Source of the DNA: Mobula hypostoma | Lineage: Eukaryota | Assembly: GCF_963921235.1 (NCBI RefSeq) | Contig: NC_086107.1 | Coordinates: 95,172,001 to 95,232,000, forward strand | Direction: 5' to 3' | Length of the DNA: 60,000 bases | Part shown: positions 1 to 60,000 of the stretch, in pieces | Position numbering within the stretch: position 1 is the stretch's first letter | Layout: each line of letters opens with the position of its first letter | The notes under the pieces: model-generated | Database searches by the model: none | The model's input: only the letters and a program-made list of their open reading frames with translations | Told to the model about the DNA's origin: nothing | Made by a program: the position numbers and the translations under genes

Positions 1-230
1 TCGAGGTCCTCGGAGTGAGACAGAAAGAGCTCCTTGGGCAGAGCAGTACTGTGGTGTCGCTCAAAGAAATCATCCCTGAAGATGCTGTCCTCCCAGTCAC
101 TGAAGAGGCTGCTGTCATTTAGGCCGGAGGGAGGGGGAGAAGATGGAGGCGGACAGGGGCGGCGGAAAAGCAACTGGAGCAGGGGGATGCAGAAAACTTG
201 CCACAGGGAGCAGAGGAGGGACAGCAGCAA
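1..230 (-). CDS. PKMYT1: PKMYT1 (Myt1 kinase) late coding exon: membrane-association segment plus start of the C-terminal tail; runs off the window start
   Basis: Minus-strand acceptor (tctgtctgtccgccccccag) at 232-231, then an open phase-0 frame LLLSLLCSLWQVFCIPLLQLLFRRPCPPPSSPPPSGLNDSSLFSDWEDSIFRDDFFERHHSTALPKELFLSHSEDL. This aligns by eye with human PKMYT1 ALLALLCWLWHGLAHP...[25 protein letters not shown] (recalled). Confidence 0.8.
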   Translation of the reverse strand, partial: MLLSLLCSLWQVFCIPLLQLLFRRPCPPPSSPPPSGLNDSSLFSDWEDSIFRDDFFERHHSTALPKELFLSHSEDL

Positions 231-749
231 CTGGGGGGCGGACAGACAGACGCACGCATACACGGATATCACCCCAACACACAGAGACAGATGTGTACAG
301 AGACAATCCACACCCAGGTCGGCTGGAAGGGAGCGAGATGGATTCAGGGCAAGTGAAATCACAGCACACTCTCACCCACTGTGTTTTCAATGGGGTAGGG
401 TTTCATGGTGGGACAATTATTTACACAGCTGTGGGAAGGCGTGTGATGGCATGAGGCAAAACTGCTTGAGAGGGATTAGTTCCCTTCGCTTTTGGCTGCC
501 ACATGTAGACAAACTGTTGTCAAGCTAAAGTGGTGGGACTTGTCAAGCTGGCTAGACTGGTAAAGTGACGGTACCTGAACCAGGGTGGTATGCAAGCAGC
601 AAGCGGTGTATGCCGACAACACACAGGAGATTGGGCATTTAATGTTATTTGGGTGTTTCCTGGTGACTGGTACCGGGAATGCTTCATTCTTCTGTAATGG
701 AGTCTACACTGACATAACCATTGCCAAATTTGCACTCGATTTGGCGGGG

Positions 750-1320
750 TTAGTTGGTAAATCGGCTTATCGTTGTGTGCCAAGATACAGTGGAGGGGGA
801 AGTCCGTTTTGTGTACCTGTCATTTCACTACATCATACCATTGAGAGCACAAGGGAAAACAATAACAATAATGTGTTGCAGTTGCAGAGAAAGTGCAGAC
901 AGACAATAAGGTTCAAGGGCCACGGCAAGGTAGACTGTGAGGTCAAGAATCCCATCTTATCATACTAGAGGATCGTAGGATGGACTTCTGTATTGGCTTT
1001 TGTATCTTCTGCCCAATGAGAGGGGGGAGAAGAGAGAATGTCTGGGGAGGATGGGGACTTTCCTGAGGCAGCAGGAAATGTAGACAGAGTCCACGGAGGG
1101 GAGGCTGGTTTCCGTGACATGCCGAGCGGTGTCCATGACTTCTTGCAGTCAAGGGCAGAGCACACCAAACTGAGATGCATCCGGTGAGGGTCGACGGTTC
1201 ACACCGAATTTCCTTAACCTCCTGAGGAAGTAGAGGTGTTGGTGACATCTGCGTGGTTAGACCACGACAGGCGGATGGTATGCAAACTTGGGAACTTAAA
1301 GTTGTACGTTACTCCTGTAG
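750..1320 (-). mobile_element. Degenerate 3' fragment of a Rex/L2-type LINE
   Basis: Minus strand reads HQHLYFLR (the AQQRLYFLR motif) near 1220-1245. The tail is shared with copies near 12300-12480, 31870-32330 and 54110-54545. Confidence 0.6.
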
Positions 1321-1629
1321 AGCATGGTGAAGTGTGGCAAATGAGGTGGGATTGGAGTAGGATTAGTGGTAGGGGCAGGCAGGGCACCTCCGTAGAGGGT
1401 GCAGTGAAGGCTCACTAGGATGAAGCCTTTCATTTACAAGTGAGGCTGGATCTGTGCTCCCTGAATTTCACAGGGTCACTACCCTCTAGCTAAAGAAATT
1501 CCTTCTTATCTCAAACATCTTCTCCAAGTCCATTCTATCTAGGCCTTTCAATATTTGCTGTGGACGCCCAATGGCTGAACTATGACGGGACTCTTTAAGT
1601 TAAGTAATTCTCTCACTCAAGTTGCTCGA

Positions 1630-4600
1630 TCTTGGAGCCCCGCCTCTTATCACCTCCCTGGTGTACTCTTGACATAGAAACTGGATGTACATCCCACCAA
1701 AGCCTTGGAGCAGAAATCCTCCCATCTCTCCCATCAAGTGGCCCGAAGCACTTAGAACGAATCCCAGAGTCAGCTGTCCTCCAGCAGCCAGTTATTAAAA
1801 TGCCACCTGTGAGTGCACTGGAGCGTAGTGGATCCACGAGGTGGTGGTCTGAGAACGGTACTGGCCAAATGGAGGATGCTGACAGGCAGGAGATGGATAA
1901 CCAAGAGATATTGAGGCAATCAATGTGGAACCTACCTGCCAAGATGGCACTAGAGTCAGAGATGAGGTTCAATAAGTTACAGGAGCCTGCTAGCTCCTCT
2001 AACTTTGCTTATGCTGGGTCACGCTGGAGACCAGAGTGGTCCTCCTCGAGAGTACAGTTGAAGTCTCCCCCGAGGATGATGCAGTCCCGTGGATTGCTGA
2101 AGCTCAACAGGATGGACACCTGATAGAACAGTGGTGTCTGCAACTCTCCGTGCCCGGGGGCATACATGTTAACGTAGTGCATCAGTATGCCATCCAGTGC
2201 ACGGCAAGATGTCGCGGACAGCCAGGAACAATATCCTGGACTTTTACAATTTCTGTTTGGAAAGTTGGGGCCAGCAAAATCGCCACCCCACCAGAGAGTA
2301 AGCTGAGGGACCTCTATCTGCCACTCCAGGAGCCAAGTGGACTCCTATCCTGGGATAGTATGAAAACATACTGCTCATCTCCCATCCCTAAGGACTGAAA
2401 GATTGTTAAACTTGCGGAGAGAGCCTCTGCTGCCGTTGCATTCACATGGAGACTAACTATGGTGAGCTTCATGTCGGGAGTACGCTAGGCCTCAGCACCA
2501 GCACCCTTCGTTTCACCCTACGAACTCCAAGCAAGAGCGAGAATGCTTTTTTCCTTTCTGGGTTCGAGTGGTGCCAGAGCCACCTGGTGTCCTGCTATCC
2601 CCGAAAGTGGGAGGCTGCTTTTCACCCTCACCAGGTCATCCAGGAAGGTTTTAAGCTATTGACTATTATTCCTGGTTTCCCCTTCCATTTGAGGATGACA
2701 CGCAAAGACCTCACCAGCCTTGGCATGCCGGACTAGCATAGGGAGGCTCGATTCAGCCTGTACTTCACAGAGTTGAGAATAAGTTCTTTGATTTCCTCAA
2801 CAGGTGCCAGCAGGGACTTCTCAGGAGGGGTGAGGATGTCCATTGTCTTACTGTCAATGAGTTCTCCTCTAACCCCTCAGTACACATGGAGCCCCCTTCT
2901 TCCTCCCCGTGTGTATGAGCAGGCGAGAGCACTTCTAACCCACACTGCATGGTGGTTGCTTCACTCGCACCTGCTGGTTCCACCTCGACCTCAGTCCTAT
3001 TCCCAGAAACAACGACAGAGGGATAGCCCCTAAGAATTTGTTTGGAACCAAGGGTTGATGGGGTCAGCGTGGTGAGTATATCTCTCGCCTCGGGAGCCAA
3101 ATCCCGAGAGTGAGAGGGGCTTGTCAGTACTTCACTGACCTGAACCTATGTACCTGTCTCTCAGGAGGTGCTAACCAATAAGTCCTGGATGGAGACCTCC
3201 AGAACCGTCTCCGTGGTCAGTCCAGGGACGACAGCTCCTTCAGCAACACCACCTCGTCACACTCTCACCCACCACAGGTCTCGTGGCCACATTTGGAAGT
3301 TGAAGTTTGGGCCAACCTTCCCTGAGATTCCTACCCCTTTCAATGACTCCTGCACACCTGTACTCTTCTACTGGGGGAGGGCTCCTTCTCCTCTTCGGGC
3401 TGAAGGAACACGCAGGTACAGGAAGTACTGATGCATTGGTACCCTTCGCTTCCATTGCCCTGTCTACCCAAGACCTTCCCTTTGTCTCGCCTGCCCTGAA
3501 TGTGAGCATGCCCACATTCTTGGGAGCCTTCTTCCCAAGATGCTTGCTCTTCTTCCTTGCCTTCCTGCCATGCAGAGTCTTCCCCTGTCCCTCCCTGCAC
3601 CTGTGCTATATGCAGTCTTTGGTTTCCTCTGACTCTAACTCGGGGCAGCGGTGCCAAGTGGAATCCTTCGACTGAGGGTAGGACAATTCCTCCGAAATTG
3701 CCCCACTTCCAAGTATGTATGGGACTGCAGACGCTGAGGGCTCCAGTACACCCGGTAGCTTCCCCATTATACCGGATGGTAACTGACCCTCAACATCCTC
3801 CTCCCTTGCCAGCTGCATAAACTGCTGCCGCAGAAAAGATTATGCTGCGGAGGGTGTAAATCTTGAATTTGTTTGATAGTGGTGATCTCCAATCTTGCCC
3901 CAAGGTAGGGAAGGAGGCCTCATAAGGAATGAAGGGTTTGACATGTTGGAGGATGATCCGTTGTGTGGGAGCAGTCACCACATCCAACTGCAAAGAGGTC
4001 TCTAACTTTCATCCCATAACTGATGCACCAACCCATTTGTCCTCGGGTGTCATTGCTTCCTTGAACTCTTTCTCAGAGCTCAGAATAACATCTTACCCAA
4101 CCAAGTCCTCCATGGCCTCGGAACACTGTTATTCCAGGGTGCAAAATACATTGCACCCCACATTCAACCATGACTGTCTGAAGCACAGCACTGTCCGAGA
4201 GCATGGCGACAGTCACCCTTTCATAGTCCCCAGAGGTCTGCAACTCCCAGGAGACCATCTGACGTGGCATGATGGCACTGCAGTCCCAACTGAAAAACAA
4301 ATAGAATGAACACTGCTGAAGTGTGGGCAGCAGTGTCCACTGACAAAGTCACTGAAGCGAGTAGCGCTCTTAAACGGAATAGTTTGGTGCCAGCAGATCC
4401 CGTTGGTCTGACTGCCCTGAGATTGTGGGATCCTAGGAAGAGCTGGAACACGTCACTGACGGTCCCTTTTGAGACGGCACCAGAAATTCCAATGTCAGGA
4501 AGGGCTCCATCGGTCTTGAAGAACTGCCAGCCAGACAGGAAAAGGATGAAATGTCCAAAATGTTCCTGTACTCACGCCAGTCAAGGAATACAACGAGGCA

Positions 4601-4690
4601 GGAGGAAGGGGTGTTGTCCTAGTGTTAGGGGGGGATCAGCAGTGATTCTCTCCCTTCTTTCCAGGTGAAACACTGCGATGAGAATCTATG
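1630..4690 (-). mobile_element. Degenerate Tx1/L1-clade LINE: ORF1 remnant plus start of the ORF2 endonuclease
   Basis: ORF2 start ATG at 2472-2470 (MKLTIVSLHVN). ORF1 remnant TAPTQRIILQHVKPFIP in ORF 3790..3993. Region 1630-2420 is homologous to 9860-10690. Confidence 0.7.
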
Positions 4691-4999
4691 CAGTTAGCAA
4701 CCACCAACAAGCAGCCCAAACTGGCGGAAAAACAGAAGCCTCCACACTAAAACAACCACTCACTGAGATGTTCAGGAGACCCTTCACACCTCTTCCAATG
4801 TCTCTGAAAAACTTTATCCAGCAATTTTCCTTGATTTCTCCTAGCTCAATCAAAACATCTCCATACTGTGGCTGTCCCTGGGAGTGTGTGATGGGATGGC
4901 AAGAAGGGAAATTCACTCTTGTGTCTGACACTGGGAACCTGTGATAGGAAGGTATGGAGGGAGCTTCACCCCATGTCTAACCTTGGGAGTGTTTGAATT

Positions 5000-5825
5000 G
5001 AATTGACTTTATTATTTACCCCCTTCACATACATGAGTAAAAATCTTTATGTTACATCTCTGCCGTAATGTGCAATTTATAGTAACTTGTAATCAACAGT
5101 ATCTACAACAGAGCAGTCAGTATAGCATAGAAATACAGATATATCAGCGTGAATTAATCAGTCTGATGGCCTGGTGGAAGAGGTTATCCTGGAGCCTGTT
5201 GGTCCTGGCTTTTATGCTGCAGTACCGTTTCCCCATGATCCTTCGGGCTCTTTTTACACAACTGTCTTTGTAAATGTCCTGAATAGTGGGAGGTTCACAT
5301 CTACAGATGCGCTGGGCTGTTCGCACCACTCTCTGCAGAGTCCTGTGATTGAGGGAAGTACAGTTCCCGTACCAGGCAGTGATGCAGCTAGTCCGGATGC
5401 TCTCAATTGTGCCCCTGTAGAAAGTCCTCAGGATTTGAGGACCCATACCGAACTACTTTAACCATCTGAGGTAAAAGACACTGTTGTGCTTTCTTCACCA
5501 CACAGCCGGTATGTATAGACCACGTGAGATCCTTGGTAATGTGTATGCTGAGGAACTTAAAACTGTTCACCCTCTCAACCCCAGATCCATTGATGTCAAT
5601 AGGGATTAGCCTGCCTCCATGCCTCCTGTAGTCCACAACCAACTCCTTTGTTTTTGTGACGTTGAGGGAGAGGTTGTATTCTTGACACCACTGTGTCAGG
5701 GTGATGACTTCTCTGTAGGCTGCCTCATTATTATTTGAGAGTAGGCCAATCAATGTAGTATCGTCAGCAAATTTAATTAGCAGATTGGAGCTGTGGGTGG
5801 CGACACAATCATGGGTATACGGAGT
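5000..5825 (-). mobile_element. 5'-truncated Rex/L2-type LINE RT fragment
   Basis: ORFs 5403..5948 and 5144..5446 contain YTHDC, IKFADDTTLIGL, LSLNVTKTKELVVD and TFYRGTIES; tail near 5000. Confidence 0.8.
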
Positions 5826-5829
5826 AAAG

Positions 5830-6430
5830 GGACAGTGTAGAGAGTGTTTCACTCTGTGTCTGACCCAGGAATGTATGGTGGAATGGTGTGGAGGTCTTCT
5901 CACTCTGACCCAGGATTGTGCGATGGGATGGTATGGGAGGAGATTCATCCTGTGTCTGACCCTGGGAGTATGTGATGGAACATTCCATACATTTCTACAC
6001 TTCCATACCTGTTAGTATGTGGTTGAACAGGGGGTATCTGCTGTTCTGGAGGGGCTAACACTTCCTTTTGCCCCCCCCCCCAACAGGATGTGTTTTTAAT
6101 GATTCGCCGACACAGGACAACAATATTCACCGATGCCAAAGAATCGACCACAGTTCTGGAGCTGAAGAAGGTAGTCGAGGGCATCTTGAAGCGATTGCCA
6201 GAGGACCAGAGACTCTACAAGGTGTGTTGACTGTTTGCCTGTTCCTAATGTGTGTTCGTGCATTGTCCTTGGAGTGGGTGATGGGATGGTGTGGAGGGAG
6301 CCTCACCCAGTGTCTGATCCTGGGAATACAGTATGTGATATTGTGGTGTGGAGGGAGCTTCACTCAGTATCTGATGCTGGGAATATGTGATAGTGCAGTG
6401 TGGTGGGAACTTCACTCTGTGTTTAACCCC
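5830..6430. repeat. ~50-bp minisatellite flanking ELOB exon 2 (arrays at 5830-5985 and 6270-6430; further arrays at ~4878-4995 and ~12525-12670)
   Basis: Degenerate tandem units of GGGAGTGTGTGATGGGATGGTGTGGAGGGAGCTTCACTCTGTGTCTGACCC. Confidence 0.8.
6087..6221 (+). CDS. ELOB: Elongin B exon 2
   Basis: cag|GAT...AAG|gtgtgt; 135 nt encoding [45 protein letters not shown], close to human ELOB residues 2-46. Confidence 0.97.
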
Positions 6431-6539
6431 TTTCATTTTACAAAAATACATTTATTACAAATTCATGCCACTGCACCAGTGTACAATCACAAACAAAACC
6501 CAGCCAAATCATGACTAGCACAAACTAAGCTAACACATT

Positions 6540-9500
6540 CTCATCTTCTTCAACGATGGCATTGATCCCTGCGGTGCCCAGTGGTTTCAGATCAACTCTG
6601 TTACCTGTGGATGCCACGTGTTCTCTTTCCAGTCATAACCCCTGAACATTGTCAGGCAGTGAGCCTAGTCAGTACTTACCGCTGCCCATCTCCAGGACCC
6701 ACAGATAATTATCTTAGCCAGCCCCAGGAGCAAGTTAACTAGGACATCCTCCTCCCACCCTGACCCCCTCCTTACTGGATGACCAAAGATGGAGAGGGTG
6801 GGGCTAAAATGCAGCCAGAAGGCGAGAAACAGCCCCCTCAGCTATGCAGGTAGGGGCTGCAGCCTCGTACACTCTGTGTACATATGGTTCACGGTTTCTT
6901 TCAGCCAGCAGAAGTGACAGGCAACTGGGAGATCCGTGTAGAAGGGGTGGGCATGCTAACAGAAGGGCTTCCACTGGGAACCCCCTCGCTCCCAGGTGTG
7001 AAGATTGGCTGGGACGGTGAACGACGGCTAGGAAATGGATGGCGCGAGGCAGCAGCTCACGCAGGTACCCCCTACCTGCAGCTCTGAAAGGGACTGTAGG
7101 TCTTGATGTGAGATGGCTCAAGCTTTGAGGGACCAGCTCCCAGATAAGATTCTGTGGCTTGGGGCCGACGAGCAACTCCAGTTGAGCAGAGGTGGGCTCA
7201 GCCAGAATTACTCCACTGACTCGAGCCGCACCAGCACCCAGTGAGGTAGGACTGGGACCCTCAGCCTGGCCAGAAGTAACCTTAGCAAGTCCTGATAGAA
7301 GTCTGCAGAACAGCACGGCTGACGTCCACCAGGGATAGCCAAGTCACTTCGTTAAGGCGGCGGCCACCCTGGAGTAGGGACGTCATGAGCACATGACATC
7401 TGGGAAGGTGCTTGGTGTACAGCAGGGTCCTGAGGCCAAGAGTTGCCAACGTGTGCAGACACACACCAGCGACTGTCTACCATTTCCAATGAGGAGACTC
7501 AGGATCACTGCAAAGACCTAGTATTTCCTGTTGCCCAAGAAGTCGTCCACTAACTTTCTCTGCATTTTGTGGCAAAGGCAACATGGCCATTCGGTACCGA
7601 AAAACCCTACCTCGGTAGGAAAGTTCCCTGAGAAGCCAGGTCATGACATTCATCTCTAGGTCTTCCCAATTCGCCAGCCAGGCCTCCCAGAGGAACTCAG
7701 ATAGATGAGATGCTTGGTGCTCCATGCAAAATATGTCATCACCCGAGGCAGGGAGTCTGCCTGCCACGGACCCACTAAGAGTCTGGAACATTATGCCCAG
7801 TTCATCCTGGGGAAGGATGGAGCTGCACAAACCTGGCATCATCTGCAGGTCGCCAGGATCTGTCACCATCGGGAGCACGTCATTGGTATAGGCCGATAGG
7901 CAACCTCCATGTCCAACTCGTACGGAACTAGACTCTCTGAAGAAGACACAGGACTGGCTCTGCATAGATGGCATACAACCAGCCAGACTTGGGGATTCCC
8001 CAACATACTTCCCTGTGAAAGGGAGTGGACGCCATCAACGATCCATTAACCTTGACAAGGCACTTTGTGGCAGAGTGTAACAGCGAAACCCATACTACAA
8101 AGTGTGGTCCAGGCCTGCAGCGTGCCCACCAGAAAACTGTGGTCTACCTAATCCCACACTTTCTCCTGGTCAAAGGAAGAAATGCTGCCAGGGATCCAGT
8201 CTCCTGGAGCAGGTGGATCAGATCCCCAACTAGATGAACATTGTCCAGAATAGACCGGCCCAGGACTACGTTGGAATGGTCAGCATGGATCACCTGGCCC
8301 AACACTGAGCCAAGACTGTTGGCCATTGTCCAAGTGAAGATGTAGTCCACACACAAAATGGAGACCAGACACTTAAGATCTCCTTTCTTGAGCAACAGGT
8401 ACATGACAGCTCTCCGACACAATTAAATTTGCGGACGATACCACAGTGGTTGGCCTGATCTCGGACGAGGATGAAACAGCCTACAGGCTTGAGGTGGATC
8501 ATCTGATGGAATGGTGTAAGGACAACAACCTGGTCCTTAACACTTCTAAAACAAAAGAGATGATCATTGACTTCAGGAGATCAAAGGACAGAGTACACCC
8601 CGCCCCCCCCCCCGCCCACCTCCATATACATGGAGAGGTAGTGGAAAGTGTGGAAAACCTAAAGTTCCTTGGAGTTATGTTGTCAAAACAGCTGACATGG
8701 ACCACCAACACCTCGCTGCTTATAAAAAAGGCACAACGAAGACTGTTCTTCCTCAGAAAGCTGAAACAGGCCAAACTCCCACAAAAGCTGTCGCTTAACT
8801 TCTACAGAAGCACAATTGAAACCATCCTGACCAACAGCGCCACAGTGTGGTATGCCAGCTGCACAGCCGCTGAGCGACAAGACCTGCATCGCGTGGTGAA
8901 GGCAGCCCAGCGAATTGTCAGGATGGAGCTCCCAGGACCGGACGCCATCTATTCCAGCAGACTCAGGAGAGCAATCAGCATAACCAGAGACACCACACAC
9001 CCCGGCCGCTCCCTGTTTGACCCGCTGCCGTCCAGCAAAAGGGTCAGGACACTAAAAGCCAGAACAAGTAGACTGAGGAACAGCTTCTATCCCAGAGCTG
9101 TGGCCTCCATCACACCACTCCCACAGAACAATGACTGAAACTGTCAGCATACACAAGGACTCAAATACTTGCATTAATGGCACTTTGTGCATTACTGTGA
9201 TATTCTGGTGCTGCTGCAACTTATTTTCAGTTACTTACCTATTTAATACTGTTTTTCTATTACTCTCTTGTTTTTATCTACGGCTTTATTTAATTGCCTT
9301 AGAGAAAGCCAAACAGAGTTTCATTGTACCTATGTATAATAACAATAAAGATCATTCAATTCAATTCAAAAGGTGAATCTTCCTGGTGCCTAAGCTCTCC
9401 CCTAGAACAAGACTATAATCATCCTCCAGGACATCCCAGAAAGCTTGAAGGGCATCTAGGCTAGGGGACTTGACCCTCAGGAAGTGCTTGAAGGGCTATA

Positions 9501-10690
9501 GACAGCTCATCTCAAGTTGGGAGCATCCAGCCTGACCATCAGCAAACCCTCCCAGACCTCACTGCATGCTTCCACGCTTGATGGATCTGGTGAGAACAAG
9601 GGCCTGTAGAAGGAGAAGAATTCTTTGTTGATTTCATCAGGCCCCATCAGAGGCTAGTAACTACTCTCCTCCACTTCTCTAATGAATAGAAGGGTGAGCC
9701 ACAGTCCAAATCCTGCAGCATTTGGATCCGTGACGTCATATGTGCACCTTGGGGCTGCTGGAGCTACAGATCCTTCGGTGAGTCCTTCCTTCTGGTATAG
9801 CTGTGGATCCTCAGCAGTTGGACCAAGTCGAGCAACTCTCTTTCAAGCTGCGCAATCTCAGAGCCCCACATCTTTATCAACCCCCTAGTGTACTCCTGAC
9901 ATAGAAATCAGATGTGGGCAAAGCCCACATCCCACCATAGCTGGAGGGAGCAGAAATCCTCATGCCTGTCCTTCCAGGTGGCCCAGAACACCTGGAGCAA
10001 ATCCTGAAATCGGCTGTCCTTCAGCAGACGGTTATTAAAATGCCAATACCTGGACCGCACCCTGCAACTGCATCCACATGACGTGGTGCTCTGAACGTGG
10101 CACAGGCTGCATGGAGGCTACTCGTGCACAAGAGGCATACGTCTAAGAAATATAGAGGTGGTTTATGCAGCCCCACCCCCAACCTTCTCAAGAAGGCGCT
10201 GGAGTCAGGATGAATGTGTCCACCAAGCCAAAGGAGCCCACTAACTCCTTTAACTTCTTCATCGACGCTGGAGACCTGAGTCATCCCCCTCCTCGAGGGT
10301 ACAGTCGAAATCTCCTGAGGATGACGCAGTCCCCAGCATCGATGGAACTCAGCAGGGTGAACACCCGATGGAACAGGTGCATCTGCAACACCCTGCCCCC
10401 AGGGGCATACACATTGACAAATAGCAATGGTATGCCGTCCAGACACACAGCAAGGTGGAGCAGACGGCTGGGAATGATATCCTGGACTTTTATGATTTCT
10501 ACTGGAATGTCGGGGCCAACAAGATTGCCACCCCACTGGTGATGGAGCTGAGGTGGCTCGTGTAGACCCCTCTCTGCCACTCCAGGAGCCAAGTGGACTC
10601 ATCTCCTGGAATGGTATTGATTTCCTGCAGGAAACTCGCTGCATATCTCCCATTGTTAAGGATTGCGAGATTGTTAAACTTGCGGAGAGA
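6540..10690 (-). mobile_element. Degenerate Tx1-clade LINE ORF2 (endonuclease and RT), interrupted by a younger LINE at 8419-9369
   Basis: Remnants FLQE and GVAILLAP (endonuclease), LLLKKGDL, GRSILDNVHLVGDLI and LSAYTNDV (decayed YADD) across minus-strand ORFs. Confidence 0.75.
8419..9369 (+). mobile_element. Young 5'-truncated Rex/Babar-like LINE nested in the Tx1 element
   Basis: Open frame from IKFADDTTVVGLI through ORF 8446..9138; AATAAA at 9344 and an (ATTCA)n tail. Confidence 0.85.
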
Positions 10691-10699
10691 ACCCTGCCC

Positions 10700-10840
10700 T
10701 GTCTGCGTGTGCACTTGTGGGAATTTGCATGTTCTCTGTGTAACTGTGGGTTTCTCCCAAATGCTCTGGTTTCTCCCAGTGTCTCAACAACAGGAGGGAG
10801 GGTGGGAATTGGTCCCTGTGAATCCCACCCATGGGTAGGT
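10700..10840 (+). mobile_element. V-SINE-like fragment (other copies at ~42560-42830 -, ~46730-46997 -, ~52495-52622 +)
   Basis: Core resembling GGAGTTTGCACGTTCTCCCCGTG...GGGTTTCCTCCGGGTGCTCCGGTTTCCTCCCAC, the V-SINE central domain (recalled). Confidence 0.6.
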
Positions 10841-10999
10841 TAAAGGTTAATGTGATCATAGGGGAACCAAGTGGTGATGTGCAGGAAAGAGGAGACGTTT
10901 GAGGTAACACTCCAGCCAGCAGGTGGTGGTGTTGTGTTGTCCTCTCCCCTGCCTGAGAGTTGGTTTATTCCTGTCAGGTAAATTGATGTATGGTTTATT

Positions 11000-13900
11000 A
11001 TTGAAGTATAGAGTCATACAGTGCAGAAACAGGCCCTTCTGCCCAACTGGATCCCACTATCCAACACGTCTACCTAGCCCCCATTTGCCTGCGTTAGTCC
11101 CATATCCCTCCTCAACTTTGGTTATCTGTGTACCTGTTCAATTAACTGTATCCGCCTCTCCCACCTCTGGCAGCTCATTCCATATCCCCACCACCCTCTG
11201 GATGAAAATCCTGCCCTTTTTAAAACTTTCCTCTCTCACCTTAAGCATATGCCCTCTACTTTTAGACTTCCCTCCTCTGGGGAAGAAAGACCATGACCAA
11301 CTTATCTAAGTTATAAGGTCACCCCTCGACTCCTTCGCTCCAGGAAAACTAGTCCCAGCCACGTCCAGTCTCACCTTATAAATTCAAGCTCTCCAATCCA
11401 GGGAATGTCTTGGCAAATCTTCTCTGCACCCTCTCCACCTTAATCTCACCCTTCTGAACTGCAGAACTGCACACAGTACTCCATATGGTCTCTGATACCT
11501 TGTGCAGCTGTAACGTGATGTCCCAATTCCTGTAATTCAGTGTATATGTATATGTAGCCCTGGGTCTCTCTGTTCTTCAACGCTCCCCAGGGCCCTGCCG
11601 TTCACTATGAAAGACTTTCCCTGATTTAACCTCCCAAAGTAGAGGGAGGGAGAAGAGAGAATCATTGAGTCACCGGCCGTACATCATGGAAACCGGCCCT
11701 TCAGCCCAATTGATCTGTGTTGACCAAGATTCCCACCTAAGCTAATTCTGTTTGCCTGCGATTTGGCCTAAATCTAAGTCAGGGTTCCAAAATATTTTTA
11801 ATGCCAAGAACCCCTACCATTAACCGAGGGGTCCATGGAATCCAGGCTGGGAGCTCTCGTTCTAAGCCTTTCCTGTCCACATATGTGTCTTTTAAATGTT
11901 GTGAATGTATCTACCTCAACCAGCAGCTCATTCCGAATACTGACCAACCTCTGGGTGAAAAGGTCGCCCCATGGCTTCCCATAAAATTTCTCCTGTCTCA
12001 CCTTAAAGCTGTACCCTCTGGTTCTTGATTTCCACGACTCTGTGGACAAAGTCTGTGCATCTTTTCTATTTGCCTGTCATGGTTTCATAAACCTCTGCCA
12101 GGACACCCTTCAGCCTTTCCTCCAGGAAAAACAGTCCTGGCCCTCTCCAGTTCCTCCATATAACGCAAGCCCTCCAGTCCTGGGAACATCCTGGTGAATC
12201 CTGCGTGCACCCACTCCAGTGACAAGGGGGATGGTGTATAACTGATGCCCGGGGATGCCAGAAGGAAGGGTAACATCGGACTGCAGTGGAAAGCCTTGTT
12301 CATACTGCCATCCATACAGATCATTTTGTCACATCAGTATGTCGAGGTAGTACAAGTGAAAAGCAATAATAGTGCAGAATGAACTGTTACAGTTATGGAG
12401 AAAGTACAATGCAGGTAGACAATAAATTGCGAGGCCATAACGAGGTAGATTGGGAGGTGAAGAGTCCATCTAAACTGTACAAAGTGTGGTGAGTGTGTGT
12501 GTGTTTATGCAGTGTACTTCCCAAGACTGTGTGATGGGACAGTGTGGAGGGGGCTTCACTCTGTGTCTGACACCGGGAGTGTGTGATGAGATGGTGTGGA
12601 GGGAAGCTTCACTCTGTGTCTGACCTGCAGTGTGTGACGGGATGGTGCGGAGCCAGCTTCACTCTGTCTAACTTATTATTAATTAATAACTTTTTGGAAA
12701 AAATCAGTTAACTTTAATCTTCGTTTAACTGGATTGTCATTACACAATGCCATGAAATTAGCTTTTTTTTTTCCTGCAGTAGCGGAGTACGAGGATAAAC
12801 ATGAGTTAATGCAACAGTAATTGAAAAGCAAAATAAATATTGATACTGGTGTGATAATGAGTGTTAGAGTGGATTTTGCCATCCTGAGACACCTTACAGA
12901 GTCATACAGCACAAAGACATACCCTTCAGCCCATCTGCTCCATGGGCCCCAGCCAAGCCAGTCCCATTTGCCTGCACTTGGCCCATAAGTCTTTCCTATT
13001 CGTGTACCTGTCCAAATGTTGTTAATACCCCTGCAGCTTGTTCCATATTCTAACCACCCTCAAGTTGGGGGGGGGGGGGTAGTGCCAAATAAATCTCTCC
13101 CCTTTAACCTTAATCCTGTGCCCTCTGTTCTTGATTCTCCGCCTTTAGTGAAAAAGGCTGTTTGTATTCACCCTGTCTATGCCCCTTGTGATATTAGACA
13201 CCTCTACAAGATCGCTCGGTCTCCTTTGCTCCAAGAATCAGAATCTAGCCTGTGTAGCCTGTCTCTCGAGTACCAACAACCTCCTTATAAATCATCCAGC
13301 ACTCGTTCCACTTTAATGGCATTGTTCCCATTAGTGGAACGACCAGAACCGAGCACAGTGCTCCCAAGTGCATCCTCGACAGCCTCCCGTACAACCGCAC
13401 TATGACCTCTCGACCTGTGTATTCAACGCCTTGAAGGCCAGCGTGCCAAATGTCGTCTTCACCTCCTGGTCTACCTGTGCTGCCACTCTCAGGGAATCCC
13501 GTACCTGAGCTCCATGCTCCCTCTGTCCTACAACACTCCCTCCTGTTCACTGTGAAAGTCCTACTTCGATTTGACTTGCCAAACAGCGATATCTCACACT
13601 TATGCAAACTAAGCTCTGTTTGCCATTGCTTGGCCTGCTTACTCAGCTGATCAAGATCCCTATAAACTACTTGTGCAGTCGATCTCACTATTTACTGTAG
13701 CTGAATGCAGGAGAGCTGTATCAGCTTATTCCACCCATGTTGGTGATGGAGAGGGTGTCCTTAGTTGTGCCGGATTCCCTAAAGGTTAACTTACAGGTTG
13801 GGTCGATGGTAAGGAAGGCAAATGCGATGTTCGCATTCGTTTCAAGAGGAATAGAATATAAAAGGAAGGGTGCAGTGCTGGGGCTTTATAATGCGGCATT

Positions 13901-14420
13901 GGTCAGACCACATTCTGCGTATTGTGAGTAGCTTTGGGCCCTATATTTTAGAAAGAACGTGCTGGCATTGTAGAGGGTTCAGAGGAGATTCACGTGGATG
14001 ATTCTGGGAATGAAATGGTTAAAGAACGATGAGTGTTTGATGGCTCTTGGTCCTGTACCTTTGAGTTCAGGAGGAAGAGATGAGGGGAGGGATCTTACTG
14101 AAACCCCCCAGGCTTGGATAGAATGGACGTGGAGAGGACATCCACATCAGTGGGAGAGCTTGGGATCCAAGGACACAGTCTCAAAATAAAGAGACGACCC
14201 CGTAGAACGGAGACGAGTAATTTCTTCACCCAAAGGGTGGTGAGTCTGTGGATGGCTGTGGACAACATGTCATTGGGTGTGTTTAGGACAAAGGTTGATA
14301 GGTTCTTGATCAGTGAGGAAGTTGAGGGCTGCAGGGAGGAGGCCAGAGAATGGGTTTGAGAGAAATCTCGGATGTGGATTAAAGGGGCAACAGACTGAGT
14401 GGCCTCGTTCTGCTCCTGGA
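11000..14420. mobile_element. Cluster of old CR1 3' fragments (mostly minus strand; 13750-14420 plus strand) in ELOB intron 2
   Basis: Motifs RTRGYSFK, FTQRVVSLW and VRKANAMFAFVSRGIEYK in short ORFs. Confidence 0.7.
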
Positions 14421-14655
14421 AGAGAGAACTCTGCGGTGCACTGTCCTTCACCGGGTGATAGAGGAACTGCCACTTGGTGAGGGAGCTGACCCAGCGCTGG
14501 GGGAGACGGTGGATCCTCTCATCGACCATCTGAGTCGCAGCGAGAATATTTGTGTGTCTGTACCTGTGAGGTGTACAGTTACACAACACTAACTTGTTTT
14601 TGCACTCTTGTCTCCACCTCGTCTCTCCTCCCTCTCTCTCTCCCTCCCCCCACAG

Positions 14656-14764
14656 GATGACCAGCTGCTGGACGATGCGAAGACGCTGGGTGACTGTGGC
14701 TTCACCAGCCAGACCGCCCGACCCCAAGCGCCGGCCACAGTGGGACTGGCCTTCAAATCGCTGG
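14656..14764 (+). CDS. ELOB: Elongin B exon 3
   Basis: Polypyrimidine tract, then cag|GAT...CTGG|gtgagt; 109 nt encoding [36 protein letters not shown] plus 1 nt. Confidence 0.97.
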
Positions 14765-15689
14765 GTGAGTATCCCACACCTTGAGGGGGAGAGGGGTGCC
14801 TCGGCCACGTTCCGAGATGCAGCTCTCTCCCATTTCCCATCCCCGGCTGTACAGCGGGGTGGGGAGAGGAAAAGCTGGGTGGGAGTTTTAGACGGGTAGG
14901 GGATGGTGGTGTAAGGCCTGAGAGGGAAGGAGAAGGCTGGAGGGCTTCCTCTGCACCTGGACTGCTCGCCCTCTCTACCCCCACCATCTGCCTCGAGCTC
15001 CATGCTCTCCACACATACGTCCCCCCAACCCTCTGCCATTTGCAATTCTGCTGCCTTGACCCTATTTGGAAGTAGCTCTTGAGTCCACAACACTGGCTGA
15101 TCTTGCCCCTCTGTGCAGCCTCTGTTAACAATGTTATAGATTCCCAAACCCCTGCCCCCCCCTCCCAAAAGAGATACTAAGAGACGCTGGCTGGTGTACA
15201 GAACACCCCCTGAAAGAGAGAGATTGCGGGCCACCAGTCAGTGTTCCCCTGCAAGGCACTGGTTGGTGTTCAGATCTCCCCCGCGAGGCACCAGTTGGTA
15301 TACGGATTGGACCTCTGTAGATATTCTTCTTAGTTCCCTTTCACCTCCCCACCCCTTCCCAGGAGCCATGCTGCTCCACACCCCTGCACACTCCCCAACA
15401 CCCACCCCTCACTCTGAGCTGCCAGTCAGAGGAAGCAAGGTGAGCGAGGGCAGATTGTTTCCTGCATTCACACAGGAAAAGAGCAGCTGTCATTCAGCCG
15501 CAGTGGGGGAACTGTAGAAGATGGGGCTCCTTATCACACACGCAGTCGTCCATCCGACATCACTTCATTCACTGCCTCCTCCCTCTCAATCTTGCTGTTT
15601 CCGCCTCTTCTCTCTCTCCCCCACCCCATGTCTGCTGAGTTGAAAGAATGGGCAGAGAAGTGGTCTAACTCGGGTTTTATATTACCTCA

Positions 15690-18600
15690 TGACTTATGAA
15701 GGCCAACACACCATGTGCTGCCTTAACCACCTTATCAACCTCCGCCACAGCTTTGAGGGAACTATGGATGTGGACGGCAAGATCCCTCGGTCTCTCCACA
15801 CTGCTAAGGATCCTGCCGTTACCCCTGTATTGTGCCTTCAAATTCGACTTTCCAAATGAATCAGTTTACACTTTTCTGGGTTGAACTCCATCTGCCACTT
15901 CTCAGCCCAAATCTGCATCCTGTCAATGCCCCATTGTAACCCACGACAACCGTCTACACTATCCACAACACCACCAACCTTCATGTCACCTGCAATTTAC
16001 TAACAAAGCCCACTACTTCCTCTTCCAAGTCATTTATAAAAATCACAAAGAACAGCAGTCCCAGAACAGACCCCTGTGGACTACCACTGATCGCTGACTT
16101 CCAGACAGACTATGCTCTATCTTCTACACCCTATCCTCGTTATATGCGGGGGGTACATTCCTCGAAGTTGACGCATAATGTGAATAATTATTAAATGGAG
16201 AAAATTGGGATGCGTTCCAGAGGGCTTCCTAAATATGTTTTATCTGTAATTTTTTCACATTTTCATACCAATACGACACAAAAGCAGTACCACAAGACAA
16301 CATTTGTACTATATTTCATCAATTTAAGGTAATATTCAATATAATAAATCATAGAAAGTTAACATCCGAGGGTGTACAGTACTCAGGTGTGTTCGCTCCG
16401 GGAGATGAGTGGTTGTTGTGGTGTTGGGCAGCTTTACATGGATAAGGTGGATGGTTGTGGTCGTCAGGATCATATCAAGCACAGCAAGGGGTGAAGGAAG
16501 ACTCACAGAATTCTTAGAACCGCCGGCAGCAGAAAGTGTTACCGATTTGAATAAACTGGTGAGGGTTGCTTGCTTGGCAGCATTTTGTTTTAAGTTTGCT
16601 TGTAGGGAAGAAGGGTTGACGGCAGGGAACGACTGAAATGCTGATTCCGTTCTAAACGTGGGTCCATGTCCATCACCATTTGTGCCAAGTATTCCGACTT
16701 CCATCATTCCCTCACCGTTGGTAAACTCCCAGGATTTTCAAAATCGTCTGTTGCAGCATCTGAGAGAGAGTTCGTGGTTAAAAAAAATACACACGCCTTG
16801 AATGTGGATTACACCTTGGTCGAGTGGTTGAATCAGCGATGTTGTGTTAAGCGGCAGGAAACGCACTGTTATGTTAGGATGAATGCTGTCCAACTGTTTA
16901 GGATGGGCTGGCGCATTGTCAAGCAACAAAAGAACTTTAAAGGCAAGACTCTGTTCCCGGCAGTAGTGTCCCAGAGCTGTGTTACCTTCAGCTGATGCCG
17001 TGTTGTTTATAATTTCCAACTTTTTTTCAAATGTTAAAGTGGTTCTCTGCCGTTCAGCTGACGGCCCAGGACATGACATCGGACACTTAGGAGGGATAGT
17101 TGAATATTTCAAGCGCAAAATCACTGCACCATAGGTAAAACCAACAGAAGTTTAAGATGCTCCTCGCATAACTCTTGAGTTTTGGACACAAATAACGAGG
17201 ATAGGGTGTACCACAGTCTGCCTTTTGTGGGCAAGACAAATCCAGATCCACACAGCCAAGTTCACTGGATCCTATTCCTCCTGTCTTTTTGAATCAGCCT
17301 TTTGTGGAGAACCTTATCAAGTGCCTTACTAAAATCCACAATCACCACGTCCACTGCTGTACCTTCATCAATGTACTTTGCCACATCCCCAAAGAATTCA
17401 GGCAGGCTTGTGAGGCATGACTAGCCCCTACAAAGTCATGGTGACTATTCCTAATCAGGCTATGCTTCTCCAAATAGTCATAAATCCTCTCTCTAATAAT
17501 CCGATTCAATAATTTGCCCACCACTGAAGAAAGACTGACTGGTCTATCATTCCCAGGGTTATCTCTCATGGGGCTGGTGAGGACACAAAGATCATTGCCA
17601 AAGGTGCTGCAGGTCTTCCCTCCCTTCCTGTAGTAACTTAGGGTATGTTTTGTATGGCCCCAGGACTTATCTATCCTAATGATTTCTTGAAGTTCCAGCA
17701 TATCCTCTTTCGTAATGTTGACTAAAATACCAACCTGATCTACACTCTCCTGACAAACTTTAAGGTTTCTCTCATTGGTGAATACTGAAGCAAAGTATTC
17801 ATTTAAAAACTTCCTCCTCTGACTCCAGGCACATGTTTCTGGAATAATCCTTTCTGGCTACCTTGTAATTCTCTTGTTTGATCCTTGCTGCTAAGCCTTA
17901 AGTAAACTTCTTTCTTTCTCTTGATAAGATGTTTCATATCCCTTGTCAACCATGGTTCCTTCACCCTTCAAGTTTTTCCCTGCCTCAATGGAACAAACCT
18001 ATCTCGAACACCAAGCAAGAGCTCCCCATTTCCATTGTGCCTTTTCCTGAGTACGTGCGTTCCCAATTTATGCTGCCGTTCCTGCCTATTATCATAATTC
18101 CCCCATCCTAATTAGTGACTTGTGCTGCAAGTTCATCTCCCTTATTCGGTATACTGTGCGCATTCAATCCCATATTCACCCTTTTTAATTTTGTTATCCC
18201 ATACTCAACCTTTTAATTCCTAACTTTGTCTGAGGTCTTACCAACATCTGCCTCCACAACCTCTCCACTAACTCTTCTGGCACTCTGATTCTCATCCCCC
18301 TACAACTCTAGTTTAAACCCCACCATGCAGCATTAACAAACCTTCCTGCTAGGATATTAGCCACCCTCCAGTTCAGGTGCAAACCATCCCTTCTATACAG
18401 GTCCCACCTGGAAGAGAGCCCAATGATCCAAAAATGTTATGCCCTTCCTCCTACACCAAATCCTTGGCCACGGATTAAACTGTATAATCTTCCTTGTTCT
18501 AGTCTCACTAGCACATGGCACGGAGAGTAATCCTGAGATCACAACCCCGGAGGTACTGCCCTTTAATTTAGCACCTAACTCCCTGAACTCCCTTGTAGCC

Positions 18601-18780
18601 CGTCCTACCCATGTCATTGGTACATGGACGACGACTTCTGGCTGTTCACCCTTCCATTTATGAATGCTGAGGACTCGATCTGAGATATCCTGGACCCTGG
18701 CACCCAGGAGGCAACGTACTAGCTGGGGAAACTCGTTCTTGCCCACTGTCCACTCCCCTTATTGACGAATCCCCTATCAC
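15690..18780 (-). mobile_element. Old, internally deleted CR1 LINE (ORF1 esterase remnant through RT), interrupted by a Tigger element
   Basis: ORF 18393..18746 (CLLGARVQDISD..PEVVVHV..FLDHWALF) is homologous to the SGNH ORF1 at 25884. RT remnant DNPGNDRPVSLSSVVGKLL in 17342..17701. Confidence 0.8.
16127..17208 (-). mobile_element. Internally deleted pogo/Tigger DNA transposon
   Basis: Perfect 17-bp TIRs CACCCTATCCTCGTTAT (16127-16143) and ATAACGAGGATAGGGTG (17192-17208); TA duplication at 16125-16126 and 17209-17210. ORF 16738..17124 joins RTTLTFEKKLEII (psq-like HTH) to LLLDNAPAH..FLPLNTTSLIQPLDQGVI (DDE_1). Confidence 0.9.
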
Positions 18781-19489
18781 CACAGCGTGCCTCATCTTCC
18801 CTCTTCCCTTCTGTGTCACAGAGACAGACTCAGTGCCAGAGACCCAACCACTGTCCTTTCCTCTGTTAGGTCATTCCCATTCTCTCCCCCCCCCCCCCCC
18901 ACCCCCAACAGTATTCAGATGTCTCCCAGATCAGTTTTGATGCCTATAACCAGATCCAGTTTGGCCTCTCCTCTGGTCAGCCTGTCAATACATTGTGTCG
19001 GGAATCCTTCCTGGACAGAAATTCCACCCCATCTGAAGCTTTTGCACTAAGGAGGTGCCAATCAATATTAGGGAAGTTGAAGTCTCCCATGACAACAGTC
19101 CTGTTACTTTTGCACTTGATTAGTGGGGGGAGTGGAGAATTCAGGAGAATGGGATTGAGTGGGGAAAAATAAATCAGCCATGATTGAATGGCAGAGCAGA
19201 TTCGATGGGCTGAATGCCCTAATTCTGCTTCTATGTCTTACAGTCTCTTGACTGCTCCCTTTTTGTTTGTCTTTGTCTCTCAGAGATGGTGAGGTGTGTA
19301 GGGGCAGGTTAGGAAGACAGGGAGGGAGTGTAAGGCAGTGACGATTACAGAGGCAGAAAGGTGATGGCAGGATGGGGAGGGGCGTAAGGTAGGAAGGGGG
19401 TGGCGGGAATGTGGGGAGGGTGTTACTGTCCAACCCTGCACTCTAGCCCATCTCTCTCTCTCTCTCTCTCTCTCTCTGGCCCACTGCAG

Positions 19490-19602
19490 ATGACCAGTTT
19501 GAACCACTGCGTATCGACCCATTCTCCAGCCCACCAGAGCTGCCGGACGTGATGAAGCCCCAGGACTCTGGAAGCAGTGCCAACGAGCAGGCCGTCCAGT
19601 GA
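19490..19602 (+). CDS. ELOB: Elongin B exon 4, coding part to the stop codon
   Basis: (TC)n tract then cag|AT GAC...; encodes (D)DQFEPLRIDPFSSPPELPDVMKPQDSGSSANEQAVQ*. The phase-1 junction fits exon 3. Total 119 aa, assuming an ATG-only exon 1. Confidence 0.97.
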
Positions 19603-20584
19603 GCTGTCGCACTGTGGGCAGCCCTTCCCGCTGCCTTTACTCAGCACACTGGCTCCACACACTGGACTCAACCCTTCCCCTCCTCATCCTTCCCGCTGCC
19701 CATACCAAACCATCCCTCCCACCTGCTATCAGAGCTCTCATGCCTGCTTTCCCTCCTCTGCTTACTCCTCCCACCCCTCCTCGCCCTCTCCCTGTCCCAC
19801 ATTCCCCTCTTTCTCACCCCTGTTTTCACTTCTCCCCATCTTCACCCTCTCTCTCCTCCACTTTGTCCTTTCTCTGTCCCACATTCTCCTCTCCCCCCTC
19901 ACTCCCCACTCTCCCTCTCTCTCAATATATCCTCCCTTGTTTGTTTTCTCGTGCCCTGCACCTCAGCCCTCCTCCCATAAACAGCAGAAACCTGAAGAAC
20001 CCCTCCTGCAAGATCACTGACTGGGGTGGGGGGGGGTGGAGAGAAGCCAGCAGAAATTCTGCACATGGGAATGGGAGGGAAGGGGGTGCCCAAACTGTGG
20101 GGGATTCAGGAGAGAGAGATGGAGAACACCCTATGCTGAGATCCCCACCCTCAGTGAGAAAAAGGGGTGGGGGCACAAGCTTAGACTCCCACACTGCAGC
20201 CAGTATCCTTTCACCTGCCCTCTCCCCACCCCTACCCTTCAGTCAGGGGCAATGATCCCACCCAATTATGTACATTTCCCCCCCCCCACCCCGCAGGGTT
20301 AGGGGATTGAATTTGTCATCCCTCGTTTGCTCCACACCCATACCCGTGCAGTTATACAAAGGCAAATGGCCTAGTGGAGGATGTTTTTGTTCCAGGCTGT
20401 GGTGACAGAGAATCTGACCCCTGTGTCCGCCTCTTTGATGCAGGACACATTTGTGGGGGTGGGGGATCTATAGACTAACCTCAAAACTACTAAAGGATCT
20501 TCTCCAATTTTGTTTCCTGCCTCTGTCTCTCACCACCCAACCCCCTTCCAACTTGCCTTCCATCCCTCCCTCTGCCCCCCTCCT

Positions 20585-20870
20585 CCAAGGATGGGGCATT
20601 GGGCACGCTGTCTTCTCTGTCCCCCTCCCTGGGATGGGCGTTGGACACACCCTCTTTGCCCCCAGACCCCGGGATGAGGCGTTGTCACAACCCTCTCTGT
20701 CCCCTCCCCAGAATGGTGTGTTCAACATAACCCCCCACCCCCGTCCCATCTCCGGGATGGGGTGTTCAACATGCCCTCTCTGCCCCGTCCCCGGGATGGG
20801 GCATTGAACACACTGTCCCTTCCTCAGGATAGTGTGTTGGACGTACTCTCTCTGCCCCATCCCAGGCATC
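20585..20870. repeat. Degenerate ~40-bp minisatellite in the ELOB 3'UTR
   Basis: About 7 units of GGATGGGG(C/T)GTT..ACA..CCCTCTCTG(C/T)CCC. Confidence 0.6.
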
Positions 20871-21061
20871 GTACACACTCCCTTGCTCGGGCACTGTGTA
20901 TGTAAAGGTAGCTGCTCCTGTGCCCTCCCCCCACCCCCCGGCTCAGAATTATCTGACCTGGGATCCTCCTGAACCTTGCTTCGGGTTGTTGGAGATGGAG
21001 ATCGGAGGGTGTGGGGTGGGGAGAGGGGTGTGGGAGTGAGCAGGGCTGCGCGCACACGCAC

Positions 21062-21100
<39 letters not shown>

Positions 21101-21569
21101 CTGCAAACTATTGTAAGGTGGGGGGAGCGAGGCGGACGAGAGAGAGAGGGACCTCTCTCACATGAGAACCTGTGCACCGCACAGCTAGTTCCTGTGCGAT
21201 CACATGTCTGAGTCCGTGTCGAACAGCCCCAGCTCTCCCCATCAGAGGGGAGAGAGTGGGGGGGGGGGTATTTGCAACAGTGCTGCCGATTTCCTTCCCT
21301 CCCCCCCCCCCCACCCACTCTTCTCCCAGGGACTCAGTAAGAGTTAGAGAATCCCAGATACGTTTTCAGTATACAGATCATTGAACCTGAAGGAACTGGT
21401 CTGCTTTTACCAGAGGTTTCCTCTTGTTTTATTTTTGGTTCTTTAGTAAGGTTTTTTGTTCATTTTCAAGTAAACATATTGTGTAAACACACGGTGAATT
21501 TATCCTCTTTGTAATGTTCTTGAGCTACCAAGCAATTTTATTTTGCAATTGCAAGGTCTATAAATATAA

Positions 21570-21575
21570 AATAAA
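21570..21575 (+). terminator. Probable ELOB polyadenylation signal
   Basis: First canonical AATAAA seen after the ELOB stop; preceded by U-rich/UGUA elements and followed by a T-rich tract near 21605. Confidence 0.65.
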
Positions 21576-21731
21576 GGAAATGAACTGAGACAGAGAAATG
21601 GCCTTCTTTTTAAATTGTATTCCCCATGGGACTGGGCGTCGGGCACATCTCTTTCCCCAAACAATTACAAATTGAACAGAAGCGACCTCAGCATTGAAAC
21701 GTCTGTAACCGGGTCCATGAGAGTCTCAGAT

Positions 21732-24716
21732 CATAGAAACATAGAAAATAGGTGCAGGAGTAGGCCATTCGGCCCTTTGAGCCTGCACCGCCATTTATTA
21801 TGATCATGGCTGATCATCCAACTCAGAACCCCGCCCCAGCCTTCCCTCCATACCCCTTGACCCCCGTAGCCACAAGGGCCATATCTAACTCCCTCTTAAA
21901 TATAGCCAATGAACTGGCCTCAACTGTTTCCTGTGGCAGAGAATTCCACAGATTCACCACTCTCTGTGTGAAGAAGTTTTTCCTAATCTCGGTCCTAAAA
22001 GGCTTCCCCTCTATCCTCAAACTGTGGCCCCTCGTTCTGGACTTCCCCAACATCGGGAACAATCTTCCTGCATCTAGCCTGTCCAATCCCTTTAGGATCT
22101 TATACGTTTCAATCAGATCCCCCCTCAATCTTCTAAATTCCAACGAGTACAACCCCAGTTCATCCAGTCTTTCTTCATATGAAAGTCCTGCCATCCCAGG
22201 AATCAATCTGGTGTACTCCCTCTATGGCAAGGATGTCTTTCCTCAGATTAGGAGACCAAAACTGCACACAATACTCCAGGTGTGGTCTCACCAAGGCCTT
22301 GTACAACTGCAGTAGTACCTCCCTGCTCCTGTACTCAAATCCTCTCGCTATAAATGCCAGCATACCATTCGCCTTTTTCACCGCCTGCTGTACCTGCATG
22401 CCCACTTTCAATGACTGGTGTATAATGACACCCAGGTCTCATTGCACCTCCCTTTTACCTAATCGGCCACCATTCAGATAATAATCTGTTTTCCTATTTT
22501 TGCCACCAAAGTGGATAACTTCACATTTATCCACATTAAATTGCATCTGCCATGAATTTGCCCACTCACCCAACCTATCCAAGTCACCCTGCATCCTCCT
22601 CACAGCTAACACTGCCACCCAGCTTCGTGTCATCCGCAAACTTGGAGATGCTGCATTTAATTCCCTCATCCAAGTCATTAATATATATTGTAAACAACTG
22701 GAGTCCCAGCACTGAGCCTTGCGGTACCCCACTAGTCACCGCCTGCCATTCTGAAAAGGTCCCGTTTATTCCCACTCTTTGCTTCCTGTCTGCTAACCAA
22801 TTCTCCACCCACACCAGTACCTTACCCCCAATACCGTGTGCTTTAAGTTTGCACACTAATCTCCTGTGTGGGACCTTGTCAAAAGCCTTTTGAAAATCCA
22901 AATATACCACATCCACTGGTTCTCCCCTATCCACTCTACTAGTTACATCCTCAAAAAATTCTATGAGATTCGTCAGACATGATTTTCCTTTCACAAATCC
23001 ATGCTGACTTTGTCTGATGATTTCACCGCTTTCCAAATGTGCTGTTATCACATCCTTGATAACTGACTCCAGCAGTTTCCCCACCACCGACGTTAGGCTA
23101 ACCGGTCTATAATTCCCCGGTTTCTCTCTCCCTCCTTTTTTAAAAAGTGGGGTTACATTAGCCACCCTCCAATCCTCAGGAACTAGTCCAGAATCTAACG
23201 AGTTTTGTAAAATTATCACTAATGCATCCACTATTTCTTGGGCTTCTTCCTTAAGCACTCTAGGATGCAGACCATCTGGCCCTGGGGATTTAGCTGCCTT
23301 CAATCCCTTCAATTTACCTAACACCACTTCCCTATTAACAAGTATTTCGCTCAGTTCCTCCATCTCACTGGACCCTCTGTCCCCTACTATTTCTGGAAGA
23401 TTATTTATGTCCTCCTTAGTGAAGACATAACCAAAGTAATTATTCAATTGGTCTGCCATGTCCTTGCTCCCCATAATCAATTCACCTGTTTCTGTCTGCA
23501 GGGGACCTACATTTGTCTTTACCAGTCTTTTCCTTTTTACATATCTATAAAAGCTTTTACAGTCTGTTTTTATGTTCCCTGCCAGTTTTCTCTCATAATC
23601 TTTTTTCCCCTTCCTAATTAAGCCCTTTGTCCTCCTCTGCTGAACTCTGAATTTCTCCCAGTCCTCAGGTGAGCCACTTTCTCTGGCTAATTTGTATGCT
23701 TCTTTGGAATTGAGATTATCCCTGATTTCTCTTGTCAGCCACGGGTGCACTACCTTCCTTGATTTATTCTTTTGCCAAACTGGGATGAACAATTGTTGTA
23801 GTTCATCCATGCAACCATTAAATGCTTGCCATTGCATATCCACCGTCAATCCTTTAAGTGTCATTTGCCAGTCTATCTTAGCTAATTCATGTCTCATACC
23901 TTCAAAGTTACCCCTCTTTAAGTTCAGAACCTTTGTTTCTGAATTAACTATGTCACTCTCCATCTTAATGAAGAATTCCACCATATTATGGTCACTCTTA
24001 CCCAAGGGGCCTCTCACGACAAGATCGCTAATTAACCCTTCCTCATTGCTCAAAGCCCAGTCCAGAATAGCCTGCTCGCTAGTTGGTTCCTCGACATGGT
24101 GGTTCAAAAAACCATCTCGCATACATTCCAAGAAATCCTCTTCCTCAGCACCTTTACCAATTTGGTTCACCCAATCTACATGTAGTCACCCATTATAACT
24201 GCTGTTCCTTTATTGCACACATTTCTAATTTCCTGTTTAATACCATCTCCGACCTCACTACTACTGTTAGGTGGCCTGTACACAACTCCCACCAGCGTCT
24301 TCTGCCCCTTAGTGTTACGCAGCTCTACCCATATCGATTCCACATCTTCCCAGCTTATGTCCTTCCTTCTATTGCGTTAATCTCTTCTTTAACCAGCAAC
24401 GCCACCCCACCTCCCCTTCCTTCATGTCTATCCCTCCTGAATATTGAATATCCCTGAACGTTGAGCTCCCATCCCTGGTCACCCTGGAGCCATGTCTCTG
24501 TGATCCCAACTATATCATAATCATTAATAACAATCTGCACTTTCAATTCATCCACCTTATTACGAATGCTCCTTGCATTGACACACAAAGCCTTCAGGCG
24601 CTCTTTTACAACTCTCTTAGCCCTTATACAATTATGTTGAAAAGTGGCCCTTTTTAATACTTGCCCTGGATTTGTCGGCCTGCCACTTTTACTTTTCTCC
24701 TTAGTACTTTTTGCTT
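21732..24716 (-). mobile_element. Young 5'-truncated CR1 LINE (nearly full ORF2 with several small deletions/frameshifts)
   Basis: ORFs 24355..24729, 22584..24170, 22175..22411 and 21823..22206 are near-identical to ORF2 at 26825; (TTTCTATG)n tail at 21732. Confidence 0.95.
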
Positions 24717-24936
24717 CATGGCTGATCATCCAACTCAGAACCCTGCCCCAGCCTTCCCTCCATACCCCCTGATCCCCGTAGCCACAAGGGCCATATCTAA
24801 CTCCCTCTTAAATATAGCCAATGAACTGGCCTCAACTGTTTCCTGTGGCAGAGAATTCCACAGATTCACCACTCTCTGTGTGAAGAAGTTTTTCCTAATC
24901 TCGGTCCTAAAAGGCTTCCCCTTTATCCTCAAACTG
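24717..24936 (-). mobile_element. Extra tail-less 3'-end fragment of the same CR1 family, fused to the 5' end of the previous copy
   Basis: Near-duplicate of ~21805-22025. Confidence 0.85.
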
Positions 24937-25004
24937 TGACCTGTCACTTTCACTTCGTTAGGGTCATGTGGAAAAAGATGACATTTAGGATACAATGTGG
25001 TGTT

Positions 25005-25433
25005 AGAACATGGAAATCTACAGCATATTACAGGCCCTTTAGCCCACAGTCCTGTGCCGACCATGTAACCTACTCTGGAAACTGCCTAGAATTTCCCCAC
25101 TGCACAGCCCTCTGGTTTTCCAAACTCCGGGTACCTATCTAAGAGTGTCTTAAAAGACCCTATTGTATCCGCCTTTACCACCGTCGCTGGCAGTGCATTC
25201 CACACACCCACCACTCTCTGTGTGAAACACTTACCTCTAACATCCCCTTTGTACCTACTTCCAAGCACCTTAAAACTATGCCCCCTCATGTTAGCTATTT
25301 CAGCCCTGGGAAAAAGCCTCTGGCTGTCCACACGATCAATGCCTCTCATCATCTTATACGCCTCTTATCAGGTCACCTCATCATCTGTCACTCCAAGGAG
25401 AAAAGGCTAAGTTCACTCAACCTGTTCTCATAA
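25005..25433 (-). mobile_element. Older CR1 3' fragment, the insertion target of the full-length CR1 (resumes at 29922-29965)
   Basis: ORF 25086..25352 RGHSFKV..FTQRVVGVWNALP; sequence continuity ctcATAA|G..ATAAGgcatactctccaatccaggcaac. Confidence 0.8.
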
Positions 25434-25883
25434 GTGCCGAAAAAGAGATTTTTGAAATTTTCGTTATTTTTTTTCTCCAACGGCTTTCTGAGAGGTGGGA
25501 CTGCGCACGCGTGTGACGTCGGGCAGTGCAGCGCGGCAGATTTAAAAGGGCAGACATCCTGCTTCGGATTTGATTCGAAGAAGGAGTCTGAGAGTCTGAG
25601 TGGGAGTGCCGAAAAAGAGATTTTTGAAATTTTCGTTATTTTTTTTCTCCAACGGCTTTCTGAGAGGCGGGACTGCGCAGGCGTGTGACGTCGGGCAGTG
25701 CAGCGCGGCAGATTTAAAAGGAACAGAGCCTCAGAGAGCGGGCAGCGTAGTTTGCGGGCAGCGGAGTGAGCCGGGAGCAGAGTGAAGACTTAAGGGCTTC
25801 GGCTCACCGGGCTTAGGCGGAAGCGGGCGAGGCGAGGAAGGTTTGACATTCATTTTCTGTTACTATTTGAGGAGAGGGGCATT

Positions 25884-26819
25884 ATGACTGTGAGGGCAGT
25901 TTGCTGTTCTCGGTGTCGGATGTGGGAGGCCCTGGAGTCTCCAAGCCTCCCGGACGTCTACATCTGCGCCAAGTGCATCGAGATGCAGCTCCTAAGGGAC
26001 CGCGTTACGGAACTGGAGCTGCAGCTCGATGACCTTCGTCTGGTCAGGGAGAGCGAGGAGGTGATAGAGAGGAGTGGAAGGCAGGTGGTCACGCCGGGGC
26101 CACGGGAGGCAGACAAGTGGGTCACGGTTAGGAGGGGGAAGGGGAAAAGGAAGGTGATGGGGAGTACCCCGGCGGCTGTGCCCCTTAACAACAGGTACTC
26201 CTGTTTGAGTACTGTTGGGGGGGACAGCTTACCCGGGGGAAGCGACAGTGGCCCTGCCTCCGGCACAGAGTCTGGCCCTGTAGCTCAGAAGGGTAGGGCA
26301 AGGAAGAGGAGGGCAGTTGTGATAGGGGACTCGATAGTAAGGGGGTCAGATAGGCGATTCTGTGGACGCAGTCCAGAGACACGGATGGTAGTTTGCCTCC
26401 CTGGTGCCAGGGTCCGGGATATTTCTGATCATGTCCAAGATATCCTGAAGTGGGAGGGTGAAGAGCCAGAGGTCCTGGTACATATAGGTACCAATGACAT
26501 AGGTAGGAAAAGGGATGAGGTCCTGAAAGAAGAATATAGGGAGCTAGGAAGGGAGTTGAGAAAAAGGACCGCAAAGGTAGTAATCTTGGGATTACTGCCT
26601 GTGCCACGCGACAGTGAGAGTAGGAATGCGATGAGGTGGAGGATAAATGCGTGGCTGAGGGATTGGAGCAGGGGGCAGGGATTCAAGTTTTTGGATCATT
26701 GGGACCTCTTTTGGCGCAGGTGTGACCTGTACAAAAAGGACGGGTTACACTTAAATCCTAGGGGGACCAATATCCTGGCAGGGAGATTAGCGGGGGCTAC
26801 TGAGGTGACTTTAAACTAG
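25884..26819 (+). CDS. CR1 ORF1p: Cys-rich zinc finger, coiled coil and SGNH/GDSL esterase
   Basis: CSRC..CAKC, LELQLDDL heptads, VIGDSIV, HIGTND, DGLHL; 311 aa with no lesion. Confidence 0.9.
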   Translation: MTVRAVCCSRCRMWEALESPSLPDVYICAKCIEMQLLRDRVTELELQLDDLRLVRESEEVIERSGRQVVTPGPREADKWVTVRRGKGKRKVMGSTPAAVPLNNRYSCLSTVGGDSLPGGSDSGPASGTESGPVAQKGRARKRRAVVIGDSIVRGSDRRFCGRSPETRMVVCLPGARVRDISDHVQDILKWEGEEPEVLVHIGTNDIGRKRDEVLKEEYRELGRELRKRTAKVVILGLLPVPRDSESRNAMRWRINAWLRDWSRGQGFKFLDHWDLFWRRCDLYKKDGLHLNPRGTNILAGRLAGATEVTLN

Positions 26820-29800
26820 AATGGTTGGGGGGTGGGAATCAAATTAAAGCGGCAAGGTGTGAGGAGGTTAGTTCACAACAGAGGGATGGGAACCAGTGCA
26901 GAGAGACAGAGGGGTGTAAAGTGAGCGTAGAAGCAAAAAGTACAAAGGGGAAAAGTAAAAGTGGCAGGCCGACAAATCCAGGGCAAGCATTAAAAAGGGC
27001 TAAGAGAGTTGTAAAAGAGCCCCTGAAGGCTTTATGTGTCAATGCAAGGAGCATTCGTAATAAGGTGGATGAATTGAAAGTGCAGATTGTTATTAATGAT
27101 TATGATATAGTTGGAATCACAGAGACATGGCTCCAGGGTGACCAGGGATGGGAGCTCAACGTTCAGGGATATTCAATATTCAGGAGGGATAGACACGAAG
27201 GAAGGGGAGGTGGGGTGGCGTTGCTGGTTAAAAAAGAGATTAACGCAATAGAAAGGAAGGACATAAGCCGGGAAGATGTGGAATCGATATGGGTAGAGCT
27301 GCGTAACACTAAGGGGCAGAAGACGCTGGTGGGAGTTGTGTACAGGCCACCTAACAGTAGTAGTGAGGTCGGAGATGGTATTAAACAGGAAATTAGAAAT
27401 GTGTGCAATAAAGGAACAGCAGTTATAATGGGTGACTTCAATCTACATGTAGACTGGGTGAACCAAATTGGTAAAGGTGCTGAGGAAGAGGATTTCTTGG
27501 AATGTATGCGGGATGGTTTTTTGAACCAACATGTCGAGGAACCGACTAGAGAGCAGGCTATTCTGGACTGGGTTTTGAGCAATGAGGAAGGGTTAATTAG
27601 CGATCTTGTCGTGAGAGGCCCCTTGGGTAAGAGTGACCATAATATGGTGGAATTCTTCATTAACATGGAGAGTGACGTAGTTAATTCAGAAACAAAGGTT
27701 CTGAACTTAAAGAGGGGTAACTTTGAAGGTATGAGACATGAATTAGCTAAGATAGACTGGCAAATGACACTTCAAGGATTGACGGTGGATATGCAATGGC
27801 AGGCATTTAAAGGTTGCATGGATGAACTACAACAATTGTTCATCCCAGTTTGGCAAAAGAATAAATCAAGGAAGGTAGTGCACCCGTGGCTGACAAGAGA
27901 AATTAGGGATAGTATCAATTCCAAAGAAGTAGCATACAAATTAGCCAGAGAAAGTGGCTCACCTGAGGACTGGGAGAAATTCAGAGTTCAGCAGAGGAGG
28001 ACAAAGGGCTTAATTAGGAAGGGGAAAAAAGATTATGAGAGAAAACTGGCAGAGAACATAAAAACGGACTGTAAAAGCTTTTATAGATATGTAAAAAGGA
28101 AAAGACTGATAAAGACAAATGTAGGTCCCCTGCAAACAGAAACAGGTGAATTGATTATGGGGAGCAAGGACATGGCAGACCAATTGAATAATTACTTTGG
28201 TTCTGTCTTCACTAAGGAGGACATAAATAATCTTCCAGAAATAGTAAGGGACAGAGGGTCCAGTGAGATGGAGGAACTGAGCGAAATACATGTTAGTAGG
28301 GAAGTGGTGTTAGGTAAATTGAAGGGATTGAAGGCAGATAAATCCCCAGGGCCAGATGGTCTGCATCCCAGAGTGCTTAAGGAAGTGGCCCAAGAAATAG
28401 TGGATGCATTAGTGATAATTTTACAAAACTCGTTAGATTCTGGACTAGTTCCTGAGGATTGGAGGGTGGCTAATGTAACCCCACTTTTTAAAAAAGGAGG
28501 GAGAGAGAAACCGGGGAATTATAGGCCGGTTAGCCTAACGTCGGTGGTGGGGAAACTGCTGGAGTCAGTTATCAAGGATGTGATAACAGCACATTTGGAA
28601 AGCGGTGAAATGATCGGACAAAGTCAGCATGGATTTGTGAAAGGAAAATCATGTCTGACGAATCTCATAGAATTTTTTGAGGATGTAACTAGTAGAGTGG
28701 ATAGGGGAGAACCAGTGGATGTGGTATATTTGGATTTTCAAAAGGCTTTTGACAAGGTCCCACATAGGAGATTAGTGTGCAAACTTAAAGCACACGGTAT
28801 TGGGGGTAAGGTATTGGTGTGGGTGGAGAATTGGTTAGCAGACAGGAAGCAAAGAGTGGGAATAAACGGGACCTTTTCAGAATGGCAGGCGGTGACTAGT
28901 GGGGTACCGCAAGGCTCAGTGCTGGGACCCCAGTTGTTTACAATATATATTAATGACTTGGATGAGGGAATTAAATGCAGCATCTCCAAGTTTGCGGATG
29001 ACACGAAGCTGGGTGGCAGTGTTAGCAGTGAGGAGGATGCTAAGAGGATGCAGGGTGACTTGGATAGGTTGGGTGAGTGGGCAAACTCATGGCAGATGCA
29101 ATTTAATGTGGATAAATGTGAAGTTATCCACTTTGGTGGCAAAAATAGGAAAACAGATTATTATCTGAATGGTGGCCGATTAGGAAAAGGGGAGGTGCAA
29201 CGAGACCTGGGTGTCATTATACACCAGTCATTGAAAGTGGGCATGCAGGTACAGCAGGCGGTGAAAAAGGCGAACGGTATGCTGGCATTTATAGCGAGAG
29301 GATTCGAGTACAGGAGCAGGGAGGTACTACTGCAGTTGTACAAGGCCTTGGTGAGACCACACCTGGAGTATTGTGTGCATTTTTTGGTCCCCTAATCTGA
29401 GGAAAGACATCTTTGCCATAGAGGGAGTACAAAGAAGGTTCACCAGATTGATTCCTGGGATGGCAGGTCTTTCATATGAAGAAAGACTGGATGAACTGGG
29501 CTTGTACTCGTTGGAATTTAGAAGATTGAGGGGGGATCTGATTGAAACGTATAAGATCCTAAAGGGATTGGACAGGCTAGATGCGGGAAGATTGTTCCCG
29601 ATGTTGGGGAGGTCTAGAACGAGGGGTCACAGTTTGAGGATAGAGGGGAAGCCTTTTAGGACCGAGGTTAGGAAAAACTTCTTCACACAGAGAGTGGTGA
29701 ATCTGTGGAATTCTCTGCCACAGCAAACTGTTGAGGCCAGTTCATTAGCTATGTTTAAAAGGAAGTTAGATATGGCCCTTGTGGCTACAGGGGTCAGGGG

Positions 29801-29825
29801 GTATGGAGGGAAGGCTGGGTTCTGA
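26810..29825 (+). CDS. CR1 ORF2p: APE endonuclease plus reverse transcriptase; no AUG start; one frameshift lesion near 29380
   Basis: [49 protein letters not shown]. The C-terminus continues in ORF 29373..29825. Confidence 0.9.
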
Positions 29826-30199
29826 GTTGGATGATCAGCCATGATCATAATAAATGGCGGTGCAGGCTCGAAGGGCCGAATGGCCTACTCCTGCACCTAT
29901 TTTCTATGTTTCTATGTTTCTATAAGGCATACTCTCCAATCCAGGCAACGTCCTAGTAAATCTCTGCAATGGTATTCCGAACCCTGATGTCCAAGGAATG
30001 TCCTGTAGTCGAGATCACTCTGTGCAGTGATGTGACGATGGAATTTTTAAAGGTTCAAAAGGAAATGGGATTGACAGAGAATTTAGTGGGTGTGTCAGAG
30101 TGAAGGGAGATTTTTGTTTCAGTACAGAATATCACAAGGGCACCTGAGAAAAGTTTTTGCCTTTTTTTGTCACGTTTACTGAAATGATGAAAATATTTT

Positions 30200-31860
30200 G
30201 TTTTGCATTTTATACAAATCATTCCATACACAAATACAGTGAGGTAATACAAAGATAGGTACTTCATTATCCCAAAGGAAACTACAGTGTCACAGTAGCA
30301 AGTGCACAGATATATAAATATTAGATTAGAAGTAGAAAATAAAAAATAAGTTACCACAGTCTAACAGGAGGGAGTTATCACTTCCCTGGCTATAGGTTGA
30401 TTCATTATAGAGCCTAATGGCCGAGGGTAAGAGTGACCTCTGTGGAGCAGCACAGTTGTCTTAGTCTTTTACTAAAAGTGCTCCTCCATTCAGCCAAGGT
30501 GGCATGCAGAGGGTGAGAAACATTGTCCAGAATTCTTTTTTTAAATCTTTTTATTAATTTTCCAAAGTTATAAACAAAATAACAATGTTGATACAGAGAG
30601 ATTGGAATAATCTTATTGTTAATAAACATATACAGAAAAGATTTCAAATAATACAGGTATAATAGACTTCCAAAGTCATGATGTAATTAATCATAGAGAA
30701 AAAAGAAATTAAAAAAATACAAAGAAAAACACCAAAAAGAAACAAAAAAAAACTAACTACTAAACCCAAAAAAGCAAACAGAACAAAATAAGGCTAGACC
30801 ATTATCTTAAATCGAACACGTTCAATAATGTCGTCAACTCCGCTCCTCTATTCATATATTTTAAGTTAAGAAGGATTCGGAAAGGTCAAATTACATTATA
30901 TGAAAATGTTGAATAAATGGTTTCCAAGTCTCTTCAAAATTAACCAAAGGATCAAAAATGTCACTTTTAATGTTTTTTTAAATTTAAACATAATATAGTT
31001 TGAGAAAACCATTGAAATGAAGTAGGAGGATTGGTCTCCTTCCATTTCAATAAAATGGATCTTCTGGCCATTAAAGTAACAAATGCAATCATCTGACAGG
31101 CTGAAGAAAATAAAAATCTATGTTCTACCACTGGCAATCAAAAATTGCCGTAATAGGATGGGGTTGTAAATCAAAACACAGAACTGTTGAGATAATATCA
31201 AAAATATCTTTCCAATATTTTTCCAAAAGAGGACAGGACCAAAACATATGAGTTAAAGAAGCCACCTCAGAGTGACATCTGTCACAAATAGGGCTAATTT
31301 ATCTTTAGACATATGGGCCCTATGCACTACTTTAACTTGTATTAATGTATGTTTAGCACATATGGAGGAAGTACTGACTAATTGACATGGTCCAGAATTA
31401 CCAGGAGTAGAGTCCTTTGTTCTGCCACAGCCTCAGTGTCCAGTTTGATTCCTTTAACAGTGCCAGCCTTTCTAATCATTTTATTACGCCTGTTGGCATC
31501 ACCTGTGTTGATGCCATTGCCCCAGCTCACCACCACATAGAAGATTGTACTGGCAGCAACAGACTGGTAGAATATGTGAGGAGAGGCTTGCATACTCCAA
31601 AGGACCTCAGTCTCCTCAGGAAGCAGAGGTGACTCTGGTCCTTCTTGTACACAGCCTCTGTGTTGGTGCTCCACTCAAGTCTGTCATCCAGGTGCACCCC
31701 CAGGTACTTGTAGGTCCTCATCACATCCACGTCTTCACCATCAATAGTAACAGGGAGCAATGCAGGCTTAGTCTTCCTAAAGTCCATCACCATCTCCTTT
31801 GTCTTACTGATGTTGAGCTGCAGATGATTCATCTTGCACCATTTGACAAAGTCCTCCGCC
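30200..31860 (-). mobile_element. Rex/L2-type LINE 3' fragment split by an L1 insertion
   Basis: ORF 31527..31832 LQLNISKTKEMVMDFR..YKYLGVHLD; continues at 30200-30534 (SHPLHATL). Confidence 0.75.
30535..31384 (-). mobile_element. 5'-truncated L1-clade LINE with target-site duplication
   Basis: Minus strand encodes CDRCHSEVASLTHMFWSC (C-terminal CCHC); poly-T at 30536; 15-bp TSD ACAT(T/G)GTCCAGAATT at 30520-30534 and 31385-31399. Confidence 0.85.
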
Positions 31861-33157
31861 GAAGTTCAGTGCAGGCAGGCAATGGTGCAGGGACCATGAC
31901 AAGGTAGATCATGAGGTCAAGAGTCCATCTGATTGTACTAGGGAAACTCAATACTCTTATAACGGCAGGGTAGAAGCTGTCCTTGAGCCTGCTGGTACGT
32001 GCTTTCAGGCTTTTGTATCTTCTGCCTGAGGGGAAAAGAGAATGTCTGAGATGGATGTGGCAGTTGATTATGTTGTCTGGTTTACCAAGGCAACAAGAAG
32101 TAGAGACAGATTCCATAGAGGGGAGGCTGGTTTTGTGATGCGCTGTGTCCACACTCTCTGTCTTGGGCTGAGCAGTTGCCATACCAAGCAGCGATGCATC
32201 CGAATAGGGTTGGTGAGGGTTGACAGAGACGTGCCAAATTTCTTAAACCTCCTGAGGGGATGGAGGCGCTGATGTGCTTTCCTGGTTGTGGTGTCTACAC
32301 AGTTGGACCATGAGGGGCTATTGGTAACGTTCAAACATGGAAGATCTTGAGGGAACTTGGAAGGGTTGGATGTGGAGATGCTTCGATCACAACAAGAAAC
32401 ACAGTTACAAACTAAGGGGCTGGCTATTTAAAGTGGAGGTCCGTGAAGATCTCTGAGAACATAGAAAACAGTATAGCACAGCCCTTCAGCCACCCTGTTG
32501 TAGCATTATAGCACACTGCAACACAAACAGGCCCTTTGGTCCATCCGGTTCATGTTAAACTGTTATTGTGCCTAGTCCCATTGACTGCACCTATCCCTTA
32601 GCCCTCTGTACCCCTCCCAGCCATGTAATTATCGAAACTTCCCTTAAATGTTGCAGTTGAACACATCCACCACTTATGCTGGCAGCCCATTCCACACTCA
32701 GTACTAGGGAAACGCTCAGTAATCTTATAACAGTAGGGCAGAGGCTGTCCTTGAACCTGGTGGGACATGAGTGAAGAAAGCTGCGCATGTTCTCTTTAAA
32801 TATTTCACCTTTCACCCTAAACCCATGACCTCCAGTTCCAGTCTCACCCAACCTCAAACTGCTTGCATTTACCATAATTGAGTACACCTCAATCAAATCT
32901 GCCCTTCGAGGAGTAAGGTCCTAAGCTATTCAACATTTCCCTATAACTCAGGTCTGGACAACATCCTTGTAAATGTTCTGTGTACTCTTTCAACCTTATT
33001 GATCTCTTTCCTGTAGGTAGGTGACCAGAAATGCACACAATACCCCAGATTTAGCCTCATCAACACTTTACACAATTTCAACATAACATTCCAACTCCTG
33101 TACTCAATAACCTGATTTATGAAGGCCAACATGCTAAAAGCTCTCTTTACAAGTTTA

Positions 33158-35453
33158 CAGTGGTGGCAGAAAGTTTTTGAACCCTGTAGAATTTTCGCTA
33201 TTTCTGTGTAAGGAGTTTCTTTTTTTATGTTACTGCTAAGGCTAATAAAAATGGCTTCTTTGTTATGTTAACGGCCGAGAAAGTGCTTCTCTATAGCAGC
33301 TTGTTTGGGTTATAATTACTGATAGAGAGAATTGTATTAATTTACTAACCAATTGGGATAGATGTTATTCTTTCTTGTGTGTCTGTAAGCTATTGTTTTC
33401 GCGGGCTTTGGGGCAGAAGGCACAATGGGGACAGAGAGAGGAGATGCGACGCTGTAAGCTGAGCGATGGAATGCACCCCGAGTGGGAGTTTGAGGCCCAG
33501 GGTTTTCGGGAGGAGAACTGAAGAGGAAGGACGTGCTGGACACGCTCTGGTCGACAACCGTGGTTGGTCCCAGGCAGCGGGTTGAGGGGGTTGGAGGAGA
33601 TCGCATTGTGGAAAGAAGACCCTATTCATTGAGCTCCAACGGTTGTGCACGAAGTGATTGAACTTTGATAAGTTCAGCACCTTTTACTTTCCTTTTATAT
33701 TTTATCTCTACAGTATTAATTACTTAGTTCCAGTAAGGTCTATAAAGTCTAATCATTTAATCACATATGGTGTATTGGTTGTTATTTGGCAGGGTGGGGT
33801 ACATCACACAGCATCCACACAAACTTGATTACCCAGTTTGGTGGGGCCAAAGGCTGCTCCCCCAGATGAAAGTGAGCTGAGCAAGCCTGAGGCTTTCCAG
33901 GGGGCTACATCTGCATAAATGTGACCTAAAATGTGATCAGATCTTCATGCAAAGCCTAAAACTAGATAGACAATCCAATTAAATAACATAAAAACATTAT
34001 ACTTGTTCATTTATTTATTGAGAAAAATTATTGAATATTCCATGTATTTGTTGGGAAAAGTATGTGAACCTCTGGGGTAATGCCATCTACAAACGCTATT
34101 TAGAGTTAGGTGTTCCAATCAGTGAGATGAGATTGGAGGTGTGAGTTGTAGAGGTGCCCTGCCCTATAAAAAAAGATACACTAAGTCAGGTTACTGACAG
34201 AGTCTGCTCTTCTCAAGGAAGATCTGTTTATGTGTACCTTGCCTCGATCAAAACAACTTTCAGAGGACCCTAGAAGAAGAATTGTGGAGATGCATGAAGC
34301 TGGAAAAGCTACAACAGCATTTCCAAAGCCCTGAGTGTTCATCAGTCCACAGTAAGAGAAATTGTCTACAAATGGAGGAAATTCAGTTCTGTTGCTTCTC
34401 TCCCTAGGAGTGGGCATCCTGCAAAGATCACACCAAGAGCACAGTGTGCACTGCTGAAGGAATTGAGAAAGAACCCAAGGGTAACAACAAAAGACCTGCA
34501 GAAATCTCTAGAACTTGCTAAAGTCTCTGTTCATATGCCCACTATAAGAAAAATGCTGAACAAGAATGGAGTTTGTGGAAGGACACCATGGAGGAAACCA
34601 CTGCTCTCCAAAAAAAAACAATTACTGCACATCTCAAGTTTGCAAAAGACCTCCTGGATGTTCTGAGACAATGGTCTGTGGACAGTTGAACTTTTTGGCC
34701 GAAATGCACATTGCTACGTTTGGAGGAAAAAGGGCACTGCACACAACACCAAAATTCCATCCCAAGTGTGAAGCATGGTGGAAGGAGATGGTTTGGGGCT
34801 GCTTTGCTGCCTCAGGGCCTGGACAGATTGCAATCGTTGAGGGAACAATGAATTCAAAATTGTATCAAGACATTTTGCAGGGAAATGTCAGGGTAGTTGT
34901 CTGTCACCTGAAGTTTATTAAAGTTGGATAATGCAACAAGACAATGATCTGAAAGACAAGAGTAAATCAACAACAGAATGGTTTAAAAAGAAGAAAATTC
35001 ATGTTTTGGAATGGCAGAGTGAAAATCCTGACCTTAATCCTATAGAAATGTTTTGGAAGGACCTAAAGCAAGCAGTTCATACAAGGAAGTCCACCAACAT
35101 CTCAGAGCTGAAGCAGTTTTGTAAGGAGGAATAGCTTAGAATTTCTCCAAGCCAACATGCAGGACTAATAAACAGTTACCAGAAATGTTTGGTTGAAGTT
35201 ATTGCTGTACAAGGGGTTACACCAGTTACTGAAATCAAAGGTTCACATAATTTTTCCAACAAATACATGTAATATTGGATCGTTTTTCTCAATAAATAAA
35301 TGAACAAGTATAATGCTGCTTTGTGTTATTTATTTAATTGTGTTCTCTTTATCGAGTTTCAGAATTTGCATGAAGATCTGATCACATTTTAGGTCATATT
35401 TATGCAGAAATAGAGAAAATTCTGCAGGGTTCGCAAACTTTCTAGCACCACTA
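33158..35453 (+). mobile_element. Degenerate full-length Tc1 (DD34E) transposon with long TIRs
   Basis: TA|CAGTGGTGGCAGAAAGTTT at the left end and AAACTTTCTAGCACCACTA|TA at the right end; ~200-bp inverted ends; transposase remnants PRSKQLSED, NPRVTTKDL and QQDND..PDLNPIE. Confidence 0.9.
33207..33909. mobile_element. Solo LTR (703 bp) inserted in the left TIR of the Tc1 element
   Basis: TGTA...TACA termini; 4-bp TSD TCTG at 33203-33206 and 33910-33913. Removing it restores the match to the right TIR. Confidence 0.85.
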
Positions 35454-35455
35454 TA

Positions 35456-38400
35456 ACTGTGATGCCACTTTCAAGGAATTCTGGATTTGTATCCCGAGAT
35501 CCCTCAGTTGAGTTAAACACAATCCCCTCTGCCTACACAGTGTCCATATTTTTCCAATCTCCACCGATTTGTGTTTAAGAGCCTCTCCAGTACCTCTATC
35601 GTATCCATCAGCCCAGGCACCCACCCCGTCTCTTTTTTTAAGAACAAAAATTTGCCCTGCACATCTCCTTTAAACTCTTCATTTCTCACATTAAATATTA
35701 TGCTCTATGGTATTTGATATTCCCACAATGGGGAAGAAAGATTCTGACTGAATATCCTATCTATGCCTTTCATAATCTTACAAAACTCTATCAGATTTCA
35801 CCTCAGCCTCCAGAGAAAACAACCCAAATGTATCCAACATCTCATAGCTCCTGGCCTCTAATCCACGCAACATCCTGGTGACTCTCTTCTGCATCCTCTC
35901 CAAAGCCATCCATGCCCTTACTGCGACAGGGTGGCCAGAACTGCACACAATATTCTAGTGTGGTCTGACTAGAGTTTTAAACACCTGCCACGTGACTTCA
36001 CGATTCTTTATACTCAATGCCCCACCTGATGAAGGTATGACTTGTATACTGGCCCTTCTGTTCCTCAGTAGAAATACAGAGTAATACAGCACAGGGACAG
36101 GCCCTTCAGTCCAACTTGTCAATCCAGACCAAGGTGCCTATCTGAGCCATCTCCATCTGCCTACAAGGTACCTCTAGGTGGGGTTAGTCCCTGCACTTCA
36201 CATCTGCCACATTACCTCTTCCCCCATCTACAGGTCAGGAGTGTGTTGGGACGCTCCCCACTTGCCTGGGTGAAAATAGAACCTACACTCCACATGCGCC
36301 TCATTACCTCTCCCCTGACTGTAGGTCAGGATTGTGACAGGACACTCCCCACTTCCCTGGGTCCAGCAGCTCTCAGGAAGTCCAGACACCATCCAGGACA
36401 TAGCCGGCCACTCGATGGGCTACACACACTCACACTCACACTCATTCACAATTCCTCAAGGATCCTCAGTCTGCACCTTCCAAACCCCACCATCTGTCCC
36501 AACAAGAGACACAAGGGTGGCAAAATCAAGGAGAACCCTACAAACCCCTGCTGGAAGTTGCCCTCCAACCTGCACACCATCCATACTTAGGAAATGTATG
36601 AACACAGAACATAGAACAGTACAGGCCCTTCAGCCCACAATGATATGCTGACCTTTTAATCTACTTCAAGATCAACCTAACCCTTCCCTCCATTTTTCTA
36701 TCATCCTTATGACTATCTAAAAGCCTCTTCAATGTCCCTAGTGAATCTGCCTCTAGCAACACCCCTGACAGCGAGTGCCATGCATCTACCCCTCTCTGGG
36801 TAAAACAGAACTCTACTCTAACATTCCACCTATCTTTTCTTCAAATCACCTTAAAGTTATGTCCTCTGGTATTAGCCACTTCCGCGCTGGGAAAAGGTGC
36901 TGGCCATCCATTCAATCTATGCCTCTTAATATCTTGCACACCTCTATCAAGTCATCGATCATCCTCCTCTGTTTCCAAGAGAAAAGCACTACCTATCCTC
37001 ATTTGACTCTCTCAGAAGACTATTGCACAAAAACAGGCCTTTTGGCCCATCTGGTCTGTGGTGAACCACTTAAACTGCATGGTCCCATCAACCTGCACCT
37101 GGACCATCAACCTCTTACCCCTTCCCTGCAGGTACATATCCAACCTCTCCTAAATGTTGAAATCAAGCTCGCAAGCACCACTTGTGCTGGCAGCTCATTC
37201 CACACTCTCACGGCCCTCTGAGTGAAGAAGTTTCACCTCATGCTCCCCTTAAACATTTCACCTTTCACCCTTAACCCATGACCTCTAGTTATGGTCTCAC
37301 CCAAGCTCAGTGGAAAAAGCCTGCTTGCATTTGCCCTATCTATACCCCTCATAATATTGTATACCTCTATCAAATCTCCCCTCAATCTTCTACTTTACAG
37401 AGAATCAAGTTCTAACCCATTCAGTCTTATAACTCAGATCCACCGGTCCCGGCAACATCCTTGTAAATTTTCTCTGTACTCTTTCAATCTTATTTACATC
37501 TTTCCTGTAGGTAGGTGACCAAAGCTGGACACAATACTCCAAATTAGGCCTCACCAGTGTCTTATACAATGTCAACATAACAGCCCAACTCCTGTACTCA
37601 ATATCCTGATCTATGAAGGCCAATGTGCCATCACTTTCAGTGGATTATGGGCCTGTATTCCCAGATCTCTTTGTTCTACTGCACTGTTCAGCACCTCCAC
37701 TCACCGTGCACTTGTCTGCATTAAATTCCATCTGCCTTTTTTTTCAGCCAGTCCAGATCCTGCTCCAAGCTCTGATAGACTTCCTCGCTGTCTGCTACAC
37801 AGATGTGTATAGAGAATTGGTTGGCAGACAGGGAGCAAAGAGTGGGAATAAACGGGACCTTTTCAGAACAGCAGGCAGTGACTAGTGGGGTACCGCAAGG
37901 TTCAGTGCTGGGTCCCCAGTTGTTTACAATATATATTAATGACTTAGACGAGGGAATTAAATGCAGCATCTCGAAGTTTGCGGATGACACGAAGCTGGGC
38001 GACAGAGTTAGCTGTGAGGAGGATGCTAAGAGGATGCAGGGTGACTTGGATAGGTTGGGTGAGTGGGCAAATTCATGGCAGATGCAATTTAGTGTGGATA
38101 AATGTGAGGTTATCCACTTCGGTGGCAAAAAGAGGAAAACAGATTATTATCTGAATGGTGGCCAATTAGGAAAAGGGGAGGTGCAACGAGACCTGGGTGT
38201 CATTATACACCAGTCATTGAAAGTGGGCATGCAGGTACAGCAGGCGGTGAAAAAGGCGAATGGTATGCTGGCATTCATAGCAAGAGGATTCGAGTACAGG
38301 AGCAGGGAGGTACTACTGCAGTTGTACAAGGCCTTGGTGAGACCACACCTGGAGTATTGTGTGCAGTTTTGGTCCCCTAATCTGAGGAAAGACATCCTTG

Positions 38401-39770
38401 CCATAGAGGGAGTACAAAGAAGGTTCACCAGATTGATTCCTGGAATGGCAGGACTTTCATATGATGAAAGACTGGATCAGCTAGACTTATACTTGTTGGA
38501 ATTTAGAAGATTGAGGGGGGATCTTATTGAAACGTATAAAATCCTAAAGGGATTGGACAGGCTAGATGCAGGAAGATTGTTCCCGATGTTGGGGAAGTCC
38601 AGAACGAGGGGTCACAGTTTGAGGATAGAGGGGAAGCCTTTTAGGACCGAGATTAGGAAAAACCTCTTCACACGGAGAGTGGTGAATCTATGGAATTCTC
38701 TGCCACAGGAAACAGTTGAGGCCAGTTCATTGGCTATATTTAAGAGGGAGTTAGATATGGCCCTTGTGGCTGGGGGGATCAGGGGATATGGAGAGAAGGC
38801 TGGTACAGTGTTCTGAGTTGGATGATCAGCCATGATCACACAGAATGGTGGTGCAGGCTCGAAGGGCCGAATGGCCTACTCCTGCACCTATTTTCTATGT
38901 TTCTATGTTTCCACAACCAATCTGGATGTCATTTGCAAATGTGCTGATCCAGCTAACCACATTATCATCCAGATCATTGATATAGATGATAAACAACAAT
39001 GGGCCCAGCAGCACTCCACTAGTCACTGGCCTCCAGTCAGAGAGGCCACCACTCTGGCTTCTCCCACAAGGCCAATGTCTAATCCAATTTACAATCTCAT
39101 CCGAATGCCAAACAATTGAACCTTCTTGACCAACCTCCAGTGGGGGATTTTTCATATACATTGTTGACGTCCATGTAGACAACACCCACTGCCTTACCTT
39201 CATCAACTTTCCTCGAAAAACTATAAGATTGGTTAAACACAACCTACCACACACAAAGCATTGCTGACTATCCTTAATCAGTCCCCATTTATCCAAATAC
39301 TCATATATCCAGTCCCTCAGAATACCTTACAGTAACTTCCCCACTACTGATATCAGACTTGTCAGCCTATAATTTCCTGGTTATTCTTAAAGCCTTTCTT
39401 AATCAGTGGAGCAACATTGGCTATCCTCCAATCCTCTGGTACTTCATCTGTCACAAAGGATGATTTAAATATCTCTGCTAGGACTCCTGTAATTTCTGCA
39501 TTTGCCTCCTACAGGGTCCAAGGGAATATCTTGCCAGGTCCTAGAAATTTGTCCACCCTAATTTGCCTCAAGAAACTAGTAGGAAGATATGGCAGAAACT
39601 AAAGATGTTCTTACAGAGATAGATGCATCTCTGCCAAAGATGAAGTTCTGGAAAATTGGAGTGTGGCTAAAATTGTACACTTATTTAAGAAGAGCAGCAA
39701 AGACAAGCTAAGGAACCACAGGCTATTGAGTCTGATGATAGTGGTTGGTACGCTACTGGACTGGATTCTG
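35456..39770. mobile_element. Stack of old CR1 fragments (mostly minus strand)
   Basis: ORFs 37405..37623 and 38895..39296 with LVRPNLEYCVQLWSP and LLGPLLFIIYINDLD. Confidence 0.65.
37803..38911 (+). mobile_element. Young 5'-truncated CR1, same family as the 25434 element
   Basis: Uninterrupted 337-aa ORF to the native stop, plus (TTTCTATG)n tail; it shows the intact reading CVQFWSP. Confidence 0.92.
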
Positions 39771-40325
39771 ACATGTTTTGACATGTTTGATTACACAAAA
39801 GATAACTGGAACATGTATGCTGAGCTAACTCAACAGTATTTTGAAGCAAATGAAATAGCCAATAAGAAACAAGTATCAATTCTACTAAGTGCATTGGGTT
39901 TAAATGCATATAGTTTGCTTTGAAGTTTAACTACTCCAATCAATGCAGCAGAAATGGGCATTGCTAATCATGTAAAAGTAATGCAGGAACAATTAGAACT
40001 GAAGCCATTGTTGATTACAGAATGCTTTAGGTTTCATAAGCAGAATCAAAAAGAAGGGCAGTTCAGTTCATGGCTGAATCAATGAGATTGAGCATTGTCA
40101 ATTCAACGATGCACTGAAAGATCGTTTAGTTTGTGGAATCTTACAAGAAAGCATTAAGAAATGGCTGCAAACTGAAGCACGGCTCACATTTAAAAGAGCA
40201 GTTGAAATCGTTGTTTCGATTGTGTTACTGTTGTGGCAGGGGCTCACATTCACCAAACAAATACAGGTTATAGGTGAAACTTGCAGAAAATACAACAAAG
40301 TAGGCCACATACAAAGAGCACCTAG
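39770..40325 (+). mobile_element. Decayed Ty3/Gypsy gag fragment
   Basis: FDYTKDNWNMYAE..QYFEANEI..ILLSALG, ALKDRLVCGI and a degenerate zinc knuckle CRKYNKVGHIQRA. Confidence 0.65.
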
Positions 40326-41064
40326 TCAAGCTATGGACCATCCATCACTGCTTGATTTTTGTCGGCACACTTGTGTAATTCTTGTGTGTCAATGGTGTTA
40401 CCACAGTAAGTGATGTATTGATTTAAATAACTCACACTTGCTGTGTTGTATTCTGAGCCTATTATCTTCTAATGGTTTTAACATTATCTTGAGACTCTGG
40501 AAATATTCTTTCTCATCCTCACTGGTTACGATGATGTCATCCACGTAACTCTGAGTGCCTGGGCAGCCTTGGTCCTTGCAACCCTTTTGCTCTTAATGTA
40601 TCTGTAGAAGCCCTTAGAATTCTCTTTTGCCTTCTCTGCCAGAGCAACCTTATGCTTTCTTTTAGCCCTCCCGATTTCTTTCTTAAGTGTTCTCTTATAT
40701 TTCTTATACTTCATAAGCACCTCATTTGTTTCTACCTGCCAATACCTGCTATGCACCTCTTTTACTTAAACCAGGGCCTCAAGATCTCTTAAAAACCAAG
40801 GTTCCATAAGCCTGTCATCCTTGCCTTTTATTCTGACAGGAACATATAAGCTCTGTACTTTCAAAATTTCACTTTTGAAAGCCTCCCACATACCAAGTAC
40901 ACCTTTGCCAGAAAACCACCTGCCCCAGTCCAAACTTGTCAGATCCTTTCTCATACTATCAAAATTGGCCTTTCTCCAATTTAGAATCTCAACCCAGGGA
41001 CCAGACCTATCTTCTTCCAAAATTAATTCCAAAATTCCAAAATGACATAAAACTCACTGCAACA

Positions 41065-41192
41065 AACAACAGGAATTCTGCAGATGCTGGAAATTCAAGC
41101 AACACACATCAAAGTTGCTGGTGAATGCAGCAGGCCAGGCAGCATCTATAGGAAGATTCCTATAGATGCTGCCTGGCCAGCTGCGTTCACCA
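41065..41192. mobile_element. Collapsed palindromic Penelope-like element end
   Basis: GGTGAATGCAGCAGGCCAGGCAGCATCTATAGGAA-GA-TTCCTATAGATGCTGCCTGGCCAGCTGCGTTCACC; matches the termini of the 45955-46712 element. Confidence 0.7.
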
Positions 41193-41799
41193 TAAAACTC
41201 ACTGGTCTATCATCCCCAGGATTATCCCTATTGCTTTCCTTGAACAGAGGAGTAACATTTGCCACCCACCAGTACTCTGGTACAACTCCTGTAAAGATCA
41301 TTTTCCCATAGTAACCTGAGGTATATCCTGTCTGGCCTCTTTCTTTAACACCGACGTATTCCAGCATATAAGCCTGATCCATCTTGACCTCACGTTCATC
41401 AAGGTCCCTCTCACTGGTGAAAACTGAAGCAAAGTATTCATTAATGACTCCTCCTAACTCCTCTGATTCAGGCAAATTTCCTCTTTTTTCCCTGATCTGT
41501 CCTTGCCTCACTCTGATCATCTTCCTACTCTTCACATATGTGCAAAACTCCTTGGGCTTTTCCGCTAATCTTACTCACCAAGGCCTTCTCATGTCCCCTT
41601 CTAGCTCTCCAAAATCTCTTCTTAGGTTCCTTTCTGGCAACCTTGTAACTGTCCAGAGTCCTGTCTGATCTTTGCTTTCTAAATCTTAAGCAAACCTCTT
41701 TGATCCTCCTGAGATGTTCCACATCTCTTGTCAACCACGGTTCCTTTGCTCTACCAAACTTTTCCTGTCTCAGTGGAACAAACCTATCCAGAACCTATC

Positions 41800-44700
41800 C
41801 ATGGGGAATTTCAATAAGCATGTAGATTGGGAAAATCAGGTTGGTGCTGGATCTCAAGAGAGGGAATTTGAAGACTGCTTACGAGATTTTTTTTAGAGCA
41901 ACTTGTGGTTGAATCCACTAGGAGGTAGGTAATTCTGGATTGGCTGTTGTGTAATGAACCAATTTGATTAGGGAGCTTAGGATAAAGGAACCCTTAGGAG
42001 ACAGTGATCATAATATGATAGAATTCACACTGCAATTTGAGAGGGAGAAGCTAAAGTCAACTGTATCAGTATTTCAGTGCAGTAAAGAGAATTACAGAGG
42101 CATGAGAGAGGATCTGGCCAAAGTTGACTGGAAGGGGACACTGGCAGGGATGATGGCAGAACAGCAGTGGCTGGAGTTTCTGGGGGCAGTTGGAAGATGC
42201 AGAAAAGATACATCCCAAAGAAGAAGTATCCTAAAGGCAGAATGATGCAAACATAGCTGACAAGGGAAGTTAGTGACAGCATTAAAGCAAAAGTGAGGAT
42301 ATATAATATAACAAAAAAATCATGAAAAGTTAAAGGATTGGGAAGCTTTTAAAAACCAACAGAAGGCAACAATAAAAGCCATAAGAAGAGAAAAGATGAA
42401 ATATGAAGGTAAATTAACCAATAAAGGATAACCAAGAGCTTTTTCAGATATATAAAGAGTAAAAGAGAGGCAAGAGTGGATATTGGACCGCTGGAAAATA
42501 GTGCATGAAAGGTAGTAATGGGGCACTAAGAAATAGCGAATGAACTTATTAAGTATTTATTTACTCAGATTTATAGCGTGGCCCTCTGAGCTGTGCCAGC
42601 TATCAACCAACCAATTTAACCCTAGCCTAATCACGGGTCAATTTACAATGACCAATTAACCTACGAACCGTCTTTGGACTGTGGGAGGAAACCAGAGCAG
42701 CCAGAGGAAACCTACGCACACACAGGAAGGAACATACAAACTTGCTTACAAAGGATGCAAGAAATGAACCCTGAACTTCAAACTCCCGAGCTGTAATAGC
42801 ATTGCACTAACTGCTACGTTACCGTGGGCACCCCTATTTTGTTACCGTGGGCACCCCTATTTTGCATCAGTCTTCACTGTGAAAAACACCAGCAGTACGT
42901 CAGAAATTTGAGAGTGTCAGGGGGAAGAAATGTGTGTAGTTGCTGTTACCAAGGAGTAGGTGCTTAGGAAGATGAAAGTTCTGAAAGTATTTAAGTCACA
43001 CATACCAGATGGACTACACTTCAGGGTTCTGAAAGATGCGGCTGAAGAGATTGTGGAGGCATTAATAATGATCTTTCTAGAAACACTAGATTCTGGAAAG
43101 GTTCCTGAGAACTAGAAAGTTGAAAATGTAACAAGGGAGGAAGGCAGATGAAAGGAAATTATAGGCCAGTTAGCCTGACTTCAGTGGTTGGGAAGATGTT
43201 GGAGTCCATTATTAACGATATGATTTCTGAATCTTCGGAGGCAAGTGATAAAACAGGCCCAATTGAAGTCAGCATAGTTTCCTTGAGGAGAAATCTTGCC
43301 TGACAAATCTTTTGGAATTGTTTGAGAAAATAACAGACAGGATAGACAAAGGAGGGTCGATGGATGTTGCTTACTTGGACTTTATAAAAGCCTTCACAAG
43401 GTGCCACACATGAGGTTGCTTAACAAGGTATGAGCCTGTGGTGTTACAGGAAGGATACTAGCATGGACTGGAGATTGGCAGACTAACAGGAGGCAAAGAG
43501 TGGAAATAAAGGGGTCTTTTTTGGTCATCTGCTGTTGATGAGTGGTGACCTGCAGGGGTTGGTATTGGGACCATTTCTTTTTCACATTATATGTCGATGA
43601 TTTGGATGAAGGAATTGATGGCTTTGTGGCCAGGTTTGCAGATGATACGAAGGTAGCTGGAGGGGCAGGTAGTGTTAAGGAAGCAGGATGTCTGCAGAAG
43701 GATTTAGATAGATTGGGAGAATGGGCGAAGAAGTAGTAGATGAAATATAGTGCTGGAAAGTATGTGGTCATGCACTTTGGTAGAAGGAATAAATATGTGG
43801 ACTATTTTCCAAATGGGGAGAAAATTCAAAAGCAGAGGTTAAAAAGAGACTTAGGAGTCTCTGTGCAGGATTCCCTGAAGGCTAACTTGCAGGTTGAGTC
43901 TGTGGTGAGGAAGGCAAATGCAATGTTAGCATTCATTTCAAGAGGACTAGAATATAAAAGCAAGGATGTAATGCTGAGGCTTTATAAAGCATTGGAGTAT
44001 TGTGAATCAGAATCAGAATCTGTAAATGCCTCTTACACCACTGGCGTTTCGGGCAGCAATGAAGGTCCTCCGTCTCTGGTGGTGTTCAGGGCTTCCTTCA
44101 TCGTGTCAGTAGCTTTCTCTCGGTTTTCACTACTGTCAGTCATGTAAGTCCCGGGTGGAGACTCAGGAATACTGTCGCACTCAAATTAGAAGAATTCTCC
44201 ATTGCTGTTTCCATAAGAATTTTATTTTACCAGTCAGGGTTGTTAGCCCTGAGCTGAACCCCCGAACCTGGAGGACCGGTGGACCACTCTTAGTCTGGCC
44301 TCTACCCTTTGACCTGTTTGGCATGGGTGACCCTACCAAGAGCCAAAGCGTAAAGTCCTGACTCCAGCCAACTCAGCTCTCTGGGTCATTGAGGCACACA
44401 GGCCTCCAAACCCTACGATGAGGTTGTGGTCCTCCTGGAGGGGGATGTTATGTTGCCGTTGGTGAGACCTCACTGGAGGACTGTGCTCAGTTTTACTTGC
44501 CCTGCTGTAGGGGAGAGTGCCGAGGAGATTTACGAGGATATTGCTGGGACTCAAGGGACTGAGTTATTAGAGAGTTTGGGCAGGTTGGGACATTATTCCT
44601 TAGGAGACAGGGTAACCCTACTGAGGTGTATAAAATCATGAGGGGCAGAGATGGGGTGAATGCACGGGGTATTTTCCCCAGGGCCGGGGAACTAAGAACC

Positions 44701-45940
44701 AGAGGGCACAGGTTTAAGGGGAGAAATGAGATTTAATAGGAATATGAGGCATCTTTTTAAACCCAGAGTGAGTACTGAGGAACAGGAGGATCTCCATGTG
44801 CAAGGGTAGGGCACACATTGTGAATGGTTGGGAGTGTCAAAGCAAAGAGGAACCTCGATGTTCAATGGTAGGACACTCTGTGCATGGTGAGGAGTATCAG
44901 GGAACAGAGGGACCTCAGTGTACTTCATGTCCTCTCTAGCCACAGGCGAGGTTCCTGAGTGGCTAATGCCAAACCTCTATTTAAGAAGGGAAAATCCTGG
45001 GAACTATAGACTGGTGAGTGTCACGTCAGTTGTAAGGAAATTGCTGGAGAAAATTCTTAGGGGATGGGCTGTATGAGCTTTTGGAAACCCATGGCCAGCA
45101 CGGCTTTGCGCGTGGCAGGTTGTGCGTTACCAAATTGATTGAGTTTTTTGACAAGGTGACAAGAGAGGTTGGTGAAGGTAGGGCAGTGGATGTTGTCTAC
45201 ATGGATTTTAGTAAGGCATTTGACAAAGTCCCTCATGGGAGGCTAATCCAGAAGATTAAGATGCCTGGGGTCTGCAGTGAATTGGATGTTTGGGGTCAGA
45301 ACTGGCTTGCACACAGAAGACAGAGGGTAGTGGTTGAAGGGACTTATTCGAGCTGGAGGTCTGTAGTTAGTGGTGTTTCACAGGGATCTGTGCTGGGACC
45401 TCTGCTGTTTGTGACGTATATAAATGATCTGGGTGAAAATGTAGATCTGTGGGTTAGTAAATTTGTGGGTGAGACCAAGATTGGTGGAGTTGTGCATAGT
45501 GTAGAAGACTGGCAAAGAATATAACACAATATAAATCAGTTGCAGATATGGGCTGAGAAATGGCAGATGGAGTTTAACCCAGATGAATCTGAGGTGTTGC
45601 ACCTTGGTAGGGAAAATAATCCTTAACTGTATTGCTGAGTAGAGAGATCTTGGGATTCAGGTTCACAGCTCCTTCAAAGTGGCCACACAGGTCGATAAAT
45701 TGGTTAACAAGGCTTATTGAATGCTTGCTTTTATTAATCGAGGCACTGAGGTCAAAAGTCAAGAGGTTATGTTGCAACTTTATAAAACTCTGGTTAGGCC
45801 ACATCTGGAGTATTGATACAGTTCTGGTCACCCCACTGTAGGAAGGATATTGAGGCTTTGGAGAGGGTGCAGAAGAGGTTTACCAGGATGCTGCCTGGTT
45901 AAGAGGCTTGTGCTATCACGAGAAGCTGGATGAACTTGGT
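41800..45940 (+). mobile_element. Old CR1 ORF2 copies (41800-44003, 44445-44770, 44945-45940; the last resumes at 46998-47370) with nested SINEs
   Basis: EPLGDSDHNMIEF, ARFADDTKV, QHGF..VYMDFSKAFDKV..SQGSVLGP in broken ORFs. Confidence 0.75.
44015..44440 (-). mobile_element. ~420-bp non-autonomous element, probably RTE-derived (copy 1)
   Basis: Highly similar to 55069-55490; resembles a fish RTE 5'UTR joined to an RTE 3' end (family assignment from memory). Confidence 0.6.
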
Positions 45941-45954
45941 TATTTGTTTATTTA

Positions 45955-46712
45955 AAAATGCAAGCACGAGGAAATCTGCAGATGCTGGAATTTCAAGCAA
46001 CACACATAAAAGTTGCTGGTGAACGCAGCAGGCCAGGCAGCATCTCTAGGAAGAAGTACAGTCGACGTTCCGGCCCGAAACGTCGACCGATCTTTTCCAC
46101 GGATGCTGCCCGACCTGCTGAGTTCCTCCAGCGTGTTGTGAGTGACATTTTGGGCCAAGACCCTTCGTCAGGACTAACTGAAAGAAGAGCTAGTAAGAGA
46201 AAGTGGGAGATCCGAAATGATAGGAGAAGACAGGAGAGGAACAACACCTTATATTCCGTCTGGGTAGCCTCTAACCTGATGGCATGAACATTGGCTTCTC
46301 AAACTTCCGCTAATGCCCCACCTCCCCCTCGTACCCTACCCATTATTTATTTATTTATATACACGCATTCTTTTTCTCTCTGTCCTTTTTCTCCTTCTGT
46401 CCCTCTCACTACACTGTTTGCCCATCCTCTGGGCTTTTTCCCCCTCCCCCTTTTCCTTCTTCCTGGGCCTCCTGTCCCAAGATCCTCTCATATCCCTTTT
46501 GCCAATCACCTGTCCAGCTCTTGGCTCCATCCCTCCCCCTTCTGTCTTCTCCTATCATTTCAGATCTCCCCCTCCCCCTCCCACTTCCAAATCTCTTACT
46601 CACTCTTCCTTCAGTTAGTCCTGACGAAGGGTCTCGGCCCGAAACGTCGACTGTACCTCTTCCTAGAGATGCTGCCTGGCCTGCTGCGTTCACCAGCAAC
46701 TTTGATGTGCGT
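45955..46712 (+). mobile_element. Penelope-like element remnant with inverted pseudo-LTRs
   Basis: Inverted termini (46011-46071 vs 46640-46709); GIY-YIG-type C-terminal remnant EEQHLIFRLGSL*PDGMNI at ~46236-46295. Related pieces at 47790-47895, 51860-52290 and 53160-53250. Confidence 0.8.
46612..46654 (+). ncRNA. Minimal type I hammerhead ribozyme of the Penelope pseudo-LTR
   Basis: AGTC-CTGACGA-A-GGGT(CTCG)GCCC-GAAAC-GTC^-GACT: intact core, stem I, stem II and palindromic ACGT stem III. Confidence 0.75.
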
Positions 46713-47500
46713 TATTTGTTTACTTGTTCATTTGTTCACTGAGATACAGCACAGAATAGGCATTCTGGCCTTCCAAGCCACACCACCCAGAAACTCCTGA
46801 TTTAATCCTGGTCTAATCACGGGACAATTTACAATGACCAATTAACCTACCAACCGGTACGTCTTTGGACTGCGAGAGGAAACCAGAGCACCCGGAGGAA
46901 ACCCACGCGGCCACAGGGAGAACGTATGAACTCCTTACAGGCAATGGTAGAAATGGAACCCAGGCCACCTGTACGGTAAAGTTATGCTAACCTCAGTGTG
47001 GAGCGGTGGAGACTGCGGGGAGATCTGACAGAGGTTTACAAGATTACGAGAGGCGTAGATAGAGTAGAGAGACAGTATCTGCTTCCCAGGGTTGAAATGT
47101 CTAATACCAGGGGGCATGCATTGAAGGTGAGAGGGGGTAGGTTCAAAGGGGATGTGAGGGGTAAGTGTTTTACTCAGAGGGTGACGGATGCCTGGTATGG
47201 TGGTAGAGGCAAGTATGTTAGAGGCTTTTAAGAAATGTTTGGATAGACACATGGATGTAAAGAGGACGGAGGGATATGGACATGATGTAGGTAGGAGGGA
47301 TTAATTTTGTTATTTAAAAAATTTACTTTTTTGCTGGTTCAGCACAACATTGTTCCTGTGCTGTACTCCTCTATGCTTTATGAATAGTTGGGGGTACCGA
47401 GGAGCATAGACCCTCGATAGGGCCTTGGTATACAAGAGAAAGACACACATTGTGAATGGTGGAGCGTGTTGTGGGACAGAGGGAGGGGTGTGTGTTCCTG

Positions 47501-47505
<5 letters not shown>

Positions 47506-47551
<46 letters not shown>

Positions 47552-47610
47552 TGTGTCTGTGTGTGTGTGTCTCTGTGTGTGTGTGTGTGTGTGTGTCTGT
47601 GTGTGTGTGT
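47506..47610. repeat. (GT)n microsatellite
   Basis: Seen directly in the sequence. Confidence 0.95.
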
Positions 47611-48419
47611 ATGATGAGGGTGAAGTTTTGCATACGCACACTCATTTCCCTATTTCCAAGATGATATCGGCAAAGGGCAGGTCAGGGGAACAAAGAGCAG
47701 TTTATCAGGGTAGGAACATCCCTCTCAGTGACGTTGGGGCTAACAAATCTTTCGATATTTTCTCACTTATATCCGTCACTTCTTGGAGAAGGTTCCCTGC
47801 GAAGAGTTTCGGCCTGAAACATCGACTGTCTGCTTTTTTTCCATAGATGCTGCCTGGCCTGCTGAGAACCTCCAGCATTTTGTGCGTGTTCTGTCACTTC
47901 TTCCTCTGGGATGGGCATTGGCCACCCCACCGTCTCTCTCTTTCTGGTCTTACTCCTCTCTGGCTCCCTCTTCCACTCTTTACCCACCCACTCTCCCCTT
48001 TTCTGCTCTCTCTCCCACCTCTATCCCCTCCACCCCCTCTCTCACTGCCTCTCTTGGCCTCTCCCACACCTTTTGCCTCTCCCCAAACCCTCTCTTGCCC
48101 CTCCCCCTTTCTCCCCCACCCTCTCTCCCCCTCTATCCCACTCTTCCCTTCTCCACCTCACTCTCAAACCTCTCTCTGTCCCTATACTATCTCTCCCCCT
48201 TCAGTTCCTCTCTTTCCCTCACAGCTGTCTTCCCGACTCTAACCTCCCCTCTCTACCGCCTTCCTTAACCCCTCCTCCCTTCCACATCTTTCGCCTTTTC
48301 CCCCCTCTCCATCCCCTTCTCCCCCTCCCCTTCCACCTGCCTCTCACTCCCTCTCACTCTTTCCCATTATTTCTCTCCCCCCGCCTCCCGCCCTTCTCTC
48401 TCTAAGGCCTCCAGCACTG

Positions 48420-48525
48420 TTCTCGGGGCGGAAACTCGTGGTCTGTGGTTTGGGGGCGGACCTGTTCCTGCCCCACATGTCGGATCAGTTTGGTAGGGGG
48501 GTGGGGAACTTCCTTTAAAAGCTGC
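48420..48525 (+). promoter_or_regulatory. Candidate promoter of the miR-142 host transcript
   Basis: GC boxes (48425, 48452), RUNX TGTGGTTT (48444-48451), ETS TTCCTG (48465), KLF GGGGTGGGG, kB/ETS GGGGAACTTCCT (48503-48514) and TATA-like TTTAAAA (48514-48520), all within 100 bp of unique sequence. Confidence 0.55.
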
Positions 48526-50074
48526 CCAGCCCTTCTCTGCCACCTCTTGCCTCGGGGAAACCCAGCCGGGCCAGGCCTGGGGCCTTGTCTGAGTGCAGCC
48601 GCATCGCCTTGGTCTCTGGACCCGCAGAACTGGCCTGCCACCCCCTCCGAAAATCTACTCCTGGGACCATGGCCTCCATCCAGTTCCAGGATAGCTTCCA
48701 TCCCTCCCAAACCTTGAAGACCCAGCCCCAGGCTCCCGGCAACATCCAGGCCTCTGGGGCCTAAATCCAGAGACCTGGCCTTGATCTGGCCTTATTCCAC
48801 CCTCCACGATCATCTCACCCTTCCCCCCTGCCCCACCCCGACTTCAATCCTTACAACGAATCCCATTTCAGGACTCCCCTCCCTTGCTGAAGGGAGCGGT
48901 TAGGAGGATGGTGTAATTTTCCTGACCAGTGGGAGGTTGGGATGACAGAGGGAAGATGAGGCCTAGTCCTAGTCTGAGGCCTAGACTGCAAAGGAGGGCA
49001 CAAAGTGGTAAGTTCCCCGGGCTGACGCATGCCTCCTCCCGCTCTTGCCCTCCTCTCTGCCTTCTGCCGTGGTTTTGTTTACTTAGGCTTTGTTTAACCT
49101 TCTGTCTCTCTCCCCCCCTCTTCCTCCATCTCCCTTTCCCCCACCCTGACTGTATGTATCCTTCCCTCTCTACTCCTCCTCCCCAATACTCTCTCCTTTC
49201 CTGGCTCCCCCCAACTTCCCTTCCTTCTCTCCCTCTCTCTCCCTTCCCCTATCCTGCTCCCTAACTCACTCCCCCATCTCCCTCTCTCCCCTCCCCTAAC
49301 TCACTCCCCCATCTCCCTCTCTCTCTTTCTCCCTCTATCTCCTTCCCCCTCTTCCCCACATTTCTACCCCTACTTTCCTTTCTGCCCCCCACTGTCTTTC
49401 CCTCCTTCACTCCCCTCCCCAACCCCCTTCTCCTTCCCTCCCCACTCTCCCTCTCCCTACCCCTTTCACCTTCTCTCTCCCTCCCTCCCTCTCCAAGTGA
49501 GGTGAATTAATCCCATTTCACTAACAAAATGGCTGCCACCCCCCCCCGCCCCTTTCTTCCAAGAGATGTTTTGTGACTCTGGATTATCTACCCCTCACCC
49601 TTCCGTCTCTCCTGTCCGCCAGGATCTCTTCGCTGATGCCCCAGGTCCACACAGAGATGGGATCAGAGCTCGGAAGGCCCCAGTGTTTCCAGGGACGCCA
49701 GCAAGGCCTACAGGTGTAGAACAGACCTGCTTCCAAGGTGGCTACCTGACAACCATTCTCCATTCTTTTCAGTCCCCCGAGGAGAGGCACAGACTTGGAG
49801 ATTCCTTGGTGTAGACACAGCAGTTGCTTCCAGAAGTTTCCTTTATACTGAGGGGAGCCATTGCGAAGGGTGGAGGCTTCTGAGGCGAGGGGGCAGAGGT
49901 GAGTATTGTCTGGATGGGGAACAAGGATCCGTGCCTTGGGCCTCTTGTCTCTCTATTCCTCTCTCTCTCTCCCAATTCTCTCTCCAGTCTCTCTCTCCTC
50001 TCCCCTCCCCTCTCCCTCCCCCTCTCCATCAATCTCTCCACCTTCTCACCCCATCTGTGTGTGAAAGTCCATAT

Positions 50075-50660
50075 GAGAAGAGAGAGAGAATGTGTGAGAC
50101 AAAGAGAGATTGTGTGACAGGGAGTGTGTGTGTGTATGTGTGTGTGTGTGTGAGAGAGAGAGATTGTGTGTGAGAGAGAGAGTGTGTGTGAGGGTGTGTG
50201 TGTGTGTGAGAGAGTGCATGTGTGTGAGTGTGAGAGAGAGTGAGTGTGTGAGTGTGTGAGAGAGAGAGATTGTGTGTGAGAGAGAGTGTGTGTGAGTGTG
50301 TGTGTGTGAGAGAGAGAGTGTGTGTGAGTGTGTGTGTGAGAGAGAGTGAGTGTGTGAGTGTGTGTGAGTGTGTGAAAGTACATGTGTGAGTGTGAGAGGG
50401 TGTGTGTGAGAGTGTGAGTGTGTGTGTTAGTGTGTGTGTGAGAGTATGTGTTTGAAAGAGAGTGAGTGTGTGTGAGAGTGAAAGAAAGAGTTTGTGTGAG
50501 AGGGATTATGTGTGAGAGAGTGAGAGTATGAGAGAGAGAGAGAGAGAGAGAGAGTGAGTGAGAGAGAGAGTGAGAGAGAGAGAGAGTGAGTGTGTGAGAG
50601 AGAGAGAGAGTGAGTGTGTGAGAGAGAGAGAGAGAGAGTGAGTGTGTGAGTGAGAGAGCT
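50075..50660. repeat. Compound (GT)n/(GA)n simple repeat
   Basis: Seen directly in the sequence. Confidence 0.95.
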
Positions 50661-51017
50661 GCGAATAAACGGGTCTGTGCGATCCGTCGAGCGACGGAGG
50701 GTCGGGCGGAGACCAGCGACAGTGACGGTGGGGTGGAGATGGGAGGGTGGGGAACGGATGGCATGGAGTGTACCGGAGGCTGCGGTGTGGACGGGAGGGA
50801 GAGGGTTGTTGAGGAGATTTGAGGATGGTGGCGAGCGACTCCTGGGAACCGACGTGATGGTGGGCCGGAGACCGGAGACCAGCAGGCAACCGGAAGAGTG
50901 GGGAACGCACGGGTTGGGACAGTGGGGTGGGGAATGGACAGGACGGTGGGGGGTGCTGACGGGAAGGTGAGGAAGGAGCGGACTGGAGCGAACGGACAGA
51001 AGACCGGCGAGGAACCA

Positions 51018-51102
51018 ACAGTGCACTCTCCCATAAAGTAGCGAGCATTACTCAGTGCCTCTGCCGTTGTAGTGTTTCCTACTTTATGGATGAGTGTACT
51101 GT
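51018..51102 (+). ncRNA. MIR142: miR-142 family precursor hairpin (divergent 5p arm)
   Basis: 3p arm TGTAGTGTTTCCTACTTTATGGA (51068-51090) equals canonical miR-142-3p; 5p arm CATAAAGTAGCGAGCATTACT (51032-51052); basal stem ACAGTGCAC/GTGTACTGT; CNNC motif (CTTC) at 51106-51109. Confidence 0.96.
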
Positions 51103-51279
51103 GAACTTCAGATCCACGTGTCTGCCCGACCCGACCACAGCGGGGACCCTCGCCCACCATCTCCCCGCCTGCGATCGCCCTCGCTCTCCGCTTGTCACTC
51201 GCGGTGGTCACGATTTAAATAAAGGTCAGTAACACGAAACCTGGCTGTCTCGCCGTGTTCTGGAGCTTGGACTGTTGTC

Positions 51280-51410
51280 ACACTCCATCTCTCTCACACA
51301 CACACTCCCTCCCTCTCACACACAGACACACACACAGACAGACACAGACACACAGACACACACACACACACACACACCCTCCCTCTCACACATAGACACA
51401 CACACAGACA

Positions 51411-51457
<47 letters not shown>

Positions 51458-51700
51458 ACACACACACACTCCCTCCCTCTCACACACAGACACACACAGA
51501 GACAAAGACACAGACACACAGACACACACACACACACACACCACATGCAGATACGCAGTCTCGTGCATTCACCCAAACACATCGACACAGATGCAGACAC
51601 ACAACACACACACAAGTACTCACAGATACACACACGTGATACAGAGACACAACTAGTCACAGATACGCACACACATAACACACAGATGCACAGACACACA
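51280..51700. repeat. Compound (CA)n simple repeat
   Basis: Seen directly in the sequence. Confidence 0.9.
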
Positions 51701-53078
51701 CAGATATTCAGACAATTAAGTCGTACTCACACTTACAAACACGTTTACAACCGCAGACACTCTGTTTTGCACAGCCTCAGACCTTGACACGCTTGCACAC
51801 ACGTTTTAAAGCTCAGAGACTTGCACACGCCGTCACACGCGTACACAATCTCTCCAAACAAGAACACAAAATGCAGGAGGAACTCAGCAGGTCAGGCAAC
51901 GCCAAGGAAGGGGAGTGATTGAACCGTCGATGTTTCGGGCCGGGATCCTTCATTGGGACGGGAAAGGAAGGGGGGGGGGAGAAGAAAGTGAGGGGAGAGG
52001 TTGGTGTGTACAAGCTGGCAGGTGATAGGCGAGACCAGATGAAGGGTGAGGGGGTGAGGTGAGGTGGGGGGGGTGGTTGATGTGAGACTCTGTTAGGTGA
52101 TACGTACAAGAAGGAATTGGAGCGGAGAGCGGATCATGGGGGAAAGGGAAGGAGGGAGAGGATCCAACGGGAGGTGAAGAGCAAACGAGGAGAAAAGGAA
52201 TGAGAGGGAAAACGGAACGGGGAATGGGAAAAGAGAGAAGGGGAGGGGAGAGAAATTACCGGAAATTAGATAAATCGATGATCATGTCATCCCTGTCCAA
52301 ACACGAACGCTCTAAATCTCATACAGACAAAATACCAAAAGCTATCACATTGAAACATACACTCACACAATCTCATACAGTCACGCCGAAGGAGTGTCAC
52401 GCACAATCTCAAAAACACTCTCCAACCACATACTTGGTCACCAAATCACCACGTCGAGTTAATTGTTACACGCACGGGTATAGTGTACGCTCACACGGGC
52501 ACAGCAGTTAGAGTTACACTTGGCACTTCAACTCCGGCCGCCGTCCGTAAGGAGTTCGTGCGTTCTCCCCGCGGCCGCGTCGGTTTCCTCCCACATTACA
52601 AAGACGTACCGGTTCAGGTTAGCAGGAAGTGGCAACGTGGCCACCAGTGTTGCAGTGATGAGGGATGTGCCGGTTGGTTCAAGAACTAAGTGGTTGAAGG
52701 GAAGTCGCTGTTCTTGAACCTGGTGGTGTGGGACTTCAGGCCTCTGTATCTCCTGCCCGGTAGTAGCTGCGAGAAGATGGCATGGTCCGGATAGTGCGGA
52801 TCTTTCATGATGGACGCTGCCTTTTCTGTAGATGCTACCGATGGAGAGGAGGGGATGTGCCCACGATGTAATGACCTGGTCCGCTGCTCTCTGCAGCTTC
52901 TTGCGTTCATGTGTATTTGAATTGCCATGATGCAACCAGTTAGGACACTTCCAACAGTGTATCTGTAAAGGTTTGTTAGTGTTCGGTGATAAACTCATAC
53001 GCATAGAAATACCTTTCACACAGCAATGACAGTCTCTCTCTTTCCCATTCACTCTTCCACACGCTTGGAGCCACACGA

Positions 53079-53112
53079 TGCAGTAACTCTATATGGCCAC
53101 TAGAGGGCAGCG
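53079..53112 (+). promoter_or_regulatory. CTCF site with upstream motif
   Basis: TGCAGTA..TGGCCACTAGAGGGCAGCG closely matches the CTCF core plus the upstream TGCAG module. Confidence 0.7.
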
Positions 53113-53249
53113 TTGTCCAGCAGCTGCTCAACCTGCTGAACGTTCCCAGCATTTTTTTGTGAAGCAACACACATCAAAGTTGCTGGTGAACGAGCAGGCC
53201 AAGCAGCATCTATAGGAAGAGGCGCAGTCGACGTTTCAGGCCGAGACGT

Positions 53250-53990
53250 TTATTATCACCGGCAAGTCTCGAGAAATTTGTTAACTTAGCGGCAGCGGTA
53301 CAATGCAATACCTGATAATACAGGGGGAAATAAATAATTAATTCACAGTAAAAATTTTAAATAGTTAAATTAAATATAGTGCAAAACAGAAATAATAAAA
53401 GTGAGGTAGTGTTCATAGGTTCAATGTCCATTTAGGAATCGGATGGTAGAGAGGAAGAAGCTGTTCCTGAATCGCTGAGTTTGTGCCTTCAGGCTTCTGT
53501 ACCTCCTTCCTGACGGTAATAACGAGAAGAGGGCATGTCCTGGCTGATGGGTTTCCTTAACAATGGACGCCACCCTTCTGAGGCACCGCTCCTTGAAGAT
53601 GTTTTGGATACTACGGAGGCTAGTACCCAACATGGAGCTGGCTAATTTTACAACAGTCTGTAACCGCGCCACCCCCCCCCCCCCCATACCAGACAGTGAG
53701 GCTGCCAGTCAGAATGCTCTCCACAGTACATCTGTAGAAGTTTTCAAGTGTCTTTGGTGACAAACCAAATCTCCTCAAACTCCTAATGAAGTATAGCCGC
53801 TGTCTTGCCTTCTTTATAGCTGCATCGATGTATTGGGACCAGATTAGATCCTCTGAGATCGTGACACCCAGGAACTTGAAATCACCCACTCCTGATCCCT
53901 CTATGGGGATTGGTTTGTGTTCCCTCGTCTTACCCTTTCTGGTCCACAATCAGCTCTTTGGTCTTACTGACGCTGAGTGCCAGGCTGTTA
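53250..53990 (-). mobile_element. Rex/L2-type LINE 3' fragment
   Basis: FKFLGVTISEDL..KARQRLYFIRSL..LLPSGRRYRSL in ORFs 53620..53949 and 53421..53687. Confidence 0.8.
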
Positions 53991-55068
53991 CTCACACTCG
54001 GCTCCCTTCTCCACTGGGGCCGGCAGTTCAGGGCAAGGGAACCTGCTCTCAGTCCCCAGCGGTGGACCCCAAGCTCCCTTTACAATACATCACAGACACA
54101 TCCCTAACCACCATCACGGTGTCTACAGGAGGTGCTGCGTCAAGGAGTCAAAGTCCATCACCAGAGATCCTCAGTACAGCAACACTGCTAATTCTTTGTA
54201 CTACAATGGACTGTTGTTCCAATTTTGTTCTTTCTTGTATAATGTTGCATGTTCTATGTTTTTTTTTTCTAAACATTGTCCTTCTACTTCATTGTTATCA
54301 GACTATTGAATGGTTCCCTAGTAATGATGAGACGAACTCTTAACCTCACAATCTATATCGTTGTGGCCCCTGCACCTTGCTGTTTGCCTGCGCTGCACTT
54401 TCTCTGTAACAATAACACTACTCTGCATTTCGCTATTGCTTTTCCCTTGTACGGCCTGGGTGCACTGATAAGTGAAATGTGGTAGTACAGAAAGACAAGC
54501 TTTGCATTGCGCTTCGGTACCTGTGACAATAATAAACCAAAGTCCCCGCAGTTTGTCCATCTCGAACGACAGGGCCGCACTTGCAGTTTTCAAACCAGAA
54601 CTTGGCAAGCCTTAAAGACGTGACCTCAGCTGATCTCCGAAGCCAGGTCTCTTAATTCCAGGTAGCTGATCTCGTTGTTGAAGAGTTCAGGCATACAATA
54701 AGGTGTAAAGTGTAAGGGTCACGGCTAGATTGATTGAGAGGTCAGGAGTCCATCTGATTGTACTAGGGAACCATTCAATAGTCTGATAACAGCGGGGTAG
54801 AAATGGGAAATTCACCTACATTATGAAATATTATACAAGAAAGGACAAAGTTTGAATAAAAGTGCCTGCACTGCACTTCCTCTATAGCCGTGACACTGCA
54901 TTTAAACAACAGCAATTTTAAATTCCTCAGTGCAATCAATTCAGAGGACTGTCCTGGGCCATCAGGTAAGTGTAATTACAAAGAGAGCACAGCAGGGCTT
55001 TTACTTCCCTAGGGGTATGCGAAGGTTCGGCATGACATCTGAAACTTTGACTAACTTCTATAGATGTG

Positions 55069-55490
55069 TCTTTACTGTCTGTTACGCCGCTGGCGTTTCG
55101 GGCGGCAATGAAGGTCCTCCATCTCTGGTGGTGATCAGGGCTTCCTTCGTCGTGTCAGTAACTTCTCAGTTTTCACTACTGTCAGTCATGTAAGTACCGG
55201 TGGAGACTCAGGAATACCATCACACTCAGATGTAGAAAGTGTCTTCATTGCTGTTTCCGTAACAATTTTGTTTTATCAGTCAGGGTTGTTAACCCTGAGC
55301 TGAACCCCCGGAACCTGGAGGACCGGTGGACCACTCTTAGTCTGGCCTCTACCCTTTGACCTGTTTGGCATGGGTGACCCTACCAAGAGCCAAAGCAATA
55401 AAGTCCTGACTCCAGCCAACGTAGCTCTCCGGATCAATGAGGTATGCAAGCCTCCAAACCCTACGACAAGGTTGTGGTTTTCTTGGAGGC
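55069..55490 (-). mobile_element. ~420-bp non-autonomous element, probably RTE-derived (copy 2), inserted in a Rex/L2-type fragment (54945-56115 +)
   Basis: 9-bp TSD ATAGATGTG at 55060-55068 and 55491-55499; the host frame NFYRC|..ESILT rejoins across it. Confidence 0.8.
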
Positions 55491-56159
55491 ATAGATGTGC
55501 AATGGAGAGTATATTGACTAGCTGCATCTCAGTCTGGTATGGAATCACCAATGTCCTTGAACGGAAATATCCTAAAAATGTAGTGGATATGGCCCGGTCC
55601 ATTACGGGTAAAGCCCTTTTCACTACTGAGCACATCTACACGGAGTGTTATTGAAGAAAACAGCATCCATCATCGGGGACCCCCACCACCTAGAACAAGC
55701 TCTCTTCTCACCGCTGTCATCAGGAAGAAGGTACAGGGGCCTCAGGACTCACACCACCAGGTTCAGGAACAGTTATTACCCCTCAACCATCAGGCTCTTG
55801 AATCAGAGGGGATAACTTCACTTGCCCCATCACTGAACTGTTCCCACAACCTATGGACACACTTTCAAGGGCTCTTCATTTCGTGTTCTTAATATTTATT
55901 GCTTATTTATCTATTATTTTCTTTTAGTACTTGCACAGTTTGCTGTCTTTTTGCACACTGGTTGAAAGCCCAAGTTGGGCGATCTTTCATTGATTCTGTT
56001 ATGGTGATTATTCTATGGATGTATTGAGTATGCCCGCAAGAAAATGAATCTGAGGGTTGTATATGCTGACATACCGTGTATGTACTTTGATAATAAATTT
56101 ACTTGGAACTTAATTCTGCATTCTGTTATTGATTTACCTTGCACTATCTCAATGTGCTG

Positions 56160-56900
56160 TCATAGAGACAGAGAAAAAACCCAGCAGAAACAGGCCCTTT
56201 GGCCCATCTAGTCCATGCCAAACCATTTAAACTGCCTACTGTCATCGACCTGCAATGGGACCATTACCCCCCATGCCCCTAGCATCCATGTACCTGTCCA
56301 AACTTCTCTTAAACTTTGAAATTGAGCTTGCATGCACCCTTGCAGTGACAGCTCACCACACACTCGCACCACCCTCTGAGTGAAGATATTTCCTCTCAAA
56401 CTTTTCACCTTTCACCCTTAACTTATGACCTCTAGCTGTGTCCCACCCAACCTCAGTGCTTGCACGAATACATTTACCCCATTATCTATACCCCTCATAA
56501 TTTTGTATACCCCTATCAAACCTCTTCTCAATCTTCTACGTTCCAAGGAATAAAATCCTAACATATTCAATCTTTCCTTATAACTCTGGTCCTCTAGACC
56601 CGGCAACATCCTTGTACATTTTCTCTGCAGTATTTCAATCTTATTTGCAACTTTCCTGTCGGTAGGTGACCAAAACTGCACAGAATACTCCAAATTACGC
56701 CTCACCAACTTCTTCAACAACTTCAACCTAACATCCCATCTCCTGTACTCAGTCCATCGATTTATGAAGGCCAATGGGCCAGAAGCTTTCTTTACAACCC
56801 TACCTACCTGTGACGCCACTTTCAATGAATTATGGACCTGTATTCCCAGATCCCTTTGTTCTACCACACTCCTCAGTGCCGTACTGTTCACTGTGTAATG
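56160..56900 (-). mobile_element. Old CR1 3' fragment
   Basis: ORF 56418..56891 QRDLGIQVH..LEYSVQFWSP..SLERRRLR. Confidence 0.8.
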
Positions 56901-57233
56901 ATCTAATCTGTATGATCTGTATGCAACAGAAGGGATTGCCCTGAGGGAAAAGGACGGGACGCAAACTGAAGCGAGCTGGGAGGTTGGCTCGGAAATCGGA
57001 CAAGTGGAATTAGTTTAGGTATTTGCAAGGGGAAGAAAGAGAAGTACAATAAACACTGGTTTTTGTAGAACTGTGGCTCCGGGACAACATCCCACGCACC
57101 ACCAGCCTTCAGCCCATAACAATCAGGGACTATTTTGTCTGTGCTGAATCGCAACTGTGTGTGCTGTGTGTGACTATGTGTACTGTACTGTGTTTTGCAT
57201 CTGGCATCATTTAGGATGCTTCATTTAGCTGTA

Positions 57234-59500
57234 TACAGTATTGCGCAAAAGTATTATATATATAGCTAGGGACTTTGCACTGTACTGTAATAATTCTATG
57301 TATTGCATTGCACCACTGCCGCAGAAATAACAGATTTCATGATATATATGAGTGATGATAAACCATTCTGATATGGGTTTCTATCTAGACTGAGAGTGGG
57401 AAGGGGGCGGGGAGAGGGGAATTATGGTTGGGAAAAGGGGAAGAGAGGGGAGGGAGCAGGAAGCACCAAAGAGACATTCTGTAATGATCAATAAACCGAT
57501 TGTTTGGAATCAATTGACGCTGCCCGGTGTCCGAGGGCTGGGCGTGTCTGCACCCACGCCACCTCCTGCACTGGCACCCCTTCTCTGCCACCAGTCCCAC
57601 ACCCCTCCCACGGCACTCCACCCTCGCCATTCCCAACATCGTTTACTCCCACCACATTTACAAGCTCACTCTCCGCTCCACGTTAACAAATACAGCTGTG
57701 TAAAAGTCTTGGGTACCCTAGTTAGATGTGAGTGTGTGTCTAAGACTTTGGTATGATTGAATGACAATTAAGCTTAAACTTAAATTTTACGAAAAGCTAT
57801 ACATAAACAAACAGCCAATGTGCAAAACAAGCCAAACTGTACAAATAAAAAAAATACTGAGGACAAAGGGGAAACGCAGCAACAGATTGCAATTTAACCA
57901 TTTACTGCGCTCGGTTCTCCTGATGTGGCCTCATTTACAACCGGCGAGACTGGGCCACGGTTCCGCTTGCTCTGGCCGTCACTTCCTCACCTCCCCGTCC
58001 GCCTGTCCCCCAGGCCCCAGGCGTAAGGCTGGAGGGACCAGAGACCTCAGCCGCCGGGAGCTGGAGGGGAAAGGAGTGGTCGAAGCACTGCACTGGGACT
58101 GTGAGTGGCAAAGGGAATCGTTAGCAAGAGAGATTCTGCAGATGCTGGGAACCATAAGAGTGTAAGACATAGGAGCAGAATTAGGCTATATTCTGTCTCT
58201 TGAGTCTGCTCCGCCGTTTCATCATGACAGACCTGCTTCCCTCTCAAACCCACTCTCCTGTCTTCTTCCCGAAACCTTTCATGGCCTGATTAATCAGCCT
58301 TAAAAATATTCAATGACTTGGCTTCACAGACACCTATGCCATCAAATTCCACAGATTCACTATCCTAAGGGAATTCCTCCCCTCCTCCGTTCTAAATGGA
58401 TGCCCCTCTATCCTAAAGCTGTGCTCTCTGGTCCTAGACTTCCCCATCATAGGAAACACCCTCTCCGAATCCACCTTATCTAGGCCTTTCGACATTTTCA
58501 ATGAGATCCCCCCTCATTCTCTTAAATTCCAGTGAGTCATGCCCAGAGCCATGGTGGGCAGCACACAAAATGTTTGAGGAACTCAGCAAGTATGGGAGGA
58601 TCTGTTCATTCCCCTCCATGGATGCTGCCTGAATTCCTCCAACCTTTTGTACGTGTGGCAAATGCTGGCCTTCCTTGCTAGCGGGATTGAATTTAAGAGC
58701 AGCTGGGGTTAGGTTACAACTGCGCAGGGTACTGGTGAGGTCACACCAGGAGCACTGTGTGCAGTTCTGGTCTCTTTGCTTGAGGAGAGAGGCTTCGGAG
58801 GTGTTTCACCAAGTTGATTTCGTGATGAGGGGGTCAGCACGGTACTGTATTTGTCAACGTGGAGCGGAGAGCGAGTTTATAAATCCGACTGGAGCAAAGG
58901 ATTTGGAAATGGCGAGGGTGGAGCATCATCGGAGGGGTGTGAGACGGGTGGCAGAGGAGTGCCAGGGTTGGGGGTTGGCGCGGGTGCAGACACACCCAGC
59001 CCTAAGACACCAGGCAAGGTCATTTGATTCCAAACAAACTCTCCCGGCCCCTTTCCCACTCTCAGACCACAATAGAGACCCATAACAGAATCAGGTTTAT
59101 CAGCACTCACATCATGATTTTTATTTTTGTGGCCGCTGTACAGTATAGTACATAAAATTACCACAGTACTGTACAGCAGTCTTATGCAATAAAACTATAC
59201 ATAGTAAATTACAAAAGTCTTCGGCAGGGAGAGGGGAATCACGGTTGGGAAAAGGGGAAGTACCAGAGACATTCTGTAATGATCAATAAACCAATTGTTT
59301 GGAATCAAATGACCTTACCTGGTGTCTCAGGGCTGGGTGTGTCTGCACCCACTACACTCCTTCTCTGCCACCTGTCCCACACCCCTCCCGCGGCGCTCCA
59401 CCCTCACCATTGCTCCCGCCAGATTTACACACTCGGTCTCCGTTCCATGCTGACAAATACGGTACCCTGCAAAAGTCTGAACACTCTCGCTATATATACA
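57234..59500. repeat. Three copies of an unclassified dispersed repeat (57300-57750 +, 58880-59170 -, 59225-59500 +) with short Tc1-like ends, among CR1/Penelope debris
   Basis: Shared core TTTGGAATCAAATGACCTTGCCTGGTGTC..GGGCTGGGTGTGTCTGCACCC; nearby CAGTA(C/T)TG(T/C)GCAAAAGT-like ends. Confidence 0.55.
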
Positions 59501-60000
59501 ATATCTGAGCTTACGATTTTTGCAGTGCAGAATGTTTCCCTCCTGCCAGACCTATTGTCTCCGTTTCTAAGCTACCTGCCGAGGTCGAAGGTGGGGAGAG
59601 GGAAGTTCATACTGGCTGGTACCACTCGCCGTGGTTATGTGCCCTGTTGTATGACGTGGGTGATTCTGGTCTTTCCATGACCGTGATTGTTTTTGGCAAA
59701 CTTTTCTACGGAAGTGGTTTGCCATTGCCTCCTTCTGGGCAGTGTCTTTACAAGACGGGCGACCCCAGCCATTGTCAATACCCTTCAGAGATCGTCTGTT
59801 TGGCGTCAGTGGTTGGATAACCAGGACTTCTGGTACCACTAAGGGGACGGAAAAGCACGGGCTAAGAGTAGCTTTTGAAGGATATAAAAGGGCATCATAT
59901 TGGTGCAAACAGGCATCATCCCTTAGCGTGGGTCGTGACTGGTGCTGAGACAGAGAGATGGCGTGAAAGGCTCTCGGAAACCTGAAGTTCCCTCTGTTCA

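Follow-up and report, generated by a model that had tools for sequence, protein, structure and literature searches.

Background

The translation of ORF2 in bicistronic LINEs is a long-standing question. CR1 is the principal LINE group in most vertebrates, and its elements are the dominant transposons in birds, reptiles, and many fishes. A CR1-type copy in the window (the whole 60-kb stretch of DNA that was analysed) raises the question directly: the first in-frame AUG of its ORF2 falls inside the endonuclease domain. How can a complete ORF2 protein be made from such an element? In the available part of PMC3708506 the mechanism of ORF2 translation in bicistronic LINEs is termed “not clear”. The available part of PMC5009743 refers to an unknown, novel type of initiation for ORF2 of L1 and also discusses the heptamer considered here.

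An initial annotation of the locus proposed that ORF2 is joined to ORF1 by a programmed -1 ribosomal frameshift at the sequence U_UUA_AAC. Our analysis supports this interpretation: the tests that could be run matched its predictions, with the exception of the stimulatory structure, for which no significant hairpin was found. Judging from the sequences compared below, a conserved programmed -1 frameshift probably yields an ORF1p-ORF2p fusion. We found no description of such a frameshift for CR1 in the literature searched (older papers on CR1 lie outside it).

Data

The DNA comparison includes five CR1 lineages, four of them from one genome. The protein comparison includes 155 homologues of ORF1p whose C-terminal region is complete; their hosts range from rays to birds. 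The features of the window that are used in the text are listed in Table 1.

Table 1. Positions within the window of the parts of the focal CR1 element and of two related copies
Feature	Position	Strand	Remarks
5' UTR of focal element	25434..25883	+	contains a duplicated stretch of ~170 nt
ORF1	25884..26819	+	311 aa and TAG; Cys-rich N-terminal motifs, SGNH/GDSL esterase domain
ORF2 frame (-1 relative to ORF1)	26804..29395	+	863-864 codons; 77-codon AUG-less linker, AP endonuclease, reverse transcriptase
Heptamer T_TTA_AAC (slippery)	26810..26816	+	in ORF1 register; inside the overlap of both ORFs
ORF1 stop TAG	26817..26819	+	abuts the heptamer
G-rich tract GGTTGGGGGGTGGG	26823..26836	+	candidate stimulator: two-layer G-quadruplex or protein-binding site
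C-terminal part of ORF2	29355..29825	+	out of frame in the focal copy
3' end of element	29899..29924	+	about three 8-nt units (TTTCTATG); poly-A absent
5'-truncated copy of the same family	24355..24807	-	in-frame 27-nt linker insertion, at the position matching that behind 26994
ORF1/ORF2 junction in another CR1 copy (decayed, different lineage)	18291..18317	-	GGT TTA AAC TAG, 7 nt, GGGGGATGAG

The focal element and its family

The esterase domain of ORF1 matches PF13472 (E 4.4e-16), and ORF1 homologues occur in rays, sharks, coelacanth, frogs, turtles, squamates, and birds. The ORF2 frame encodes the AP endonuclease followed by the reverse transcriptase (PF03372, E 2.5e-12; PF14529; PF00078, E 8.8e-34). 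Short 8-nt direct repeats in place of poly-A at the 3' end are a hallmark of CR1. By its ORF1 homologues and its 3' tail, from which we make the assignment to the CR1 clade, the focal element is a CR1-type LINE. The esterase ORF1 is, according to the available part of PMC13343379, the sole type of ORF1 found in vertebrate CR1 and L2.

The CR1-type family to which the junction belongs is young and high in copy number; it combines an ORF1 of the esterase type with an ORF2 for AP endonuclease and RT and a tail of 8-nt repeats. Of 922 candidate matches, 40 were scored, and every one of these is ~100% identical over 401 nt. Among 30 young copies the heptamer is unchanged in every one, the -1 frame is open for at least 563 codons in 25, and the 311-aa ORF1 is intact in 14. 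As judged from these copies, the family is recently active.

ORF2 of the focal copy itself is broken near position 29380: the frame stops at 29395 and resumes in another frame. The break lies at a run of T near 29379-29386, where the focal copy differs by one base in length from two other copies (the anchor was present in two of the three stretches examined). Thus the ~1313-aa ORF1-ORF2 fusion that had been proposed would hold for the family and not for this copy, in which the ORF2 frame is broken.

Reading frames at the junction

The heptamer lies in the X_XXY_YYZ register of ORF1, as had been claimed: the codons are ACT (26808-10), TTA (26811-13), AAC (26814-16), and then the stop. The -1 position of ORF2 was confirmed as well. 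Its frame is open from 26804, directly behind a TGA at 26801-03, and the resulting 16-nt overlap holds the heptamer. The first in-frame AUG of ORF2 is indeed at 27428, 206 codons past the TTT codon, and the NARS, ETW, and YRPP motifs of the endonuclease precede it. A restart AUG overlapping the ORF1 stop or near it is absent in the focal family; the ATG at 26821 belongs to the third frame.

The two frames exchange their roles at the heptamer. In the focal element the -1 frame has five stops in the 80 codons upstream of it and none in the 77 codons downstream, which extend up to the endonuclease and also lack AUG codons. The 0 frame has no stops upstream and six downstream. In a second lineage, represented by locus L080, the -1 frame has eight stops in 80 codons upstream and none in 72 codons downstream. 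The open frame therefore switches sharply at the heptamer in two lineages. Canonical X_XXY_YYZ sites in register are few in the focal element: the heptamer is the only one among the 312 codons of ORF1, and the 863-864 codons of the ORF2 frame contain two.

The 27-nt insertion in the truncated copy (Table 1), which was also found in a contig of another organism, is an indel variant within the AUG-less linker that remains in frame and open. Among the differences listed for contigs of other organisms, some fall at 26789-26803 and 26843-26854 and none at 26804-26842. Within the linker, the differences between organisms show no excess at third codon positions, which suggests that it is constrained only to stay open.

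Conservation of the junction among CR1 lineages

A conserved signal would be expected to keep both the heptamer and the frame relation in related elements, and the junctions in the DNA of the five lineages bear this out. The ORF1 sequences of the other four lineages are 29-60% identical to the focal one. All five lineages have NNT TTA AAC TAR followed by a run of G, while the flanking sequence is not conserved. In each of them leucine is encoded by TTA, asparagine by AAC, the preceding codon ends in T, and the stop right behind the heptamer is TAA or TAG. In the alignment of four lineages the sole long invariant block is TTTAAACTA, then GGGGG.T.GG. In the focal element TTA makes up 19% of leucine codons, AAC 37% of asparagine codons, and NNT 23% of all codons. 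If amino acids alone were conserved, the joint chance of these three choices would be ~1.6% per lineage, with the reservation that the lineages are homologous and the probabilities are not fully independent.

In the lineage whose ORF1 is most similar to the focal one (loci L074-L093, 60% identical) the heptamer is kept in 19 of 20 loci. Sixteen of the 20 have their ORF2 in the -1 frame; the endonuclease match lies outside that frame in the other four, which we take as indels of individual copies. The older lineage of loci L031-L060 (ORF1 36% identical) is decayed and has the heptamer in 18 of 30 loci; this retention is uninformative on selection because the copies decay neutrally. In the decayed copy at 18.3 kb of the window, whose ORF1 is ~50% identical to the focal one, the -1 frame runs into a TAG after five codons, which is unsurprising given the decay. 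The metagenome scan gave four loci, and L063 alone reaches the junction. Its ORF1 is 29% identical to the focal one, and its nearest relatives are squamate-type proteins.

An in-frame AUG ahead of the endonuclease is present in three of the other four lineages; the decayed 18.3-kb copy is not judgeable in this respect. In L063 stop and start overlap as UAAUG, in L080 the AUG is 38 codons on, and most copies of L031-L060 keep an AUG ~15 codons on. These three lineages could reinitiate, since the AUG precedes the endonuclease.

C-termini of ORF1 proteins

The protein set extends the comparison beyond the five lineages. Asparagine is the last residue in 122 of the 155 homologues, and 108 of them end in Leu-Asn (LN). 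The residue before LN varies widely, with 13 kinds among the 108 proteins. In 107 of them it is compatible with a codon ending in U; lysine, glutamate, glutamine, methionine, and tryptophan, which have no such codon, occupy this position only once. The same five residues occur in 40 and 46 of the 108 proteins at the next two positions upstream.

The slip site of PEG10 is G_GGA_AAC. Six distant ORF1p homologues end in QGN, and at the level of protein sequences this end fits the same heptamer, which would serve these elements as an alternative canonical site.

The downstream tract

The G-rich tract begins 6 nt past the heptamer, as the initial annotation stated. A GGGGG.T.GG block ~10 nt past the heptamer is conserved in the four aligned lineages. 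ViennaRNA with the G-quadruplex option predicts a two-layer G-quadruplex in two of the four. Folding revealed no downstream hairpin or pseudoknot that would be significant in comparison with shuffled sequence (z = +0.88, and z between -0.8 and +1.9 in the four lineages). A scan of the element against Rfam found no family, just two lncRNA hits at chance level. The tract, 6-10 nt downstream of the heptamer, is a putative stimulator, which could act unstructured or as a quadruplex.

Proposed mechanism

According to the frameshift interpretation, the majority of ribosomes translating ORF1 would stop at UAG and release ORF1p. Some would slip back by one base with UUA and AAC in the P and A sites; alternatively, the slip might occur while the adjacent stop codon occupies the A site. 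The slipped ribosomes would read CUA and cross the AUG-less linker into the endonuclease and the reverse transcriptase. The product would be an ORF1p-ORF2p fusion made at a low fixed ratio to ORF1p, as in retroviral Gag-Pol. We infer both the slippage of ribosomes and its frequency from the sequence features described above. One of these features counts against the frameshift reading: the strict adjacency of the stop exceeds what simple tandem slippage needs.

A broader claim combines these points. In all vertebrate CR1s of the esterase type, the ORF1p-ORF2p fusion would be the only form in which reverse transcriptase is produced. The -1 frameshift behind it would have persisted for over 400 million years, and its stimulator would be the linear G-rich tract ~10 nt downstream rather than a pseudoknot; the tract would either form a G-quadruplex or bind a protein, which might be ORF1p. 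Such an element could control the ratio of ORF1p to ORF2p by itself and would have cis-preference built in. We put this claim forward tentatively and regard it as rather doubtful in its full extent.

Alternative explanations

The main rival is termination followed by reinitiation, or an AUG-independent initiation similar to that of L1. The TTTAAAC-stop sequence and the G-rich tract would then be a restart signal, and a fraction of ribosomes would restart nearby in the -1 frame, at an AUG if one is present or else at a non-AUG codon. The constant position of the stop directly behind the heptamer fits an event that depends on termination. The stop/start overlap of L063 (TAATG in DNA, with the ATG in frame) is the layout reported for SART1 of Bombyx in the available part of PMC3708506, and initiation of human L1 ORF2 is described as AUG-independent in that of PMC5009743. 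Against this, 206 codons of the focal family pass before an in-frame AUG appears, and the near-cognate codons past the stop vary between lineages. In addition, the conserved G-rich tract of CR1 lies downstream of the stop, whereas the restart motif of caliciviruses lies upstream of it. Reinitiation also leaves unexplained why the 38 codons upstream of the first AUG are kept open in L080, and why the exact slippery codons for leucine and asparagine are preserved together with a U-ending codon before them. On balance we consider this rival unlikely.

A considerably less probable explanation is that the LN end and the nearby nucleotides are kept for another reason, such as a function of the ORF1p C-terminus or a role of this RNA site in packaging or binding, with ORF2 supplied in trans or translated from a spliced or deleted RNA. 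CR1 subfamilies with an AUG-bearing ORF2 do share the genome. A contig of one run skips 83 nt (26722-26804) with GT..AG ends and would thereby join ORF1 to the ORF2 frame, but it is one of the 1777 records of its run, and the skip is absent in three other runs. Moreover, its shorter side is 23 letters long, a 5-nt repeat is present at both ends, and the acceptor has no pyrimidine tract. Constraint at the protein level explains neither the invariant TTA, AAC, and NNT codons nor the QGN variant. The ORF2 frame also stays open from the heptamer on.

Chance, i.e., an ordinary heptamer at the ORF1 end of a dead element, is hardly credible. The word TTTAAAC by itself is indeed not enriched in the 60-kb window (12 matches vs 6.95 expected; 7 of 100 shuffles reach at least 12), but the family is young with open frames in many copies, and the chance reading is contradicted by the comparative data on the same site at the same place in five diverged lineages and on the LN ends of the homologues.

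Comparison with known systems

The frameshift interpretation places CR1 beside several viral systems. The -1 frameshift between ORF1a and ORF1b of coronaviruses uses U_UUA_AAC and a pseudoknot. CR1 resembles coronaviruses and retroviral gag-pol in the register and in the proposed -1 shift to the frame of the polymerase, and the heptamer is identical to the coronavirus one. A polymerase fusion made at a low fixed ratio to the structural protein is the further likeness proposed for CR1. Unlike in these viruses, in CR1 the zero-frame stop abuts the heptamer; neither a hairpin nor a pseudoknot is predicted, and it is a linear G-rich tract that is conserved. CR1 is also a non-LTR retrotransposon, whose ORF1p is of the esterase type and not Gag.

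An immediate stop is known from luteoviruses and dianthoviruses. In BYDV and RCNMV the zero-frame stop comes right after the slippery heptamer, as in CR1, and the stimulators are structured or long-range. The arterivirus nsp2TF frameshift is stimulated by proteins on a linear C-rich motif ~10 nt downstream, and in CR1 a linear, possibly unstructured tract is similarly conserved ~10 nt 3' of the putative slip site. In contrast to the arterivirus motif, the CR1 tract is G-rich, has no known binding protein, and would serve the -1 direction only. The resemblance is a lead.

Among LINEs, the closest systems include the APE-type elements TRE5-A and TRE3-A, which differ from CR1 in their clade and in their host, Dictyostelium. 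SART1 with its UAAUG coupling and human L1 with reinitiation share with CR1 the bicistronic RNA and a low level of ORF2 produced from the same RNA. They differ in that the focal family is AUG-less for 206 codons, and a conserved slippery heptamer would be superfluous in those models.

If a canonical slip site does stand at every ORF1 end, CR1 gains the retrovirus-like logic of Gag-Pol. The frameshift reading predicts that the ORF1p-ORF2p fusion is the active enzyme. For annotation, the rule would be to join ORF2 to ORF1 at TTTAAAC and not to start it at the first AUG.

Additional observations

The nine loci from the genome_contigs scan were set aside: every one is a GDSL hydrolase of bacterial type, and none has a match to ORF2. 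The viral_contigs scan gave no loci. Searches of the element's own genome with ena-type (P0104), turtle-type (P0082), and QGN-type (P0179) proteins returned the subfamilies already known and nothing further. TRF reported no array in the focal element; an identical string of ~60 nt begins twice in its 5' UTR, at 25437 and at 25610.

Frame switch at the ORF1/ORF2 junction

Judging from its sequence, the two reading frames of this CR1-type LINE are probably joined by a programmed -1 frameshift at U_UUA_AAC that would give an ORF1p-ORF2p fusion. The initial annotation had proposed such frameshifting, and a conserved junction module, the choice of slippery codons and a frame switch at the heptamer speak for it.

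The host genome is eukaryotic (3.48 Gb). The 3' end of the element consists of about three TTTCTATG units without poly-A, and we take a repeat tail of this type to be a mark of CR1. The best database match of ORF1p (98% identity) is a devil ray protein according to NCBI naming. Other homologues come from rays, sharks, coelacanth, frogs, turtles, squamates, birds and alligator.

Features of the element and its surroundings in the window
Feature	Position	Strand
Non-LTR retrotransposon, 4.5 kb	about 25434-29924	+
ORF1, 311 aa, SGNH/GDSL esterase domain	25884-26819	+
ORF2, AP endonuclease, then reverse transcriptase	open from 26804	+
G-rich tract GGTTGGGGGGTGGG	26823-26836	+
5' UTR direct duplication, about 170 nt	25437-25790	
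5'-truncated copy with 27-nt linker insertion	24355-24807	-
C-terminal ORF2 fragments	24735-25364	-

ORF1 ends with the codons ACT TTA AAC TAG, and thus T_TTA_AAC (26810-26816) is in the X_XXY_YYZ register. The frame that encodes the endonuclease is -1 relative to ORF1 and is closed by TGA at 26801-26803. The first in-frame AUG of this frame is at 27428, 206 codons past the heptamer and behind the NARS, ETW and YRPP motifs. The initial annotation had placed the in-register heptamer, the opening of ORF2, its first AUG and a G-rich tract starting 6 nt downstream of the heptamer in the same way.

The open frame switches exactly at the heptamer. The -1 frame of the window element has 5 stops in the 80 codons upstream and none in the 77-codon linker leading to the endonuclease, which also lacks AUG; the 0 frame has none upstream and 6 downstream, and the two linker frames other than -1 count 6 and 7. 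In L080, one copy of a related subfamily, the -1 frame has 8 stops in 80 codons upstream and none in 72 downstream, and the 38 codons ahead of its first AUG are likewise open. T_TTA_AAC is the sole in-register canonical heptamer within the 312 codons of ORF1; the 864 codons of the ORF2 frame hold two, one of them a T run at the break of this frame. Counted simply as a word, TTTAAAC shows no enrichment in the window (12 occurrences, 6.95 expected).

A linker variant with a 27-nt insertion between 26994 and 26995 is in-frame and open; it is carried by the window's own 5'-truncated copy and by contigs of other organisms. As read from contig differences, the linker shows no excess of differences between organisms at third codon positions. 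Therefore what constrains the linker seems to be the need for an open frame, not for a particular sequence, as would be the case for a flexible tether.

Conservation of the junction

The family of the window element is young. Of 922 candidates, 40 matches were scored, and each was about 100% identical over 401 nt around the junction. Among 30 fetched copies, all had an identical 71-nt junction, 25 had a -1 frame that was open as far as the fetched sequence reached (at least 563 codons), and 14 had an ORF1 of 311 aa with an unchanged N-terminus. We sought diverged lineages because near-identical copies carry no information on selection.

Junctions in five lineages, read from named copies (ORF1 identity is relative to the window ORF1)
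Lineage	ORF1 identity	Junction	Downstream
Window element	reference	ACT TTA AAC TAG	10 nt to GGGGGGTGGG
L074-L093, subfamily of the same genome, closest to stingray protein	60%	GGT TTA AAC TAA	10 nt to GGGGGATGGG
Decayed copy, window 18291-18317, minus strand	about 50%	GGT TTA AAC TAG	10 nt to GGGGGATGAG
L031-L060, old decayed subfamily of the same genome	36%	GCT TTA AAC TAA	9 nt to GGGGGGTGGG
L063, metagenome locus, closest to squamate-type proteins	29%	GCT TTA AAC TAA	10 nt to GGGGGTTAGGG

Conservation in diverged relatives had been suggested as a check, and TTTAAAC with a following stop is present in all five lineages read. The exact heptamer occurs in 19 of 20 L074-L093 loci and in 18 of 30 L031-L060 loci. 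The endonuclease is in frame -1 in 16 of the 20 L074-L093 loci (the other four presumably carry indels). A MAFFT alignment of four lineages contains a single long invariant block, TTTAAACTA, with GGGGG.T.GG behind it; neither the final 25 nt of ORF1 nor the sequence past the G-tract is conserved. Relative to the ORF2 codons, the G-run of L031-L060 is shifted by one base from its place in the other lineages, so the G-tract is conserved as nucleotides, not as peptide. Contigs of other organisms add, as loose ends, two more ORF1 tails, into ...AGTTTAAA and ...GCTTTAAA.

Codon usage in the window element is 19% TTA among Leu codons and 37% AAC among Asn codons, with 23% of all codons ending in T. 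Under conservation of the amino acids alone, about 1.6% of lineages should carry the exact heptamer, and 5/5 carry it; the expectation is no strict probability because the lineages are homologous. Synonymous sites are long saturated at 29-60% protein identity.

Of 252 ORF1p homologues examined, 155 were retained because their C-terminal region was complete, defined as a DGxHL-type motif within the last 45 residues. The 97 left out were fragments or fused gene models. The C-terminus is Leu-Asn in 108 of the 155 and Asn in 122, and the residue preceding LN is of 13 different kinds. K, E, Q, M and W have no U-ending codon. They precede LN in 1/108 tails (1/91 distinct tails) and occupy the next two positions upstream in 40/108 and 46/108. 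This pattern matches what would be predicted if U were required at heptamer position 1. Six distant homologues terminate in QGN, which fits a putative alternative canonical site, G_GGA_AAC (CAG GGA AAC), with a G-ending preceding codon.

A protein 60% identical to ORF1p is assigned by NCBI to Pseudomonas aeruginosa as an SGNH/GDSL hydrolase (4-kb contig), most likely because a bacterial assembly was contaminated with vertebrate CR1 DNA. In stingray, a 425-aa gene model leads from ORF1 through ...LN directly into the endonuclease motifs; either gene prediction bridged the frameshift there or the fusion is natural and in frame.

Translation of ORF2

An element with such recent amplification would need a functional endonuclease, and an ORF2p begun at the first AUG would be without the endonuclease N-terminal motifs. 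Reinitiation after ORF1 termination could also make ORF2. L063 has a UAAUG overlap like that described for SART1 in the available text of PMC3708506, two other lineages have an AUG ahead of the endonuclease, and an L1-like AUG-independent restart (PMC5009743, as far as available) is also conceivable for the window family. However, restart models do not account for the use of slippery codons, and we regard them as less likely. An 83-nt skip (26722-26804) with GT..AG ends would shift ORF1 into the ORF2 frame immediately ahead of the heptamer. It could reflect splicing, a deletion variant or an error of assembly, but it occurs in one contig of one run (1/1777 records) between copies of the 5-nt repeat GTGAC and is too weak to build on.

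In the favored frameshift, tRNA-Leu and tRNA-Asn may slip in tandem, or the slip may happen while the adjacent stop codon occupies the A site; CUA would be read next, and then ORF2. No downstream hairpin or pseudoknot is predicted to be more stable than those of shuffled sequence, and Rfam gives no family match; the conserved G-tract is the sole stimulator candidate. ViennaRNA with the quadruplex option predicts a two-layer G-quadruplex 6 nt past the heptamer in two of four lineages. Such a quadruplex may be the stimulator, or possibly a protein bound at the G-tract.

Relation to published work

In a full-text literature search, with the earliest full-length CR1 papers (reportedly Haas 1997 and Kajikawa 1997) outside its scope, no paper was found to describe a frameshift or slippery site where ORF1 and ORF2 of CR1 meet. 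In their available portions, a review of frameshifting (PMC5009743) treats non-LTR elements only via HeT-A, TART and L1; PMC3708506 calls ORF2 translation “not clear”; a 2026 survey of vertebrate CR1 (PMC13343379) and PMC4120745 do not mention frameshift, overlap, slippery or stop codon; and PMC3905857, PMC4255032, PMC11835228, PMC1947958 and PMC5006619 hold nothing bearing on CR1 frameshifting. A LINE frameshift is not new in kind because ORF2 of Dictyostelium TRE5-A and TRE3-A requires a -1 frameshift, according to the accessible part of PMC5911963. The novelty is in breadth: the heptamer-stop-G-tract module at the end of the esterase-type ORF1 appears from these sequences to be general to vertebrate CR1, and it joins an already known kind of recoding signal.

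State of the window copy

The fusion of about 1313 aa proposed in the initial annotation would apply to the family and not to the window copy, whose ORF2 frame is closed at 29395 and then resumes in another frame, a break which that annotation had missed; the putative fusion protein is therefore a family property. The T run near 29380 (29379-29386) differs in length by one base between the window copy and two other copies (the anchor was present in 2/3 fetched stretches), and this difference throws the ORF2 of the window copy out of frame. The same run yields a chance in-register TTTTTTG.

The 5' UTR duplication, with an identical string of ~60 nt from 25437 and from 25610, was not reported by TRF. 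A figure legend in the available part of PMC13343379 mentions 5' repeat subunits only for CR1 elements without ORF1. The ORF2 fragments stacked directly upstream of the element belong to at least two further CR1 copies and form with it a nest of CR1 insertions.

Follow-up and report, generated by a model that had tools for sequence, protein, structure and literature searches.

Genes and repeats at the locus

The window, a 60,000-nt stretch of Mobula hypostoma contig NC_086107.1 (C45 in our numbering), carries a hairpin of the mir-142 family on a 640-nt island of unique sequence flanked by microsatellites (Table 1). The hairpin lies between two convergent genes, ELOB on the plus strand and an SRRM2-like gene on the minus strand, in the gap that separates their 3' ends. 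The ELOB exon, which also gave a weak Pfam ubiquitin match, is 45 kb upstream of the hairpin on the same strand. On the other side, the SRRM2-like gene includes a cwf21 exon at 95.2535 Mb and an 896-aa RS-rich ORF at 95.241-95.244 Mb, and the nearest RS-rich ORFs are roughly 13-18 kb from the hairpin. We take human ELOB and SRRM2 to be convergent too.

Two further genes define the neighborhood to the left of the window. PKMYT1 was identified by homology to the PKMYT1 structure in the PDB (E 5.6e-30 versus 2.3e-13 for the next kinase). The Kremen-type gene has its Kringle, WSC, and CUB exons in order, with a Kringle match of 33.4 bits, just below the cut-off of 34.3. This Kremen-like/PKMYT1/ELOB/SRRM2-like block matches human 16p13.3, and the placement of the hairpin in a 16p13.3-type neighborhood is supported. 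An earlier reading made from the sequence alone (the sequence-only reading) had linked the hairpin to ELOB and PKMYT1. That linkage stands, with an ELOB exon in the window and PKMYT1 nearby, but PKMYT1 itself is outside the window. A position inside it was ruled out by a Pfam search that matched Pkinase in 0 of 599 window ORFs (all 489 of at least 55 aa, plus 110 of the 122 of 38-54 aa, in parts of the first 16.8 kb) and by six-frame regular expressions, which found no kinase motifs in the window.

The rest of the window consists of LINE, Tc1, and DDE debris, based on Pfam searches of the ORFs. Three long ORFs considered as genes (14098-15237, 10024-10839, and 49772-51214, all on the minus strand) were rejected, as they are low-complexity or repeat-derived and have no Pfam match. 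A seemingly intact LINE at 25794-29392 (+) has a 341-aa GDSL/SGNH esterase ORF followed directly by an 863-aa endonuclease and reverse-transcriptase ORF, and could be young and perhaps still active. A second LINE is on the opposite strand, with a 533-aa ORF containing RVT_1 at 22587-24185 (-) and an endonuclease fragment at 24358-24807 (-). Remnants of Tc1/Sleeping-Beauty-type transposases (HTH_Tnp_Tc3_2, HTH_SB, DDE_3) are found at 34298-35131 (+) and at L017 6125-7150 (+), the latter 16-17 kb past the right end of the window. Pfam 'ALKBH8_N' matches adjoin reverse-transcriptase fragments, for example at 8407-9135 (+), 53623-53949 (-), and 31530-31865 (-); in this genome the model seems to respond to a segment carried by LINEs, not to ALKBH8 genes.

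Table 1. Features of the two mir-142 loci and their surroundings. Plain ranges are window positions; C45 and C71 are contigs.
Feature	Position	Strand	Remarks
(GT)n/(GA)n microsatellites	50124..50658		Left border of unique island
Second mir-142 pri-miRNA stem (basal stem, both arms, loop, CNNC)	51018..51110	+	Rfam RF01896, fold
Basal stem, 5' side (-14 to -1)	51018..51031	+	11/14 nt as canonical; -2 and -3 unpaired
5p arm	51032..51052	+	Seed AUAAAG intact; differs from canonical at 11 (51042), 12 (51043), and 17 (51048)
Apical loop	51053..51067	+	15 nt; unrelated to the canonical 16-nt loop
3p arm	51068..51090	+	23/23 nt same as canonical; 1 of only 2 exact genomic copies
Basal stem, 3' side	51091..51109	+	17/19 nt as canonical; CNNC (CUUC) at 51106-51109
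AATAAA, candidate poly(A) signal for a short primary transcript	51218..51223	+	~115 nt downstream of stem; from sequence only
(CA)n microsatellite	51295..51545		Right border of unique island
Kremen-type gene, Kringle-WSC-CUB exons	C45:95078448-95081937 (L006 6448-9937)	+	141 kb left of hairpin
PKMYT1 kinase exons	C45 95.154-95.163 Mb	-	9-18 kb left of window start
ELOB (Elongin B) coding exon, residues ~2-46	~6087-6221, C45 95.178 Mb	+	PDB Elongin-B, E 5e-20
Hairpin	C45 95.223 Mb	+	Between ELOB and SRRM2-like gene
SRRM2-like gene	C45 ~95.236-95.254 Mb (L016 9333 to L017 2020; L018 1535-1798)	-	Right of window
Canonical mir-142	C71 37.486 Mb		RF01896
SUPT4H1-type gene	C71 37.683 Mb		Genome's only Spt4 match; 197 kb from canonical mir-142
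RNF43-like ZNRF_3_ecto exons	C71 38.01-38.07 Mb		About 0.52 Mb from canonical mir-142

The hairpin is a member of the mir-142 family

Family membership was tested against the curated gathering score of RF01896, the Rfam mir-142 family, which is 57 bits. The hairpin matched the full model (positions 1-85) on the plus strand at 51019-51102, with 82.7 bits and an E value of 8e-16. Within 2 kb of it, no other Rfam family matched at E up to 0.1. The plus strand (111 nt) folds at -49.8 kcal/mol with a z score of -7.74, and 0 of 200 shuffled sequences were as stable; the pre-miRNA folds at -23.8 kcal/mol. Based on the fold and the pair table, the two arms form an imperfect duplex of ~22 bp in a stable hairpin. 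The mature sequences that define the family are also present, as the 3p arm (23/23) and 5p positions 1-10 are identical to those of the canonical copy on contig C71. These results confirm that the C45 hairpin is a real member of the mir-142 family.

MirGeneDB-type annotation calls for small-RNA reads on both arms, with 5' ends that are uniform and 3' overhangs of 2 nt. A search of sequencing runs with window positions 50700-51400 returned 21 runs, with a best share of 0.34 and the others at or below 0.18; such shares are, on their own, no evidence of expression, habitat, or conservation.

The genome has two mir-142 loci

We searched the whole genome (3.48 Gb) with the covariance model, and two mir-142 loci emerged among the 65 first-look candidates scored. 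One is the flagged locus (C45:95223019-95223102, 82.7 bits). The other, at C71:37486100-37486184, scored 105.2 bits and has the canonical 5p and 3p arms. The exact 23-mer of the 3p arm occurs only twice in 3.48 Gb, which excludes a chance origin, while a search allowing up to 3 mismatches gave 13 matches, versus 13 for the reversed control. A possible third copy on C5, the best near-match to the 3p arm with 2 mismatches, was discarded because it had no Rfam match at E up to 1.

Thus, the flagged hairpin is not the sole mir-142 in the genome, in agreement with the sequence-only reading, which had proposed a second locus. Nor is it the copy that is syntenic with mammals: the C71 locus adjoins SUPT4H1 and an RNF43-like gene, and the C45 locus is elsewhere. 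For human 17q22, we take the gene order to be RNF43-SUPT4H1-MIR142.

The 5p differences between the two copies preserve the fold

The canonical C71 copy in the same genome was our reference for the arms, stem, and loop. The 5p arms are identical at 18 of 21 nt, with changes of A>C at position 11, A>G at position 12, and C>U at position 17. In the pair table, the mismatch at position 11 is kept (A11xC becomes C11xC), and the other two changes turn standard pairs into wobbles (A12-U10 into G12.U10 and C17-G5 into U17.G5). By rough arithmetic, three random changes would all be compatible with pairing with a chance of 0.03 to 0.13, depending on transition bias.

Beyond the arms, both copies have the CUUC motif at +16 to +19, counted from the 3p end. 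The basal stem differs at two places. A canonical G x G mismatch at -6 is a C-G pair in the C45 copy, and a 2x2 internal loop replaces the pairs at -2 and -3, beside the Drosha cut. The C45 duplex, at -23.2 versus -25.1 kcal/mol, is 1.9 kcal/mol weaker than the canonical one. Most of this weakening is at the 5' end of the 3p strand, where the terminal five pairs amount to -0.9 kcal/mol in the C45 copy versus -3.2 kcal/mol in the canonical copy.

This comparison bears out most of what had been read from the sequence alone: an exact miR-142-3p arm, three 5p differences that all fall outside the seed and all keep the fold, a correctly spaced CNNC motif at the canonical position, and a weakened duplex. 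The loop, which had been called unrelated to the mammalian one, is equally without relation to the canonical loop in the same genome. The description of the basal stem as retained was partly right, since most of its nucleotides are unchanged on both sides (Table 1), but the pairing is altered at -6 and at -2/-3.

Age and origin of the duplicate

A blastn comparison of 3 kb against 3 kb around the two hairpins gave one match of 96 columns at 79% identity and otherwise noise. With similarity limited to ~95 nt and the loops unrelated, a recent copy or segmental duplication, in which loop and flanks would still match, is excluded. The perfect 3p arm, intact seed, and CNNC motif have persisted while the loop and flanks diverged beyond recognition, which suggests selection on the parts retained. 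We infer from these comparisons, together with the gene linkages below, the age and mode of the duplication: the C45 copy is old and is probably a whole-genome-duplication paralogue.

Ten Pfam families were searched genome-wide for duplicated neighbors, with pairing judged by location and not by gene tree. Only aldolase and GDPD gave a clean C45/C71 pair. Aldolase exons occur on two contigs only (C71 at 3.37-3.38 Mb and C45 at 116.25 Mb), and GDPD exons occur on C36, C71 (8.04 Mb), and C45 (116.23 Mb), the C45 copy being 27 kb from the aldolase. Because C45 and C71 make up just 3.4% and 1.8% of the assembly, these placements are unlikely to arise by chance (roughly 0.001 and 0.004, by our own arithmetic). 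A second ZNRF_3_ecto gene is on contig C78 at 6.66-6.74 Mb, with a WSC exon 258 kb away at 6.406 Mb, an arrangement that presumably mirrors the human KREMEN1-ZNRF3 pair. This putative Kremen/ZNRF3-type pair, in which the Kremen-type label is given by a WSC exon, would form a bridge between the Kremen-type gene of C45 and the RNF43-type gene of C71.

Several other families gave no such pair. Genome-wide, Sox_N matched C68, C45, and C36 with no match on C71; Axin matched C36 and C68, and iRhom C36 and C69, in both cases neither C45 nor C71; and Yippee had a single match, on C18. Septin genes are 2.3 Mb (C71) and 1.6 Mb (C45) from the respective hairpins. We rejected them as a duplicate pair linking the contigs, as their exon sequences belong to separate subgroups; the C45 septin groups with those of C36 and C68, which places C45 also in a C36/C45/C68 set. 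The genome-duplication origin put forward earlier as a possibility fits the C45/C71/C78 links and the ~95-nt similarity, but Sox_N, Axin, iRhom, Yippee, and the septins provide no C45/C71 pair. The evidence that the two mir-142 loci are duplication-derived paralogues is good, though it stops short of closing the case. In metagenome contigs, searches for orthologues gave 0 matches to the exact 5p arm and 0 to a degenerate two-arm pattern with a non-A at 5p position 11.

The genome-wide searches also turned up two sets of unrelated matches. WSC exon matches at C2:152371252 and C2:153539300 have the same scores and lengths and are 1.17 Mb apart, and they may reflect either a recent duplication or a duplicate created in assembly. 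Weak matches to positions 6-77 of the Septin model are found on C12 (28.6-30.4 Mb), C13 (0.02-0.16 Mb), and C21 (185.65 Mb), inside open frames of mostly ~1170-1270 aa (one of 248 aa). These appear to be large GTPase-domain genes of a multi-copy family and not septins.

Predicted function and alternative explanations

The hairpin is likely to be a second, functional mir-142 gene, located on the plus strand in the ELOB-SRRM2-like gap and derived from an old duplication of the canonical gene. We infer its expression and processing from the conserved features of the stem. The hairpin would have its own primary transcript, which Drosha/DGCR8 would cut at the foot of the stem with help from the conserved CNNC motif 16-19 nt downstream, before Dicer cuts in turn. 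The predicted products are a miR-142-3p identical to the canonical one and a miR-142-5p with the same seed and different bases at positions 11, 12, and 17. The gene would have originated as an old copy of the canonical gene, most likely in the early vertebrate whole-genome duplications, to be kept in this lineage and lost from the mammalian ELOB-SRRM2 interval.

The small changes in the stem could affect how the products are used; the sequence-only reading proposed possible effects of the weakened duplex on arm choice, isomiR cutting, or ADAR editing. The U17.G5 wobble weakens the pairing at the 3p strand's 5' end, and 3p should therefore be favored more strongly than it is in the canonical gene. 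At the Drosha site, the 2x2 loop might displace, weaken, or impair cutting. The perfect 3p arm, the loosened 3p end, and this loop together also suggest a more specific reading, which we hold only tentatively and think doubtful: the two genes would split the arms, with the C45 copy as a dedicated source of miR-142-3p or as a producer of a shifted 5p isomiR with a different seed, and the canonical gene as the supplier of miR-142-5p. If true, this would be a case of duplicate retention through sub-functionalization of the arms.

A working gene could also have arisen in another way, by a small lineage-specific duplication in which a piece comprising the stem alone was copied into the ELOB-SRRM2 gap within the cartilaginous fishes and kept by selection. 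The ~95-nt extent of similarity would be expected of an old small insertion as well, in a window crowded with LINE, Tc1, and DDE remnants, and both the partial nature of the C45/C71 paralogy and the two metagenome scans that yielded no orthologue are compatible with it. We nevertheless regard this origin as unlikely, given the company that the two loci keep: the hairpin is 141 kb from a Kremen-type gene whose putative sister on C78 adjoins a ZNRF3-type gene, itself the sister of the RNF43-type gene on C71, and aldolase and GDPD pair C45 with C71. The MirGeneDB number on the human gene implies a second paralogue common to several taxa. In any case the copy must be old, as its loop has fully diverged while the arms were kept.

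The hairpin might instead be a decaying relic, a former miRNA gene that lost its transcription or correct cutting and survives by chance or through slow decay. Its duplex is weaker by 1.9 kcal/mol, two pairs at the Drosha cut are opened, its Rfam score is below that of the canonical copy, and microsatellites hem it in. Decay, however, would hardly have spared all 23 nt of the 3p arm, the 5p seed, and the placement of the CNNC motif while the loop and all flanks diverged beyond recognition, nor does it readily account for three 5p changes that are all compatible with pairing or for a fold still far better than those of shuffled sequences, so we think a relic very unlikely. A functional product might also come from the minus strand, as an antisense mir-142-like hairpin. 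The minus strand scores above the RF01896 cut-off (66.9 bits), as it does at the canonical C71 locus (77.8 bits), and an antisense 'mir-142b' is annotated in mouse. Yet the minus strand folds at only -38.5 kcal/mol (z -3.83), 11 kcal/mol worse than the plus strand, three G.U pairs of the plus strand become A x C mismatches, and it is the plus strand that carries the exact 3p arm and the CNNC motif. We thus predict that plus is the working strand and consider an antisense product extremely improbable. An old, working duplicate on the plus strand is the reading we carry forward.

Comparison with known mir-142 genes

In blood and immune cells miR-142 acts as a key regulator, and to our knowledge mammals have a single gene for it. 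With a second copy retained in an early-branching jawed vertebrate, it becomes easier to tell which miRNA duplicates from the vertebrate genome duplications survived and which were later lost. The synteny of the C45 locus would pin the lost mammalian copy to the ELOB-SRRM2 gap, and the C45/C71 pair can serve as a natural experiment on the way in which slight differences in the stem direct the choice of strand.

The canonical MIR142 (human 17q22, hsa-mir-142, Hsa-Mir-142-P2 in MirGeneDB 3.0) is the counterpart of the C71 copy here. The C45 copy is like it in Rfam family, 3p arm, 5p seed, the mismatch at 5p position 11, the CNNC position, and a similar basal stem. It is unlike it at 5p positions 11, 12, and 17, in the loop, in the closed -6 and opened -2/-3 positions, and in its weaker duplex and looser 3p 5' end. 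The neighbors differ as well, with ELOB, PKMYT1, SRRM2-like, and Kremen-like genes around the C45 copy and SUPT4H1 and RNF43-like genes around the canonical one.

In ray-finned fishes, mir142 strand choice is reported to be evolutionarily unstable: gar is strongly 5p-biased, and miR-142-5p dominates both there and in several teleosts (PMC8321539).

Published names suggest that a second mir-142 is already catalogued. Human MIR142 is called 'Hsa-Mir-142-P2 (MirGeneDB)' in a 2026 review (PMC13435480) and 'Mir-142-P1' in a 2022 preprint (bioRxiv 10.1101/2022.05.16.492160), and the MirGeneDB nomenclature is said to be one that 'explicitly recognizes paralogs' by synteny and phylogeny (PMC8789304). 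That the one human gene bears a P-number at all implies that another paralogue has been catalogued in other animals. This other Mir-142 paralogue (P1 or P2), one that humans lack, would match the C45 locus in kind and may be identical with it. Literature searches with Mir-142-P numbering returned the human gene or unrelated uses only, and those with species-prefixed Mir-142 names (Dre, Xtr, Cmi, Gga, Loc, Xla) returned miRBase-style uses only. Searches for mir-142-1/-2 in Xenopus found no Xenopus paper, the portions of the PMC10927551 supplements available contained no Mir-142, and the shark and cartilaginous-fish literature gave only a detection of miR-142-3p in bamboo-shark liver, which is unable to separate the loci.

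A described parallel is in zebrafish, where a second miR-142 gene has long been known: miR-142a and miR-142b have a common 5p seed, and the intergenic miR-142b, on chromosome 9, has a 5p arm that departs from the canonical at position 12 (PMC2427041). The two genes were knocked out together in published mutants (PMC4860776). The C45 copy resembles dre-mir-142b as a second, separately placed, intergenic mir-142 with the same 5p seed and a change in the center of the 5p arm. However, dre-mir-142b differs at position 12 only, and by another base than the C45 copy, so no derived state in common ties the two together; the zebrafish gene may be either an orthologue of the C45 copy or a teleost-specific duplicate of the canonical gene. 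Whether an existing annotation would remove the novelty of the locus, a question raised with the sequence-only reading, is answered in kind by the MirGeneDB P-number and the second zebrafish gene. The ray locus introduces no new principle. It is one more member of a recognized kind, the second mir-142, and the gain is a documented member with its synteny.
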